This document shows positions 1 through 64,000 of a stretch of DNA of 64,000 nt, in pieces. The position numbers were made by a program, and so were the translations under genes. How positions within the stretch are numbered: position 1 is the first letter of the stretch; each line of letters begins with the position of its first letter. Origin of the DNA: Alphaproteobacteria bacterium (GTDB taxonomy: Bacteria; Pseudomonadota; Alphaproteobacteria; Bin95); contig CBDBGH010000003.1 of assembly GCA_965205265.1 (NCBI GenBank), forward strand, positions 4,256,001 through 4,320,000, written 5' to 3'. Below the pieces are notes generated by a model, which saw only the letters and a program-made list of their open reading frames with translations, was not told the origin of the DNA and did no database searches.

Positions 1-218
1 AGGCCGACGCCCCAGGACTGGAGCAGCCAGGTCGCGAGGATAGTCGCCATGGCGCCGAAGGCCATGAGGTCGCCATGGGCGAGATTGGCGAAGCGCAATA
101 TGCCGAAGACGAGCGTGATCCCGAGCGCGCCGAGCGCAAGCTGGGCGGCATAGGCGAGCCCCGGCACGACGACATAGTTGCCGAGCAGGACGGCTGCGTT
201 CACGAGGTCGGCCGGCAC
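1..218 (-). CDS. livH: Branched-chain amino acid ABC transporter permease (5' part; runs off window)
   Basis: Read manually on the minus strand from GTG at 218: MPADLVNAAVLLGNYVVVPGLAYAAQLALGALGITLVFGILRFANLAHGDLMAFG. Contains the LivH 'N-x-AHG' motif and follows livF. Confidence 0.8.
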   Translation of the reverse strand, partial: MPADLVNAAVLLGNYVVVPGLAYAAQLALGALGITLVFGILRFANLAHGDLMAFGAMATILATWLLQSWGVG

Positions 219-221
219 CGC

Positions 222-926
222 TCAGCCTCCGAGGAAGGACCGGCGCACTTCCGGATTGGCAAGCAGCGCGGCACCGGTGTCGGTGAAGCGGTTCTCGCCG
301 GTGACCAGCACATAGCCCCGGTCGGCGATGGCGAGCGCCTGGCGGGCGTTCTGCTCGGCCATCAATACGGCGATGCCGGCGCTGCGGATTTCCAGCATGC
401 GCTGGAACAGGTCGTCCATCACGATGGGCGAGACGCCGGCCGTCGGCTCGTCCAGCATCAGCACGGCGGGCTCGGTCATCAGCGCACGGCCGACGGCCAC
501 CTGCTGGCGCTGGCCGCCGGAGAGTTCGCCTGCCGGACGGTCCCGGTTCTCCCGGACCGCCGGGAAGAGGTCGAAGACCCGTTCCATGGTTTCCCCGATG
601 CCGTCGCGCCGGAGGAACGCACCCATCTCCAGGTTTTCGCGCACCGTCAGGGTTGCGAACACATTGTCGGTCTGCGGCACGAAGGCCATGCCGCGCCCGA
701 CCCTGTCCTGGGGCGAGAAGCCGGTGATGTCCTCGCCGCCGAGCCGCACCGCGCCGGAGCGGAGCCGCACCATGCCGAGCAGCGCCTTCATGGCCGTGGA
801 CTTGCCCGCCCCGTTCGGGCCGACGATGACGGCGATCTCGCCGCGTTCCACGGCGACGGCGCAGCCGCGGATGATGTCGGCCCCGCCATAGCCGCCGGTC
901 ATGGCGTCGCCTTCGAGGAAGCTCAC
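222..926 (-). CDS. livF: Branched-chain amino acid ABC transporter ATP-binding protein
   Basis: Walker A GPNGAGKS, signature LSGGQRQ, Walker B LMLDEP, EQNA motif; 234 aa. Confidence 0.9.
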   Translation of the reverse strand: MSFLEGDAMTGGYGGADIIRGCAVAVERGEIAVIVGPNGAGKSTAMKALLGMVRLRSGAVRLGGEDITGFSPQDRVGRGMAFVPQTDNVFATLTVRENLEMGAFLRRDGIGETMERVFDLFPAVRENRDRPAGELSGGQRQQVAVGRALMTEPAVLMLDEPTAGVSPIVMDDLFQRMLEIRSAGIAVLMAEQNARQALAIADRGYVLVTGENRFTDTGAALLANPEVRRSFLGG

Positions 927-1693
927 GGAGCCTCCGCCGCGCCCCGGCCGAGATAGGCCTCGATCACGGCCTCGTCGGCCATGATCCGGTCGGCGGGGCC
1001 CTCTGTCAGAACGCGACCTTCCACCATCACGATCACCGGGTCGCAGAGCCGCGAGATGAAGTCCATGTCGTGCTCGATCATGCAGAAGGTATAGCCGCGC
1101 TCCAGGTTCAGCCGCAGGATGGACTCGGTAATCCGGCCAAGCAGCGTGCGGTTGACGCCGGCGCCGGCCTCGTCCAGCAGCACGACCCGGGCATCGACCA
1201 TCATCGTACGCCCGAGCTCCAGCAGCTTCTTCTGGCCGCCCGAGAGGTTGCCGGCCAACTCGTCGGCGACCGGGCCGAGGCCGAGGAAGTCGATCACCTC
1301 ATCGGCCTTCTCGCGGTTCGCATGCTCTTCCTCACGGACCGCGCCGGGCTGGAGCCATGCGCCGAGCAGGCTCTCCCCGGTCTGGCGCGCGGGCACAGTC
1401 ATCAGGTTCTCGCGGAGCGTGAGCGTGGAGAACTCGTGCGCGATCTGGAAGGTCCGGAGCAGGCCGCGATGGAACAGGTCGTGCGGCCTGAGGCCGGTGA
1501 TCTCCTCCCCGCCGAGGAAGATGCACCCGGCATCGGGCGCGAGCACGCCTGCGATCAGGTTGAAAAGCGTGGTCTTGCCCGCGCCGTTCGGGCCGATCAG
1601 CCCGGTGATCGAGCCCTCGGCGATCTCGAGGCTCGCGCCGTCCACCGCCGCCACACCGCCGAAGCGCTTCGAGACCCCGGCAACGCGGATCAT
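923..1693 (-). CDS. livG: Branched-chain amino acid ABC transporter ATP-binding protein
   Basis: GPNGAGKTT, LSGGQKK, LLDE, IEHDM and C-terminal 'VIEAYLG'; 4-nt overlap with livF. Confidence 0.9.
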   Translation of the reverse strand: MIRVAGVSKRFGGVAAVDGASLEIAEGSITGLIGPNGAGKTTLFNLIAGVLAPDAGCIFLGGEEITGLRPHDLFHRGLLRTFQIAHEFSTLTLRENLMTVPARQTGESLLGAWLQPGAVREEEHANREKADEVIDFLGLGPVADELAGNLSGGQKKLLELGRTMMVDARVVLLDEAGAGVNRTLLGRITESILRLNLERGYTFCMIEHDMDFISRLCDPVIVMVEGRVLTEGPADRIMADEAVIEAYLGRGAAEAP

Positions 1694-1771
1694 CGCAGTT
1701 GCGCCGCTTCGGGACGCCGGGGAAGGGAAGGCCGGGCAGCGGGCATGGGAGCCGCGCCGCCCGTCCCGTCG

Positions 1772-2956
1772 TCAGCGATACCTGACGGTCGCGATCTTGC
1801 CGTCCTCGATGGCGATCTCACGGTAGTTGCCGGCGCTTTCGCCCTGGCCGATCAGCTCGACCGCGGACGCGCCGACATAGTCCACATCGCCGCCGCCGGC
1901 GATGATTTCGAGCGCCTTGGCGAGCTCGCCCGGATGGATTTTCTCGCCGGGCGCGTTGGCGACCGCCATCACATGGTCCTTGAGCTTGCCGCTGTCGGCG
2001 GAGCCGGCGGCCTGCATGGCCAGCATGATGAGGGCTGCGGCGTCATAGGCCTCGCCCGTGAACGGGCCGGCCTTGAAGCCCGCGGCGCCCGCCATGTCGG
2101 CGAAGGTCGCGGCCCCGGTGCTGTCCGTGCCCGGAACCGTCCCGAAGGAGCCGTTCAGGTCCGCGCCGATGGCCTCGACCAGGCTCTCGCCGATCATGCC
2201 GTCCGGCAGCAGGAAGGTCTCGAAGGCGCCGGTGTCGAGCGCGCCCTGGATGATGCCCTTGCCGCCCTGGTCGAGATAGCCGGCGACCACGAGCACATCC
2301 CCGCCCGCGGCGGCGAGCGCGGCGACCTCGGCCGCATAGTCGCCCTTGCCGTCCTCATGCGCGGCCTCGATGGTCACGGTTCCGCCCATCGCCTTGAAAT
2401 TGGTGGCGACGCTGTCGGCGAGGCCCTTGCCGTAGTCGTTGTTGGTGTAGGTGATGGCGACGGTCCCGACGCCGCGCTCCTTCAGCACCTCGGAAATCAC
2501 CTGGCCCTGGCGGGCGTCGGACGGGGCGGTGCGGAAGAACAGGCCGTTGTCCTCCAGCGTCGAGAGCGCCGGCGAGGTGGCCGACGGCGAGATCATCACC
2601 ACGCCGTTCGGCATGGCGACATTCTGCAATATGGCCGTGGTCACACCCGAGCAGTCGCCGCCGACGATGGCGTTCACCCGGTCGGCGGTAATCAGCCGCT
2701 CCGCCGCCGCGCTCGCCGCCGCGGCATCGATGCAGGTGGTGTCGCCGCGCACCGGCGTCACCGAAGCGCCGCCGAGCAGGGCCTTGCTGTCATTGACTTC
2801 CTTGATCGCGAGTTCCGCGCCCGCCGCCATGTCCGGCGCCAGCGATTCGATAGGCCCGGTAAAGCCCACCATCACCCCGATCCTGATTTCGTTGTCCGCG
2901 GCCTGGACCGAAGTGACCGCCATCGCGGCCGCCAGGGCGATGATAATCCTGCGCAT
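1772..2956 (-). CDS. ABC transporter periplasmic substrate-binding protein (LivJ/K-like)
   Basis: Signal peptide MRRIIIALAAAMAV with RBS GGGAGGA; motifs SPSATSP, FFRTAPSD, NNDYGKG. Start reassigned to the ATG at 2956. Confidence 0.88.
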   Translation of the reverse strand: MRRIIIALAAAMAVTSVQAADNEIRIGVMVGFTGPIESLAPDMAAGAELAIKEVNDSKALLGGASVTPVRGDTTCIDAAAASAAAERLITADRVNAIVGGDCSGVTTAILQNVAMPNGVVMISPSATSPALSTLEDNGLFFRTAPSDARQGQVISEVLKERGVGTVAITYTNNDYGKGLADSVATNFKAMGGTVTIEAAHEDGKGDYAAEVAALAAAGGDVLVVAGYLDQGGKGIIQGALDTGAFETFLLPDGMIGESLVEAIGADLNGSFGTVPGTDSTGAATFADMAGAAGFKAGPFTGEAYDAAALIMLAMQAAGSADSGKLKDHVMAVANAPGEKIHPGELAKALEIIAGGGDVDYVGASAVELIGQGESAGNYREIAIEDGKIATVRYR

Positions 2957-3100
2957 AGCGTCCTCCCTTGAAAAACCGGGCGGCGCCGGACTCCGCGCAC
3001 CGGCGGGAACGGACCGCCCGAACACCTGTTTCCAGTGTAGGTTATCGGGTTGCGCCCGGCAATTGAGGAGGCGAGTTGTCCGCATGGCTCGAACGCGACC

Positions 3101-3646
3101 GTGATCCGCATTGTCGGCGGGCGCTGGCGGGGGCGCCGCCTTGCCGTGCCGGCGGACCGCTCCGTGCGCCCGACCGCCGAACGGGTGCGCGAGGCGGCGT
3201 TCAACCGCCTCCTCCATGCCGGGCTCGGGCCCCCGCTCGAGGGCGCGGCCTTCCTCGATGTCTTCGCCGGCACGGGCGCGGTCGGGCTGGAAGCGCTCTC
3301 GCGCGGTGCGGCGCGGGCGTCCTTCATCGAGAGCGACCCGGCGGCGCTCGCCCTGCTCCGCGGCAATGTCGGCGAAGAGGGAACAATCCATGTCCGCGAC
3401 GCCGCCTCGCCGGGGCCCGCGCCCGCGGCCCATGACATCGCCTGGCTGGACCCGCCCTGGGGCTCGGGGCTGGCCGCGCCGGCGCTCGCCGCGCTCGGGC
3501 GCGAGGGCTGGTTCCGGTCGGGCGCGCTGGCCATCGTCGAGAGCGCGCATGACGACGCCCCGGACCTGCCCGGCCTCATCGACCGCCGCCGCTACGGCCG
3601 CACCGCGCTCGCCTTCTTGCGCGTTCCGCCGGCCGAAGCCGGCTAG
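3101..3646 (+). CDS. rsmD: 16S rRNA m2G966 methyltransferase
   Basis: IRIVGGRWRGRRL, RPT..RVREA.FN, LDVFAGTGAVGLEALSRGA, DPPW, RRYG; GTG start at 3101. Confidence 0.9.
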   Translation: MIRIVGGRWRGRRLAVPADRSVRPTAERVREAAFNRLLHAGLGPPLEGAAFLDVFAGTGAVGLEALSRGAARASFIESDPAALALLRGNVGEEGTIHVRDAASPGPAPAAHDIAWLDPPWGSGLAAPALAALGREGWFRSGALAIVESAHDDAPDLPGLIDRRRYGRTALAFLRVPPAEAG

Positions 3647-3948
3647 CCGGTGGTCGCTTTGAGAGTCGGTATCCCGGAAACGTCCACGCTCCGCTCCGCA
3701 AGCGCCAGGTCGTATATGCGTTGCAGATTGATCCAGAAGCCGGCGCCGTTGCCGAACAACTTGCCGAAACGAACCGCCATTTCGGCGGTTACCGGCTGCT
3801 TCTCGTTGAGGATGTCGTAGAGGGTCTGACGGGAAATCCCCAACGCCGCCGCAACGGCCGTCTTGCTCATGGAAAGCGCGGGCAGGATGTCTTCGCGCAG
3901 GATTTCTCCGGGATGGACCGGTTCTATGGAAGAGTGCCTCTCCATCAT
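3643..3948 (-). CDS. higA: HigA-family antitoxin (XRE helix-turn-helix)
   Basis: HPGEILREDIL...LGISRQTL..ILNEKQPVTAEMAVR...FWINLQ; ATGA overlap with higB. Confidence 0.9.
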   Translation of the reverse strand: MMERHSSIEPVHPGEILREDILPALSMSKTAVAAALGISRQTLYDILNEKQPVTAEMAVRFGKLFGNGAGFWINLQRIYDLALAERSVDVSGIPTLKATTG

Positions 3949-4226
3949 CGATGATAGTCCTCTATGTCCACATCCGTCGCGCCGTCGTCGTCCCAACCGA
4001 AGGTGACCCGGAAGTTGGCTGTAAGACGAACGGAGTATCGGCCTGCGCGGTCGCCTTTCAGGGAATGGAAGTAGGAACCCGGATAGTTCATTTGCTCGGG
4101 CCTCTCGGCTGCCTCCAACGCAAAGAGGATTCGACGCAGTTTCCGCCTCCACTCCGCATTCAACCCCCTCGTTTCGCCCTTGGTCCAGTAGTTCCGCAGC
4201 GCCTTGTGCCGGATGTTTCCGATCAT
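3945..4226 (-). CDS. higB: HigB-family (RelE/ParE superfamily) toxin
   Basis: MIGNIRHKALR...FHSLKGDRAGRYSVRLTANFRVTF...VDIEDYH; toxin lies upstream of the antitoxin, as in higBA. Confidence 0.9.
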   Translation of the reverse strand: MIGNIRHKALRNYWTKGETRGLNAEWRRKLRRILFALEAAERPEQMNYPGSYFHSLKGDRAGRYSVRLTANFRVTFGWDDDGATDVDIEDYHR

Positions 4227-4368
4227 CGAGGCAGGCTGTATGCGCGCGGCTCGTTTGTCAAGAATCGGCTTACAATCCCGGGCGGCCGGCCCGCGACCTC
4301 GCCCGCCTGCTTGCGCTTTTCGGCCCTTCCGCCTAACAGGGAGGGGCGAGACTGAGGGGGTGGGGTTC

Positions 4369-4590
4369 ATGGCGGCGGTGCCAGTGCTGTCCGAGATACC
4401 GGGCACGGTGTTCAAGATCGAGGCCGGGGTCGGCGACGAGGTGGCGGAGGAGGATCCGGTGGTCATCCTGGAGTCGATGAAGATGGAGATTCCGGTGGGC
4501 GCGCCCGCGGCGGGCCGGGTTGCCGAGATTCTGGTCGAGGAGGGCGAGGCGGTCGAGGAAGGCCAGGAAGTCGCCGTCATCGAGGCCTGA
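4369..4590 (+). CDS. Stand-alone biotin/lipoyl-binding carrier protein
   Basis: 73 aa with biotinylation motif ESMKME. Confidence 0.85.
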   Translation: MAAVPVLSEIPGTVFKIEAGVGDEVAEEDPVVILESMKMEIPVGAPAAGRVAEILVEEGEAVEEGQEVAVIEA

Positions 4591-4603
4591 GGCAGCGAAT
4601 TCC

Positions 4604-6577
<1,974 letters not shown>

Positions 6578-6603
6578 CGCGGCGCGGAAAAGGGAGAGTC
6601 GTC

Positions 6604-7071
6604 ATGCCGGAAGACCACCGCAGTTTCATGGGCCTGGCGCTGGAGGAAGCCGAACGGGGCGAGGCCGAGGGCAATGTCCCGGTCGGCTCCGTCATCGTGC
6701 GGGGCGGCGCGGTCATCGGGCGCGGGCGCAACCGCGTCGCGTCCGACCGCGACCCGACCTGCCATGCCGAGGTGGACGCGCTCCGGGACGCCTGCCGCAA
6801 TGTCGACAGCGCCGACTTATCGGGCGCCGCCTGCTACACCACGATGGAGCCCTGCCCGATGTGCTGCTGGGCGCTGCAGGAGGCGAAGGTCGCCACGCTG
6901 GTGCTGGGCGCGCGCCATGCGGAGATGCGCCGCACGGACTATGGCGGCTACAGCGTCGAGGCGCTGCTGGCGCTGACCGGGCGCCCGATGGAGATCGTCA
7001 CCGGCGTGCGCACGGCGGAATGCGAGGCCATACGCCGGAACTGGACCGGCCGGGCGGAACCGGAGGCCTGA
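6604..7071 (+). CDS. Nucleoside/nucleotide deaminase (TadA/guanine deaminase-like)
   Basis: Zn-binding motifs HAE...EPCPMC. Confidence 0.85.
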   Translation: MPEDHRSFMGLALEEAERGEAEGNVPVGSVIVRGGAVIGRGRNRVASDRDPTCHAEVDALRDACRNVDSADLSGAACYTTMEPCPMCCWALQEAKVATLVLGARHAEMRRTDYGGYSVEALLALTGRPMEIVTGVRTAECEAIRRNWTGRAEPEA

Positions 7072-7103
7072 ACGGCGCGCGCCCGGGCAGGAAGGAGGCA
7101 GAG

Positions 7104-7952
7104 ATGGAGACGGGAAACGGCGAACTGTTCGCCGTGCTGGGCGAGCAGCGCTACCGGATCGACCGGCCCTGGGGCCGCTGGCCGGAGCATATTCCGGTCG
7201 GCATCATCAGCAAATGCGCCGTCGATGCCGAAGGCAATCTCTATGTCTGCCAGCGGCGCTCGACCCCGGTGCTGGTGTTCGATGCGCAGGGCAATTTCGT
7301 CAGAAGCTGGGGCGACGGCGAGATCGCCGACCCGCACGGCATCGCGGCGGCTCCGGACGGGCGCATCCTGGTCGTGGACCGGGACGCGCACCAGGTGCTC
7401 GTATTCGACGCGGAAGGCAGGCTGCTGCTGGCGCTGGGCGAGCGGCACCGCCCGCGCACGCAGGCGCCCTTCAACCACCCGACCGATGTCGCGGTCGGGC
7501 CGGACGGCGGCCTCTATGTGTCCGACGGCTACGGCAACACCATGGTCCACCGCTTCGCGCCCGACGGCGCGCATCTGGCGAGCTGGGGCGGGCGGGGCAG
7601 CGGCCCCGGCGAGTTCACCACGCCGCACGGCATCGGCGTGCTCGGCGACGGGCGCGTGCTGGTGGGAGACCGGGAGAACAACCGCGTGCAGGTCTTCTCG
7701 CCCGAGGGCGGCCACCTTGCGGACTTCGGCCCTTTCTACAAGCCGATGGACATCCATATCGACGGCGGGGAGCGGATTTTCGTCACGGACCAGGTCCCGC
7801 GCGTGACCGCGCTCGGCCCCGACGGGACGATCTTCGGAAGCTGCAAGCCGGTCGCGGTCATGCCGCACGGGGTCGCCGGCGCGGCAGACGGGACGCTCTA
7901 TTTCGTCGAGACCCACACCACCGTCATCACCCGCCTCGCCCCCGTCGGCTGA
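7104..7952 (+). CDS. NHL-repeat beta-propeller protein (peptidyl-alpha-hydroxyglycine lyase-like)
   Basis: Repeated PHGI/PTDVAV...YVSDGYGN and GPGEFTTPHGI...DRENNRVQVF; RBS GGAGG. Confidence 0.85.
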   Translation: METGNGELFAVLGEQRYRIDRPWGRWPEHIPVGIISKCAVDAEGNLYVCQRRSTPVLVFDAQGNFVRSWGDGEIADPHGIAAAPDGRILVVDRDAHQVLVFDAEGRLLLALGERHRPRTQAPFNHPTDVAVGPDGGLYVSDGYGNTMVHRFAPDGAHLASWGGRGSGPGEFTTPHGIGVLGDGRVLVGDRENNRVQVFSPEGGHLADFGPFYKPMDIHIDGGERIFVTDQVPRVTALGPDGTIFGSCKPVAVMPHGVAGAADGTLYFVETHTTVITRLAPVG

Positions 7953-7961
7953 GGCGGCTGA

Positions 7962-9137
7962 CTACCCCGCGGCGCGGAGTCTGGCGAAGCCGGCTTCGAG
8001 GTCGGCGATCAGGTCTTCCGGGTCTTCCAGGCCGATATGCAGGCGGAGCAGCGGGCCGGCGGGGTTCCAGACCGTCGCCGTGCGCCAGGCCGAGGGGTCG
8101 CTCGGCACGATCAGGCTCTCGAAGCCGCCCCAGCTCGATCCCATGCCGAACAGTTCCAGCCCGTCCAGCATCGCCGCCACCGCCTCCGGCCCCGCAGGGT
8201 TGAGCAGCAGGCCGAACAGGCCGGACGCCCCGGTGAAGTCCCGCTTCCAGATCGCGTGGCCCGGATCGTCGGGCAGCGCGGGGTAGAGCACCCGCTCGAC
8301 CTCCGGCCGGCCCTGCAGCCAGGTCGCGACCCGCATCGCGTTCTCCTGATGGCGGGCGAGGCGCACGCTCATCGTGCGGATGCCGCGCGTGCCGAGATAG
8401 ATGTCGTCGGGGCCGGCGCAGAGGCCGGTCATGTTCCACCAGGCCCGCACCAGTTCGAGGCTCTCCGCATCGCGGCAGGTGACGACGCCCAGCATCGCGT
8501 CGGAATGGCCGACGATATATTTGGTCGCGGCGTGGATGGAGATGTCTACGCCATGGTCGAAGGGCTTGAAATAGAGCGGCGTCGCCCAGGTGTTGTCGAT
8601 CGCGACGCGCGCGCCATGGGCATGGGCCGCCTCGGCGATGGCCGGCACGTCCTGCATCTCGAAGGTCTGCGAGCCGGGCGCCTCCAGATAGACCAGCTTC
8701 GTCTCCGGGCGCATGAGTTCTGCGATGCCGGCGCCGATGCCGGGGTCGAAGAAGGTCGCCCCGATGCCGTGGCGCGGCAGCGCCTCGGTGGCGTAGCGCC
8801 TTGCCGGGGCATAGACGCAGTCCGCCACCAGCACATGGTCGCCGGCCGACAGCATGGAGGAATAGCCGAGCGCGACCGCCGCCATGCCGGAGGGGCAGAT
8901 GACCGCGCCGTGCGCGCCCTCGATCTCCGCCACCACGTCCTCCAGGGTGAACATGGTGGGCGTGCCGCGCCGTCCGTAGGCCGAGTCGCGCGGGCCCTTC
9001 GGCGCAAGCCGCTCGGCCACCGTGCGGGAGAGGATCGTCGAGGCGCGGAAGACCGGCGTGTTGACGACACCGAAGAAGTCGTGCGGATGGCGCCCCGCAT
9101 GCGTGAGCACCGTGTCCGGGCGTTTTCCCTCTGTCAT
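7962..9137 (-). CDS. metC: Cystathionine beta-lyase
   Basis: VNTPVFRAST, YGRRGTPT, DNTWATP, PLP lysine in AATKYIVGHSD, SWGGFESL. Confidence 0.92.
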   Translation of the reverse strand: MTEGKRPDTVLTHAGRHPHDFFGVVNTPVFRASTILSRTVAERLAPKGPRDSAYGRRGTPTMFTLEDVVAEIEGAHGAVICPSGMAAVALGYSSMLSAGDHVLVADCVYAPARRYATEALPRHGIGATFFDPGIGAGIAELMRPETKLVYLEAPGSQTFEMQDVPAIAEAAHAHGARVAIDNTWATPLYFKPFDHGVDISIHAATKYIVGHSDAMLGVVTCRDAESLELVRAWWNMTGLCAGPDDIYLGTRGIRTMSVRLARHQENAMRVATWLQGRPEVERVLYPALPDDPGHAIWKRDFTGASGLFGLLLNPAGPEAVAAMLDGLELFGMGSSWGGFESLIVPSDPSAWRTATVWNPAGPLLRLHIGLEDPEDLIADLEAGFARLRAAG

Positions 9138-9952
9138 GGTTCTACCGGCGTGTCCTCTCGCGATCCCCATTCGCTCCACGAGCCGTCATAGACGGCCGCA
9201 TCGGTGCGTCCCAGTTCGTAGAGCCCGAGCGCCAGCACGGCGGCCGTGACCCCGGACCCGCAGGTCGTCGCCACGGGCTTCTCCAGGTCCAGCCCCGCCG
9301 CCTCGAAGGCCGCCCGGAGCGCCGCCCGGTCCCGGAAGGTGCGGCTCTCCGGGTCCAGGATCTCCGTATAGGGCAGGTTGAGGCTGCCGGGGATATGGCC
9401 GCTGCGCATGCCGGCCCTCGGCTCCGGCTCCGTGCCGTGGAAGCGCCCGGCGCTGCGCGCATCCAGCACCTGCTCGGCCCGGCTTTCGATATTGGCCAGC
9501 ATGTCCGAGCGCGCCCGCACCAGCGCCGGCCGCGCGCTTGCCGCATAGCCCGCCTCGACCGGACGGCCCTCGGCGCGCCATTTCGGCAGGCCGCCGTCGA
9601 GCACGCGCACGCGCTCATGGCCGAAGGCCCGGAAGGTCCACCAGACGCGCGCCGCGCCCGTGGTGCCGACCGCGTCATAGACCGCGACTTCGTCGTCCCG
9701 CGCGATCCCCATCGCCCCCATGGCGAGCGCGAAACCCTTCTCGTCCGGCAGCATGTGCGGCAGGTCCGAGGTCTTGTCGGCCACGCCGTCTATGTCGAAA
9801 AACCGCGCGCCCGGAATATGCGCCTCCAGGAACTCCGCCCCGGCGTCGCGCCCGGCGGTTGGCAGGTGGTGGCTGCCGTCCAGAACGACGACCTCGCCGA
9901 GCCGCCGGGCCAGCTCCCCGGTGGAAATCAGCGCAGAGATCGGCCCGCTCAT
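9134..9952 (-). CDS. sseA: 3-mercaptopyruvate sulfurtransferase (two-domain rhodanese)
   Basis: HIPGARFFDID, LDGGLPKW, GHIPGS, active site CGSGVTA, YDGSWSEW. Confidence 0.9.
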   Translation of the reverse strand: MSGPISALISTGELARRLGEVVVLDGSHHLPTAGRDAGAEFLEAHIPGARFFDIDGVADKTSDLPHMLPDEKGFALAMGAMGIARDDEVAVYDAVGTTGAARVWWTFRAFGHERVRVLDGGLPKWRAEGRPVEAGYAASARPALVRARSDMLANIESRAEQVLDARSAGRFHGTEPEPRAGMRSGHIPGSLNLPYTEILDPESRTFRDRAALRAAFEAAGLDLEKPVATTCGSGVTAAVLALGLYELGRTDAAVYDGSWSEWGSREDTPVEP

Positions 9953-10665
9953 GCGCCCTCCTCCTCCAGATGGACATTGATGCGCCGGTTGCGCCGGCCC
10001 TTCTTCTCGATCTTGCCGATGCGCACGCGCCCGATCTCGCCCGTCCGCGCGACATGGGTGCCGCCGCAGGGCTGGAGGTCCACGCCGGCACCGATCTCCA
10101 GCACGCGCACCCACCCGGCCCCGCGCGGCGGCTGCACCGACATGGTGCGCACCAGCTCCGGATTGGCGTCGAGCTCGGCCTCGTCGATCCAGCGCGGGAC
10201 GACCGGATGGTCCGCTGCGATCAGCGCGTTCAGCGCCTCGCCCAGCGCCTCCTTGTCCAGCACCGGGTCCGGCAGGTCGAAATCGAGCCGGCTCTTCGAC
10301 TCGCCGACCGAGCCGCCGGTCACGCCTCCCTCTACCACGGCGGAGAGCAGGTGCAGGCAGGTGTGCATGCGCATGTGCCGGTAGCGCCGCTCCCAGTCGA
10401 TCTCGACCCTGACCTTCGCCCCGACGGGGGGCGGCGCTATGCCCTCCGGGAGGGGGTGGAGGATAGAGTCCCCCTCGCCCTTCGCCGCCGGCAGCACGGC
10501 GAAGACCGCGCCGCTTTCGTCCACCAGCCGGCCGGTATCGCCCGGCTGGCCGCCGCCGGTCGGGTAGAACACGGTGCGGTCGAGCGTAACGCCGGCCGGC
10601 CCTGCGGCCGTCACCGCGGCGTCGCAGACCCGCGCATAGGCGTCGTCGCGGAAGACGAGTTCCAT
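9949..10665 (-). CDS. alaX: Alanyl-tRNA editing protein (AlaX-M)
   Basis: LDRTVFYPTGGGQPGD, HMRMHTCLHLL, CGGTHV. Confidence 0.9.
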   Translation of the reverse strand: MELVFRDDAYARVCDAAVTAAGPAGVTLDRTVFYPTGGGQPGDTGRLVDESGAVFAVLPAAKGEGDSILHPLPEGIAPPPVGAKVRVEIDWERRYRHMRMHTCLHLLSAVVEGGVTGGSVGESKSRLDFDLPDPVLDKEALGEALNALIAADHPVVPRWIDEAELDANPELVRTMSVQPPRGAGWVRVLEIGAGVDLQPCGGTHVARTGEIGRVRIGKIEKKGRRNRRINVHLEEEGA

Positions 10666-10844
10666 GGCCCCTCTCTCCGTATCTGGACTCTTCCGCGCCG
10701 GACTATAGGCCCCCCGCCCCGCCCGCACTATCCCGCAGGACGGTCGCCGCATCCTTGCGTCCGCCACCGGCCCGGCAAGGCGGCGCGGATCCCACCGGAA
10801 ATCGATGATCGTTCACTATTTTAGAAAAAATTCATTCCATAGGA

Positions 10845-10873
10845 TTGACATGGGGAGGCCGAACAGCCATATG
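10845..10873 (+). promoter_or_regulatory. Putative sigma70 promoter with AT-rich upstream element
   Basis: TTGACA (10845-50), 17-nt spacer, CATATG; preceded by the AT-rich tract TATTTTAGAAAAAATTCATT in a 70% GC context. Confidence 0.45.
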
Positions 10874-11237
10874 AGGGGCCGGAGGAAAGAAGCGGCATCC
10901 GGAGGCCGTTTCGGTTCGCGCCGACGCGAAAAAAGCTCCCGATTCGGCCAACAGGCGAAGTGCGCCCTGTGCCTCGCTCGTGCGCGCGGGCGCATCCGGG
11001 CAATCAGGCGCGCGAACCGCGCCGGCGCGAAACGCCCGCCCGCGGGCGCGGGCGCCCGCGCGCATTACGCGCGAATTCAGGGTCCCGCCGCAGGGGGCAG
11101 GTCGGTGGCAGGGAGGAAGGAACGGAGTGGAACATATCGGAACCCGATGGAGGAACGACATGCAGGATGGTGAAGCCGGGGCCTTGCGCGGCCGGAGCAG
11201 CGCTGCCCGAGGTCCCGGATCGATACTCCGCGCCGGC

Positions 11238-11284
11238 CCTCTCCTCGTCATACCCGGACTTGTTCCGGGTATGACGAGGAGAGG
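11238..11284. repeat. REP-like palindrome (perfect 21-bp stem, 5-nt loop)
   Basis: CCTCTCCTCGTCATACCCGGA-CTTGT-TCCGGGTATGACGAGGAGAGG; the core recurs at 22840-22927. Confidence 0.9.
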
Positions 11285-11402
11285 CGTTCGGGCATGACGG
11301 GGAGAGGGGGCCTGCCTCATGCCCGAAAGGGTCGCTGCCTATGCGCCGCGCGCATGCGGATCATGACATAGCATGACATATCATGACGCGGTGCAGGGGC
11401 GC

Positions 11403-12188
11403 TCACGAACGCGGGCGGCCGGGGATGTGGTTGAAGATCGATTCCGCGAGGCCGCCGTCGGTCAGGATCACCTGCCCGGTGACATAGCGGGAATCGGGGC
11501 CGAGCAGGAAGGCGATGATGTCCGCGATATCCTCCGGCTGCGCCACCCGGCCCATCGGCACCAGAGCCTCGCGCGCCGCCTTCACCTCCGGGTCCGCATA
11601 CATCGCCTCGGTCATCATGGTGCGCACGAGGCCGGGCGAGACGCAGTTGACGCGGATGCCGTCCGCCGCCCATTCCTGCGCCATCTGCTTGGCGAGGATG
11701 ATGACGCCGGCCTTGCTGGCCGAATAGGCGCCCATGCCGCTATGCGGGTTCATGCCGGACATGGAGGCCGTGACGGCGATCGCGCCTCCAGTCTCCTTCA
11801 GATGCGGGTGCGCCGCCTTGCCGAGCAGCCAGGTCGCGCGGGTGTTGACGTTCATGGTGAGGTCCCATTCGTCGAGCCCGAGCGTCGCCAGCGGGGCGGG
11901 CGCGGCGAGACCGGCATTGGAGACGAGCGCGTCGATGCCGCCCATGGCGTCCGCCGCCGCCGCGACGAGGCGCGCGGGCTCCTCCGGGTCGCCGAGGTCG
12001 CCCATGAAGGGCGTGGCCTCCACCCCTTCCTCGCGCAACTCGGCGAGCAGGGCGTCGAGCTCGTCCTCATGCGCCCGGTCCACCGCGGCGATATGCGCCG
12101 GCCGGTTGCTGCGCCTAGCGTCCTGCGCGAGCCTCCGGCAGACCGCCCGCCCGATGCCGCGCGCCGCGCCCGTCACGATGGTCCTCAT
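11403..12188 (-). CDS. SDR-family oxidoreductase
   Basis: TGAARGIG, SNAG, YSASK, VNCVSPG. Confidence 0.9.
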   Translation of the reverse strand: MRTIVTGAARGIGRAVCRRLAQDARRSNRPAHIAAVDRAHEDELDALLAELREEGVEATPFMGDLGDPEEPARLVAAAADAMGGIDALVSNAGLAAPAPLATLGLDEWDLTMNVNTRATWLLGKAAHPHLKETGGAIAVTASMSGMNPHSGMGAYSASKAGVIILAKQMAQEWAADGIRVNCVSPGLVRTMMTEAMYADPEVKAAREALVPMGRVAQPEDIADIIAFLLGPDSRYVTGQVILTDGGLAESIFNHIPGRPRS

Positions 12189-12275
12189 CTGTCCCCGTGC
12201 CTCCCTTTTCCGGCCATGCTACATGAGCGGGCCCACCGCGCCAGCCCGGCAGCCCCGATTACGAGGTAAGACGAC

Positions 12276-13220
12276 ATGGCCGACCCCATCCACCACAGGG
12301 TCCTGATCCTCGGCTCCGGCCCCGCCGGCTACACGGCCGCCATCTATGCCGCGCGCGCCGCGCTCGGGCCCGGCCTCGTGCAGGGCATGGCGCCGGGCGG
12401 GCAGCTCACCATCACCACCGACGTGGAGAACTATCCGGGCTTCGCCGACGTGATCCAGGGGCCGTGGCTGATGGAGCAGATGGAGGCGCAGGCCCGGCAT
12501 GTCGGCACCGAGACCTATTTCGACATGATCGTGGAATGCGACTTCGAGGCCCGGCCGATGGTCTGCAGGGGCGACAGCGGGCAGGTCTATACGGCCGACG
12601 CGGTCGTGATCTCGACCGGGGCGGAGGCCAAGTGGCTCGGCCTGCCGAGCGAGGAGCGCTTCCGGGGCTTCGGCGTCTCCGCCTGCGCCACCTGCGACGG
12701 CTTCTTCTTCCGCGACCGCGAGGTGCTGGTGGTGGGCGGCGGCAACACGGCGGTCGAGGAGGCGCTCTACCTCACCAACCACGCCAGCAGGGTGTCGGTG
12801 GTGCACCGGCGCGACAGCCTGAGGGCGGAGAAGATCCTCCAGGAGCGGCTTTTCCGGAACGAGAAGATCGAGATGGTCTGGGACACGGTGCTGGAGGAGG
12901 TGCTGGGCGGGGGCGAGCCGGCGGGCGTGACCGGGGCGAAGCTGCGCCATGTGAAGACGGACGCCGTGACCGAGCGCGCCGTGGACGGCGTGTTCATCGC
13001 CATCGGCCACCGGCCCAATACGGACATCTTCCGCGGCCTGCTGGAGATGGACGGGGAAGGCTATCTCGTCACCCGCCCGGACAGCACCGTCACCTCCCTG
13101 CCGGGCGTGTTCGCGGCGGGCGATGTCAAGGACAAGGTCTTCCGCCAGGCCGTCACCGCCGCCGGCCTCGGCTGCATGGCGGCGCTCGAAGCCGAGAAAT
13201 ACCTGGCGGCGATGGAGTAG
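12276..13220 (+). CDS. trxB: Thioredoxin-disulfide reductase
   Basis: GSGPAGYTAA, CATCDG, GGGNTAVEEA, FAAGDV. Confidence 0.95.
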   Translation: MADPIHHRVLILGSGPAGYTAAIYAARAALGPGLVQGMAPGGQLTITTDVENYPGFADVIQGPWLMEQMEAQARHVGTETYFDMIVECDFEARPMVCRGDSGQVYTADAVVISTGAEAKWLGLPSEERFRGFGVSACATCDGFFFRDREVLVVGGGNTAVEEALYLTNHASRVSVVHRRDSLRAEKILQERLFRNEKIEMVWDTVLEEVLGGGEPAGVTGAKLRHVKTDAVTERAVDGVFIAIGHRPNTDIFRGLLEMDGEGYLVTRPDSTVTSLPGVFAAGDVKDKVFRQAVTAAGLGCMAALEAEKYLAAME

Positions 13221-13224
13221 CGAT

Positions 13225-14481
13225 ATGGCGACAGACAAACTCACGGTGAACGGCATTGAGTACCGCCGGCCGGCGCGGCCGCTGGTCGTGGTGTGCATCG
13301 ACGGCGGGGACCCGGCCTATATCGAGCACGGCCTGGAAGCGGGCTACCTCCCCAATATCGCCCGCTACATGCAGGACGGCTTCCACACGGTGGCGCAGGG
13401 CACCATGCCGAGCTTCACCTGCCCCAACAACATGTCCATCGTCACCGGCCGCCCGGCCTCGGTGCACGGCATTTCCGGCAATTTCTACCTCGACCGCGCG
13501 ACGAACGAGCCGGTGGTGATGACGGGGCCGGAACTGCTGGAGGTCAACTCGGTGATGAGCGAATTCTCGCGCAAGGGCCTGCGCGTCGCTTCCATCACCG
13601 CCAAGGACAAGCTCCGCCGCCAGCTCCAGAAGGGCATGGACCTCTCGGCCGGCTCGGTCAGCTTCTCCTCCCAGCATGCCGACCGCTGCACGATGGAGGA
13701 GAACGGCATCGAGGATGTGCTCGGCTTCGTCGGCCGGCCGCTGCCGGACATGTATTCGGCGGACCTCTCGCTGTTCGTGCTGGACGCCGGGCTGAAGCTG
13801 CTGGAAGAGCGCCGCCCGGACATGCTCTACCTCTCGCTCACCGACTATATCCAGCACGCCTATGCGCCGGGGCACCCGGAGGCCGACCGCTTCTATACGA
13901 AGATGGACAGGCGCTTCGGCGCCTTCGAGGAGCTGGGCGCAACCGTGGCGCTGACCGCCGACCACGGCATGAACGACAAGGCGGATGCGGACGGCGAGCC
14001 CTGCGTGGTCTGGCTGCAGGACATTCTGGACAGGGAGTTCGGCGCGGGGTCGAACATCGTCATCTGCCCGATCACCGACGCCTTTGTGGGCCATCACGGC
14101 TCGCTCGGCGGCTTCGTGCGCGTCTATTGCCGCGAGGGGCTGTCGGTCGAGCGGGCGGCCGAGGCCGTCGCGGATGCGCCGGGCGTGGAGCGGGTGCTCA
14201 CCCGCGATGCGGCGGCGCGGGAGCTCGACCTGCCTTACGGCCGCGAAGGGGACCTGGCGGTGCTGGCCGACATCCGCACCGTCATCGGGGCCCGCGAGGC
14301 GGACCACGACCTGAGCGGGCTCAAGGGCCACAGGCTGCGCACCCATGGCAGCCTGCACGAGGCCCATGTGCCGATCCTCCTGAGCCGCCCGGTGAGCGAC
14401 CACTACGCCCGCCGCGCCGAGGAAAGGCGCCTGCACAGCTACGAGGCGTTCGACTACGCGCTCAACGGCATCGTCGATTGA
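13225..14481 (+). CDS. phnA: Phosphonoacetate hydrolase (alkaline phosphatase superfamily)
   Basis: VVVCIDG, PSFTCPNNMSIVTG, AKDKLRR, YLSLTDYIQH, TADHGM, HGSLG, RTHG. Confidence 0.88.
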   Translation: MATDKLTVNGIEYRRPARPLVVVCIDGGDPAYIEHGLEAGYLPNIARYMQDGFHTVAQGTMPSFTCPNNMSIVTGRPASVHGISGNFYLDRATNEPVVMTGPELLEVNSVMSEFSRKGLRVASITAKDKLRRQLQKGMDLSAGSVSFSSQHADRCTMEENGIEDVLGFVGRPLPDMYSADLSLFVLDAGLKLLEERRPDMLYLSLTDYIQHAYAPGHPEADRFYTKMDRRFGAFEELGATVALTADHGMNDKADADGEPCVVWLQDILDREFGAGSNIVICPITDAFVGHHGSLGGFVRVYCREGLSVERAAEAVADAPGVERVLTRDAAARELDLPYGREGDLAVLADIRTVIGAREADHDLSGLKGHRLRTHGSLHEAHVPILLSRPVSDHYARRAEERRLHSYEAFDYALNGIVD

Positions 14482-14518
14482 TTATGGTTGGCTTTAACTC
14501 GTCAATGACAACGAGGAA

Positions 14519-15043
14519 ATGATGCATTATCGAGCAATTGGGAAAACAATATTCGTTTTCTTCGCAATATGTACCTTCTCCACTTTCAGTGTTGCTTCGA
14601 CAGATGTTCAGAAACGCTTTTGGGCATTGCAGAAGTCCGACCCCGAACTCTTTCGTCTAATTATGAGGTTAATCAAGAAGCCAGATGTACCTGGCGGATT
14701 TGATTTGAGAACTCGTTCTGCTGAATTAGATTGTCAAGAGAGTTATGGTCAAGGGTTTGACTCATGTAGTGCAGTTATAAGAGTCTCAATCACAAACTTT
14801 TCGGACTATCATGACAATCGGTCTGCGACTCTACAGGTGAAGTGCACAGCTGATCTACAAACAAAAAGAAAGGGTAGTTACATTCGCAGTAATACTACTG
14901 AAACCAAGACAGAAGACATTTATTCTTATGGAGGAGGAGATGTCCAAGAAAAAGTAGAGATAGAATTTTTGTTTAGTAGTTTTTCTCCCACCACTTCTGC
15001 AAAAATCACAGATGTAAAATGTGAGATTGTTAGCATTTATTGA
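14519..15043 (+). CDS. AT-rich hypothetical secreted protein
   Basis: 174-aa ORF filling a sharply low-GC patch; N-terminal signal-like peptide; four Cys in the mature part. Confidence 0.65.
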   Translation: MMHYRAIGKTIFVFFAICTFSTFSVASTDVQKRFWALQKSDPELFRLIMRLIKKPDVPGGFDLRTRSAELDCQESYGQGFDSCSAVIRVSITNFSDYHDNRSATLQVKCTADLQTKRKGSYIRSNTTETKTEDIYSYGGGDVQEKVEIEFLFSSFSPTTSAKITDVKCEIVSIY

Positions 15044-15087
15044 TGAAGAATGAGCCTTCGCACCGAGCTGAACCGGTCGAGGACCGG

Positions 15088-15110
15088 CCCGGATCGCAGT
15101 CCGGGGCGAC
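15088..15110. repeat. REP-like hairpin
   Basis: CCCGGA-TCGCAG-TCCGGG-GCGAC; similar to the copy at about 25484-25507. Confidence 0.55.
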
Positions 15111-15126
15111 ACTTTGGGCCGCGGCC

Positions 15127-15723
15127 TCAGGCGCGGGTAGCCGCCAGCCACTCGCCGATCCGCGCTTCCGGGTCGGGGTTGAGCGTGATGTCGGTGACGG
15201 CGGAGAGGATGTCGGCGCCGGCCTCCAGCACGCCGGGCGCGCGCTCTACCGTCAGCCCGCCGATGGCGACCAGCGGCAGCGCGCCGACGCGCCGCTTCCA
15301 TTCGCCGACCCGCCCGAGCCCCTGCGGGCCGAAGCGCATCGCCTTCAGGATGGTCGGATAGACCGGCCCGAGCGCCACATAGTCGGGCTCGGTCGCCAGC
15401 GCCCGGTCGAGCTCGCCCGCGTCATGCGTGCTGACGCCGAGGCTGAGGCCGGCAGCCCGGACGGCGTCAAGGTCCGCCCCGTCCAGGTCTTCCTGGCCGA
15501 GATGGACGAAATCGCAGCCCTCCTCGATGGCGAGCCGCCAGTAGTCGTTGACGACGAGCCGGCAGTCATGCGCCGCGCAGACCGTCTTCGCCCGGCGGAT
15601 TTCGGCGCGCAGCTCCGTCTCCGGCCTGTCCTTGATGCGCAATTGCACGAGCCGGATGCCGAGCGGCACCAGCCGTTCCAGCCATGCCGCGCTGTCGAAG
15701 ATCGGGTAGAAGCGGTCAAGCAT
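15127..15723 (-). CDS. thiE: Thiamine-phosphate synthase
   Basis: [39 protein letters not shown]. Confidence 0.92.
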
Positions 15724-16492
15724 CGCCGAGCACGGCGCGGCCGATCACGGGCGTGGAGGGCTCGGCCATGTCGCGCGGCTCCATCGGATCGGCCTGCCAC
15801 GCCGCGCGGCCGGCCGCCACCGCCTGCGCGAAGGCCGCCGCCATCTTCGCCGGGTCGCCCGCGCGCGCGACGGCGGTGTTCAGCAGCACGGCGTCGTAGC
15901 CGAGCTCCATCGCCGCGGCCGCATGGCTCGGCAGGCCGATGCCGGCGTCCACCACCAGCGGCACATCGGGGAAATGGGCCCGCATGGCGCGCAGCGCGAA
16001 GACGTTGTTGAGGCCGCGCCCACTGCCGATCGGCGCGCCCCAGGGCATCAGCACCTCGCAACCGGCCTGCAGCAGCCGCTCCGCCACCACAAGGTCCTCG
16101 GTCGTGTAGGGGAACACCTTGAAGCCGGAGTCGGTGAGGATGCGCGCCGCCTCCACCAGCCCGAACACGTCCGGCTGGAGCGTGTCGTCCTCGCCGATCA
16201 CCTCCAGCTTGATCCAGTCGGTCTCGAACACCTCGCGGGCCATTTCCGCCGTCGTCACCGCCTCGCGGACGCTGTGGCAGCCGGCGGTGTTGGGCAGCAC
16301 GCGCACGCCGAGCGAGCGGATCAGCTCCCAGAAGCCCTGGCCCGCCCGCGCCGCGCCGGATTCGCGCCGGAGCGACACCGTGACGACATCCACGCCGGAC
16401 GCGCGGATCGCCTCGCCCAGCACCGCCGGGGAGGGATATTGCGCCGTGCCGAGGAACAGGCGCGAAGCGGGCTCGAAGCCGTAGAAATCCAA
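15716..16492 (-). CDS. thiG: Thiazole synthase
   Basis: [34 protein letters not shown]. Confidence 0.93.
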
Positions 16493-16498
16493 GGCCGG

Positions 16499-16702
16499 TC
16501 AGCCTCCCTGCATCGGCGCCACGACCTCCACCGCGTCGCCGTCGGAAAGCGGCGTCGCCGCCCTCAACCCCTTCGGCAGGAAGGTGCCGTTGAGCGCCGT
16601 CGCCACCACGGCCCCGTTATAGCCCTTTTCGTCCAGAAGGTCGGCAAGCGTTGCGGTTTCCGTGGCTGTCGGCTCGCCGTTGAGATCGATGCTGACCGTC
16701 AT
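16499..16702 (-). CDS. thiS: Sulfur carrier protein
   Basis: 67 aa ending in MQGG; lies between thiO and thiG. Confidence 0.92.
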   Translation of the reverse strand: MTVSIDLNGEPTATETATLADLLDEKGYNGAVVATALNGTFLPKGLRAATPLSDGDAVEVVAPMQGG

Positions 16703-17664
16703 GTCTGCGCTCCGTCGCCGAACACGATGTCCGCCGCCCTGGCCGCCATGGCAGGGGCGAGCAGAAAACCGTGGCGGTAGAGGCCGTTTACATGGAGCCG
16801 CCGGCCGTCGCGGACAACCCGGGGCAGGTTGTCGGGGAAGGCCGGGCGCGCATCGGTGCCGATCTCGGCGACCTCCGCCTCGCCGAAGGCGGGGTGGAGC
16901 GCATAGACGGCGCTCAGCAGCTCCACCATGGAGCGCGCCGTGATCCGCCGCCTTTCATCGTTCTCGATGGTGGTCGCGCCCAGCATGTACATGCCGTCGC
17001 CGCGCGGCACCAGGTAGATCGGGATGCGGGGATGGATGAGGCGGATCGTCCGCGTCAGCCCGACTTCCGGGCTCAGTATGTAGAGCATCTCGCCCTTCAC
17101 GCCGCGCAGCTCCGGCAGGTCGCCGGCCGCGGCGAGCCCCCGGCAATCGACGGTCCACTCGGCCTCGGGCGCGGCCTCCTCGCCCCAGCGCAGCTCGACG
17201 CCCACCGCCGCCAGCCTGTCCACCAGCGCGGCAAGCGCCCGGCGCGGGTCCAGATGGGCCTCCTCGCGGAAGAACAGCGCGCGCTCGAACCGCCCTTCCA
17301 GCGCCGGCTCGAGGTCGTCGATGCCCTCCCGGTCGAGCCAGTCGAAATTCTCCGTGCGCCGGGCGAAGCGCCGGAGTTCGCCGCTGTCGCGGGCCGGCGC
17401 GATCACCAGGCTGCCGCGCCGGACCACGCCGGGCACCCGCGCGGCCCAGAACTCCGCCGCCCCCTGGCCCAGCGCCACCACCTCCGCCTCGGCGTTCTCC
17501 CGCTCGCACCAGGGCGCCAGCATGCCGCCGGCATACCAGGAGCACTGGTCGGGCCCGAGGCCGGGGCTGCGGTCCACCACCGCGACCTCCGCCCCGCGCT
17601 CGGCCAGCACGGTCGCGACGGTCAGGCCCGCAACGCCTGCGCCGATGACCGCGACGCTCGTCAT
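16699..17664 (-). CDS. thiO: Glycine oxidase
   Basis: VIGAGVAG, SWYAGGMLAP, RPAFPDNLP, NGLYRHGFLLAP; start at ATG 17664. Confidence 0.9.
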   Translation of the reverse strand: MTSVAVIGAGVAGLTVATVLAERGAEVAVVDRSPGLGPDQCSWYAGGMLAPWCERENAEAEVVALGQGAAEFWAARVPGVVRRGSLVIAPARDSGELRRFARRTENFDWLDREGIDDLEPALEGRFERALFFREEAHLDPRRALAALVDRLAAVGVELRWGEEAAPEAEWTVDCRGLAAAGDLPELRGVKGEMLYILSPEVGLTRTIRLIHPRIPIYLVPRGDGMYMLGATTIENDERRRITARSMVELLSAVYALHPAFGEAEVAEIGTDARPAFPDNLPRVVRDGRRLHVNGLYRHGFLLAPAMAARAADIVFGDGAQT

Positions 17665-18827
17665 GCTGCGCGGTATCTCGCTGCGAAGGCCTCGTCGATG
17701 GTGACGCCGAGGCCCGGCCGGTCCGGGATTTCCAGCATCCCGTCCACGACGGTGAAGTCCTCCACCGCAAGCTCGTGCAGCATCGGGTTGGCGCCGAGCG
17801 AGTATTCCACGATGAAGCCGCTGGTGGCCGCCGCCAGCACCTGCAGGCCGGCGGCGAAGGTGCAGGCACCGCCCCAGAGATGCGGGGCGAAGCGGATCTG
17901 GTGGGCCGCCGCCAGCGCCTCGATGCGGATGGCCTCGGTGATGCCGCCGGCGATGGAGAGGTCCGGCTGGAAGATGTCCGCCGCGTGGAGCATTGCGAGG
18001 TCGCGGAAGGCGAAGCGGGTGAACTCGCTCTCGCCGCTCGCGATGGGAATGTCGGTGGACGCCCGCACTTCCGCCTGGCCCGCCTTGTCGTCGGCGGTCA
18101 CCGGCTCCTCCAGCCAGCCGATATGGCAGTCCGCGACCGCGCGGCAGAAGCGCTTCGCCTCCGCCACGGTGAAGGTGCCGTGGGCATCGCAGAGAATGTC
18201 GATATCGGAGCCGAGACCCGCCCGCGCCGCCTGCACCCGCTCGATAGAGTGGGCAAGTGTGCCGTCGCCGGAGCCGACGCGCATCTTCACCGCCTTGAAG
18301 CCGCCCCGGTCGAGGAAGCCCTGCAGCTCGGCGACGATGCCCGCGGTCGGCGCCCAGCCCCCCGAGGCGTAGGCCGGCATCGCGGCATGGCGGCGCCCGC
18401 CGATCAGCTGCCAGACCGGCCGGCCGAGCTCCTTGCCGAGAATGTCCCAGAGCGCCATGTCGATGCCGGAAATCGCCGAGACCGTAAGCCCGCGACGGCC
18501 GAGCACCGGGAAGACATGGCCGCGCGCAATCGCGTAATGCGCCCGGCTGCCGTTGTACATCACGTCCCAGAGGCGGGAGATGTCGCGCGGGTCCTCGCCG
18601 GCCAGCAGCGGCCCGAGCTCCTGTTCGACGCAGGCCGCGAGCGCGCGGTTGTTGCCCGCGGAGCCGACCGCCGCCTTGGCCTCGCCGAAGCCGGTAATGC
18701 CGGCGTCCGTCTCGATGCGCACGAGGGTCGAGTCGAAGGCGCGCGTCACGCCGAAATCGCTCCGGTGCCGGCGTTCCTCCGGAATCGGCACATGCAGCCA
18801 GTCCGCCCGCACCCCGGTGATCTTCAT
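17661..18827 (-). CDS. Mandelate racemase/muconate lactonizing enzyme (enolase superfamily)
   Basis: GIDMALWD, KxR motif KMR, DAH, WLEEP, GESE, QPD, PH. Confidence 0.88.
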   Translation of the reverse strand: MKITGVRADWLHVPIPEERRHRSDFGVTRAFDSTLVRIETDAGITGFGEAKAAVGSAGNNRALAACVEQELGPLLAGEDPRDISRLWDVMYNGSRAHYAIARGHVFPVLGRRGLTVSAISGIDMALWDILGKELGRPVWQLIGGRRHAAMPAYASGGWAPTAGIVAELQGFLDRGGFKAVKMRVGSGDGTLAHSIERVQAARAGLGSDIDILCDAHGTFTVAEAKRFCRAVADCHIGWLEEPVTADDKAGQAEVRASTDIPIASGESEFTRFAFRDLAMLHAADIFQPDLSIAGGITEAIRIEALAAAHQIRFAPHLWGGACTFAAGLQVLAAATSGFIVEYSLGANPMLHELAVEDFTVVDGMLEIPDRPGLGVTIDEAFAARYRAA

Positions 18828-20209
18828 GCCTTCGCCCTTCCGGTCTCCGCCGCATAGGTTTCGCAGAGCGCGGCTGCTTCGTCGAGTGTCTCCGCCGCGC
18901 CGAACACATAGCGGTCGGGCCTGAGCAGGGCCGCCGCAAGGCCGTGCGCGCCGAGCCAGTCGGCTCCGGCCGCGACCGCCGGGACGCCGAAACTCTCCAC
19001 CGCCGCCGGCTCGCGCAGCAGCAGCACCGGGGAGAGGCCCACCGCATCGTCGAGCCGCCGCCCGTCGGCGAGGCGCGGCTGCGGCCCCGGACGGCCGGCA
19101 AGCGCGCCTTCGCCCCGGTGCAGCCCCGGTCCGAGGCGCGGGCGGATCGATTCCATCCGGTCCGTGCTCTCGCCCCGCGCGGCGGCGGCGCTCACCATGT
19201 CCTCCGTGCCGGTCGCATTCAGCAGCCGCCCCATTCTCACCGCAAGCTCAACATAGTCGCGCACATGGGGCATGCGCTCGCTAGCATAGCTGTCGAGCAG
19301 GGACTCCGGCGCACCGCCCCGCAGGACGGCCGCGAGCTTCCAGGCGAGGTTGGCGGCGTCGCGGATGCCGGCGCACATGCCCTGGCCCATGAAGGGCGGT
19401 GTCTGGTGCGCGGCGTCGCCGGCGATGAACAGGCGGCCCCGCCGCCAGCGCCGCGCGACCGTGGCGTGGAAGGTGTAGATGACGGCGCGCTCGATCTCCG
19501 CGTCCTCGGGGCCGATCCAGCGGGTCAGCAGCCGCCAGACCGTCTCCGGATCGGCCTCCTCGCCCTCCTCCACCCGGATTTCCCAGCGCCGGCGGTTGCC
19601 GGTGGTGCGCACATAGGTCGCGGGCCTCACGGGGTCGCAGAACTGGCGCGTGTAGTCGCCGAGGTCGGGGCGCGGGCGCTTCAGAACCAGGTCGATCACC
19701 AGCCAGCGCTCGTGGAAACCCAGGTCCTCGCTCCCTCCGCCTATGGCGTCGCGGACGCCCGACCGCGCCCCGTCGCAGCCGACGACATAGCGCGCATCCA
19801 GCGCTTCCGGATCCCCGACCTCATGCCCGAGCCGCACCCGGACCCCGGGGAAGCGTTCGAGGCCGGCGCGCAAGACGCCCTCCAGCGTCGGCTGGTGGAA
19901 GCGGTAGCTCTCATGCCAGCCCTGCGGCCCCTCTTCCATCCGCCGCGACCAGTCGAGCATGACCCGCCCCTCGCGGTCCACGAACAGCGTGCCGGGCGAG
20001 ACATGCGTGCCCGCCGCGATCTCTTCGGCGAGGCCGGCCGCCTGGAAGACGCGCATGACCTCGTCGTCGAAATGCACCGCGCGGGGGAGCGCATAGGCCG
20101 CACGGTCGCGCTCGAAGACCTCGACCCTGAGCCCGAGGCGGCCCAGCAGGTTGGCGAGCGTGGCGCCCACGGGCCCCAGTCCGACGATGGCGATGTCTCT
20201 GCTGGCCAT
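18824..20209 (-). CDS. FAD-dependent aromatic hydroxylase (3-(3-hydroxyphenyl)propionate hydroxylase MhpA-like)
   Basis: IVGLGPVG, LPRAVHFDDE, GCDGARS, AGDAAHQTPPFMGQGMCAGIRDAANLAWKL. Confidence 0.85.
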   Translation of the reverse strand: MASRDIAIVGLGPVGATLANLLGRLGLRVEVFERDRAAYALPRAVHFDDEVMRVFQAAGLAEEIAAGTHVSPGTLFVDREGRVMLDWSRRMEEGPQGWHESYRFHQPTLEGVLRAGLERFPGVRVRLGHEVGDPEALDARYVVGCDGARSGVRDAIGGGSEDLGFHERWLVIDLVLKRPRPDLGDYTRQFCDPVRPATYVRTTGNRRRWEIRVEEGEEADPETVWRLLTRWIGPEDAEIERAVIYTFHATVARRWRRGRLFIAGDAAHQTPPFMGQGMCAGIRDAANLAWKLAAVLRGGAPESLLDSYASERMPHVRDYVELAVRMGRLLNATGTEDMVSAAAARGESTDRMESIRPRLGPGLHRGEGALAGRPGPQPRLADGRRLDDAVGLSPVLLLREPAAVESFGVPAVAAGADWLGAHGLAAALLRPDRYVFGAAETLDEAAALCETYAAETGRAKA

Positions 20210-20273
20210 GCTTGTCCGGCGGCGGCGGGAGCGGCAGACTCGCACGAGTCCCCGCCTGAGGAGAAGCCGAGGA

Positions 20274-21137
20274 ATGGCGAAGCTGCGCGACATGATTGCC
20301 GGCCCGGAGCCCGTGCTGGCGCCGCTGGTGCTGAACCCGCTGATGGCAAAGCTGGCGGAGAATGCCGGCTTTCGCGCGCTCTATCTCGGCGGCGGCGCGA
20401 CCGGCTATCTGAAAATCTATCTGGAAGCCACGCTGACGGTCACCGAAATGTGCCAGGCGGCCATCGAGATCGGCGCAGCGACGCCGCTGCCGCTCATCTT
20501 CGACGCCGCCGCCGGCTTCGGCGACCCGATGCACATGCGCCGCACCATCGCCATGAGCGAGACGGCCGGCTTCCAGGCCATCGAGATCGAGGACCAGTGG
20601 CTGCCGAAGCGCGCCCACCACCATATCGGGCTGGAGCATATGGTGGAGAAGGAGATCATGGCGGCGAAGGTCGCCGAAGCGGTCCGGGCCCGGCGCAGCG
20701 ACGACCTGCTGATCGTCGCGCGCACCAACGCCGTGCGCGCCTCGAACATGGACGATGCACTCGCCCGCGTCGAAGCCTACCGGGCCGCCGGCGCGGACCT
20801 GCTGCTGCTCTCGCCGCGCAATGCGGAGGAAGCGCGCTTCATCGCCGAGCGCCTCGGCGGGCCGCTCATGTATCTCGCCAGCCCCGGCGGCATGGCCGAT
20901 ATCGGCCTGAGCGCGCAGGAGATGGCCGACATGGGCTGGAAGATCATCGCCGACCCGCAGACGCAATTCCTCGCCCTCTATGAGAGGTCCAAGGCGCTCT
21001 ACCGGGAAATGGCGGCGTCTTTCTCCTCCGCCGCCCATTCGCCCGAAGGCTGGCGCGCGCTCCAGGACGAACTGCATGACGACATCGGCCTCGAAGTACT
21101 GCTCGACATCGAGCGGCGCACGGTGGAGACGGGGTAG
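20274..21137 (+). CDS. Isocitrate lyase/PEP mutase family enzyme
   Basis: PLIFDAAAGFG, IEDQ..PKR, IVART. Confidence 0.82.
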   Translation: MAKLRDMIAGPEPVLAPLVLNPLMAKLAENAGFRALYLGGGATGYLKIYLEATLTVTEMCQAAIEIGAATPLPLIFDAAAGFGDPMHMRRTIAMSETAGFQAIEIEDQWLPKRAHHHIGLEHMVEKEIMAAKVAEAVRARRSDDLLIVARTNAVRASNMDDALARVEAYRAAGADLLLLSPRNAEEARFIAERLGGPLMYLASPGGMADIGLSAQEMADMGWKIIADPQTQFLALYERSKALYREMAASFSSAAHSPEGWRALQDELHDDIGLEVLLDIERRTVETG

Positions 21138-21220
21138 CGGCAGGCTGCCGGGTGTCTTCGGAATCTAGGCCAATTCAAAATCCAATTTTCAATTAGCCTG
21201 AAATCGGCTAAGCTCCCGCC

Positions 21221-22744
21221 ATGATCGAACGCGACCTCGCCCCCAGGCTGGCGAGGGCGGCCCGGCAGTGGCCGTCCGTCACGCTGACCGGCCCCCGGCA
21301 GAGCGGCAAGACGACGCTCTGCCGCTCCCTGTTCCCGCAGCATCCCTACGAGACGCTCGAAGCGCCGGACATGCGCGCCTTCGCCGTCGAGGACCCGCGC
21401 GCCTTCCTGGCCCGTTTCCCGCAGGGCGCCGTCCTCGACGAAATCCAGAGGGCGCCGGATCTGCTCTCCTACCTCCAGGGCGTCATCGACGCCGACCCGG
21501 CGCCCGGGCGCTGGATACTCACGGGCTCCCAGAACTTCGCCCTGCTCGAAACGGTCTCCCAGTCGCTGGCCGGAAGAACGGCGGTTTACAACCTGCTCCC
21601 GCTGACCCGGGGCGAGACGGTCCGGTTCCCCCGGCATCCCGGGACCCTCGACGAGGTCCTGTTCGCCGGCTCCTATCCGCGCATCTTCGACGAGGGGATA
21701 GACCCCGGCGACTGGTTCCGGTCCTATGTCGCCGCCTATATCGAACGCGATGTGCGGACGGTCGCCAATGTGGGCGATCTCGCGGCGTTCCAGCGGTTCG
21801 TCGCCCTTTGCGCCGGCCGGACGGCGCAACTGCTCAACTATTCGGCGCTGGCGGGCGATTGCGGCGTCTCGCAGCCCACCGCGAAAGCCTGGCTCAGCAT
21901 CCTCGAAACGAGTTTCCTCGTCTTCCGCCTGCCGGCGTTCCACGCGAATATCCGCAAACGCCTCGTGAAGATGCCGAAGCTGCATTTCTACGACACCGGG
22001 CTCGTCTGCTGGCTGCTCGGCATCCGCTCGCCGGACCAGCTGCGCTCGCATCCGCTGCGCGGCCCGATCTTCGAGACCTGGGTCGTCTCCGAGATCGCCA
22101 AGCAGCGCGTCCACCGCGGCGAGCCGGGCGGGCTTTTCTTCTACCGCGACAGCAACGGGGCGGAGGCCGATCTCATCCTCCAGGGCCCCGCCGGTCCGGC
22201 GGTCGTCGAAGCCAAGGCCGGCGAAACCGCCTCCTCCGGCCTGTTCGCCGGCGCTGCGCGGGTGCGGCGGGGCCTCGCGGGCGCGCACGGCCCGCTATCC
22301 GCCGCCGTCGTTTACGGCGGCGAGCGAGGGCAAGAACGGGGCGCGAACCGCCTGGTTCCCTGGCGGCAATTGCGCGCGTTCGAAATGACGACGCTCAGCG
22401 ACGCAGAGGTCAAAAGGCTCGCCGCAAGCCCCGGACCCGAACGGTCCCTCGCCTTTCACGACATGGCGCGGCGCGTCCGGGAAAACCCGTCGGCCTGGGC
22501 CGAAGGGGAGCCGATACGCTGGAGTCCTCTGGAAATCACCCGCGCGCCGAACGCCGCCGAAATCGAGTGGGCGTTCCTGGAATGCTCCCGCCAATTGAGC
22601 GGCGGGGAGCATGACGAAACCCGGCGCGACCGGGATGCGAGGATGGGCGAGCTTGAGCGGCTTCTGGACAAGGACCCGGACCCGCTCCACACCCGCTACC
22701 ATGCGGCGCTGGTCGAGGAAATGCGCCGGCAGGAAAACGGGTAA
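21221..22744 (+). CDS. AAA_14 ATPase with DUF4143 domain and C-terminal extension
   Basis: GPRQSGKTT, LDEIQ, LTGSQ, SLAGR, KMPKLHFYDTGL, FETWV, EADL...VEAK. Confidence 0.88.
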   Translation: MIERDLAPRLARAARQWPSVTLTGPRQSGKTTLCRSLFPQHPYETLEAPDMRAFAVEDPRAFLARFPQGAVLDEIQRAPDLLSYLQGVIDADPAPGRWILTGSQNFALLETVSQSLAGRTAVYNLLPLTRGETVRFPRHPGTLDEVLFAGSYPRIFDEGIDPGDWFRSYVAAYIERDVRTVANVGDLAAFQRFVALCAGRTAQLLNYSALAGDCGVSQPTAKAWLSILETSFLVFRLPAFHANIRKRLVKMPKLHFYDTGLVCWLLGIRSPDQLRSHPLRGPIFETWVVSEIAKQRVHRGEPGGLFFYRDSNGAEADLILQGPAGPAVVEAKAGETASSGLFAGAARVRRGLAGAHGPLSAAVVYGGERGQERGANRLVPWRQLRAFEMTTLSDAEVKRLAASPGPERSLAFHDMARRVRENPSAWAEGEPIRWSPLEITRAPNAAEIEWAFLECSRQLSGGEHDETRRDRDARMGELERLLDKDPDPLHTRYHAALVEEMRRQENG

Positions 22745-22782
22745 CCGGCCCCCCGGCTGCATCGACAGCCGGCTTCTATTTT

Positions 22783-22974
22783 GGGGATTACAAAGACAGG
22801 TTGACGACAGATTTGCGAGGCTTCGCGCCTTCTCTCCAGCGTCATACCCGGACTTGTTCCGGGTATCCATGCGGCCGTCCGACGGAAGCTGTGGCGGGAG
22901 ATACCCGGAACAAGTCCGGGTATGACGGAAGGAATGTCGTTGGTCTCCTCCGTCAACCTATCTTTGTAATCCCC
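22783..22974. mobile_element. 192-bp MITE (probably IS1595-family derived) carrying a REP doublet
   Basis: 24-bp terminal inverted repeats GGGGATTACAAAGA(C/T)AGGTTGACG with one mismatch; 8-bp direct repeat TCTATTTT at 22775-82 and 22975-82; internal inverted pair of GTCATACCCGGACTTGTTCCGGGTAT. Confidence 0.85.
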
Positions 22975-23460
22975 TCTATTTTGCTTCACGCACCGGCCGG
23001 GAGCATCGCCCCGCCATCCCCCGCTCCAGCACCGCCGCAACCACCCGGCGGCACAGGTCCTCGCCGACCGGCCTGCCCCGTCTGCGCTCCGTCAGTGTCC
23101 CGGCCATCTTTTCTCCCCGGCCGCGCCCGGCCTCCTGTCTTCTCCAATGGAACATTGCGCTCCCCTACCCGGCCGGCGCGCGCAGCTTCCCCGTCTGCCG
23201 CCCCCGGCGCGTTCAGCTGCCCCAATCCCGTCGCGTGGCCGCAATGCGGCGCGTTTTATCAAGTCATCGTTCCTGATTCAGTCCTTTATAGGCAGGAATT
23301 TAGGGCTTATTTTCCCGAATTACAACCCCTAGAGAGAAAAATATCCACAGGCGGCCACTGCCGTACGGTTGACGCCCTTTCCCGCTGAAGAGGGCATGGC
23401 GGGAAGGGGCCCGGCGGGCGGCTCCGGTTCAACCCGCACCATACCCGCCCCGCCCCACCA

Positions 23461-25182
23461 TCAGGCGCGGGCGGCGGCGCCCCGGAGCAGCGAGCCGGAA
23501 TGGGCGCCCGTCGGCTCGCCGCCGCGCAGCGTGACCGCGCCGTTCACCACCGTGGCCGCAATGCCGTCCGCCTTCTGCACCAGGCGGCGCGCGCCGCCCG
23601 GCAGGTCGGTCTCGACCGTCGGCAGGCAGGGCTCGATGCCCCCCTCGTCGAAGACCACGATGTCGGCGGCGTGGCCGGTGCGCAGCAGGCCCCGGTCGTG
23701 CATGTCCCAGGCGGCGGCGTTCTCGAAGGTCAGCATCCGCACCGCCTCCTCCAGGGTGAAGGCCTGCTTGTCGCGCACCCAGTAACTCAACAGATGTGTC
23801 TGCAGCGAGGAGCCCATCTCCTGGCAGACATGGGCGCCGGAGTCGGAGAAGGTCGCGAGCGTGCGCGGGTTTTTCAGCATCTCGCGCACTTCCAGCGGCT
23901 TCTCGTTGACCAGCGGCTGGACGAACATCAGGTCCTCGTTTTCCGCCATCAGGTCGAGCATGACCTCGACCGGATTGCGCCCGGAACCCTCGGCCAGGTC
24001 CGCGACGCTCGGGTCGTCCCACTTCACGTCGAACATCGGGAAGAGATTGGCGTAGTCCGGCTTGCGCGGGTCCGTGGTGGCCGCGCCGCCGCCCTGGAAC
24101 TCGGTGCCCCTGGGCTTCATCCCGGCTTCGGCGGCGACCAGCCCGGCGCGCACCTCCGGGTCGCGGAAGCGGGCCTTCTGCTCGGCGACCGGCAGGCTGC
24201 GGATCTCGTTCCAGACCGGCAGCGCATCGAAGGGCAGGTAGGACTTCATCGAGAAGAGCGCATTGATCGACCGGGTGGTGGCTTGCCCGAAAACGCGCCC
24301 GCCCTCGGCCGCAACCCTGTCCATCCACTCGAACTGGTAGGTATAGGGGTTGGGATTGTCGCCCTGGCTCGATGCAAGCGCGCCCAGCATCAACGGGCGG
24401 CGGCTGGAAACGGCGATCCTGCCGAGCTCCTCGTAGCACGCCTTCTGCGCCTCGCCGCCGGAAACGTCCGGCCCGACCTGGAAAATGCCGGCATTGAGCT
24501 CCGCCATGGCGTTCACCAGATGCGCGATCTCCGACCAGGCGGCGATGCGGCTTGCGACCGGCCCGCCGTCCGGGCGGATATGGGTGCTGGCCCGGGACGA
24601 GGAGAAGCCGACCGCGCCCGCCCGCAGCGCCTCCTGCACCAGCTTCGCCATGAGCTTCAGGTCGTCCTCGTCGGCCTCCCGGTCCAGCGCCCGGTCGCCC
24701 ATCGCATACATGCGCAGCGCCGAATGGCCGATATAGGCGGCGTAGTTGATGCTCTTCGGGAACGAATCAACGGCCTCGAGGTATTCCGGGAAGGTCTCCC
24801 AGCGCCAGTCTATCCCGGCGGTCATCGCTTCCTTGGGGATGTCCTCGACCGCCTCCAGGCATTCGGCGTACCATTCCCGCGCCTCCGGCTTGCAGGGCGC
24901 GAGCGCGAAACCGCAATTGCCCATCACCACCGTGGTCACGCCGTGCCAGCAGGAGCAGCTTCCGAGCGGGTCCCAGGCCACCTGGGCGTCCATGTGGGTG
25001 TGGCCGTCGATGAAGCCCGGCGCCACGATCATGCCCTCGGCGTCGATGACGTCCCCGGCGGGGCTGCTTATGCGCCCGATCTCGGCGATCCGCCCCTGCT
25101 TCACGCCGACATCGGCCCGGTAGCGGGGCATCCCCGAGCCATCGACCACCGTGCCGTTCCGGATGAGAAGATCGAAAGACAT
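23461..25182 (-). CDS. N-acyl-D-amino-acid deacylase-family amidohydrolase
   Basis: APGFIDGHTHMD, GVTTVVMGNCG, SDSGAH, ADIVVFD. Confidence 0.88.
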   Translation of the reverse strand: MSFDLLIRNGTVVDGSGMPRYRADVGVKQGRIAEIGRISSPAGDVIDAEGMIVAPGFIDGHTHMDAQVAWDPLGSCSCWHGVTTVVMGNCGFALAPCKPEAREWYAECLEAVEDIPKEAMTAGIDWRWETFPEYLEAVDSFPKSINYAAYIGHSALRMYAMGDRALDREADEDDLKLMAKLVQEALRAGAVGFSSSRASTHIRPDGGPVASRIAAWSEIAHLVNAMAELNAGIFQVGPDVSGGEAQKACYEELGRIAVSSRRPLMLGALASSQGDNPNPYTYQFEWMDRVAAEGGRVFGQATTRSINALFSMKSYLPFDALPVWNEIRSLPVAEQKARFRDPEVRAGLVAAEAGMKPRGTEFQGGGAATTDPRKPDYANLFPMFDVKWDDPSVADLAEGSGRNPVEVMLDLMAENEDLMFVQPLVNEKPLEVREMLKNPRTLATFSDSGAHVCQEMGSSLQTHLLSYWVRDKQAFTLEEAVRMLTFENAAAWDMHDRGLLRTGHAADIVVFDEGGIEPCLPTVETDLPGGARRLVQKADGIAATVVNGAVTLRGGEPTGAHSGSLLRGAAARA

Positions 25183-25411
25183 GGCGCGCTACCCCGGAGG
25201 CCGTTTCAACTCGGGCGGAACCGTAACAGCCCCGGAATGCTGCGACAATCCGGCCCTGCCGTCCTCCCACTCCGGCCCTCCCCCGCAAGCGGGAGAGAGG
25301 AAAAGGGAGGCAATCTCGCGCCGTATCGTGGGATGTCGCAACTGCCCAGGATGTCGGTCCTGGAGCACGATTCCGCGGCGTCGCCTTGCGGCCGGAGGTC
25401 CGCCCCCTCTT

Positions 25412-25508
25412 GCGTCACCCCGGACGGCGCGCCAGCGCCGAGCCGGGGTCTCCGGGCGAAGGATCGCCCTTATTGCACGAGGTCCCGGATCGGAGTCCGG
25501 GGCGACGC
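25412..25508. repeat. REP-like composite palindrome
   Basis: GCGTCACCCCGGAC ... GTCCGGGGCGACGC inverted ends with internal hairpins; coordinates approximate. Confidence 0.55.
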
Positions 25509-25539
25509 AAAAGGAGCACCGAGCCTGCATCCTGGGCAG

Positions 25540-26031
25540 TTACGGAATGTCATGAAATGTCATGGTCGGGTGCGAAACCGGGGTTTCGGTGCGGCGCGGA
25601 TCGGCGGCAATGGTCTTCAGGGTGGTCGTCGCGGCGCGAAACAGGATGTTCAGCACCTGCTTGCGGTTTTGCAGGACGATGGCGGCGATCGGCTCCGGCA
25701 GGGTGAAGACGATGTGGAAATAGGGGGCTGGCAGCACCGCTGCGGCCAGCGCCTCCATCCAGCGTCGGGCGGCTGCCCCCTGACACTGCGGACAGTGTCG
25801 GTTGCGGCACGACTTGTAGATGACATGCCGTTCACCGCAGGCGTTGCAGAGGAAGACAAGGCAGCCCATGACCGGCGTGCGGCAGTGGATGATGGCGTTG
25901 ATGACCTTGCTGGCGGCGGCCGGGAAGGAGCAGTTCGCCAGAAACGCGGCACCGGCGGCGATGAAGATCGACGCGATGCCGGCCTTTTCCGTACCCATGT
26001 CGATCAGCCGATCGGCGGTCGTATCCGTCAT
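25540..26031 (-). pseudogene. IS91-family transposase remnant (N-terminal Zn-binding domain only)
   Basis: CRT...C..C...YKSCRNRHCPQCQ...YFHIVFTLP; truncated before the catalytic HUH/Y2 region. Confidence 0.82.
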
Positions 26032-26342
26032 GGTCAAACTCCATCGGATGGTCGTTGCCGGACTCGACCAGGCCAAGCCCGGCTTTCCGTCGAGTTCTAC
26101 GCATTCTGCGGGAATAAGGTAACTCTCGTCGTGTCGCCGATCCACCTGGCAACACAATCCGTCGGTCAATTCAACGGCACGCCGACACAACACGCTCTCG
26201 GTGCGCAGCGCCTTCGTTCAACACGGTTTCGCGCATTCCCGCAACGGTTCCCGTCGCCTTACCGACAGTTTTGGAAGCAGCCGGCCGCACCCGATGCAGG
26301 TTTCACCGGGCGGCACCAACTGGCAGGAACCTGTCGATTTCT

Positions 26343-26540
26343 GTAAGCGCCACGCCGTTACCCTTGTTGACGGGTGACGCCCGGGATTGTCGGGGTGAAG
26401 TTCCAGGGCATGAGCTCGTCGATGCGTGACACGGGGTGCATGTCGACGATGCGGCGCAGGGTGTCGGTCAGGTAGACTTGCGGATTGACGCCGTTGAGCT
26501 TGCAGGTGCCGATCAGGCTGGCGCACAGCGCCCAGCGCCA
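26343..26540 (-). pseudogene. IS66-family transposase C-terminal remnant with terminal repeat
   Basis: Minus strand reads RWALCASLIGTCKLNGVNPQVYLTDTL...RIDELMPWNF (IS66 C-terminal motif); IS66-type end GTAAGCG at 26343. Confidence 0.8.
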
Positions 26541-26558
26541 TGACCGTCCGACCCGGCA

Positions 26559-29123
26559 TTACTTCTCCGACGGCTCATGGGGTCCCAGGAAGCGCTCCCC
26601 GTCGAAATGGATCAGGTGGCTCGGCGCGTCCGCGCACCAGACCTCGGTCTCCCACGAGATGTCGCCAAGGTGCCGGCCCATGATCGAACGATCCGGGAAG
26701 GCGGTCACGTATACGAGGCCGGCGTCCGCATTGGCGAACAGCGCCGCCAGTTCGTGATGCCGCTTGGCATCGACCGGCCCGTGGCTGGTGACCGCCTCGA
26801 TGAGCAGAAGCCACCGCTTGCCGCTGAAGTACAACACGACATCCGGCATCTTGCCGTGCCGGTCGACCGTCACCCCGAGCGCCGCGAGGCGGTCTTCCTC
26901 GAACAACCCGGTCCTGTCGCCCGTGTCGCCCACGTAGATCACTTCGGCGCCGGGCGCGAAGCGCGGCGCGAACGATTCCAGTATCTCCCTGATGAGGTCG
27001 CTGTGCGCGCCCGGCGACAGGACGATCTCCCGGCCCGGCGCGACGGCGACCGGGACCATCCGCATCTCCCGCTCCCGCGCCCACCGCGCGGCCAGCGTCT
27101 TGCGCGCATCGAGCCAGCGGTCGAGCGCGGACTGCCAGCCATCGGTATCCCAGGCGGCGATGACGCGCACCGCCGCTTCGCTGACCTGGTAACAGGCGTT
27201 CGGGCTGTTCACCGGCCGCCCGGGATCGTCGGGGTTGTAGACCGCGATCCCGGCCTCCACGAACTGGTGCATGGTCTGCCGGCGGAACGTCTCGCGCGTG
27301 TTCGGCGCGTATTCCCGCCCATAGTGTTCGCGCGTGTAGTCCATGATCGGCGTGATGCCCATCAGCGGCCGTCGCAGGTCCTGCCAGGCGCCCGACGGCC
27401 GGAGGTCGAGCAGCGCGAGCAAGGTCAGCGCCGAGCGGTCGTTCCGCTGGCCGCGCGGCATGCCGAGCGCCGTGAGGATCGCCAGCGCGTCCTCGATCTT
27501 CTGCTGCGCTTCGAGCGGGTTCCCGTCTTCCGCCATGTCGGCGACCTCCTGTTCGATCGCTGCGTCGATGTCCCGTTGCGGCGGCGCACCGCCCCCATGC
27601 GCACGACCCAGACGCTCCAGCGTCGCACGATCCGGATACCGCAGCGACCGCAGATCCGCCGCGTTGACCTGGGTGTGGCCGTTGAACTGCCGAAAGTATC
27701 GGTCGACGAGACTGCTGTTCAGATACAACGCAAGACCGCGCGCCAGGTTGCGGTCCATGCCCTCGCGGCCGGCATGAAATACATTGAGGTGGTTCTCGAA
27801 GCCGACCAGTTCACCCGGCAGGTCCGAATCATACACCGACGCCACCACGCGGCGGCGCTCCTCCTTGGCCGTGAACCGCCGCGTCACCACGTAGCTGCCG
27901 CGGTTCGGCCACAGCCATTTCCGGCTGCGTTCCGAGACGCGAATCGCGTTCGGCTTGCGCATCGCCTTCGGCCAGGCGAGCGTTCCGCCCCGGAAATGGG
28001 CGGCATAGAGCAGGGGCGCGGCGCCGACCTGCGGCTCCGCCCGCAGATCGTCCCGGTGGCGGAAGTCCACCACCGGGCCGGTGGAGATCGCTATGCCGAT
28101 CTCCGCAAGGCTCGCCGTGAAATGCGCCATGCGGTCGACGATCCCCTGCTCTATTCCGTTGGCGGCGATCCGCACGAACCGTTCGCGGTCGTCCGGGCGG
28201 ATAACCGACTCCTGAGGCACCCTTCTCCAAGTCAGATCCTCAACTCCCCAGACTCCCGCCGCTAGGTCGATTCCCGACACCCTGCCGCTGCTTGTCGTGA
28301 TCGTCACATCGCCCGGCGCGGTATCCTTCACCGCATGCAGGATGACGTTCTCCTGCAGCACGTCGTCGTCCCGGAAGGCGCGGTCCCGGCGTTCGAACAG
28401 ATGGAGGTGCCGCAGGCTCATCATTGAGAAGAACCGCTCCCGGAACGGCCTGAAATACGGACCGTTGCAGAACGAACGCGGCACGATGGCCACTAGTTCG
28501 CCCCCGCAGCGAAGCCGCAGCGAAGCCAGATAGAGGAATCCGGTGTAGAGATTGGAGGTCTCGACCCCGGCCTCGCGCAGGGCCGCGCGGTGCGCCGAGT
28601 CCGCGTTGATCTTGCGGTAGGGCGGATTGAGGATCGCGTGGGTAAAGCCCGCCTCTTCCCGCCTGGCGGCATCGAACAGACCCGGCCGCACGGCCGGGCC
28701 GCCGGCCATGATGAAGTCCTCTTCCACCGATCGGACCGCTGCCTCGATGCCTGCGCTTCGGCAGTGCGCCTCGACCTGCCAGAGAGTATCGCGCAGGTGG
28801 TTCGAGAGCATCGCGTCGATCTCGTAACAGACGAACGCGACGGAGCGCGGTACCGGCCCCGCGGCGCACAGGCGCTCGGCAAGAGCCGCCGTCAACGCAC
28901 CCACGCCAGCCCCCGGGTCCAGCACCCGCAGGTCGCCGGCCGTTTCGGAAAACAGGCTGGCCATGAAACGGGCAATCGGGGCCGGCGTCATGTACTGCCC
29001 GAGCAGCGCCCGCTTGCGGGAGGGGATCCGGGCCGACGCGTCGATCCGGCAGAGGTCTGCGGTCTCGGCGAGGGCTCCCCCGGTCATGCCCGCCGGGCGG
29101 ATTCCACGTGCGGTCTCAGTCAT
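26559..29123 (-). CDS. Fused N6-adenine DNA methyltransferase (Eco57I/TaqI-like) and BsuBI/PstI-family type II restriction endonuclease
   Basis: VLDPGAGVG, NPPY, IVPRSFCNG in the N-terminal part; YAPNTRETFRRQTMHQF, KMPDVV..IEAVTSHGP, ISWETEVW in the C-terminal part. Confidence 0.88.
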   Translation of the reverse strand: MTETARGIRPAGMTGGALAETADLCRIDASARIPSRKRALLGQYMTPAPIARFMASLFSETAGDLRVLDPGAGVGALTAALAERLCAAGPVPRSVAFVCYEIDAMLSNHLRDTLWQVEAHCRSAGIEAAVRSVEEDFIMAGGPAVRPGLFDAARREEAGFTHAILNPPYRKINADSAHRAALREAGVETSNLYTGFLYLASLRLRCGGELVAIVPRSFCNGPYFRPFRERFFSMMSLRHLHLFERRDRAFRDDDVLQENVILHAVKDTAPGDVTITTSSGRVSGIDLAAGVWGVEDLTWRRVPQESVIRPDDRERFVRIAANGIEQGIVDRMAHFTASLAEIGIAISTGPVVDFRHRDDLRAEPQVGAAPLLYAAHFRGGTLAWPKAMRKPNAIRVSERSRKWLWPNRGSYVVTRRFTAKEERRRVVASVYDSDLPGELVGFENHLNVFHAGREGMDRNLARGLALYLNSSLVDRYFRQFNGHTQVNAADLRSLRYPDRATLERLGRAHGGGAPPQRDIDAAIEQEVADMAEDGNPLEAQQKIEDALAILTALGMPRGQRNDRSALTLLALLDLRPSGAWQDLRRPLMGITPIMDYTREHYGREYAPNTRETFRRQTMHQFVEAGIAVYNPDDPGRPVNSPNACYQVSEAAVRVIAAWDTDGWQSALDRWLDARKTLAARWAREREMRMVPVAVAPGREIVLSPGAHSDLIREILESFAPRFAPGAEVIYVGDTGDRTGLFEEDRLAALGVTVDRHGKMPDVVLYFSGKRWLLLIEAVTSHGPVDAKRHHELAALFANADAGLVYVTAFPDRSIMGRHLGDISWETEVWCADAPSHLIHFDGERFLGPHEPSEK

Positions 29124-30478
29124 TTCCGGACGCCTGTTCCCGGGCGGCGGCCTCCGCCACCGCCCGGCGCTCCTTGCCCGGGCGCTCTCCGTCCGGGCCC
29201 ACCGTTTTCAGTCGCGGCCGTGGCCCCGCCAGCCGCGCCACCTCCTGCGGCAGGTAGCCAAGGTGCTTCCGCCACAGGGCCTCGCCCCAGGCCGGAAGCT
29301 CCGCCCCGCCCAGGCGAATGTCGCCCTGCGCCAACGGCCACAGCCCGGCCAGCGCTTTCGCCAGCGTCGATTTGCCGGCCCCGCTCGGACCGACCACCGC
29401 CACCGCCTCGCCCGGCGCAACATCGAACGTCACGCTCCGAAGCAGAACATCCCGACGGTCCGGCGACAGCACTGCCAGGTCGCGCACCCGAAGATGCGCC
29501 GCCGGGCGCGGCAAGGCCATCGGCAGAATCTTCGGCGGAATCTCCGCCAGCAGCCGCGATACCGCCAGCCATCCCGACCGCGCGACCGTCTGCTCCAGCG
29601 GCTGCAACGCCCGGCCCAGAAGGATCGACGACGACGCGATCATCGCGCCTGCCGTCAGTTCGCCCCCCAGCACCAGCCACGCCCCGAGAGCCAGCATCGC
29701 CGACTGCAGAAGAAGACGGAACGCCTTGCTCGCCGACGCATAGCCGCCGCCCGCGTCCGAGGCCCGCATCGACCGGTCCAGCGCCGCCTCGCGCACCAAC
29801 TTCCAGCGCGCCCGCAGCGGTCCCGTCATGCCAAAGCCGGTCACCGTTTCCATCTCGCGGCGCACATCTTCCGCCCGGATGGCGGCTTCGGCCGACAGGC
29901 GCGCGGTGCCTTCTCGCGGCTTGCGTGTCGCCCACCGGTTGGCCAGGCCAGCGCCACCAGCACCGTGCTGCCCGCAACCGCCAGCAGCGGATGGAAGATG
30001 TGAAGATCACCGCCACGAAGAACGGCGTCCACGGCAGGTCCAGCAGCGCCCCCGGCGCCGGCGAGGCCAGAAACCCGCGCACCGACTCCAGGTTCTGCAA
30101 CGCCTGGCCCGGGTTGCCGCGCCGCGACGGATCCCGCCCGGCGCGGTGGGCGGCGTCGAACACCCGCTCGTCCAGCGCATCCTGGAACCCCGCACCGACC
30201 CGCGACAGGATGCGTCGTCCGCACAGGCTGTCCGGCATCAGCCCGTAGAGATAGACCACGATGGCGAACAACATGACCAGCGTCGCCTCCGAGCGGCTGG
30301 TCAGCACCCGGTCGTAGATCTGCAGCATGAACAGCGGCCCGGCGAGCATCAGCAGGTTCACCGCCGCACTCAACGCGCCGACGACGATCAGCGCACCGCG
30401 ATGCCGGGCCAGAACCGCACGCGGATGCAGATCACCGCCGGAGGAGGCTTCATAAAGCAAGGGTGCGACGGCGCACAA
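29116..30478 (-). pseudogene. Type I secretion ABC transporter (PrtD-like), frameshifted and truncated
   Basis: VNLLML..PLFMLQIYDRVL.SRS and DLPWTP in one frame; GAMIASS.LLGRAL.P and GPSGAGKST..GYLPQ in another; no signature motif or Walker B. Confidence 0.82.
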
Positions 30479-30608
30479 TCCGAAAGGGCGCCGACCCCGC
30501 CCGGCATGCCGGGCGGCGCGTCCCGCCAGCCCCTCCCGGTCGACCGGGAAGCCCCTGCTGCACGGGCTCGCGCTGTGCCGTCATCGCCGGAGCGGGCAAG
30601 CCGTCCGG

Positions 30609-32315
30609 TCAGGCCACGTCGACAAAATCGAAAATTCCGGAGCCCTCGGTCAGTTCCGAATGATCGAAATTCTCCACCGTTACCGAAAAAGTCCCGGCCT
30701 TGTTGGTGATCAGAGCGTTCGCTCCAACCTGAGAGATCACCAGATCGTCGTAGTCCAAGCCCTCGATCCTGATCCGATCCTCGACGCGCTCCTCGCGCGT
30801 CGAGCCGGTCTTGTTGAACTCGAAATCCGTGACGATGTCGAACCCATTTCCGTCGAAAACAAAAAAATCCTTGCCGTCGCCGCCCGTCAGGGTATCGTTG
30901 CCCGTGCCCCCTGCCAACAAGTCGGCGCCATCGCCGCCCTTCAACGTGTCGTCGCCAATGAGGCCATAGATTTTGTCGTTGCCCCCCATGCCGTCCATGA
31001 CATCGTTATCTGCCGTGCCCCGAAAGCTCGAATTCGGGTTATCGGTGTCATTGATCTTGCGGGTTATCGTGCCGAGGCCCGCGAATTGCCCCTTGCCGAT
31101 TTCAAGCGCATCTTTTCCCTTCAGCGTGATCGAACTGTCGCCGTACTCGATCAGGGTGTTCTGGCCAACCTGCGAGATCGTAACGTCGGTGGACGAGTTG
31201 GCATCGCCGTTGCGAAAAACGATGGTCTCTTTGTCGTCCTTCGTGAAGTCGGTGATCACATCCTTGCCGTTGCTGATGCTCGTATCGAAGACAAAATGGT
31301 CGCTGCCGCCCTTGCCGGAAATGATGTCATTGTCTTCGGTGGACTGAAGTTCCCGATCAACCGATTCGGTACCGTCGATCTTGCGGGTTATCGTGCCAAT
31401 GCCCCCGAGATCGGCTCTGGTGATATCCAGCGCAACCACATTCTCCAGCGTGATCGAACTGTCGCCGTATTCGATCAAGGTGTCGAGGCGCGTTCCGCCA
31501 CCGACCTCGACCGCCACCTGAGAGATCGTGACATCGATGGACGCCTCGGAAGCGCCGTTGCGAAAGGTGATCGCATCGTCGCCATTGCTGAAACCGACAA
31601 TCGAATCAGCGCGTTTGCTGATTTCGTTGCCGACCTTGACAAGGAAATTCTCCTTGCTTCCGGTGGCCTGAACGGGCTCGGCGGCCGGAGTCGCCGTGAC
31701 ATCCACACCACGGAACAGGGATCCAACGCCGACGAAATCCGCCTTGCTGACTTCGTCTACACCCACACCCGTCAGGGTGATCGTGCTGAAATTCTTACCA
31801 CTGCCATACTCAATCCGGGTGTCATTGCCGACCTGAAAGACCGTGATATCTATGGGGTTGCTGCCTTTTTTGAAATTGACGAAATGGATCTCCTCGCCAT
31901 TCTCGAAATCCTTGATCGTGTCATTTCCGTTACTGTAATCGGCAATCACGAACTCAAATCTATCGGTGCCGTCGCCGCCCGTAAGCTCATCATGGCCCGC
32001 CATGCCGACAAGGATATCCGTGCCCGCACCACCAAACAGGTAGTCATCGTCCAGCCCGCCAACGAGAACATCGTTGCCATTGCCGCCGTAGAGCCAGTCG
32101 TCGCCTCGACCACCCCAGAGCGTGTCGTTGCCGTCCTCGCCGTAGATCCGGTCGCGGCCGTTGCCACCCCAGAGCGTGTCATTGTCACCTTTACCCCAAA
32201 TTGTGTCGCGGTTTCCCCAGCCGTCAATCTCGTCGCGCCTTGGAGTGCCATGGAGATCGTTTTTCTCGTCGTCTCCATTGATTCTACCGTTACCGGGGGT
32301 CGGTTCGTTGGCCAT
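30609..32315 (-). CDS. RTX (hemolysin-type Ca-binding) repeat protein
   Basis: Many GGxGxDxL nonapeptides and four 'DxFxF...DxIxDF...ITL' modules; RBS GAGGA; lower GC than flanks. Confidence 0.88.
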   Translation of the reverse strand: MANEPTPGNGRINGDDEKNDLHGTPRRDEIDGWGNRDTIWGKGDNDTLWGGNGRDRIYGEDGNDTLWGGRGDDWLYGGNGNDVLVGGLDDDYLFGGAGTDILVGMAGHDELTGGDGTDRFEFVIADYSNGNDTIKDFENGEEIHFVNFKKGSNPIDITVFQVGNDTRIEYGSGKNFSTITLTGVGVDEVSKADFVGVGSLFRGVDVTATPAAEPVQATGSKENFLVKVGNEISKRADSIVGFSNGDDAITFRNGASEASIDVTISQVAVEVGGGTRLDTLIEYGDSSITLENVVALDITRADLGGIGTITRKIDGTESVDRELQSTEDNDIISGKGGSDHFVFDTSISNGKDVITDFTKDDKETIVFRNGDANSSTDVTISQVGQNTLIEYGDSSITLKGKDALEIGKGQFAGLGTITRKINDTDNPNSSFRGTADNDVMDGMGGNDKIYGLIGDDTLKGGDGADLLAGGTGNDTLTGGDGKDFFVFDGNGFDIVTDFEFNKTGSTREERVEDRIRIEGLDYDDLVISQVGANALITNKAGTFSVTVENFDHSELTEGSGIFDFVDVA

Positions 32316-32565
32316 GGCCTATTTTCCTCTGCTGTTGTGATGGGGCTGACGCCCGGAACGATGCCAGCTTCGCGAACAACGCGCAACCGAGCATCACCTG
32401 CTCCTTGCATCCCCGGCCGATCCATAGCCGGGCCGGAACGTCCGGTCAACGCCGGAGCCGCCGGAGCCGTCGTTGACTCATGTCCCAAGTTTCCGAAACC
32501 ACGAGCGTGGCCGATGTCTTTCCTTGCCGACACACTGAAATTTCTGCGCAGACCTGGAGCAGCTA

Positions 32566-33852
32566 TTACCCGTATAAGCTGTTGCCAATGGCGTTCATAT
32601 CGAAATATTCTGCATGGACATAGTCGAAGTTGAAATCCTCCCCGGTGATCTGCGACGCCTGTATTCCAACCAAGGTGACGGATCCGCTGTCCCAGGTGAT
32701 CACGGTGTTCTCGCCCGACTGGCTGATCGTGAGATCCTCAAACTTCGTTTTGAGCGCTTCACCAACAATCGACGCCGGAACTGATTTAAATGCCAAAATG
32801 TCCGTCCCGTCCTCGAAATCCTCAATCGTCGCATGGCCGCCGTAATGCATCCAGGATTTTCTCGCGAGGACGAAAATATCGCTGCCCGCGCCGCCGTGGA
32901 GCGTATCATGGCCGCCTGGGCCAACAGTAAGAATGCCGTCTGGGCCATAAGTACGAATGCCGTCTGGGCCAACAGCAAGAATGTCGTTGCCCTCACCGCC
33001 ATGGAGCGTGTCGTTGCCCTCGCCGCCGTAGAGCCAGTCGTTACCTGCGCCACCGTAAAGGGTGTCGTTGCCCTCGTCGCCCCAGATCCCGTCCATGCCG
33101 TCGCCGCCTCTGAGCGTGTCGTTGCCGTCGCCGCCTTCGAGGCGATCATTGCCGTTGCCACCCTCCAACGTGTCGTTGCCGGCGCCGGCATGGAGTTCGT
33201 CGTTGCCGGCGCCGCCGTACAGCTTGTCGTTACCCTTGCTGCCATTCAGGTCGTCGTCGCCGCCACCGCCGTAGAGGGTGTCGTCGCCGTATTCGCCGGC
33301 CAGCCAGTCGTTGCGCTTGCCGCCGTATATCTTGTCGTTGCCGTCGCTGCCAAGGATAACGGCGTCGAAGTTGCTCCAGCCGCCGCCGATGCCTCCGTCA
33401 GTGTCGTAGTCGACATGCCAGGTGAAGCCCCTGGGCAGCGCGAAGTCGTCCCCATCGAGGGTGTCCGCCGACACACCTGTCAGCCTGATGGTGTCGCCAT
33501 CGCCGTAGCGAACAAGGGCATCGGCGCCGTCCTGCTCAATGACCAGCCCCGCGAACCCGCCCGCCTCGCCGTCGATGCGAATCGTGTCGCCGTCTTCAAA
33601 GTCGGCAATGGTGTCGTGACCGTCCCCTGCCCTGAACACGAAGGTGTCGTCGCCCAGGCCGCCCCTCATCCAGTCGTCACCGTGTCCGCCGTTCAGAGTG
33701 TCGTTGCCCTTGCCGGCCCTCAGCGCGTCGGCGCCCATGCCGCCGTTAAGAATATCGTCACCTTTGCGGCCCTTCAGGGTGTCGTCGCCGTCCCCACCGT
33801 CGAGGGTATCGGCGCCCGTGCCGCCGCGAAGCTTGATGCCTTCAACCGTCAT
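32566..33852 (-). CDS. RTX (hemolysin-type Ca-binding) repeat protein
   Basis: Long GGxGNDxL arrays and a C-terminal T1SS-signal-like module; RBS GGGGAG. Confidence 0.9.
   Translation of the reverse strand: MTVEGIKLRGGTGADTLDGGDGDDTLKGRKGDDILNGGMGADALRAGKGNDTLNGGHGDDWMRGGLGDDTFVFRAGDGHDTIADFEDGDTIRIDGEAGGFAGLVIEQDGADALVRYGDGDTIRLTGVSADTLDGDDFALPRGFTWHVDYDTDGGIGGGWSNFDAVILGSDGNDKIYGGKRNDWLAGEYGDDTLYGGGGDDDLNGSKGNDKLYGGAGNDELHAGAGNDTLEGGNGNDRLEGGDGNDTLRGGDGMDGIWGDEGNDTLYGGAGNDWLYGGEGNDTLHGGEGNDILAVGPDGIRTYGPDGILTVGPGGHDTLHGGAGSDIFVLARKSWMHYGGHATIEDFEDGTDILAFKSVPASIVGEALKTKFEDLTISQSGENTVITWDSGSVTLVGIQASQITGEDFNFDYVHAEYFDMNAIGNSLYG
32917..32988. repeat. 3 x 24-nt tandem repeat within the RTX gene
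   Basis: TGGGCCAACAGTAAGAATGCCGTC / TGGGCCATAAGTACGAATGCCGTC / TGGGCCAACAGCAAGAATGTCGTT. Confidence 0.85.
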
Positions 33853-33974
33853 TGTTCATTCTCCCCTTGGTGAAGCCGCCGCGACGCGACGGCGTCCCCG
33901 GCCCCGATCCGCGCCCGACAGCCGGCCGTCAAGTAATCGATATAAGCCCCAAATGTTTCCCCGGCTGCCCCTGC

Positions 33975-33989
33975 GGGGGGGGGGGGGGG
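33975..33989. repeat. G15 homopolymer upstream of the RTX genes
   Basis: 15 consecutive G, about 120 bp 5' of the RTX start at 33852. Confidence 0.9.
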
Positions 33990-34171
33990 TAAACGCCACT
34001 CTGTCTGCCATGTCGACACTCCCAATAATGGTACGTAGGCGCACACCGACGCACCGCGCAAGAAACTGCCCTTGCGCTCGCACGACGAGTTTGGCTACCC
34101 ACCGTCCTTCAATCATGGCCGATTCAGAAGCCGATTGCAAACCACATGGAGAAATGGGTGACGTAAGAATT

Positions 34172-36087
34172 CCTGACTTCGACGGTTGGGCTGACTTCTG
34201 ACCGATCTCGCGTCTGGAGTTTTCAGTAAAGCCAATGAGTTGGCAGTTGCGGTGCGGTCAAGCTGCGTTGTAGTGCCTAGTAAATCTTTGAGACTGTCAA
34301 TGCCTCCGCCACGCGCTACACTCCCCCCATGTTCGTGCGCATCAAGACCTCCCCCAACAGCCCGCGACGCTCGGTCCAGATCGTCGAGGCCGTGCGCGAC
34401 GGCGGCAAGGTCCGACAGCGCATCGTCCGCCATGTCGGCGTGGCCATGGACGAGGACGAGCTCGAGCGCCTGAGGCAGCTCGGCGAGTACGTCAAGGCGA
34501 AGCTGGAGGACGAGCGTCAGCCGGCATTGTTTGCGCCCGAGAAGATCGCTGAGCAGGCGATCCGTGTCGGCCGCCGGGGGGACGGCAAGGAGGAACTCCC
34601 GGTCGACCTCAAGCAGCTTGAAGAGGAGCAGCGCCTGATCACAGGCATCCACGAGGTCTATGGCGAGATCTACCGGCTGCTGGGCCTCGACGCGCTGCTG
34701 CCGCGCTCGCGCTACCGGGCCTCCCATGACGCGCTGTTCCATGTGGTGATGGCGCGGGTAGCCAACCCCGACAGCAAGCGGGGCAGCGTGCGCCGGCTCG
34801 AGGAGGACTTCGGCGTGAGTCTTCCGCTCGAGAAGGTCTACCGGATGATGGATCAGCTCGACGCGACGGTGATCGAGCGACTGCGCACGCGCGTCGGCGA
34901 GGCGAGCCGGTCGCTGCTGCCGGAGCCGGTCGCGATCCTCTTCTTCGATTGCACCACGCTCTACTTCGAGACGGCCGCCGAGGACGAGCTTCGCCAGCAC
35001 GGCTTCAGCAAGGACGGCAAACACAAGGACTCGCAGGTTCTGCTGGCGCTGATGGTGACGCGCGAAGGGCTGCCGATCAGCTACGAGGTCTTCCCCGGCG
35101 CCACCTACGAGGGACACAGCATGGTCCCGGTCCTGCAGGACATGCAGCGCCGCCACCAGGTGGAGCGCACGGTATGCGTGGCCGACCGGGGCATGCTGAG
35201 CGCCGACAACCTCGACGCCATGGACGCCATCGGCGGCGAGTATGTCGTCGGCGCGCGGCTGCGCAAGCTGCCGCTCGCGCTGCTGGGGCAGGTTCTCGAC
35301 CCCGGGACCTATGCCCCGCTGGAGGGCTCACAGGACCGCCGGGTCGGCGAGTGGGAGTACAAGGGCCGTCGCCTGATCGTCGTCTTCTGCCCCCAGCGCG
35401 CACGCAAGGACGCGCACGAGCGCCGCCATCAGGTGGAACGCCTGCTCGACAGGCTGGCCCGCAGCGACAATCCCAGGGAACTGCTCTCCAATCACGGGGC
35501 GAAGCGCTTCATCGCCGTCGAGGGCGACGCACGGCTCACGGTGAACCCGGAGAAGATCGCCGAGGCCGCACGATGGGACGGGCTCACCGGCGTCATCACC
35601 AATCTGCGCGACGCGCGCGTCACCGAAGTGATGGCTCACTACCAGGGGCTCTGGCAGGTCGAGGAGAGCTTCCGGATCACCAAACACGACCTGAAGATAC
35701 GTCCCATCTGGCACTGGAACCCGGACCGGATCCGCGCTCACATCGCCATCGCCTTCCTGGCCTTCGCCTGCGTTCGACACCTTGCGTACCGCGTCGCCAT
35801 CCAGAAGCGGCGGATGTCCCCGGAGGTCATCCGCTCCGCCCTCGTCCACCGCCAGTGCTCCCTGCTGCGCTGTCGGCAATCGGGCAACCGCTACGTCATC
35901 CCCTCGAAGCCGACACCGGCGGCGGAGCAGATTTACGCAACCATGGGGCTGCCCCTGACGATCACCCCGTATCAACTCGCCTGACCGTCGACGAAGCACG
36001 GCTCGAAGAAATGCCGGATGTAGTGCCTAGCCGAAATGAGAACCAGGCAATATCAACTACTTATGCGAATCAACCGTCGAAGTCAGG
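34172..36087 (+). mobile_element. IS1634-family insertion sequence, copy 1 (1916 bp)
   Basis: 17-bp terminal inverted repeats CCTGACTTCGACGGTTG / CAACCGTCGAAGTCAGG; subterminal direct repeat TGTAGTGCCTAG; appears identical to copy 2. Confidence 0.92.
34329..35984 (+). CDS. IS1634-family DDE transposase
   Basis: FFDCTTLYFE, GFSKDGK, VADRGM, LWQVEESFRITKHDL.IRPIWH...RIRAHI. Confidence 0.92.
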   Translation: MFVRIKTSPNSPRRSVQIVEAVRDGGKVRQRIVRHVGVAMDEDELERLRQLGEYVKAKLEDERQPALFAPEKIAEQAIRVGRRGDGKEELPVDLKQLEEEQRLITGIHEVYGEIYRLLGLDALLPRSRYRASHDALFHVVMARVANPDSKRGSVRRLEEDFGVSLPLEKVYRMMDQLDATVIERLRTRVGEASRSLLPEPVAILFFDCTTLYFETAAEDELRQHGFSKDGKHKDSQVLLALMVTREGLPISYEVFPGATYEGHSMVPVLQDMQRRHQVERTVCVADRGMLSADNLDAMDAIGGEYVVGARLRKLPLALLGQVLDPGTYAPLEGSQDRRVGEWEYKGRRLIVVFCPQRARKDAHERRHQVERLLDRLARSDNPRELLSNHGAKRFIAVEGDARLTVNPEKIAEAARWDGLTGVITNLRDARVTEVMAHYQGLWQVEESFRITKHDLKIRPIWHWNPDRIRAHIAIAFLAFACVRHLAYRVAIQKRRMSPEVIRSALVHRQCSLLRCRQSGNRYVIPSKPTPAAEQIYATMGLPLTITPYQLA

Positions 36088-37289
36088 ACGCTGTTCACCT
36101 CCTTGAAGTCGCGTTGGTGGGCCAGATAGGCGTCGATCGCCCTGCTAGTATCCGGCGAGAACTGAATCGTCCCGAAGCCCGATGTCTGTCCTATCGCGTT
36201 GTAACGGATGCTCTCCTGGTCCGGGGCGATCGTGCCGGCGGGCAGTTGCAGCCGGTTGTATTGGCTGGAGCCGTGCACGTACAGGCTGGTGGTGCCGAGA
36301 TAGACGAGCGTGCTGTCGCGTGTGACCCGCTGGTTCTTCATCTGCGACGAGATGATGGACGGACTGGCATACCGGCGTCGGTAGTCGGCGCTGACCTGCG
36401 GGCTGAGCATCAGCAGCGCAACCAGCTTGCCCCCAAGTATTCGATTGTAGGGCGCGATCGCGCCGCAGGTGGTGATCTCGAGCAGATTGGCGCCGGCCCG
36501 CCGCCCCTTCAGCGCCTCCAGGACGATGTTGACCGCGCTTCTTACCTTGTCCTTTCCGAGCGCCGCAGGCGCGCGCTCTGGATCTGTCAGCTCTTGCCTG
36601 TGTTCGGCGATGACGAGCCGGGCCGACAGCAGACGCGACAATGCCGAAGCCCGCTTTCTGGCCACGAGTTGCTTCCGAGCGATGTGCATGCGCGCGTCGG
36701 CGGACGCCTTGGGCTCGAGCCTGAGGATGTCGTCATCGACCGGAGGCGCCGCCTCATCGTCCCAGAGATCGGCTTCGAACCGGTCCTTCTCTGACCCCGC
36801 AACCTCCTTGAGCAGGGTCTCGCGCAACTCCGAGAACTCCTGACCGCGCTGTACCAACCGACCGATAACCGCATGGTCGGGAGATTCAACTTCTTCCGCC
36901 GTGACCAGATTGGTCCACTCGATTTCCGCAAGCGACCTCTCAACCTGTCGCTCCAGCCATCCGACTTCCTCCTCAAGCGCCGCCTTGCCCCTCACGGCGG
37001 CACCGGTGAACCGTTCGACGATCGCCGCAAAATGCCAGCCGATGTATCGCTCGCGCCCCTCGCCCATTTCGAGGGGACAATTGTTGAGCGCAGCGATGCC
37101 GATGACGGGATGCGCCGGGTGCGCGCCGTCTCTGACGAGGTAAAGGAGCTGCCGTCCCGGCGTCGGCACCTGGGGAATCGACCAGCTGTACCGAAAATAG
37201 CGCCAGATCTCGCGCAGACGGCGTCCGGTGGTCTGATCCACGCTCATGTCAGCTTCCTGGAGGTACGGCTTGATGGCGACGCTCAAGGC
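36088..37289 (-). pseudogene. druA: Druantia DruA (DUF4338) gene, middle fragment, truncated by IS copy 1
   Basis: PGRQLLYLVRD..HPVIGIAAL, CGAIAPYNRILGGKLVALL, TTSLY..SSQYNRL, GQTSGFGT. Confidence 0.75.
37105..37289. repeat. 185-bp direct repeat (left copy of IS target duplication)
   Basis: Identical to 39206-39390 (ACGGGATGCG...GCTCAAGGC). Confidence 0.92.
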
Positions 37290-39205
37290 CCTGACTTCGA
37301 CGGTTGGGCTGACTTCTGACCGATCTCGCGTCTGGAGTTTTCAGTAAAGCCAATGAGTTGGCAGTTGCGGTGCGGTCAAGCTGCGTTGTAGTGCCTAGTA
37401 AATCTTTGAGACTGTCAATGCCTCCGCCACGCGCTACACTCCCCCCATGTTCGTGCGCATCAAGACCTCCCCCAACAGCCCGCGACGCTCGGTCCAGATC
37501 GTCGAGGCCGTGCGCGACGGCGGCAAGGTCCGACAGCGCATCGTCCGCCATGTCGGCGTGGCCATGGACGAGGACGAGCTCGAGCGCCTGAGGCAGCTCG
37601 GCGAGTACGTCAAGGCGAAGCTGGAGGACGAGCGTCAGCCGGCATTGTTTGCGCCCGAGAAGATCGCTGAGCAGGCGATCCGTGTCGGCCGCCGGGGGGA
37701 CGGCAAGGAGGAACTCCCGGTCGACCTCAAGCAGCTTGAAGAGGAGCAGCGCCTGATCACAGGCATCCACGAGGTCTATGGCGAGATCTACCGGCTGCTG
37801 GGCCTCGACGCGCTGCTGCCGCGCTCGCGCTACCGGGCCTCCCATGACGCGCTGTTCCATGTGGTGATGGCGCGGGTAGCCAACCCCGACAGCAAGCGGG
37901 GCAGCGTGCGCCGGCTCGAGGAGGACTTCGGCGTGAGTCTTCCGCTCGAGAAGGTCTACCGGATGATGGATCAGCTCGACGCGACGGTGATCGAGCGACT
38001 GCGCACGCGCGTCGGCGAGGCGAGCCGGTCGCTGCTGCCGGAGCCGGTCGCGATCCTCTTCTTCGATTGCACCACGCTCTACTTCGAGACGGCCGCCGAG
38101 GACGAGCTTCGCCAGCACGGCTTCAGCAAGGACGGCAAACACAAGGACTCGCAGGTTCTGCTGGCGCTGATGGTGACGCGCGAAGGGCTGCCGATCAGCT
38201 ACGAGGTCTTCCCCGGCGCCACCTACGAGGGACACAGCATGGTCCCGGTCCTGCAGGACATGCAGCGCCGCCACCAGGTGGAGCGCACGGTATGCGTGGC
38301 CGACCGGGGCATGCTGAGCGCCGACAACCTCGACGCCATGGACGCCATCGGCGGCGAGTATGTCGTCGGCGCGCGGCTGCGCAAGCTGCCGCTCGCGCTG
38401 CTGGGGCAGGTTCTCGACCCCGGGACCTATGCCCCGCTGGAGGGCTCACAGGACCGCCGGGTCGGCGAGTGGGAGTACAAGGGCCGTCGCCTGATCGTCG
38501 TCTTCTGCCCCCAGCGCGCACGCAAGGACGCGCACGAGCGCCGCCATCAGGTGGAACGCCTGCTCGACAGGCTGGCCCGCAGCGACAATCCCAGGGAACT
38601 GCTCTCCAATCACGGGGCGAAGCGCTTCATCGCCGTCGAGGGCGACGCACGGCTCACGGTGAACCCGGAGAAGATCGCCGAGGCCGCACGATGGGACGGG
38701 CTCACCGGCGTCATCACCAATCTGCGCGACGCGCGCGTCACCGAAGTGATGGCTCACTACCAGGGGCTCTGGCAGGTCGAGGAGAGCTTCCGGATCACCA
38801 AACACGACCTGAAGATACGTCCCATCTGGCACTGGAACCCGGACCGGATCCGCGCTCACATCGCCATCGCCTTCCTGGCCTTCGCCTGCGTTCGACACCT
38901 TGCGTACCGCGTCGCCATCCAGAAGCGGCGGATGTCCCCGGAGGTCATCCGCTCCGCCCTCGTCCACCGCCAGTGCTCCCTGCTGCGCTGTCGGCAATCG
39001 GGCAACCGCTACGTCATCCCCTCGAAGCCGACACCGGCGGCGGAGCAGATTTACGCAACCATGGGGCTGCCCCTGACGATCACCCCGTATCAACTCGCCT
39101 GACCGTCGACGAAGCACGGCTCGAAGAAATGCCGGATGTAGTGCCTAGCCGAAATGAGAACCAGGCAATATCAACTACTTATGCGAATCAACCGTCGAAG
39201 TCAGG
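37290..39205 (+). mobile_element. IS1634-family insertion sequence, copy 2
   Basis: Same terminal repeats as copy 1, offset by 3118 bp; flanked by the 185-bp direct repeat. Confidence 0.92.
37447..39102 (+). CDS. IS1634-family DDE transposase
   Basis: 551-aa protein identical to that of 34329..35984. Confidence 0.92.
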   Translation: MFVRIKTSPNSPRRSVQIVEAVRDGGKVRQRIVRHVGVAMDEDELERLRQLGEYVKAKLEDERQPALFAPEKIAEQAIRVGRRGDGKEELPVDLKQLEEEQRLITGIHEVYGEIYRLLGLDALLPRSRYRASHDALFHVVMARVANPDSKRGSVRRLEEDFGVSLPLEKVYRMMDQLDATVIERLRTRVGEASRSLLPEPVAILFFDCTTLYFETAAEDELRQHGFSKDGKHKDSQVLLALMVTREGLPISYEVFPGATYEGHSMVPVLQDMQRRHQVERTVCVADRGMLSADNLDAMDAIGGEYVVGARLRKLPLALLGQVLDPGTYAPLEGSQDRRVGEWEYKGRRLIVVFCPQRARKDAHERRHQVERLLDRLARSDNPRELLSNHGAKRFIAVEGDARLTVNPEKIAEAARWDGLTGVITNLRDARVTEVMAHYQGLWQVEESFRITKHDLKIRPIWHWNPDRIRAHIAIAFLAFACVRHLAYRVAIQKRRMSPEVIRSALVHRQCSLLRCRQSGNRYVIPSKPTPAAEQIYATMGLPLTITPYQLA

Positions 39206-39909
39206 ACGGGATGCGCCGGGTGCGCGCCGTCTCTGACGAGGTAAAGGAGCTGCCGTCCCGGCGTCGGCACCTGGGGAATCGACCAGCTGTACCGAAAATA
39301 GCGCCAGATCTCGCGCAGACGGCGTCCGGTGGTCTGATCCACGCTCATGTCAGCTTCCTGGAGGTACGGCTTGATGGCGACGCTCAAGGCCTCGACCCTT
39401 TCCTCGCCTTCGAGCTCGCGTGCCGGCTCCAGCCTTGCCGCCAGCTCCGCTCCGTCCGCCATGAGCAGCCGCACGCTGCGCCGGCCCGAATGGTCTTCTC
39501 GTTCCATTCTGGCGATGAAGTCCAGGACGGCGGGGTGCCGCTTTTGCTCATCGACAACGGGCTGGAGCTCGCGGCGCAGGATGTCCTTGCTGGCTTTCAC
39601 CTCCGCTGTCGGGCGCCCCCGTACGCTTTCCTTGCGATTCTCCAGAGCGAAGCCGTAGCCCTGTTCGACGATGCGCCAACGCAGCCGCGCCAGATCGGAC
39701 AACACCCGAATGCACGCTTCATAGGCCAACACCTTCTCTCTGCCGCACGTCGCAGATCGACACCAGCCTATCTCTTCCTCCAATGCACGACCCATGTCGT
39801 CCGCGTCTTTACCATTACCCGAATGCTGGGCGCATGCGAGTCTCGTCGCGAACGCATGAAACCGCTCGGCGGCCTCTCCATCCAGAGGTGGATAAATCGG
39901 TACGATCAT
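39206..39909 (-). pseudogene. druA: Druantia DruA gene, 5' fragment, interrupted by IS copy 2
   Basis: ATG at 39909; reads into LREIWRYFRYSWSIP..PGR, which continues in frame on the far side of the IS. Confidence 0.75.
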
Positions 39910-40178
39910 GAGCCTTCAGCGCCCGGAACCAGCCGCCTTACAGGAGAGACAAATGAATTGAACGTGAACGGGGTCATCCCGTGCAGGTGCTCGGGAGACT
40001 CTCGTTCTGTATCTCGGCCACTATTGATCCGCGATCCAACAAATCCGGTATGATTCCCGCTTTCCTTGCCCAAGCCGCCACGCCGACGCGCGCCCAGACT
40101 GCTTGAGCCGTTCTGCTCCGTGAGTTCGTTACCCGGCTCGGAGAGGCTGCCGACGAACATCGCCATCCTATCGCCATC

Positions 40179-40520
40179 TCACCGCTTCAACGCGCCTGTC
40201 ATGGCAAGCATCTCCAGTACGACATCCTCCGCCACCGGTTCTGAAGACGCTCCCCCGGTACTCACCCCCTCTCTGAGCGGCTTACCCGGCTTGAACTCCG
40301 GAACTTTGGAAGCAGCTATCTCCACAGCCTCGCCGGTACGGGGTTTGCGCCGGATGCGCACTGGACGCTTTCTCGTGCCGAATCGGGCGCTCCGCAAGGC
40401 GTCGCCGCTCGCGAGAGCCTCACCGGTCGCGTCGAAGACGCCCTCGACCGCATCCCTCACCGCGGTCTTGCTCATGCGCATTCGCATGGCCAGACGCCCG
40501 GAGAGTTCCGACTTGTTCAT
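40179..40520 (-). CDS. HU/IHF-family DNA-binding protein (divergent, possibly decaying)
   Basis: MNKSEL...EALASGD...FGT..R.R..RKPRTGEAVEIAASKVPEFKPGKPLRE; the canonical GRNP arm is altered. Confidence 0.72.
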   Translation of the reverse strand: MNKSELSGRLAMRMRMSKTAVRDAVEGVFDATGEALASGDALRSARFGTRKRPVRIRRKPRTGEAVEIAASKVPEFKPGKPLREGVSTGGASSEPVAEDVVLEMLAMTGALKR

Positions 40521-40760
40521 CCCCGCGCTCCCGTCCGGATCAAGAGGGTTCCGTCGCAAACTGAGTAGCATGTTGCTTCGGCCGATGCGATATCGCCGCG
40601 AGCCAGGCGAGCCCTCCCGGGGACGATCAGCCCCGAAGCTGTCCACTCACGCCTGTCGGCATTCGACCCTCTCCAGGCACGCCGGCATCCAGCCATGCCG
40701 CTCCCGAAGCTGCCAAGCCTCATGCCTCGGCCAGCAACGAATCGCCGGTCATCGCGCCTT

Positions 40761-41435
40761 CTAAGGGGCTCCCGGTTCAACGTGCCTCAACTCGATTCCG
40801 AACTCGGCCGGGCTCTCGCGATAATGCAGCCCGTCATCGTCGATGAAGGCGAGCCAGTACTCTGACGCTGGCTCGGCCCGCACCGAGACCGCCGGGCCTC
40901 CGCCGACTCCCGTCAGACGGGAGTCTTGTTCATCAACGTACAAGGACAGCTCGCGCCGCACACCGAGGACCTCCCGCAGGAAGTTCTTCCCGAACTTTCC
41001 GCTCTTGCATTCGATCGCCAGGTAAATCTGGTCGTACCGGGGATAACCTATCGCCGACCCCTCAACCAACACGATATCCAACTCATGATATGCGCTTCGA
41101 TCGGTACCGGGATTCCCGGATCGCAGAACACCCTGGGTCTGAAACTCAATGTTGACGAACAATCGAAGCCCGGTCCCGTCGGGTGCGGCCACCAAAAAGT
41201 GCGGATCGTTGAGGTGGATCAGTCCGGGCGCTCCCTTGAATTTCAGCGTGTCCTTCGTCAGCGCGATTACAAAGCCCCGTCGCTTCAGATCCGTCAGCAG
41301 GTACGCAAGCACGTACAACTCGTAGAGCTTGCCTTGCGACAAACCCGACAGAAGCTCCTCATCGACGTCCGTGATCGTCTTGAACTCTTCGAATATGGCC
41401 TGAATTTCCTTTTCCGCCTCCTCCCTTTCCATCAC
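40761..41435 (-). CDS. Putative PD-(D/E)xK restriction-like nuclease
   Basis: GKLYELYV ... HELDIVL ... LAIECKS pattern (E...D...ExK). Confidence 0.6.
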   Translation of the reverse strand: MMEREEAEKEIQAIFEEFKTITDVDEELLSGLSQGKLYELYVLAYLLTDLKRRGFVIALTKDTLKFKGAPGLIHLNDPHFLVAAPDGTGLRLFVNIEFQTQGVLRSGNPGTDRSAYHELDIVLVEGSAIGYPRYDQIYLAIECKSGKFGKNFLREVLGVRRELSLYVDEQDSRLTGVGGGPAVSVRAEPASEYWLAFIDDDGLHYRESPAEFGIELRHVEPGAP

Positions 41436-41839
41436 GCGTCTCTCCCCCTCCCTATACCTTCCTCGCCCAAACGCTTGATGAGTTCCTTAACTCTGACGCG
41501 CAGCGCATGCAGCTCGGGGGCATCGCGAAAGCTGAACGACGCTCCCTCGCCCTCCTCGGTGGTGGGAACAAACACCGCATCCTCCAGCCTTCCGTCTGCG
41601 ATCGACTCGTTGACGGTATCCACGGCGCTTTGAAACGTTACCCGGTCGAGAACGGCGAGATGTCGCTCAAATGCGACGAGCATTTCGGTCAGCTGACGAT
41701 CCGGCGGCAACGCACGCGGCCCGCCCGCCTCCGAATCCCACACCGTATAGCGCTCCCTGTCGGCCAGTTCTCCGACACCCGCTGCCCGCAACAGCCCGGA
41801 GGTCTGCTCAATCAGTTCCTCGAACTCTTCCGGTTCCAT
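41432..41839 (-). CDS. Hypothetical protein (135 aa), translationally coupled to the nuclease
   Basis: RBS-like GGA upstream; protein-like composition; stop overlaps the next start. Confidence 0.6.
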   Translation of the reverse strand: MEPEEFEELIEQTSGLLRAAGVGELADRERYTVWDSEAGGPRALPPDRQLTEMLVAFERHLAVLDRVTFQSAVDTVNESIADGRLEDAVFVPTTEEGEGASFSFRDAPELHALRVRVKELIKRLGEEGIGRGRDA

Positions 41840-41993
41840 CGCCGTTCCATTCGCTCCTGTTACGGTCGCGCGAAGTGAATCCTAGCCGCTCCGACAACCG
41901 CAGAGTTGGCAGCCCAAACGTTATCCACGACCGCGCCACATCCAGAAACACGTCACCGGAAGCAGCGTCCAATCGCTCCAACACCTCCGAGCG

Positions 41994-42860
41994 TTACGCG
42001 GGGCGTTTGGAGTTTGTCACATACCTCTGCCCGGTAAGCGACGCTCGATAGAGACCGTCGTCAAGGAAATGCAGGAAGGACTTGATCTCACGCCGCTCGG
42101 TGGGCATGACGATCTTGCCGTCCACCACAGTCACGGGCATGTCGACAGCCGCCGCAGCCTCCTGGATCCGATCAACGCCGTAGGTCTCCAGTGTCTCGCT
42201 ACCCGTGATCGCATGAACCAGTCGCCGCACGGTCTGGTCGGCCTGCCCAAGAAAGTCCTCCGGCCTCGCCACCTCGAAGCTCGCGTGATCCGCAAAATTC
42301 CGAATCTCCTGATCCGTTGCGGCCCTGTAGATGCCGGACAAATCGACAATGGCTCTCATCTTGTGAAAGCTCTTGAACTTCAGCCGTCCTTCCTCAGCTA
42401 TGCACGTCAACGAGGAATCGAAGGTAAACGCGGAATCGCTGAGGCGGCGAAACGCGTTTCCATGCTGCAGAAGAGAAAAGCGGCGCGAGAGCACCTGCCG
42501 ACCGGAAAACTGCTGGATCAACACCTTCGTCGCTCCGTCGTCCACGATCCCAGTGAACAATGCCCGAATGCCTTCCTGATCGAAGCGTCCAGTGTCCAGG
42601 TCGGGAATCGCGACCGCGTTGGCTTCGATAGTCTCGAAAAACACACGCGCCTCATCGGGCGTATCGACGACCAGAACCTCGTTGTCATCGGGTTTCCAGC
42701 TGCCGTCGAATTCGACCTCCTCCTCCACCCCTCTTCGGAATTGCTCTTCCTGCTCGCGAAAAACGTTCTCGACAGCTCCCTGCACGTCATTGTCCAGACG
42801 CACGCGCTTGGCGACCAGACGACCGTTTACCCGGCACGCGCCGAACAGATTCTGAGGCAT
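41994..42860 (-). CDS. kwaB: Kiwa anti-phage protein KwaB (DUF4868)
   Basis: F..Q...F......FDGSWKPDDNEVL...IQQF...L...F..L.D.AFTFD.SL...LKFKSF...IVDLS..YR.ATD...FLDD.LY...LTG.RYVTNSKR; coupled to a membrane gene. Confidence 0.72.
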   Translation of the reverse strand: MPQNLFGACRVNGRLVAKRVRLDNDVQGAVENVFREQEEQFRRGVEEEVEFDGSWKPDDNEVLVVDTPDEARVFFETIEANAVAIPDLDTGRFDQEGIRALFTGIVDDGATKVLIQQFSGRQVLSRRFSLLQHGNAFRRLSDSAFTFDSSLTCIAEEGRLKFKSFHKMRAIVDLSGIYRAATDQEIRNFADHASFEVARPEDFLGQADQTVRRLVHAITGSETLETYGVDRIQEAAAAVDMPVTVVDGKIVMPTERREIKSFLHFLDDGLYRASLTGQRYVTNSKRPA

Positions 42861-43384
42861 TACTGGCTTTCCTCCAAGTCTATCACGATGTACTCCGTCA
42901 ACTGACCCACTGTGATTGCCTCCGTGGCATTCCGAAGATGCTTCCTGGTGATAAGCACGTAGGTAACGCCTTCCTTGGTATTGACCTTGTAGAAGTGCCA
43001 ACCGATCAATCCCAGGAGCGGGTTGAAGTGATAGGTATACCCCGTCGCAACGACCACACCGAAGATGAGCAGGGCCGGAATCCACACTTGCCAGTTGAAT
43101 GACGCGATATCGTCAGTGAACAACGGCAGCAGATAAAGCAGCAGAAAGGCGATGTTCTCGCGATCGGCGGCTTCCACCGCAACCGCTTCGAACGTCATGC
43201 GTTCCAGGTTCTTTCTCGCGTAACGCAGCAGGAACACACACAGCAGGACAAGACCCGCGCATCCCGCCAACAGCAGTACGGCCAGGCACTCCTTGTCTTC
43301 CTGGTAAGCGACCCAAGCGTATGTCAATAGTACGGGTGCGACCGCCGTGCTGGTCAGCAATAGTCTGGCCACCCTGCTCAGCAT
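42860..43384 (-). CDS. kwaA: Kiwa anti-phage membrane protein KwaA
   Basis: About four TM helices; motifs FLLLYLLPL and FNPLLGLIGWHFYKV....VTYVLIT; TAATG overlap with kwaB. Confidence 0.72.
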   Translation of the reverse strand: MLSRVARLLLTSTAVAPVLLTYAWVAYQEDKECLAVLLLAGCAGLVLLCVFLLRYARKNLERMTFEAVAVEAADRENIAFLLLYLLPLFTDDIASFNWQVWIPALLIFGVVVATGYTYHFNPLLGLIGWHFYKVNTKEGVTYVLITRKHLRNATEAITVGQLTEYIVIDLEESQ

Positions 43385-43558
43385 GCACCTTCGCTCCCCC
43401 GGGCGGGCGCCTTCTTGCACGGCGTCCGCTCACCCTCCACTTCCTCCCGCCTCCCGCAGCCGTCGGCGCGTGCCCAACGCCGCCGCCCGCGAATCCCGTA
43501 GTATCGCCAGGTTACAGCGTCGACAGCCGTCGGTTCCCTGTGCCTAACAACTTTCGCC

Positions 43559-43945
43559 TCACGCCTTGCGCCGGACACGAGCATATTCCTTCACAAAGTG
43601 CATCAGGACCTTGTCGAGCTTCGGCCTGTCCCAGTGGTAGCTCTGCGGCCGCACGAATTCGGTCCATGCCACGAAATCAGGGTCCTCGCCCTTCACGAAG
43701 AAGGTGTGGAGCTTGTTGACGATCTCGCGCATCAGATCGCGCATCTCGTTCTCGTCGAACCGCGACACCTCCGGCCAGGGAATGCGCCGGCCTTCGGCGT
43801 CGACCACGACGACGCCCGAATAGTCGCCGGTCCGCGTGATTGGCGTCGCCCCGCGGTGCAGCGTTTCGAGCATCGATTGCCTAACGCACACCAGCGCCAG
43901 GATTCTGACAAAGGCCGGAACCCTCCGGCGTGCCTTCGCTTCCAT
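43559..43945 (-). CDS. Conserved hypothetical protein of alphaproteobacterial mobile elements
   Basis: CVR..LE.LH.G..P.TRTGDYS.V.V.DAEGRRIPW.EVSR....M..LM.EIV; recognised from memory only. Confidence 0.55.
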   Translation of the reverse strand: MEAKARRRVPAFVRILALVCVRQSMLETLHRGATPITRTGDYSGVVVVDAEGRRIPWPEVSRFDENEMRDLMREIVNKLHTFFVKGEDPDFVAWTEFVRPQSYHWDRPKLDKVLMHFVKEYARVRRKA

Positions 43946-44269
43946 GGCGGCTTCCAATCCCCTCTGTCTCGCATTGCCCGCAACACCGTAGCCCGACCGC
44001 CCACGCAACTCACGACCGGCAGTTAGCACTCCGGCACAGCGCCTCGCAACAACACCCGCGCCGCGCCTCCCGTTCCCTCCCGCCGGTCCCGGCGCAGCCG
44101 GCCCGGCAGTTTCACCGTCGGTGTCCCGCCGCGCGCTTCCGGTCTCACACCGGCCGCGATCGCCACCCCCTGTCCGTGACGCGCCGGCAGGAGGCGGTGG
44201 CCGGCCTCGGCGGGGCGCATTCCGGGGCCGCGGAGCGGCCTCTCGCGCCACCGCCGGGGAGACCGATCC

Positions 44270-45181
44270 ATGCCCAGCCGCATCGCCGACATTCCCGTGC
44301 CGCCCCGGTGCCGCCAGATGATCCGCGCCGGCGCCCTCGTCGTCATCAATCACAGCGGCGGCAAGGACAGCCAGGCGATGACGATCCTGCTGTCCCGCAT
44401 CGTGCCCGCCGGCCAGCTCATCGCCGTCCACGCGCCGCTCGCCGAAGTCGAATGGGAGGGCGTCGTCCCGCATATCGAGGCGACCCTGCCTGCCGGCATG
44501 CCGCTCGTCATGGCGCGGGTTTCGTCCGGCGAGACCCTGCTCGAACGGGTGGAGGAACGCGGCCTCTGGCCCTCGAATTCGGCGCGCTGGTGTACCTCGG
44601 ATTTTAAGTCCGGACCGATCCAGAGGGAGTTGCGCCGGTATCTGAAGGCCCATCAGCGCTTCGGCGGGCGGCTCGTCAACTCCATGGGCATGCGCGCCGA
44701 GGAGAGCCCGGCGCGCGCACGGAAGACGCCGTGGCGGCGCAACGACCGGATGAGCGTCGCGGGCCGCGAGGTCTTCGACTGGCTGCCGGTGTTCGGCCTC
44801 TCGACAGAGGACGTCTTCCGCGTCATCCGCGACGCCGGTCAGGCGCCGCACTGGGCCTACGCCGCCGGCATGTCGAGGCTGAGTTGCAGCTTCTGCATCC
44901 TGGCATCCCGCGCCGATCTGCGCCGGGCGGCCGAACTTCGCCCGCAGCTCTACCGCACCTACGCGGAGATCGAGCGCCGCATCGGCCACACCCTGTCGCC
45001 CTCCGCCGTTCCCCTGCCGGAACTGACGGGCATTTCGCCGTCCGAGGCCGGCGACGGCCAGGACGCGCTGGGTCTCGGCGGCCTCCGATCCCGGCCTGCG
45101 CCGGAACGGCAGCGCCTCGCACGGCGCACCGGCGTCAAGCCCCGGTGTTCACGGAGCGGAGCGGAGCCAAGGGCCGGGTGA
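44270..45181 (+). CDS. PAPS-reductase-family (PP-loop) protein, mobile-element type
   Basis: SGGKDS, RWCT..K, GMRAEES.AR, WLPV, RLSCSFC. Confidence 0.82.
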   Translation: MPSRIADIPVPPRCRQMIRAGALVVINHSGGKDSQAMTILLSRIVPAGQLIAVHAPLAEVEWEGVVPHIEATLPAGMPLVMARVSSGETLLERVEERGLWPSNSARWCTSDFKSGPIQRELRRYLKAHQRFGGRLVNSMGMRAEESPARARKTPWRRNDRMSVAGREVFDWLPVFGLSTEDVFRVIRDAGQAPHWAYAAGMSRLSCSFCILASRADLRRAAELRPQLYRTYAEIERRIGHTLSPSAVPLPELTGISPSEAGDGQDALGLGGLRSRPAPERQRLARRTGVKPRCSRSGAEPRAG

Positions 45182-45239
45182 CGAACGGGCGCCCGGAGGG
45201 GGCGGCCCGCGCCGCCTCGCCGCCATCCGGAGCACGCCC

Positions 45240-46265
45240 ATGACCCTTCACGACACCATCTCTGCCGACTACACGCTGCGCCCGAGCGAGCTCGCCGATG
45301 TGCTCGCCACCCTGGTCAAGGCCCGCCAGCCGACTCTGGTCTGGGGACCGCCGGGCGCGGCAAAGTCGATGATCGCGCGGCAGGTCGCCAGCGACCACGG
45401 CTACAACTACGTCGACATCCGCGCGCTGCTGCTCGACCCCGTCGATCTGAGGGGCATCCCCTGGCGCGACGAGGACGGCCGCACGCGCTGGGCGCCGCCG
45501 GTGTTCCTGCCGCCCACCGCCAGCACCGCCCTGTGGCTCCTCAACCTCGAGGAGCTCGCCTCCTGCGTGCCGATGGTCCAGGCCGCGCTCTACCAGCTCA
45601 GCCTGGAGCGCAAGTGCGGCGAGTACGAGTTGCCCGAGGGCGCCTCGATCATCGCCTGCAGCAACCGCGAGAACGACCGCGGCATCGTCCACCGCATGCC
45701 GACGCCGCTCGCCAACCGCTTCGTCCATCTGGAGATCCGGGTCGACGCCAGGGACTGGCTTGCCTGGGGCGCCGCGAACGGGATCGCCCCGGAGGTGCTG
45801 TTCTTCATCGAGCTGGAGCCGGAGCTGCTGCACGACTTCGATCCCCAGTCGAAGGAGCACGCCTTCCCGAGCCCCCGCAGCTGGGAGTTCGCTTCCAACA
45901 TCGTCAAGAACCGCAACGGGCTCGATCCTGAGGTCGAGCGGGCGCTGTTCCGGGGCACGGTGGGCGAGGCCGCGGCGGTCGAGTTCACCTCGTTCCTGAA
46001 GGTGTGGCGCGAGCTGCCCCACCCGAGGGCCGTCCTCGACGACCCCGGCAACGCCGACATCCCGGAGAACGCCAGCACGCTGATGGCGCTCTGCGGCTCG
46101 CTCTACCGGATGGCTTCCGACGTCAACCTGGACGCCATCGTCACCTACGCCACCCGGCTCCGGCGCGAGGTCGGCGAGTCGCTGGTCGGCGCCTGCGTGC
46201 GCCGCGAGCCCGCGCTCCAGCGCTCGCCCGCCTTCATCCGCTGGGCCGCCGCCAAGACGCAGTGA
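45240..46265 (+). CDS. MoxR-like AAA+ ATPase
   Basis: WGPPGAAKS, DLRGIP, LNLEEL, ACSNR..D, LANRFVH, PSPRSWE. Confidence 0.82.
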   Translation: MTLHDTISADYTLRPSELADVLATLVKARQPTLVWGPPGAAKSMIARQVASDHGYNYVDIRALLLDPVDLRGIPWRDEDGRTRWAPPVFLPPTASTALWLLNLEELASCVPMVQAALYQLSLERKCGEYELPEGASIIACSNRENDRGIVHRMPTPLANRFVHLEIRVDARDWLAWGAANGIAPEVLFFIELEPELLHDFDPQSKEHAFPSPRSWEFASNIVKNRNGLDPEVERALFRGTVGEAAAVEFTSFLKVWRELPHPRAVLDDPGNADIPENASTLMALCGSLYRMASDVNLDAIVTYATRLRREVGESLVGACVRREPALQRSPAFIRWAAAKTQ

Positions 46266-46329
46266 TGGAGGAACCCGCCGCCCCTGGCGTCCCCGTGTGA
46301 ACGCTTCGCTAACCCGAGAGGAGGAACCG

Positions 46330-47244
46330 ATGGACCTCAACCGCGACGCCATGCTGGTCGGCCTGCACATCGCCGCCTGGTCCGGCCGGCTGTACGACCG
46401 CCAGGCGAGCGACCATGTCGCCGTCGCCCACGACGCCTCGACCGGCGCCGGGCGCTACAACAAGCGCCTGCTGCCCAAGGCCGCCTTCGCCGCGCTCACC
46501 GCCACCATGAGCGAGGCGAGGACCAGGCACTACGCCAACTCGCTGCCCTGGGACGACAAGGGCGCGCGGCTACTCACCGTCGCCAACTACGAGCACTACA
46601 CGGAACTGATGGACGGGTTCCGGGAACGCGTGGTGCTCCAGCGCGCCCGCTTCATCGAGGACTACGACGACTACATCGACCAGGCCCGGCTCGACCTCGG
46701 CAAGCTCTTCCGCATCGAGGACTACCCGTCCAAGGAAGACCTCCAGGGCAAGTTCGCCATCCGCTACCGTATCACGCCGGTGCCGGACGCGGACCATTTC
46801 ATCGCGCAGCTCGCCTCGGAAGACACCGAGCGGGTGAAGCGCGACATCGAGAGCCACGTCGAGGAACAGCTCCACGGCGCGGTGGGCGACCTCTACCGCC
46901 GCTTCGGCGAAGCGATCGAGCGGGTCTCGGAGCGGCTGCGGGAGGACGACGACGGCAAGCCGCTGGTGTTCCGCGACACAATGATCTCGAACATCCGCGA
47001 CCTGGTGGACGTGGTGCCGCGCCTCAACATCTTCGGCGACCAGACCCTGGCGCAGCTGTGCGCGCAGGTGAAGGAGAAGATCGCGAGCGTCGAGCCGGAC
47101 GCGCTCCGGCCGTCGAAGACCTTCGACCCGGCGGCCCGCGCCCAGGTCAAGCGCGACGCCGACGACCTCGCGGAGAAGTTCGCGGGGTATTTCGGGCGAC
47201 GCGCGGAAGAGCCCGCCGAAGAGCCGGTGCGGGAGGCCGCGTGA
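46330..47244 (+). CDS. DUF3150-like protein
   Basis: Helical protein (WSG..D...AG.YNK.LL...LPW...G.RLL...F...Y...F..EDYP) between the AAA and VWA genes. Confidence 0.55.
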   Translation: MDLNRDAMLVGLHIAAWSGRLYDRQASDHVAVAHDASTGAGRYNKRLLPKAAFAALTATMSEARTRHYANSLPWDDKGARLLTVANYEHYTELMDGFRERVVLQRARFIEDYDDYIDQARLDLGKLFRIEDYPSKEDLQGKFAIRYRITPVPDADHFIAQLASEDTERVKRDIESHVEEQLHGAVGDLYRRFGEAIERVSERLREDDDGKPLVFRDTMISNIRDLVDVVPRLNIFGDQTLAQLCAQVKEKIASVEPDALRPSKTFDPAARAQVKRDADDLAEKFAGYFGRRAEEPAEEPVREAA

Positions 47245-48668
47245 TGGCCGCCCGCGTGCTCAACGAGTCCGCGCTCCGTGTGAGCGACTGCGTGACGGAG
47301 CTGCTGCGCAAACAGCCCTTCTTCGGCAGCCTGGTGCTGCGCCTGCCGCTCCGTCCCGATCCCACCCGCGAGACGCTGGCGACGGACGGGCACGAGATCC
47401 GCTACTCGCCGCAGTGGGTGGCGGAGACCGAGGCGCATCTCATCGAGACGGCCATGGCGCGGGTGGTGATGGCGTGCGCGCTCAAGCACCACACGCGGCG
47501 GGGCGAGCGCGATCCCGAGCGCTGGCAGATTGCCTCGCAGCTCGTCACCCATGCGCTCATTCGCGACGCCGGGTTCACGCTGCCGCCCGACGCGGAAGCC
47601 TGGGACGATCTCAGCGTCGAGCAGGCCTATGACCGCCTGCTGACGCCCGGGGACGGCGATTCCGGAGACGACGGCGACGCATCCTCCGGCACCGCCGGTG
47701 CCGGCACGCCCGCCGCCGGGGAATCCTCACCGGACGGCGATGACGACGGCACGGGGGATCCGTCCGACGCCACCGATGACGGCGACGGCCAGGATTCGAG
47801 CGATGCTCAAGACGGCGACGCCGAAGCTGACGGCGGGGATGCCCGGACGTCGCACGACGCCAATGCCGATGCCGAGGGTCAGGGCGAGGATGACCCGTCC
47901 GATGCCCCGCCGAGCCACGATCCCTCCGGCACCGGAGAGGTCATGGACGCCGGCGCACGGGCGGGCGATAGCCACGATCCCGCCGAAACGCCGGTGGACG
48001 TCGCCGCCGAGGAGCAGGCCTGGGACGAGGCGATGCACCAGGCCCTCAACATCGCCCGCGCCGAGGGCAAGGCGCCGGGCCGGGTCGAGGAGACGGTGAA
48101 GGGCGCCCATGCGAGCACGCTGGACTGGCGAACGCTGCTGCGGCGCTACATGACCGACGCGGCGAAGAGCGACTATTCCTGGAGCCTGCCCAACCGGCGC
48201 TTCATCGACTCCGGGCTCTACCTTCCCTCGATCCGTTCGGAGGGGATGGAGACGATCGCCGTCATTGTCGACACCTCGGGCTCCCTGCCGGTCGCGACGC
48301 TGGCCGCGTTCTGGGCCGAGTTACGCGAGATCGCGGTCGAGACCCGCCCCGAGCGCGTCGTCCTGCTCCAGGTCGACGCCGCCGTGCAGGACGCATCCGA
48401 GTACGCACCCGACGAGCTGCCCGAGGAGATCGTCGTCAAGGGACGCGGCGGCACCGACTTCCGGCCCGGATTCGAATGGCTCGACGAGCACGGAATCCAA
48501 CCGGCGGTATGCCTGTATTTCACGGACATGGAGTGCTCCAGCTACCCCGAGACCGAACCGAATTTCGGAGTCGTCTGGGTCAACTGGAGCGACCCGCCCG
48601 AGGACTGGAACCGCGAGCCCTGGGGCGAGCGCATCGACATCGCCCCCGCCGGGAGCGCCGCACCGTGA
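47244..48668 (+). CDS. DUF2201-type protein: metallopeptidase-like N-domain, acidic linker, VWA domain
   Basis: PFFGSL, TLATDG..I.Y, W...LRRY, VDTSGS (MIDAS), GRGGTDFRP.F, YFTD. Confidence 0.8.
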   Translation: MAARVLNESALRVSDCVTELLRKQPFFGSLVLRLPLRPDPTRETLATDGHEIRYSPQWVAETEAHLIETAMARVVMACALKHHTRRGERDPERWQIASQLVTHALIRDAGFTLPPDAEAWDDLSVEQAYDRLLTPGDGDSGDDGDASSGTAGAGTPAAGESSPDGDDDGTGDPSDATDDGDGQDSSDAQDGDAEADGGDARTSHDANADAEGQGEDDPSDAPPSHDPSGTGEVMDAGARAGDSHDPAETPVDVAAEEQAWDEAMHQALNIARAEGKAPGRVEETVKGAHASTLDWRTLLRRYMTDAAKSDYSWSLPNRRFIDSGLYLPSIRSEGMETIAVIVDTSGSLPVATLAAFWAELREIAVETRPERVVLLQVDAAVQDASEYAPDELPEEIVVKGRGGTDFRPGFEWLDEHGIQPAVCLYFTDMECSSYPETEPNFGVVWVNWSDPPEDWNREPWGERIDIAPAGSAAP

Positions 48669-48889
48669 GCCGGGCCATCCATGGCGCCCCGGCCGAGGCG
48701 CTCAGGCAGGCGCTGAAGGCGCTCGCCGAACTCGCCTTCTGGATCTCGTGGACCGCCGATCCCGACCTCCATCCCGACGTCCCGGTCAGCGCGCGCTGCA
48801 TGCGCGACGCAGCGGCGGCGCTCCGCAAGGCCGCGCGCCTGCTCGACGAAGCCGCCGACAGGGCGGACCCGACATCGACGGCCCGCTGA
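48665..48889 (+). CDS. Small hypothetical protein (74 aa)
   Basis: GTG start overlaps the VWA stop (GTGA); helical composition. Confidence 0.45.
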   Translation: MSRAIHGAPAEALRQALKALAELAFWISWTADPDLHPDVPVSARCMRDAAAALRKAARLLDEAADRADPTSTAR

Positions 48890-49237
48890 GGCCGGCGCAG
48901 CCCGGGCGCGACGGCGCGCGCATCGCTTCGGCTTCCTCCGCCGGCCATGCGCTGCCGCGAGGCGGAGGCCGGCGCAGGGCGGGCGAACCGTCGATAAAGG
49001 AGGACTGCCATGATCTGGCCACCGGCCCCGCCCGGTGAGCCTGCTGTCGCCCCGACCCTGATCCAGTTTGCCCGGAACACGGCCCCGCACCGCCGTCCCG
49101 CCGCCTCGCCTCGCCCCTTTCGGCAACGCCGCCGGGAGGCGGAGCGGAGCAGAGGTCCGGGCGGCGCGGACGGGGCGGCGGGAGCCGTTCCCGGCGCCAC
49201 GCTTTCTTCTTTCCCACACACCACCAGGGAGGTTCGC

Positions 49238-51646
49238 ATGAACTTCATCGCCCCCAGGGCCGAGCCGATCATCCGGGAGATCCCGCTCTCCATGCTCGCG
49301 CTCGCGCCCGAGAACGTCCGCAAGACCCCGCCCGATCCGCAGGCCGACGCCGAGCTCAAGGCCTCGATCGCGGCCTTCGACCTGCTGGAGAACCTGGTCG
49401 TCCGCCCGGATCCCGGATCGGGTCCGGGACAGGCTCCGGATGCCGACGGCATCGAACGCTACGCCGTGGTCGCCGGCGGGCGACGCCTCAAGGCCATGCA
49501 GGCGCTGGTCGAGGACGGCGTGCTGGATGCCGCCCATCCCGTGCCCTGCCAGGTCAGGTCCGGCGACGCCGCGACCGCCGAGCTCTCGCTCGCCGAGAAC
49601 GTCATCCGTATCCCCATGCACCCGGCCGACCAGGTGACCGCCTTCGCCGAGCTGGTCGACGCCGGCCAGCCGGTTCCCGCCATTGCCGCGCGCTTCGGCG
49701 TTTCCGAGCGGCTGGTCGAGCAGCGGCTGCGGCTCGGCAACGCCGCCCCCGAGCTGCTGGACGCCTACCGCGCCGGTGAGATCGACCTGGAGACGCTCAA
49801 GGCCTTCGCGGTGACCGCCGACCGCGCCCGCCAGACGGCGGTGTGGGAGCAGGTCTCCGGACAGGGCTACCGGCCCGCGGCCTGGCAGGTGAAGCGCATG
49901 CTGACCGAGGAGCGGGTGCCGGCGAACGCCGCCGTCGCCCGGTTCGTCGGGGTCGAGGCCTACGAGGCCGCCGGCGGCCAGGTGCTGCGCGACCTCTTCG
50001 CCGACGAGCACGAGAACGGCGTCTGGTTCGAGGACCCGGCGCTGCTGGAGACGCTCGCCATGGCGAAGCTCCGGGCCGCCGCGGACGAGCTGGCGACCCG
50101 CTGGAAGTGGGCCGTGCCGATGATCGAGACCGCGTGGAGCGACACCGCCTCCTACGGCCGCGTCGAGCCGCAGCCCGGCACGCCGACGGACGAGGAGAAG
50201 GCCGAGATCGACCGTCTGAGCGCCCGCTACGACGAACTCCGCGACCTCGACGACGACGAGTGGACCGAGGCGCTGGTCGAGGAAGCCCACCGCATCGAGG
50301 CGCGGCTCGACGAGATCGAGGGCGCCGTCGAGGCCCGCGCCATGTGGCGGCGTGAGGACTTCGCCATGGCGGGCTGCATCGCCACCGTCAACCGCAACGG
50401 CTCGCTCCAGGTCATCGCCGGGCTGGTCAAGCCGGAAGACATGCCGAAGCCGGATGGGTCCGGCGACGCCACCGCGCAGGCCGGCAACGGTCACGACCCG
50501 GCCGCCGGCATCCACACCGCCGGTCAGGCCGATCGCACCGCCGCTCCGTCCGTCTCCCAGCCCATGGCGGGGCCGAGGGACCGCGAAGCCGAGGCGCGCA
50601 AGGAGGCCGGCGTCGGCATCGGCCTCGCCGACGACCAGCGCGCGATCCGCACCGCGCTGGTGAAGGCGTATCTCGCCGGGGACTTCGAGGCCTCCTTCGA
50701 CCTCATGCTGTTCCAGATGGGCCGCGCGGTGTTCACGGCGGGCTATCGCGACCACGCCCTCGACATCGCGGTCAAGGAGACCCCGGACCGGCCCAACACC
50801 CGGGTGAACGACGCCGACTTCGCGGCCTGGTCGCCCGGCGAGGCGATGCTGGAAGACCGCTCGCACCTGTCGCTCGACTGGCTGGAGATCGAGGACGACG
50901 GCGAGTCCTTCTCAGCCTTGCGGGCGCTGCCCCAGCCCGACAAGGAGGCGCTGTTCGCCGCCTGCGTCGCGCGCACGGTGAAGGGCCAGCTCGCCTTCGA
51001 GCCCCAGGCGCGCCCCGAGCTCGAAGCCACCGTCGCGAGGCTCGACATCGACTTCGCGAAGCACATCCGGCCCACGGCGGCCATGTACTGGTCGCGCATC
51101 AACAAGAGCCGCGTCCTCGACATCGCCCGCGCGGTGTTCGGCCTGGCCTGGGCGTCGGCGCGGTCGAAGTACAAAAAGCCGGCGCTGGCCGAGGCGATGG
51201 AGGCCGCCTTCGCGGCCGGCGACCCGCCGGTCGGGGTCACCGCCGCGATGCACGCCAAGGCGCTCGCCTGGGTTCCGCCGGGCTTCGCGGCGTTCGACAC
51301 CGGGCGCATCGGAAACGGGGCGGACCGCGCCGCCGACGCGGATGCGCAGCCCCGGGCCGATGCCGCCGGCGCGGACCCGGCTGCCGATACCGGGACCCCG
51401 GCCGCGGACACCGGGGTCGCGTCTGCGGCGACGGAAGCCGCTCCGCCGGCCGGCGATGACGGCCATCCCGGCAACGGCCACGCCGGACCCGCGGACCCGG
51501 CGACCGCGGCGCCGACGGACCAGGGCGGAGAGGAAGCCGACAGCGGCGAAACCGCTGCCGAAACCGCCGCGCCGCCCCCGGTGCCGGCGAACGGCCGCGA
51601 CAGCGGCGACGGGCTCGACATCCCTGAGTTCCTCCGCCGCGTCTGA
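49238..51646 (+). CDS. ParB/RepB/Spo0J-family protein (long ICE/plasmid type)
   Basis: ENVRKT, LKASI...LLENLVV, YAVVAGGRRL, SLAEN.R..MHPAD, HTH IAARFGVSERLVEQRLRL; RBS GGGAGG. Confidence 0.88.
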   Translation: MNFIAPRAEPIIREIPLSMLALAPENVRKTPPDPQADAELKASIAAFDLLENLVVRPDPGSGPGQAPDADGIERYAVVAGGRRLKAMQALVEDGVLDAAHPVPCQVRSGDAATAELSLAENVIRIPMHPADQVTAFAELVDAGQPVPAIAARFGVSERLVEQRLRLGNAAPELLDAYRAGEIDLETLKAFAVTADRARQTAVWEQVSGQGYRPAAWQVKRMLTEERVPANAAVARFVGVEAYEAAGGQVLRDLFADEHENGVWFEDPALLETLAMAKLRAAADELATRWKWAVPMIETAWSDTASYGRVEPQPGTPTDEEKAEIDRLSARYDELRDLDDDEWTEALVEEAHRIEARLDEIEGAVEARAMWRREDFAMAGCIATVNRNGSLQVIAGLVKPEDMPKPDGSGDATAQAGNGHDPAAGIHTAGQADRTAAPSVSQPMAGPRDREAEARKEAGVGIGLADDQRAIRTALVKAYLAGDFEASFDLMLFQMGRAVFTAGYRDHALDIAVKETPDRPNTRVNDADFAAWSPGEAMLEDRSHLSLDWLEIEDDGESFSALRALPQPDKEALFAACVARTVKGQLAFEPQARPELEATVARLDIDFAKHIRPTAAMYWSRINKSRVLDIARAVFGLAWASARSKYKKPALAEAMEAAFAAGDPPVGVTAAMHAKALAWVPPGFAAFDTGRIGNGADRAADADAQPRADAAGADPAADTGTPAADTGVASAATEAAPPAGDDGHPGNGHAGPADPATAAPTDQGGEEADSGETAAETAAPPPVPANGRDSGDGLDIPEFLRRV

Positions 51647-51752
51647 CCGCCCCGCCGCATCCCGGGATCGTCCCGCTGCTACTCCCGGTTTCCGGACCGG
51701 GACGGGCGGCGGGGCGTTTCCTTTCCGCATCCCGATCATGGAGGTTCTCCGC

Positions 51753-53516
51753 ATGGACCCCGCCGCCGCAACGCCGCCCGTACCCATCCGCGCGCGCATC
51801 CACGAGAGCGCCGTGAAGCGCGTCACCCGCATCTACGCCGCCACCCTGGCCGACATCTTCGCCGAGACCCTTCAGAACAGCCGCCGCGCCGGCGCCGCCC
51901 GCGTCCGCATTGCGGTTGCCGGTAGCGCCAACGCGCCGGACGCTGGCGAGCCGTCCTTCACCGTCACCATTTGCGACGACGGCGCCGGCATCGCCGATCC
52001 CGCCGTGCTGCTGAGTTTCGGCGAGAACGGCTGGGACGACGCGCTGGTCCGGCGCGAGGACGCCGCCGGCTTCGGCTTCGCCAGCCTGGCGCGCCGCAAC
52101 TGCGCCGTCTCTTCCCGGCCGCGCTCGACCGATGGCGAGATTGCGCCCGGCTGGCGCGTCGAACTCGCTCCGGAGCACTTTCTCGGCGAGGCCAACGCCG
52201 AGGTCCGGGCCGACGAGCAGGCCCCGTATCCGCAAGGAACGGCTATTTCGTTCCGGGCGACGGAGCATGCCGCCGCGATCCGCAGCGCGGCCGAGACCGC
52301 CGCCCGGCACTACCCGCTGCCGGTGATCTTCGAGGACCGAACCGAAGACGATTCCGCCGGTCCGGAAGAGCTGCCGCGCCGCGCCTTCCTCGACGGCGCG
52401 GTGCACGCCGAGCGATGGCGCGGTCTCGTGTTCGGCGTCTTCAGGAACCGCCATGCCGGCTACAACGACCCCGACCTCAATTTCCACGGCCTGACGCTGG
52501 CGCTCCGCCTGCCCACCGTGGAGACGGTCCACGGCGCCACCTGGACCGTGTTGGCGGACGTGGACGACTGCCCGGACCTGGAGCTGGTCCTGCCGGCCCG
52601 CAAGGAGGCGGTCGAGAACGCCTTCCTGAAAGAGATGCGCGCGGCCGCCCGGCTCAGCATCTACCGCGCCATGGCGGGCGATCCGAACCCGCGCCCGGCC
52701 TTCGAGGACTGGACGCGGGCGCGCGAGGCCGGCATCGACATCGCGCCGCCGCCGGCCGTGCTGCGCCCCTGGCGGCCCGCCATTGCCCATGTCGACGACT
52801 GGCGCGACCCACCCAAGCTCGCCGCCGTGGGCCGGCACACCCTGGTCGTGGACTGCGATCCCGAGCCCCACGAGGCCCAGGCGCTTTGGCGCGCCGCCGA
52901 ACGCAACGGCGCCGCGCCGCGCCTGTTCGAGCCCGACCGCAGGCTGGAAGGCTACGGCTGGTACGACGGGCTCCACCGGACGACCCCCATCGACGTCGAG
53001 GTCACGCTGGACGGAAAGCCGTATGCGCTGGACGACGCTCCGTTGCCGGAACGGACGGGTCCGACCGCCGCGGAGCTGCCGCCAAGGCCGGAAGCGCTGC
53101 GCATCGAACTCGTCGTGCGGGCGACGGACGGCCCGGCAGATGCGCTTTTCCTGCCCACCGATGTCGCCTTCGCCGGCGAGGCCTGGTCCCACCTCGACGA
53201 CGCCCTGCCGCTGGTGGCCGCGGACAGCGCGATCCAGCCGCACCAGCTCGCCGTGCTGCTCAGGGCCGCCTTCTTCTCGCCTTCGGACGACGTCGAGGCG
53301 GACAGCTGGGAGACCCAGCGGGACCGCTTCGACGAGGAGGCCCTGCATCTCGCGACGCGGCTGCTGCTCAGCGACGACGAGGCCTGCCGGCAGTCCATCG
53401 CCGAGGCGGTGCGGCGCGAGCTGATGTGGTTCGTCCCCCACGACCGCGCCGTCGACATCCGCATCCGCCGGCCCGACGTGACCGTGACACTCGCCGCCGA
53501 GGAGGCCGCGCCGTGA
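51753..53516 (+). CDS. GHKL (HATPase_c) ATP-binding protein
   Basis: ETLQNSRRAGA (N box), DDGAGI (G1 box), AGFGFASL (G2 box), GT; RBS GGAGG. Confidence 0.78.
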   Translation: MDPAAATPPVPIRARIHESAVKRVTRIYAATLADIFAETLQNSRRAGAARVRIAVAGSANAPDAGEPSFTVTICDDGAGIADPAVLLSFGENGWDDALVRREDAAGFGFASLARRNCAVSSRPRSTDGEIAPGWRVELAPEHFLGEANAEVRADEQAPYPQGTAISFRATEHAAAIRSAAETAARHYPLPVIFEDRTEDDSAGPEELPRRAFLDGAVHAERWRGLVFGVFRNRHAGYNDPDLNFHGLTLALRLPTVETVHGATWTVLADVDDCPDLELVLPARKEAVENAFLKEMRAAARLSIYRAMAGDPNPRPAFEDWTRAREAGIDIAPPPAVLRPWRPAIAHVDDWRDPPKLAAVGRHTLVVDCDPEPHEAQALWRAAERNGAAPRLFEPDRRLEGYGWYDGLHRTTPIDVEVTLDGKPYALDDAPLPERTGPTAAELPPRPEALRIELVVRATDGPADALFLPTDVAFAGEAWSHLDDALPLVAADSAIQPHQLAVLLRAAFFSPSDDVEADSWETQRDRFDEEALHLATRLLLSDDEACRQSIAEAVRRELMWFVPHDRAVDIRIRRPDVTVTLAAEEAAP

Positions 53517-53992
53517 CCCGGCCCTGGACCGTGCAGGTGGGCTACAACGCGCACCACTGCAACACCGTCACGGTCGAGGCGGCGACACTCCACGAAGCCC
53601 TGGAGAAGGCCATCGCAGCCGCCAACGAGGACTCTGCCGGCTGGCGGTCGACGGACCATTGTTCCGACTCCTATGTGGATGCCTTTTGCGAAGGCGCCGG
53701 CGCCGATCCGTGGGGCGAAGGCTCGCTGCCCGTCCCCGGCCGCTTCTCCGAGCATGGCGAGCCGCCCGTGGTGACCCTGGCCGGCCCCGTCCCGCCGGGC
53801 GCCGTCCGGGTCTCCGGCGGCAGGGCGACGGTCCGTTTCGAGACCGAAGCCGGCACGATCGCGGCGGAATTGCGCGACCCGCCGCATCCGCCGACCAACA
53901 AGCCGCTGGTGACGGTCTCCGTCGGTCCCGACGGCAAGCCCCGGGTCGAGGTCGAGGGCGGCAGCGCCAGGGTGCGCATCCTCGACGGCTGA
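53513..53992 (+). CDS. Hypothetical protein (159 aa)
   Basis: GTG start overlapping the ATPase stop; RBS GGAGG. Confidence 0.6.
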   Translation: MTRPWTVQVGYNAHHCNTVTVEAATLHEALEKAIAAANEDSAGWRSTDHCSDSYVDAFCEGAGADPWGEGSLPVPGRFSEHGEPPVVTLAGPVPPGAVRVSGGRATVRFETEAGTIAAELRDPPHPPTNKPLVTVSVGPDGKPRVEVEGGSARVRILDG

Positions 53993-54151
53993 TCCGGCCG
54001 CCGGCCGGCCGCAACCGCCCATCCTTCCACACCGATGCCCGTCCCGCGCCGCCCGGAGCGGAGGCCGGCATGCGTCCGGACGAGGCGGGGCCGGGGCGCG
54101 GGAGCGTCCCGGTCCTGCCTGTCCGGCGTTCAGCACCAGGAGGTCCAGCTC

Positions 54152-54361
54152 ATGAAGCCTGCCGCAGTCCCCGAACCCGCCGCGGCCGCGCCGCCCCGGC
54201 CCGACGACGAGGCGCAGAAGCGCGCCATCGCCAATGTCGTCTGGACCGACCTGCTCTGGCTCATGCCGCCCGACCGCACGGTGACGATCGCCGTCACGGG
54301 CGGCGAGGTCGCGGTCGAGCTCGGCCCGCCCGGACCGGCGCCGGAGGTCCCGGCCCACTGA
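54152..54361 (+). CDS. Small protein resembling the GHKL ATPase C-terminus (69 aa)
   Basis: RBS AGGAGG; IANVVWTDLLWLMPPDRTVTIAV aligns with IAEAVRRELMWFVPHDRAVDIRI. Confidence 0.65.
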   Translation: MKPAAVPEPAAAAPPRPDDEAQKRAIANVVWTDLLWLMPPDRTVTIAVTGGEVAVELGPPGPAPEVPAH

Positions 54362-54474
54362 CCCGGCCGGGCGCCGCATCCCCGCCGCCGCGACGCCCCG
54401 TCCCGCCCGCCGGCAGCGCATCCGCCCGGCGCGCGGGGCGGGGTCTTTCCGTTCGACCCGATGGAGGACTTGCC

Positions 54475-55212
54475 ATGCCCGACGCACCGGGCTTCGACGA
54501 GATGCCGCTCTACGACGTGCCCGCCGCGCCGGCCTCCGTCAGGGAGGCCCATGCCCGCCGCCGGCTCCGGAGCCGTTTCCTGCGCGCCGGGTCCGAGGCG
54601 GTCGACGACCGCGATCTGCTCGAACTACTGCTCTCCGGGCGCCAGGCCGCGGGCGGCGCCGGGGATCTGGCCTTGGCTCTTCTGGACACCTTCGGCACGG
54701 CGCCGCGCGCGCTCGCGGCCCGACCGGACCGGCTGCGCACCGTGCCCGGTTTTTCCGAGGATGCCATCGCCGCCCTCAAGGCCGTCGAGGCGCTCGGCAT
54801 CCGCATGGCGCGGCAGGACGTGCCGGAGACCGTGCGTCCGTCCCTCGCCAGCTACGACAGGGTCATCGAATACTGCCGCGCCCTCGCGGCACACCGCGAG
54901 GTCGAGGAGTTCAGGATTTTGTACCTGAACCGCAAGAACCGCCTGATCGCCGACGAGCGCCTCCACAAGGGCTCCGTCTGCCACGCGCCGGTCTACCCCC
55001 GGGAGATCTGCATCCGCTGCCTGGAGCTTCAGGCGAGCGCGGTCGTCGCCGTCCACAACCATCCCAGCCACTGTCCCGAGCCGTCCCGGGCCGACATCGA
55101 CATGACGAAGCGCATCAAGGACGCGCTGAAGGCGATCGAGGTCACGCTGCTCGACCACCTCATCGTCACCCCGACCGGGGCCGTCAGCTTCCAGTCCCGC
55201 GGCCTGCTCTGA
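54475..55212 (+). CDS. radC: RadC/JAB-domain protein
   Basis: R.RLR.RF, DLLELLL, EEFRILYLNRKN.LI, VYPREI, HNHPS..PEPSRAD, LLDHLIV. Confidence 0.88.
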   Translation: MPDAPGFDEMPLYDVPAAPASVREAHARRRLRSRFLRAGSEAVDDRDLLELLLSGRQAAGGAGDLALALLDTFGTAPRALAARPDRLRTVPGFSEDAIAALKAVEALGIRMARQDVPETVRPSLASYDRVIEYCRALAAHREVEEFRILYLNRKNRLIADERLHKGSVCHAPVYPREICIRCLELQASAVVAVHNHPSHCPEPSRADIDMTKRIKDALKAIEVTLLDHLIVTPTGAVSFQSRGLL

Positions 55213-55306
55213 GCGCCGGCCCCGCCCGTCCGGCCGCGCTTCCCCCGGCGATGACGCTCTGCCCGGAGCGTTCGCCTCCGCCTCTTGCACGAACAGGAGC
55301 CCCACC

Positions 55307-55729
55307 ATGCCCGATCCCGAACCCGGCATCGAGACCGCATTCGGTCCCGTGCTCTCCGTCTATACCCGCGCCCAGGCGATCGAGGACGGCATCCTCGTCG
55401 ACGTCTCCGAAACCGCGCGCGAGGCGGGCTTCAAGATCCCCGTCGCGGTCACGCGCGCGGTCTGGGAACGGCTGGTCGCATTGCCCGATGGCTACCGGGG
55501 TTTCCAGGACGAGAGCGGGCGCCTGTGGGACGTGCTCTGGATGGCGCATTACTACGCGGTCCGCGCCTCGAACAGCGACCGCGTGAGGATGTGCGTGCTG
55601 GTGCGCGACATCCGCAAGGACCTGCGCGACAGCCACCGGCCGCCCCGCAAGCACTTCCCCATCGTGGCGATCGGCGCCGGCGACGGAGGTGGGGCCGCAA
55701 TCACCATCATGTTCCCCGAGGACGACTGA
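55307..55729 (+). CDS. Conserved mobile-element protein (DUF6573-like)
   Basis: YTRAQAIEDGILVDV..A.EAGF..PVA.T..VW...QDE.GRLWDVL...ITIM.P.ED. Confidence 0.7.
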   Translation: MPDPEPGIETAFGPVLSVYTRAQAIEDGILVDVSETAREAGFKIPVAVTRAVWERLVALPDGYRGFQDESGRLWDVLWMAHYYAVRASNSDRVRMCVLVRDIRKDLRDSHRPPRKHFPIVAIGAGDGGGAAITIMFPEDD

Positions 55730-55769
55730 GCGCGCTCGGCCCTCTCCGCCCACCGAAGGCGATACCCGT

Positions 55770-56003
55770 ATGTCCGGATCCATCATCCAACGCGCCGACG
55801 CGGCGCTGAAGCACACCTGGCAGGCCCGGTTTCAGGCTCTTCCGCCGAGCGCCCGCCACGCGCTCCGCGCCGCCCTGCTCGACCTGCGCAAGGACGCGCT
55901 CTACCGCGCCGAACTCCAGTGGCGGCGCCACAAGGCCCCCATGGCCTGCTACTGGAAGGCGGTCGGCGTCTACGCGGGCCATCTCGCCCGCACCCTGCGG
56001 TAG
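55770..56003 (+). CDS. Hypothetical protein (77 aa)
   Basis: A...W..HKAPMA.YWKAV.VYAGHLAR, a motif remembered from plasmid hypothetical proteins. Confidence 0.6.
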   Translation: MSGSIIQRADAALKHTWQARFQALPPSARHALRAALLDLRKDALYRAELQWRRHKAPMACYWKAVGVYAGHLARTLR

Positions 56004-56206
56004 CGCCCTCCAGCCGACCGCGCCGAACCGATCCCCGGCCGTCCGAAGGCCGCGCTCCTCTGCGCTTCGTCCCTTCCTGCCGCACCCCCGTGCGCAGCTC
56101 CGCCCGGAGTCCGGCCAGCCGGCGCCGGGCGGGCGGCCGGTGCGGCGCGGGAGGACCCGCCGCGCGCCGGACGCCCGCCAATCTCCCTCCAGCCCGGAGA
56201 CCGTTC

Positions 56207-56728
56207 ATGCTGTACAGGATCACCGGCCGCGCCACGAAGTGCGGCCCCGCCGCGATATCCGCCATCGCCGGCGTGCCGACACACGAAGCGGCCGCCGTCA
56301 TCCGCCGCCTCACCGGCCGACGCGCGGTCAACGGCGTCTACATGGACGAGCTCGCCGCCGCGCTTGCCGAGCTCGGCTGGGCGCCGGACCGTGCGCTCCG
56401 CCACCCCCAGCTCCACGAGCGCCGCTACGCCCACGACGAAGAGGCCTGGGAACGCCGCCTCTCGGAGGTTCCCTGCGAACTGCGCGCCGTCACCCTCGGC
56501 ACCTTCCTCGACCCTGCGCCCGCCGGCGCCTGGGCGATCGCGACGAGCGATCACTTCGTGGCCTACGGCGACGGCTACGTCGCCGACAACGGCGCCTTCT
56601 TCTCGCGCAAGCCGGCCTTCTGGTTCCGCGCCATTCCCGACCACGACCGCGTCGCGCTCAGGCGCGTCCGCGAGGCCGTCCGCTTCGCGCCGGTCGCCCG
56701 GCCCAACCCCGCACCGCAACGGAGCTGA
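56207..56728 (+). CDS. Hypothetical protein, possible papain-like (C39-type) fold
   Basis: RBS GGAG; CGPAAISAI followed later by HFVAY. Confidence 0.45.
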   Translation: MLYRITGRATKCGPAAISAIAGVPTHEAAAVIRRLTGRRAVNGVYMDELAAALAELGWAPDRALRHPQLHERRYAHDEEAWERRLSEVPCELRAVTLGTFLDPAPAGAWAIATSDHFVAYGDGYVADNGAFFSRKPAFWFRAIPDHDRVALRRVREAVRFAPVARPNPAPQRS

Positions 56729-56731
56729 GCC

Positions 56732-57376
56732 ATGCCCAGGATCGTCGAGACCGCCGTCTTCACCATCGACGAGCTCTCCGGCGCCGCCAGGGAGAACGCG
56801 CGCATCTGGTATCGCCAGACCGGCCTGCACGACGAATGGTACGACTTCGTCTACGAGGACTTCGAGACCATCTGCAAGATTCTCGGCGTCACGCTTGCCA
56901 CCACACCCGTGCGCCTCTACGGCGGCGGCACCCGCGACAAGCCGCAGATCTGGTGGACGGGCTTTTGGAATCAGGGCGACGGCGCGAGCTTCGCCGGCCG
57001 GTACAGCTACGCCCGGGGCGCCACCAGGGCTATCCGCGCCCATGCGCCCAAGGACACCGAACTGCACCGCATCGCGGACGAGTTGCAAGCCGTCCAGAGG
57101 CGCAATTTCCACCAGCTTCACGCCTCGGTTCGCCAGTCCGGGCGTTACTGCCACGAGTACAGCATGGCGATCGAGGTCGAGCGCGACAGCCCGACCTGGC
57201 AGCCGCCGACCGACGATGCCGAGGACACGGTGATCGAGGCGCTGCGCGACCTGGCGCGCTGGCTCTACCGCCAACTCCGCTCGGAATACGAGCACCAGAC
57301 GTCCGACGAAACCGTCGACGAGATCGTGGCCGTGAACGAGTGGACCTTTACGGCGGACGGAAGTCGATTCGGCTGA
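56732..57376 (+). CDS. Conserved ICE/plasmid protein (often annotated 'antitoxin of toxin-antitoxin stability system')
   Basis: MP.I.ET.V....ELS..A...AR.WY, GF..QGDGA.F, RYCHEY.M, LARWLY.QL..EY. Confidence 0.72.
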   Translation: MPRIVETAVFTIDELSGAARENARIWYRQTGLHDEWYDFVYEDFETICKILGVTLATTPVRLYGGGTRDKPQIWWTGFWNQGDGASFAGRYSYARGATRAIRAHAPKDTELHRIADELQAVQRRNFHQLHASVRQSGRYCHEYSMAIEVERDSPTWQPPTDDAEDTVIEALRDLARWLYRQLRSEYEHQTSDETVDEIVAVNEWTFTADGSRFG

Positions 57377-57487
57377 CGGCGCCCGGGATTTCCGCCGAAA
57401 CTCTGCGCCTGCGCGGCGGTCATTGACAGGCCGGCGCACCGTCGGGCAGTCCACTGCCGTCCAGGTCGACGACATCGAGGGGCCCCC

Positions 57488-58372
57488 ATGCCCGATCTCT
57501 ACGCCATCAACCTGCATCTTCAGGAACGCCTGGAACGCGGCTGGCTCGACGAGGTTCCCGCCGCCGAGGCGGCCGTCTGGCTCGACGAAGCCGGCCTGCT
57601 GCGAATCCGCAAGAACGGCCTGCCGCTCCGCGACCTGTTGCGGGCCGGGCGTATCGCCGGCCAGGAACAACGCCCCAACCGGAAGAACGGTTCCTGGTTC
57701 ATCCGTCGCCTCGCGGAATCCCGCGACCCGCAGGCGATCGGGAAGGCGCGCGAACGGCTGCGCCGCTATCTCCCCATCGAGCGGGCGAACTTCCCCGCGG
57801 ACTGGCCCGTAAACCAGGGCGACCCCGTCTTCTGGCAGGAGCTCGGCAAGACGGTCGCGACCTTCGGGGAGCTGGAGCACACGCTGGCATCGACCTGCCA
57901 CACGCTCCTCGCCACGGCCGAAAGGGCGGCCGAAGTGCCGGACGCGGACGATGCGGCCCTTTCCCGGTGGTACGAACGGATAGTGCGGTCCCAGACCGAC
58001 AGCCTGTACGGCCTTACCCGAGAGCTGGACAGGGTCCTGGGTGAAGGCGGCCGGGTTCCGCACGCCGTTCGCGAAGACTTGGTCGCGCGCCTGAATGAAC
58101 TCAGGCCCTGGCGCAACGCGCTCTGCCACGGCGCATGGTTCCGCGTCGACAAGGACGGATCGGCTTCGCTTCACCACATGTACAGGCTCGAAGGCGTGCC
58201 CGTTGCGTTTCCGCCTGCGGTCACCCTGAAGGACCTCTCCGATATCCGCACCGGGACGGTCGATGTCATCTTCCGGGTTGCCGAAGCCGCTTCGGTCGCG
58301 GGCGCCGGCTTCGCGCTTACCGACATGCCGAGAATGTACGAACCGCGGAACGCCCCTCCCGACCGGAAATAG
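57488..58372 (+). CDS. Putative HEPN-domain protein with N-terminal winged-helix-like domain
   Basis: All-helical C-terminal part with LG..VA.F..LE and RNALCH (R-x4-H). Confidence 0.55.
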   Translation: MPDLYAINLHLQERLERGWLDEVPAAEAAVWLDEAGLLRIRKNGLPLRDLLRAGRIAGQEQRPNRKNGSWFIRRLAESRDPQAIGKARERLRRYLPIERANFPADWPVNQGDPVFWQELGKTVATFGELEHTLASTCHTLLATAERAAEVPDADDAALSRWYERIVRSQTDSLYGLTRELDRVLGEGGRVPHAVREDLVARLNELRPWRNALCHGAWFRVDKDGSASLHHMYRLEGVPVAFPPAVTLKDLSDIRTGTVDVIFRVAEAASVAGAGFALTDMPRMYEPRNAPPDRK

Positions 58373-58495
58373 CCGCCGTCGGCCCACTCCCGATGCCGGA
58401 CCGGCTCGATGCGGTACCATCCTGTCCTCACGCGCGTTACGGTTCCCCAGGGCTCCGCCGTTTCCCCAACTCCATCCGGAGCATGCGCCTGCAAG

Positions 58496-59233
58496 ATGTC
58501 GTCATTCTCCATCGAACACATCCTGATTTCCGCCGACGGCGCGTATCTGGAACTCGTTCCCGGCTCGGACGGGGGCGTGCTGCCCGCGGTTGCGGAGGCA
58601 CTGGTCGAGCACGGCCGCTGCGTCGGCTGCGGTGCGCCACCGTCTCTGCCTCTCGCGCCCTGCCCGTGCGGCCGGAAGCCGGCGGACGGATTCCACGCCT
58701 CCTTCCATTTCCATGTGACGCCGAGCGTCTGGCGAGACCTCCTGGACCCGCTGTGCAGGAAGGACCGGCGACGCCGGACCAGCCGCAACACCCACCGGCT
58801 TCGCAAGGAGGCGATCGGGAACTCCAGGGAACCCTCGTACACGGATAAGGACATTGCCTGCCTGGGAAGGCTCCAGAACGAGCGCTGCTACTATTGCGGG
58901 GGCACCATCCGAACGGCGGCCCAGATCGAGCATCTCGATCCGTTGGCTTACGGCGGCTCGAACGGCTTCGGCAACATCATGCTCGCCTGCCCGTCGTGCA
59001 ATACCGCCAAGGGCACGCTGAGCGAACGGCAGTACTGGAAGAGGCTTGAACGATCCCTCGCCCCCGCCCGGTTCATCCGGTTGCGAGAGGCCGCGAAGCT
59101 CATGAAGCGCGCGAAACGGCACTGTTATCGCACGACAGGCACCTGCGCTTACGGGTGCACCGCCGACGTGCCGGGCGCTCCCGGGCGAATCGGCGATCCC
59201 TCGCAGGCAGGGCCATCGACCGCCGCTGGGTAA
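58496..59233 (+). CDS. HNH endonuclease with Zn-ribbon
   Basis: CYYCG...IEHLDPL..GGSN...NIMLACPSCNTAKG; additional CxxC/CxC motifs N-terminally. Confidence 0.8.
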   Translation: MSSFSIEHILISADGAYLELVPGSDGGVLPAVAEALVEHGRCVGCGAPPSLPLAPCPCGRKPADGFHASFHFHVTPSVWRDLLDPLCRKDRRRRTSRNTHRLRKEAIGNSREPSYTDKDIACLGRLQNERCYYCGGTIRTAAQIEHLDPLAYGGSNGFGNIMLACPSCNTAKGTLSERQYWKRLERSLAPARFIRLREAAKLMKRAKRHCYRTTGTCAYGCTADVPGAPGRIGDPSQAGPSTAAG

Positions 59234-59604
59234 ACGGCCGAAGGCGTCGCATCGCCTAGCCGCATCGAAACCCCTAGTCGCGCGCGCGCCCTAGGTTCCG
59301 ATACCGGCATAGCCAAACCAGGCGGGCCGCGAACGCCCGACCGCATTCGCCGCGCCTCGAACCGCGACCGCGGGCCTCCCTGAAGCGGCCCGCCTCCCTG
59401 CTCCAACGCCCCGTTCCCGGCGTCGTTGCCGCCCGGGCCTCCCTCTCGGCAGCCGAGCGGCGCCCGTCGTCGAACCCATCTCCGCGCATTTCCCCATTCG
59501 GAGTTCGGCGAGCCGGCCGGAGGCGGTCCGGCGGGGCGGGGCGGGAGTCGCACTCCGCGTCCAGCCAACGCCGGTCCGATGCCCTTCAGCACGGAGACCG
59601 GCCC

Positions 59605-62600
59605 ATGCTCGACGCCCGCCCGGCGCCGGACGACCTCGCGCGTCCGCCCCTTCCCGCAACCGCCATCGATCAGCCCGCATCGCCGGCCCGTCCGATCGCT
59701 GGCGATGCCCTGTTCGCCGCGGCCCAGGCCCTGCTGCCGGTGCTGGAAGCCGGCAGGCCCCTTGATGCCGCAGCCCTGCGAGATGCCATGACGGTGGCCT
59801 TCGGCGCATCGGACGCCGAGGGCGGATGGATCTGGAAGGACGCCTACGAGGCCGCCGAGGCGGCGTGCGTGCTGTTCCTCCAGCGCTACCGAAGGGGCAT
59901 GCGCCGCACCTGCGGCGCCGGCGCCGACGGGCCGCGCCGCATGCTGGCGATGCTGGAGGCGGTCGCGGCGCTGGAGCCTTCCCACACCAGGCGCTCGGAG
60001 GAGCAGGTCCGGCTCCAGCAGTTCTCCACCCCGCTGCCGCTCGCCTATGCCGCGTTGCAGGCTGCCGCCATCCGGCCGGGCGACGTCGTGCTGGAGCCCT
60101 CGGCCGGCACCGGTATGCTGGCGGTGATGGCCGAATGTGCGCTCGGCAAGGACGTCGCCGGTCGCCTCCACCTCAACGAAATCGCGCAGACGCGGGCGCA
60201 CCTTCTGACCAGGCTGTTCCCGCAGTCCGCGGTGACCGCCTTCAACGCCGAGGCCATCGCCGACCGGCTGCGCGACGTCCGGCCCACCGTCGTGCTGATG
60301 AACCCGCCCTTCTCGGCGACGCCCGGTGTCGACCGCAGCCGGCACGACGCCGACCTCCGCCATGTCCGCTCGGCCGCCTCGATGCTGCCGCCGGGCGGCC
60401 GGCTGGTGACGATCACCTCGGCCCATTGCGTGCTGGGCGACGCCGTCGGCCGCCTCGATCCCCCGGCGCGCTGCATCTTCACCATGGCCATCGACGGCCG
60501 CGCGTATGCCCGCCGCGGCACCGGGTTCGACACCCGCCTCACCGTGCTGGAGCGCGGCGACGGACCGTGCGTCGATCTCGACGGGACGGCCCGCGCCGCA
60601 AACGCCGCCGAGCTGCTCGAAGCCGTCATCGCGCGGGTGCCGAAGCGCCAGCCGATCGCGCCCGCGCCGGTCCCGGCCGGACCCGCCCGCGACCTGTTCG
60701 GAAAGCCGGTTGCGCCGAAGCCTGCAACGCGCCGGGGTCCGAAGCCCGTATCCACGCCCGAGAGCCGCCGTTCCCATGAGTGGGGGCCGGTCTCCGAGCT
60801 GGTCGTCGAGACCGGCCCGGTCGAGCCGACTGCCGCCGATGCCGACACCGGCCCCTACGCGCCCTGGCGGCCGGGCGCCGTGCGGGTGCCGGGTGCGGTC
60901 GAGCACCCGACGCCGCTGGTCCAGTCCGCCGCCATGGCCGCCGTGCCCCATCCGGTTCCGGCGTACCGGCCGCTGCTCCCGGAGCGCATCGTCGCCGACG
61001 GCCTGCTGTCCGACGCCCAGCTTGAGAGCGTCGTCCTGGCGGGCGAGGCCCATGCCCGACACCTCGCGGCGGAATACCGTATCGGCTCCCAGTGGGAGAC
61101 CGTCCACCGCTGCAAGCTCGACGACGACGGCAACGAGAGCCTGCCCCGGACCCGATCCGGGGAGGAGGTCGACACCTCCCTCGTCACCCAGGAAGGCGAG
61201 ACCCTGTCGGAGCCGGTGCGCTTCCGCCGGGGCTGGATGCTGGGCGACGGCACCGGCTGCGGCAAGGGCCGCCAGGTGGCCGCCATCATCCTCGACAACC
61301 GCCTGCGCGGCAGGAAGCGCGCCCTCTGGCTCTCGCAGTCCGACAAGCTGCTGGAGGACGCGCGGCGCGACTGGACCGCATTGGGCGGGCTGGAGAGCGA
61401 CGTCATCCCGCTCGGCAACTTCCGGCAGGGAAAGGAGATACCCCTCGATGCCGGCATCCTGTTCGCGACCTACGCCACGCTGCGCTCGTCGTCCCGCCAG
61501 GGTCGGCCGTCGCGGCTCGACCAGATCGTCGAATGGCTTGCCGGCTCATTGGACGAGGAGGACCGCCACGCCTTCGACGGCGTGATCGTGTTCGACGAGG
61601 CCCACGCCATGGCGAATGCGGCGGGCTCGAAGTCCGAGCGCGGCGAGACCAAGCCCTCCCAGCAGGGCCGCGCAGGGCTCAGGCTTCAGAATGCGCTGCC
61701 GGACGCGCGCATCGCTTACGTCTCGGCCACCGGCGCCACGACGCTGCCCGGCCTCGCCTATGCCGGCAGGCTGGGATTGTGGGCCGCCGGCGACACGCCG
61801 TTCGAGAGGCGCACCGAGTTCGTCTCCGCCATGGAGGCCGGCGGGGTCGCCGCGATGGAGGTGGTGGCGCGCGACCTGAAAGCGCTCGGCCTCTACCAGG
61901 CAAGGGCGCTCGCCTATGACGGCATCGAGGTCGACATCCTCGAACATCCCCTCACGCCGGAGCAGCGGCGCATCTACGACGCCTATGCCGGCGCCTTCAA
62001 GGTGATCCACGCCAACATCGAGGAGGCGCTGAAGGCGACCGGCATCGTCCAGGGCGAGGACACGCTGAACAGGAACGCGAAGGCCGCCGCGCTCAGCGCC
62101 TTCGAGGGCACCAAGCAGCGCTTCTTCGGCCATCTGCTGACCGGCATGAAGTGCCCCTCGACCATCCGCGCCATCGACGCCGACCTCGCCGGTGGGCGGT
62201 CGGCGGTCGTGCAGCTGGTCTCCACCGGCGAAGCGCTGATGGAACGCCGTATCGCCGACGTCCCAGCCTCCGAGTGGGACGACCTTAACATCGACCTGAC
62301 GCCGAGGGACGCGATCCTCTCCTACCTGATGCACGCCTTCCCGGTGCAGTTGCAGGAGCCCTTCACCGACGACGGCGGCAACCTGCTGAGCCGGCCCGCC
62401 AGGGATGCCGACGGCAATCCGGTGATCTGCAAGGAAGCCGAGGACCGGCGCGACGCGCTGATCGAGAAGCTCGCGGCATTGCCGCCGGTGCCGACCGCAT
62501 TGGATCAGATCGTGCAGCATTTCGGGCACGAGGCGGTGGCGGAAGTCACGGGCCGGTCGCGCCGAGTCCTGCGCATCACGGACGCCAGGGGCGAGCGGCT

Positions 62601-64000
62601 GGCGCTGCGCTCGCGGCCGGCCTCCGCCAACCTCGCCGAGACCGCCGCTTTCATGGACGGCGAAAAGCGCATCCTGGTGTTCTCGATGGCCGGCGGCACC
62701 GGGCGCAGCTACCATGCGGACCTCGGCTGCGGAAACACCGAGCGGCGCATCCACTACCTGCTGGAGCCGGGCTGGCGCGCCGACCAGGCAATCCAGGGGC
62801 TGGGACGCACCCACCGCACGCACCAGGCCAGCGCGCCGCTGTTCCGGCCCGTCACCACCGACGTGAAGGGTGAGCGCAGGTTCATCGCCACCATCGCGCG
62901 GCGGCTCGACAGCCTGGGCGCCATCACGCGGGGCCAGCGGGATTCGCAGACCGCGATGGGCGGCAGCGACGCGGCGCTGTTCCGCGAGAGCGACAACCTT
63001 GAGAGCCCCTACGCCAAAGCCGCCTTGCGCCAGTTCTACGGCGCGCTGTGGCGCGGCAGCATCGAGGGCTGGAATCTCGAGCGTTTCGAGAAGGCCACCG
63101 GGCTCAAGCTCACCTGGGAGGGCAATCTCAAGGAGGACCTGCCGCCCATGCCGAGGTTCCTCAACCGGCTGCTGGCGCTGCCCATCGCCGAGCAGAACCA
63201 GCTCTTCGCCGAGCTGGAGAGCCGTATCGCCAGCAACATCGAGCAGGCGATCGAGACCGGCAGCTACGAGGTCGGCGTCGAGACCGTCACAGCGGACTCG
63301 CTGGTTATCGCCGGCCGGGAGACGCTCTACGAGCATCCCGGCACCGGGGCGGCCACCGAGCTGGTCGAGATCGTCCGCCGCGACAGGCTGGTGCCGCTCA
63401 CGGCGGAATCGGCGCTGGAGATCGGCGAACGCGATCCCGGCCCGGACGGCAAGCCGCGCCTCGCGGTCAACGCCCGCTCGAAACGCGCCGCCGTCATCCT
63501 GCCGGCAGCCTCGCGCATGCTCGACGATGGCGGGGTGCGGGAGCGGGTCCGGCTGATCCGGCCCGCGACCGCCGAGACCATGGCCAGCGCCGAGCTCGAC
63601 GCCTCGAACTGGCGCCGTGCCGACGAAGCTCAGTGGCGGCGCGTCTGGGACGCGGAGATCGCCGGGCTGCCGTCGCACCGGGACTCGCGCTTCTGGCTCG
63701 CCACCGGCCTCCTGCTGCCGGTCTGGGACCGCCTGCCGGAGGAGAACATGCGGGTCCGGCGGCTGACGACCGATCCCGGATCGGGGAAGCCTGCCCCGGC
63801 CTCCGAGCCGGGGGGACAGACGACGGGCGAATCCCTCATCGGGCGCGTGCTCGACGCGGAGCAGGTGCGGGCCGTGCGCCAGAGCTTCGGGCTCGGCGGC
63901 GGCCCCGCCATGACGGGGGCGGAGGCATTCGAGGCGGTCATGGGCCGCGGCAACGCGCTCGCGCTCGCCAACGGATGGCGGCTCGCGCGCCGCCGCCTGA
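59605..64000 (+). CDS. Strawberry-notch-like methyltransferase/SF2 helicase (3' end beyond window)
   Basis: Read manually from ATG 59605 (RBS GGAG): QQFSTP, VLEPSAGTG, MNPPF, LGDGTGCGKGRQ, VFDEAH, YVSATG, AGGTGRSYHAD, QGLGRTHR. Frame stays open to the window end. Confidence 0.9.
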   Translation, partial: MLDARPAPDDLARPPLPATAIDQPASPARPIAGDALFAAAQALLPVLEAGRPLDAAALRDAMTVAFGASDAEGGWIWKDAYEAAEAACVLFLQRYRRGMRRTCGAGADGPRRMLAMLEAVAALEPSHTRRSEEQVRLQQFSTPLPLAYAALQAAAIRPGDVVLEPSAGTGMLAVMAECALGKDVAGRLHLNEIAQTRAHLLTRLFPQSAVTAFNAEAIADRLRDVRPTVVLMNPPFSATPGVDRSRHDADLRHVRSAASMLPPGGRLVTITSAHCVLGDAVGRLDPPARCIFTMAIDGRAYARRGTGFDTRLTVLERGDGPCVDLDGTARAANAAELLEAVIARVPKRQPIAPAPVPAGPARDLFGKPVAPKPATRRGPKPVSTPESRRSHEWGPVSELVVETGPVEPTAADADTGPYAPWRPGAVRVPGAVEHPTPLVQSAAMAAVPHPVPAYRPLLPERIVADGLLSDAQLESVVLAGEAHARHLAAEYRIGSQWETVHRCKLDDDGNESLPRTRSGEEVDTSLVTQEGETLSEPVRFRRGWMLGDGTGCGKGRQVAAIILDNRLRGRKRALWLSQSDKLLEDARRDWTALGGLESDVIPLGNFRQGKEIPLDAGILFATYATLRSSSRQGRPSRLDQIVEWLAGSLDEEDRHAFDGVIVFDEAHAMANAAGSKSERGETKPSQQGRAGLRLQNALPDARIAYVSATGATTLPGLAYAGRLGLWAAGDTPFERRTEFVSAMEAGGVAAMEVVARDLKALGLYQARALAYDGIEVDILEHPLTPEQRRIYDAYAGAFKVIHANIEEALKATGIVQGEDTLNRNAKAAALSAFEGTKQRFFGHLLTGMKCPSTIRAIDADLAGGRSAVVQLVSTGEALMERRIADVPASEWDDLNIDLTPRDAILSYLMHAFPVQLQEPFTDDGGNLLSRPARDADGNPVICKEAEDRRDALIEKLAALPPVPTALDQIVQHFGHEAVAEVTGRSRRVLRITDARGERLALRSRPASANLAETAAFMDGEKRILVFSMAGGTGRSYHADLGCGNTERRIHYLLEPGWRADQAIQGLGRTHRTHQASAPLFRPVTTDVKGERRFIATIARRLDSLGAITRGQRDSQTAMGGSDAALFRESDNLESPYAKAALRQFYGALWRGSIEGWNLERFEKATGLKLTWEGNLKEDLPPMPRFLNRLLALPIAEQNQLFAELESRIASNIEQAIETGSYEVGVETVTADSLVIAGRETLYEHPGTGAATELVEIVRRDRLVPLTAESALEIGERDPGPDGKPRLAVNARSKRAAVILPAASRMLDDGGVRERVRLIRPATAETMASAELDASNWRRADEAQWRRVWDAEIAGLPSHRDSRFWLATGLLLPVWDRLPEENMRVRRLTTDPGSGKPAPASEPGGQTTGESLIGRVLDAEQVRAVRQSFGLGGGPAMTGAEAFEAVMGRGNALALANGWRLARRRL

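What the first reader, a model, noticed from the sequence alone, without database searches (positions are those of the whole stretch)
51300..51646. Mobile-element ParB protein ends in an FtsZ-like C-terminal peptide after a disordered linker
Seen: after the folded region the ParB ORF has about 100 aa of Ala/Pro/Asp/Gly-rich low-complexity sequence and ends in ...GDGLDIPEFLRRV*. Established: FtsZ has a disordered linker followed by the conserved C-terminal peptide (E. coli LDIPAFLRK; alphaproteobacterial LEIPAFLRR). That peptide is the docking site for FtsA, ZipA, MinC, SlmA and ClpXP. Inference: the element may encode an FtsZ-tail mimic on a DNA-binding CTPase. It could tether element DNA to the divisome, delay division until the element segregates or transfers, or set proteolytic turnover. 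This would be a possible element-divisome coupling system.
Basis: partly seen in the sequence, partly recalled or inferred. Interest (0 to 1): 0.8.

Follow-up and report, generated by a model that had tools for sequence, protein, structure and literature searches.

The report
ParB-like protein with FtsZ-tail mimic
A DNA-binding ParB-family protein on an integrated mobile island ends in a flexible linker and a short peptide that copies the tail by which the division protein FtsZ docks to its partners, so the element may plug into the host's division or protein-turnover machinery.

Summary
Window 49238-51646 (+) encodes an 802-aa ParB-family protein. A 100-aa Ala/Pro/Asp/Gly-rich linker (residues 691-790) precedes the C-terminal peptide DGLDIPEFLRRV. 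A matrix built from 30 FtsZ tails ranks this peptide first among 11.4 million six-frame positions of the host genome, above the host's own FtsZ tail (LNIPAFLKRQAN). The peptide is conserved while the linker diverges: 116 of 120 close homologues and 75 of 80 genomic loci keep it, including metagenome-assembled genomes (MAGs) labelled as other phyla. A sister subfamily ends in LLEIPAFLRRG, matching alphaproteobacterial FtsZ at 10 of 10 residues. More distant relatives keep only an acidic (L/V/I)PxF(L/M) core or lack linker and tail. Of five documented FtsZ-tail receptors tested, only FtsA and ClpX are detectable in the host. The same peptide also occurs in unrelated phage DNA-associated proteins (GapR-like, MT-A70 methylases). 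My best reading is a portable FtsZ-tail mimic that docks DNA-bound ParB to FtsA, with ClpX-dependent turnover as the main rival. Binding is untested, because the structure tools gave nothing usable. Four literature searches found no description. It is a new variant of a known kind, of high interest.

The parts
49238..51646 (+). ParB-family gene, 802 aa plus stop (P0001)
   Evidence: ORF and translation. A GGGAGG ribosome-binding site precedes the ATG. A family profile matches Spo0J and Noc structures at E 6.9e-26 to 7.4e-23. Pfam ParB_N scores 18 bits, below its 26.3 cut-off.
49238..49927 (+). ParB N-terminal domain plus helix-turn-helix region (residues 1-230), including the arginine patch VVAGGRRLKA at 49466-49495
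   Evidence: PDB profile matches cover profile positions 3-211. G80, R83 and N121 are invariant in 83 family members.
50450..50623 (+). Internal low-complexity linker (residues 405-462) with a conserved NGHD at 50486-50497
   Evidence: Composition is 79% small or polar residues and 9% hydrophobic. The conservation string shows the NGHD columns at 0.9 or higher.
51308..51607 (+). C-terminal disordered linker (residues 691-790), Ala/Pro/Asp/Gly/Thr-rich
   Evidence: One search gives 92% A/P/G/D/T/E/S/N/Q, 3% hydrophobic and net charge -15. Conservation is poor (0.60, with 20% gaps) among 116 close homologues. After the W.PPGF anchor the linker varies from 35 to 143 aa among distant relatives.
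51590..51601 (+). NGRD element (residues 785-788) upstream of the tail
   Evidence: N785 and G786 are nearly invariant in alignment A3. NG(H/R)D is seen in nearly all tails. It occurs in only 14 of 53 distant tail-bearing representatives.
51608..51643 (+). FtsZ-like C-terminal peptide DGLDIPEFLRRV (residues 791-802), with core DIPEFLRR at 51617-51640
   Evidence: P796, F798, L799 and R800 are invariant in 44 sequences. This is the top-scoring FtsZ-tail match in the whole host genome. It is conserved in 116 of 120 homologues and 75 of 80 loci.
51753..53516 (+). Conserved downstream 587-aa gene of unknown family, the operon neighbour of ParB
   Evidence: A homologue lies directly downstream of ParB in 75 of 80 related loci. 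No Pfam, NCBIfam or PADLOC hit was found.
47247..48668 (+). Upstream DUF2201 metallopeptidase-like / VWA-like gene, part of the frequently conserved module
   Evidence: Pfam DUF2201_N at E 2.1e-40 and DUF2201 at E 1.3e-23. It lies upstream of ParB in 45 of 80 related loci.

Best explanation
The gene encodes a ParB-family DNA-binding protein of an integrated mobile island. Its C-terminus is a short linear motif that mimics the conserved C-terminal peptide of FtsZ, and it sits on a flexible linker of about 100 aa, as in FtsZ itself.

Proposed mechanism:
- ParB dimers load on element DNA and accumulate there, as ParB-family proteins do. This step is inferred from family membership.
- The DNA-bound protein then displays many FtsZ-like tails at once. 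This step is inferred.
- The array resembles an FtsZ filament and engages the host receptor of the FtsZ tail with avidity.
- In this host the most likely receptor is FtsA, the only classical membrane tether of FtsZ that I could detect.

The expected outcome is that element DNA is tethered to FtsA at the membrane or division site, and that FtsA is locally withheld from FtsZ. That would give an element-centred coupling to, or delay of, cell division.

Shown here: the peptide, its statistical match to FtsZ tails, its conservation against a diverging linker, and the presence of FtsA and ClpX in the host. Inferred: all binding and all physiological consequences.
For: 1. Match to FtsZ. The tail is the best match to an FtsZ-tail matrix in the whole host genome, at 26.4 bits against 22.3 for the host's own FtsZ (one search agrees).
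2. Specificity. In 401 alphaproteobacterial genomes the pattern [DE]IPxF[LF][RS][RS] hits 293 genomes, usually once, and the reversed-pattern control is almost always zero. Of 59 inspected loci, 28 are FtsZ C-termini, 21 are ParB-type tails and 10 are short or odd ORFs. 18 of 20 re-tested ParB-type loci are true homologues of P0001.
3. Near identity in a sister subfamily. It ends in ...LLEIPAFLRRG*, identical at 10 of 10 residues to the LLEIPAFLRR of many alphaproteobacterial FtsZ.
4. Purifying selection on the peptide only. Tail conservation is 0.97 against 0.60 for the linker. 75 of 80 loci keep (I/V/L)PxFL within 2-10 residues of the stop. These include MAGs labelled Binatia, Dehalococcoidia, Nitrospinota and Gammaproteobacteria, some on contigs longer than 1 Mb.
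5. Same pattern of fixed and free positions as FtsZ. The acidic residue, I/V/L, P, F and L/M are fixed and only x varies. In E. coli FtsZ, I374 and L378 are the residues critical for ZipA, FtsA, MinC and SlmA (PMC4117426, passages).
6. Same architecture as FtsZ: a folded part, a long disordered linker, then the peptide.
7. Candidate receptors in the host. FtsA and ClpX are present. MinC_C, ZipA_C and ZapD were not found in a genome that is 98.98% complete. FtsA lies next to ftsZ in all 4 other-phylum hosts in which FtsZ was found.
8. Avidity logic. The free FtsZ tail peptide binds SlmA with Kd 81 uM against 0.21 uM for full-length FtsZ (PMC4117426). A weak peptide therefore gains function when arrayed.
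Against: - There is no direct or modelled evidence of binding to any partner.
- Distant family members keep only an acidic (L/V/I)PxF(L/M) core and lose the basic residues. Position +5 is R in 15 of 53. In FtsZ, R379 matters for ClpXP and contacts FtsA (PMC5256927, passages).
- The two paralogues in the same genome (AAIPEFLRHVR) score only -5.0 bits on the FtsZ matrix.
- ParB tails do not co-vary finely with host FtsZ tails in 4 hosts from other phyla.
- The x position is mostly Glu in the closest subfamily. It is Ala, Ser or Thr in the 30 FtsZ tails, although one Dehalococcoidia FtsZ has Asp.
- A conserved NG(H/R)D element has no FtsZ counterpart.
- The same peptide sits on phage MT-A70 methylases and GapR-like proteins. 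A division link is not obvious for those, so the receptor may be a different hub.
- KdsA shows that a high-scoring match can arise inside a folded protein with no relation to FtsZ.
Confidence: 0.38

Rival explanations
1. The linker-plus-tail is a ClpX recognition signal or degron. The host ClpXP protease recognises the FtsZ-like end and keeps ParB short-lived or cell-cycle timed. There would be no role at the divisome.
For: - ClpX is present in the host.
- In E. coli the extended FtsZ tail (linker plus conserved region plus variable region) is enough to target GFP for ClpXP degradation. R379 is important for that recognition (PMC5256927, abstract and passages).
- A degron review lists AKEPDYLDIPAFLRKQAD as a C-terminal ClpX degron (PMC8138137, Table 1 passage).
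- R800 is invariant and R801 nearly so in the close subfamily.
- Timed turnover would make sense for all the unrelated mobile-element DNA-binding proteins that carry the peptide.
Against: - Family-wide, the hydrophobic core is conserved and the basic end is not. In E. coli, ClpX recognition maps to residues 379-383 and a linker site.
- In viral contigs the motif is often far from the C-terminus. By my tally about 10 are N-terminal, 13 internal and 11 C-terminal. That fits a docking peptide better than a terminal degron.
Confidence: 0.22
2. The peptide docks to a different, still unidentified host hub used by DNA-associated proteins of mobile elements, for example a replisome or nucleoid component. 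The likeness to the FtsZ tail would be convergence on a similar hydrophobic groove.
For: - The same peptide occurs in viral contigs on MT-A70 methylases, GapR-like proteins, DUF1376, DUF3102 and DUF3310 proteins. 34 loci match, against 0 and 2 for the two control patterns.
- 64 of 92 long GapR-like proteins carry (I/L/V/A)PxF(L/V/I/M) in their C-terminal extension.
- All families identified are DNA-associated.
- ParB has an extra NG(H/R)D element that FtsZ lacks.
Against: - No candidate hub is supported by any result here.
- The canonical beta-clamp motif (recalled as QL[SD]LF) and the SSB tip (recalled as DDDIPF-COOH) do not fit the register of the peptide.
- The 10 of 10 identity with alphaproteobacterial FtsZ in the sister subfamily is hard to explain without a shared receptor. 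FtsZ is also the only chromosomal protein carrying the peptide at a C-terminus among the 59 loci inspected.
Confidence: 0.2
3. The tail is a type IV secretion (conjugative) translocation signal that sends ParB into recipient cells.
For: Enterobacterial relatives of this family lie in the ssb-parB-psiB-psiA leading-region cluster. ParB2 of that cluster in pED208 is translocated through the F-type T4SS at up to 1e-3 recombinants per donor (PMC8406263, passages).
Against: - Those enterobacterial homologues lack both the linker and the peptide.
- No VirB4-family hit exists in this genome, and no coupling-protein hit lies near any ParB copy.
- The peptide also occurs in phage proteins.
Confidence: 0.05
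4. The tail binds an element-encoded partner, most plausibly the conserved 587-aa downstream protein, or folds back on ParB itself.
For: The 587-aa gene follows ParB in 75 of 80 related loci.
Against: ParBs with LPAFL tails on plasmids pSMR1-6 and pTiS7/73 do not have that gene directly downstream. The peptide also occurs on unrelated proteins without this neighbour.
Confidence: 0.05

Closest known systems
FtsZ conserved C-terminal peptide (E. coli DYLDIPAFLRKQAD; alphaproteobacterial ...LLEIPAFLRRQAN)
   Same: The core acidic-I/V-P-x-F-L-R(R/K) is shared. Both peptides lie within a few residues of the C-terminus and follow a long disordered linker. Both show the same pattern of fixed and free positions.
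   Different: The ParB peptide is carried by a ParB-family DNA-binding protein, not a tubulin-like GTPase. The x position is mostly Glu. The peptide ends in RRV(Q/H) instead of RRQAN. An extra NG(H/R)D element lies upstream.
Noc, the ParB-family nucleoid occlusion protein (PDB 7ng0, 7nfu, 7ol9 are hits)
   Same: It is a ParB-family protein in which a short terminal peptide gives the DNA-bound protein a second attachment that bears on division. The function is recalled, not tested here.
   Different: Noc uses an N-terminal membrane-binding amphipathic helix (recalled). Here the peptide is C-terminal and copies a protein-docking motif. P0001 scores 28 bits against the Noc model cut-off of 315, so it is not a Noc.
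SlmA, the DNA-activated antagonist that binds the FtsZ tail (PMC4117426)
   Same: Both link a DNA-bound protein to the FtsZ tail interaction network, and both depend on avidity.
   Different: SlmA is a TetR-type receptor of the tail. The ParB protein carries a copy of the tail, so it would compete with FtsZ rather than bind it.
ParB2 of the ssb-parB2-psiB-psiA leading-region cluster of IncF/IncI plasmids (PMC8406263)
   Same: It is homologous over residues 12-628 at about 28% identity (H12). It is a mobile-element protein with no adjacent ParA and no known function.
   Different: It lacks the linker and the FtsZ-like peptide, ending ...WVPGWM...AA*. Its gene neighbours differ.
KorB / canonical ParB CTP clamps (PDB 8qa8, 6sdk, 6t1f are hits)
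   Same: They share the N-terminal ParB fold with the GxRR arginine patch and a following helix-turn-helix region.
   Different: P0001 scores below the cut-offs of the partition ParB model (26.4 against 58.45) and the PRTRC ParB model (59.3 against 278.6). It has a family-specific body of about 450 aa with no solved relative.

Membership tests
ParB/Srx superfamily (ParB N-terminal domain) | Sequence homology of the N-terminal domain to solved ParB, Spo0J and Noc structures | tested here: met
   A profile of 83 family members matches 1vz0 at E 6.9e-26, 7ng0 at 4.9e-25 and 6sdk at 1.1e-20. The single-sequence Pfam ParB_N score is 18 bits, below the 26.3 cut-off.
ParB/Srx superfamily (ParB N-terminal domain) | Arginine patch GxRR and the ENxxR box used for nucleotide binding | tested here: met
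   The sequence has VVAGGRRLKA (residues 77-86) and LAENVIR. G80, R83 and N121 are invariant in 83 sequences. That these boxes bind CTP is recalled knowledge.
ParB/Srx superfamily (ParB N-terminal domain) | CTP binding or hydrolysis and clamp-like spreading on DNA | not testable with these tools
Canonical partition ParB (TIGR00180) with ParA and parS | Score over the family cut-off and an adjacent ParA gene | tested here: not met
   The score is 26.4 bits against a cut-off of 58.45. No ParA-type domain appeared among the island ORFs that I scanned. Not every ORF was scanned.
PRTRC-system ParB (TIGR03734) | Score over the family cut-off | tested here: not met
   The score is 59.3 bits against a cut-off of 278.6, and only residues 26-205 match.
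FtsZ C-terminal peptide (as a motif class) | Core (D/E)-(I/V)-P-x-F-(L/M)-(R/K) near the C-terminus after a disordered linker | tested here: met
   The tail is ...GLDIPEFLRRV*, the top genome-wide score on an FtsZ-tail matrix.
FtsZ C-terminal peptide (as a motif class) | Binds FtsA, ZipA, MinC, SlmA, ZapD or ClpX | not testable with these tools
   This needs a binding assay. Receptor genes present in the host are FtsA and ClpX. MinC_C, ZipA_C and ZapD were not found.
FtsZ (tubulin-like GTPase) | Tubulin/FtsZ GTPase domain | tested here: not met
   The only TIGR00065 match in the genome is at C3:326992-327924. P0001 has no such domain.
SSB C-terminal tip mimic | Acidic run ending in IPF with the Phe as the last residue (recalled definition) | tested here: not met
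   The tail reads D-I-P-E-F-L-R-R-V. There is a residue between P and F, and four residues follow F.
Leading-region ParB2 (ssb-parB2-psiB-psiA) | Homology plus position between ssb and psiB | tested here: inconclusive
   Homology is met, at about 28% identity over residues 12-628 with E 6e-40. Synteny is not met: the neighbours here are a DUF2201 gene and a 587-aa unknown gene.

The most novel reading that the evidence does not exclude
The FtsZ-tail peptide is a portable host-mimicry module of bacterial mobile elements. It is grafted by disordered linkers onto unrelated DNA-binding proteins: ParB-like, GapR-like, MT-A70 methylases and others. When such proteins coat element DNA they would form a DNA-scaffolded, polyvalent imitation of an FtsZ filament. 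This array would capture FtsA and other tail receptors, giving phages and integrative elements their own nucleoid-occlusion-like control of host cell division.
Probability: 0.2. Interest if true: 0.9.

Novelty: new variant of a known kind. Interest (0 to 1): 0.72.

Why it matters
Mimicry of host short linear motifs is a well-known strategy of eukaryotic viruses (recalled). I know of few bacterial examples.

The FtsZ tail is the central docking hub of bacterial cytokinesis. At least six partners use it in E. coli (PMC4117426). A mobile-element protein that carries a near-perfect copy of it is a concrete, testable candidate for coupling element DNA to division, to the membrane or to ClpXP turnover.

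Three points raise its importance:
- The peptide is conserved across hosts labelled as different phyla.
- It is multi-copy in some genomes.
- It is shared with unrelated phage DNA-binding proteins.

It also gives a first functional handle on a very large family of orphan 'ParB-like' proteins. A representative search found 9529 relatives at E<=0.001. The leading-region ParB2 of F-type and I-type resistance plasmids belongs to this family, and deleting ParB2 gave no detected phenotype in the passages of PMC8406263 that I read.

Tried and rejected
- Complex prediction with the host FtsA alignment (A2) and ParB residues 753-802 (A3) gave no verdict (score 0.00, mark 0.32, controls not folded). I take it as no evidence either way.
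- The protein-atlas search could not read the 587-aa protein.

Rejected readings
- SSB-tip mimicry is rejected on register.
- The downstream 587-aa protein as the tail's partner is made unlikely. LPAFL-tailed plasmid ParBs lack that neighbour.
- A T4SS signal is made unlikely.

Tests that did not discriminate
- Fine co-variation between ParB tails and host FtsZ tails was looked for in 4 hosts from other phyla. Only the shared core was seen.
- FtsA is present in all 4 of those hosts, which is consistent with the FtsA reading but does not discriminate.

Negative searches
- PADLOC gave nothing for ParB, the 587-aa protein, DUF2201, the MoxR-like protein or the 315-aa protein.
- No tRNA was found at the island ends.
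- The search for related loci with the wide alignment A1 failed for lack of a conserved stretch. The closer alignment A3 worked.
- A tblastn of the 113-aa viral protein with an N-terminal motif found nothing in GenBank phages.
- The GapR-like query matched phages only over the GapR domain.

Literature
- Search listings only: FtsZ / C-terminal peptide / mimic / ParB; the peptide strings IPEFLRR, IPAFLRR and EIPAFLRR had 0 occurrences; ParB-like / ICE / FtsZ / cell division; FtsZ C-terminal / mimicry / FtsA / mobile genetic element.
- None showed a paper describing an FtsZ-tail-like peptide on a ParB or other mobile-element protein.
- The preprint 10.64898/2026.01.09.698686 uses ParB only as a reporter (passages).

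Sequencing runs
- Contigs of four coded runs (X20, X7, X6, X5) were laid on 49238-53516.
- Relatives at 85-99% likeness cover the folded parts of both genes, including in one library on record as metatranscriptomic.
- Cover is thin over both linkers. Contigs cannot show transcription, and a part without cover is no finding, so I draw nothing from this.


Full report
**The gene**

The long ORF 49010-51646 (+) has an internal ATG at 49238 preceded by GGGAGG. Translation from there gives 802 aa (P0001).

The N-terminal 200-odd residues are a ParB N-terminal domain plus a helix-turn-helix region.
- A profile of 83 family members matches Spo0J (1vz0, E 6.9e-26), Noc (7ng0, 7nfu, 7ol9), ParB (6sdk, 6t1f) and KorB (8qa8) over profile positions 3-211.
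- The arginine patch VVAGGRRLKA and the ENxxR box are present. G80, R83 and N121 are invariant in the family alignment.
- Curated models are not reached. ParB_N scores 18 against 26.3 bits. TIGR00180 scores 26.4 against 58.45, and PRTRC ParB scores 59.3 against 278.6.

So this is a divergent ParB-family protein, not a canonical partition ParB. CTP binding is inferred only. The remaining body of about 450 aa has no solved or curated relative.

**The observation**

After the conserved W-x-PPGF anchor (residue 680) come 100 residues (691-790, window 51308-51607). They are 92% A/P/G/D/T/E/S/N/Q and 3% hydrophobic, with net charge -15. Then comes DGLDIPEFLRRV and the stop.

The host FtsZ (G000:C3:326992-327924, minus strand) ends ...AEDDEQLNIPAFLKRQAN after its own long Ala/Pro/Glu-rich linker.

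**Is the likeness more than chance?**

I built a 12-column matrix from 30 FtsZ tails of other genomes. These were 27 alphaproteobacterial tails and 3 from other phyla, with none from this genome and none from an unpublished genome. I scored every six-frame position of the host genome (11.4 million).
- The ParB tail is the single best hit, at 26.4 bits.
- The host's own FtsZ tail is third, at 22.3 bits (one search gives the same with 31 tails).
- The second hit (23.5 bits, DILQIPAFLCRQ) lies inside a folded KdsA-like enzyme, 159 residues from its stop.

That second hit is a warning. The string alone is not function; the disordered, terminal context matters.

In 401 alphaproteobacterial genomes the DNA pattern for [DE]IPxF[LF][RS][RS] hits 293 genomes, mostly once. 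The reversed-pattern control columns are nearly all zero. I inspected 59 hit loci:
- 28 are FtsZ C-termini.
- 21 are ParB-type tails.
- 10 are short or odd ORFs.

18 of 20 re-tested ParB-type loci are homologues of P0001 at 48-70% identity. The two that failed are short remnants.

**Conservation**

- Of the 120 best database homologues (71-100% identity), 116 end in (D/E/A/Q)IP(E/G)FLRRV. The other 4 are truncated or end differently.
- Among those 116, the mean frequency of the commonest residue is 0.97 in the last 12 columns and 0.60 in the linker. The linker also has 20% gaps.
- In a scan of one genome per species, 75 of 80 loci keep (I/V/L)PxFL 2-10 residues from the stop. Two of the other loci run off their contig and three end differently.
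- The record titles of these loci include MAGs labelled Alphaproteobacteria, Binatia, Dehalococcoidia, Nitrospinota, Gemmatimonadota, Deltaproteobacteria and Gammaproteobacteria. Several lie on contigs of 0.4 to 4 Mb, so mis-binning cannot explain all of them.
- A sister subfamily (55-60% identical, 5-8 copies in three genomes) ends ...LLEIPAFLRRG. This equals the LLEIPAFLRR of many alphaproteobacterial FtsZ at 10 of 10 positions.
- The host genome has two more copies (72% identity) ending ...AAIPEFLRHVR. These match the FtsZ matrix poorly, at -5.0 bits.

**The wider family**

9529 representatives match at E<=0.001. I sorted the best 150:
- 38 stop within 30 residues of the anchor. Most of these have no linker or peptide, but two (P0194, P0201) still end in a core motif.
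- 53 have a linker longer than 30 aa. Of these, 37 carry [LIVMA]Px[FWY][LMIF] in the last 25 residues.
- 59 are fragments or wrong-frame calls without the anchor.

In 53 representatives longer than 450 aa with a core motif within 28 residues of the C-terminus, selected without regard to the anchor, Pro is invariant. Phe occurs in 48 of 53, Leu or Met in 53 of 53, and Ala at x in 36 of 53. The preceding residue is usually acidic. The following residues vary: R in only 15 of 53, and often acidic.

Plasmid examples are pSMR1-6 (...DALPAFLSSDAA*) and a Ti-type plasmid (...SDLPAFLTDNGGCD*).

Enterobacterial relatives are the ParB of the ssb-parB-psiB-psiA leading-region cluster. They lack both linker and peptide.

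The ancestral feature is therefore an acidic Phi-P-x-F-Phi peptide on a linker. The subfamily of this window has sharpened it into a full FtsZ-like peptide.

**Host context and receptors**

The gene lies on an island.
- Metabolic genes run up to about window 20,300.
- Then come a DUF4143 ATPase and an amidohydrolase.
- Next are a BsuBI/PstI-type restriction-modification fusion, a broken ABC gene, an RTX-repeat gene, two exact copies of an IS and a KwaB.
- Then come a PAPS-reductase-like gene, a MoxR-like gene, DUF2201, ParB, the 587-aa gene, RadC, DUF6573, an HNH gene and a Strawberry-notch-like helicase/methylase.
- Just beyond the window lie a Gp49-like gene, a group II intron reverse transcriptase, an integrase fragment and a full integrase, followed by LysR and metabolic genes.

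No tRNA was found at the ends. No VirB4-family hit exists in the genome, and the coupling-protein hits are far away. 'Mobile island' is supported; 'conjugative' is not shown.

E. coli has six documented FtsZ-tail partners: FtsA, ZipA, MinC, ClpX, ZapD and SlmA (PMC4117426, passages). In this host I found FtsA, next to ftsZ, and ClpX. I did not find MinC_C, ZipA_C or ZapD in a genome that is 98.98% complete. SlmA was not tested.

In four hosts from other phyla the FtsZ tails read DIPTFLRK, DVPTFLRK, DTPTFLRN and NIPDFLR. The ParB tails there read DIPEFLR(N/S/G), DIPEFLRG, DIPEFLRR and DVPAFLRR. The universal core is shared, but there is no fine co-variation. FtsA is present in all four.

**A wider pattern**

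A codon-restricted pattern for [DE]IP[ADES]FLRR hits 34 viral contigs in IMG/VR. The reversed pattern hits 0, and the same codons in permuted order hit 2.

The hits lie in ORFs whose third-position GC exceeds the locus GC. They sit in Ala/Pro/Asp-rich context. By my tally, about 10 lie at the N-terminus, 13 internally and 11 at the C-terminus.

Of 20 ORFs scanned against Pfam:
- 3 are MT-A70 DNA methylases.
- 2 are GapR-like DNA-binding proteins.
- 1 each is DUF1376, DUF3102 or DUF3310.
- 1 has a sub-threshold RMF match.
- 11 have no family.

Of 92 long GapR-like proteins, 64 carry (I/L/V/A)PxF(L/V/I/M) in their C-terminal extension, mostly 7-15 residues from the end. EIPAFLRR is the commonest form.

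So the peptide is a portable module of DNA-associated proteins of mobile elements, not a ParB peculiarity.

**Interpretation**

The peptide is under strong selection and is not tied to one neighbour gene. In its sharpest form it cannot be told from the FtsZ tail. The fixed positions are the same ones that FtsZ uses for FtsA, ZipA, MinC and SlmA, including I374 and L378. The most economical reading is mimicry of the FtsZ tail to reach a receptor of that tail.

FtsA and ClpX are the candidates present in the host. I favour FtsA docking (0.38) for these reasons:
- The hydrophobic core is conserved family-wide, not the basic end.
- The motif is often non-terminal in phage proteins.
- Weak peptide affinity is naturally overcome by arraying the peptide on DNA-bound proteins. 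The free FtsZ tail peptide binds SlmA at Kd 81 uM, against 0.21 uM for full-length FtsZ.

The ClpX reading (0.22) has real support. The FtsZ linker plus tail is sufficient to target GFP to ClpXP, and R379 matters for that (PMC5256927). The Arg is invariant in this subfamily.

A different hub shared by DNA-associated proteins (0.20) cannot be excluded.

A T4SS signal and an element-encoded partner are each unlikely (0.05 each).

**Novelty**

Four literature searches found no paper describing this. The strings IPEFLRR, IPAFLRR and EIPAFLRR do not occur in the searched library. Supplementary files could not be read.

I class the finding as a new variant of a known kind: a ParB-family protein with an appended docking peptide, as in Noc or the ParA-binding N-terminus. 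The docking peptide here copies a host cytoskeletal hub motif, which is the novel element.

Noticed in passing
L185-L218 (IMG/VR viral contigs): The peptide [DE]IP[ADES]FLRR occurs in 34 viral contigs, against 0 and 2 for two control patterns. It sits on unrelated proteins: MT-A70 methylases, GapR-like proteins, DUF1376, DUF3102, DUF3310 and many small proteins with no family. It lies at N-terminal, internal or C-terminal positions in Ala/Pro/Asp-rich context.
   Followed up: partly
P0280-P0371 (homologues of L196:4962-5606:-): Long GapR-like proteins have a GapR domain, a linker and a tail. 64 of 92 carry (I/L/V/A)PxF(L/V/I/M) 7-15 residues from the C-terminus. Many then end in a second conserved ...SFGEQA* motif.
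   Followed up: partly
window 51753-53516 (+): A 587-aa protein with no Pfam, NCBIfam or PADLOC hit follows ParB in 75 of 80 related loci, making a conserved two-gene module. By eye its N-terminus has GHKL-ATPase-like motifs (ETLQNSRRAGA, DDGAGI, GFGF). That reading is recalled pattern-matching and was not tested.
   Followed up: partly
window 50486-50497 and 51590-51601: The short element NG(H/R)D occurs twice in the protein, once in the internal linker and once about 10 residues before the tail. Both copies are conserved among close homologues, and FtsZ has no counterpart.
   Followed up: no
G000:C3:2914914 (+), outside the window: The second-best FtsZ-tail matrix hit in the genome, DILQIPAFLCRQ, lies inside a KdsA-like enzyme 159 residues from its stop. 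It is a chance likeness in a folded protein.
   Followed up: yes
G000:C3:3464588-3466804 (+) and C3:5374642-5376858 (-): Two further, mutually identical-tailed copies of the ParB family (72% identity to the window's copy) end ...NGHDVDAGPAAIPEFLRHVR*.
   Followed up: partly
L063:3896-5905 and L064:3890-5848; P0121-P0270: Enterobacterial leading-region homologues end in ...ACAA* and ...ADAA*. Many distant family members end in ...AAE*. These recurring terminal residues could be a separate C-terminal signal.
   Followed up: no
window 34172-36090 and 37290-39208: There is an exact 1919-bp direct repeat. Each copy holds a 551-aa DDE_Tnp_1 transposase, so these are two copies of one IS.
   Followed up: yes
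window 26559-29123 (-), 41994-43085 (-), 44270-45181 (+): The island cargo includes a BsuBI/PstI-type endonuclease fused to an Eco57I-like methylase domain, a KwaB (Kiwa) homologue at E 6.3e-115, and a PAPS-reductase / BrxP- or SspD-like protein.
   Followed up: no
L179 (G000:C3:4320001-4340000) 650-6495: Just past the window lie a Gp49/HigB-like gene, a group II intron reverse transcriptase/maturase, a 212-aa integrase fragment and a 385-aa integrase with an arm-binding domain. LysR and metabolic genes follow, so this is probably the right end of the island.
   Followed up: partly
L053, L057 (genomes G155, G191): Short ORFs (36-44 codons after the previous stop) end in ...NGHDPARVPLEIP(E/K)FLRRV(P/H)* without a detectable ParB body. 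They are probably remnants of ParB 3' ends.
   Followed up: no
window 49238-53516, coded runs X6, X7, X20: Relatives of ParB and the 587-aa gene at 85-99% likeness are numerous in contigs of runs labelled sponge and coral-reef metagenomes. One of these is a library on record as metatranscriptomic.
   Followed up: partly
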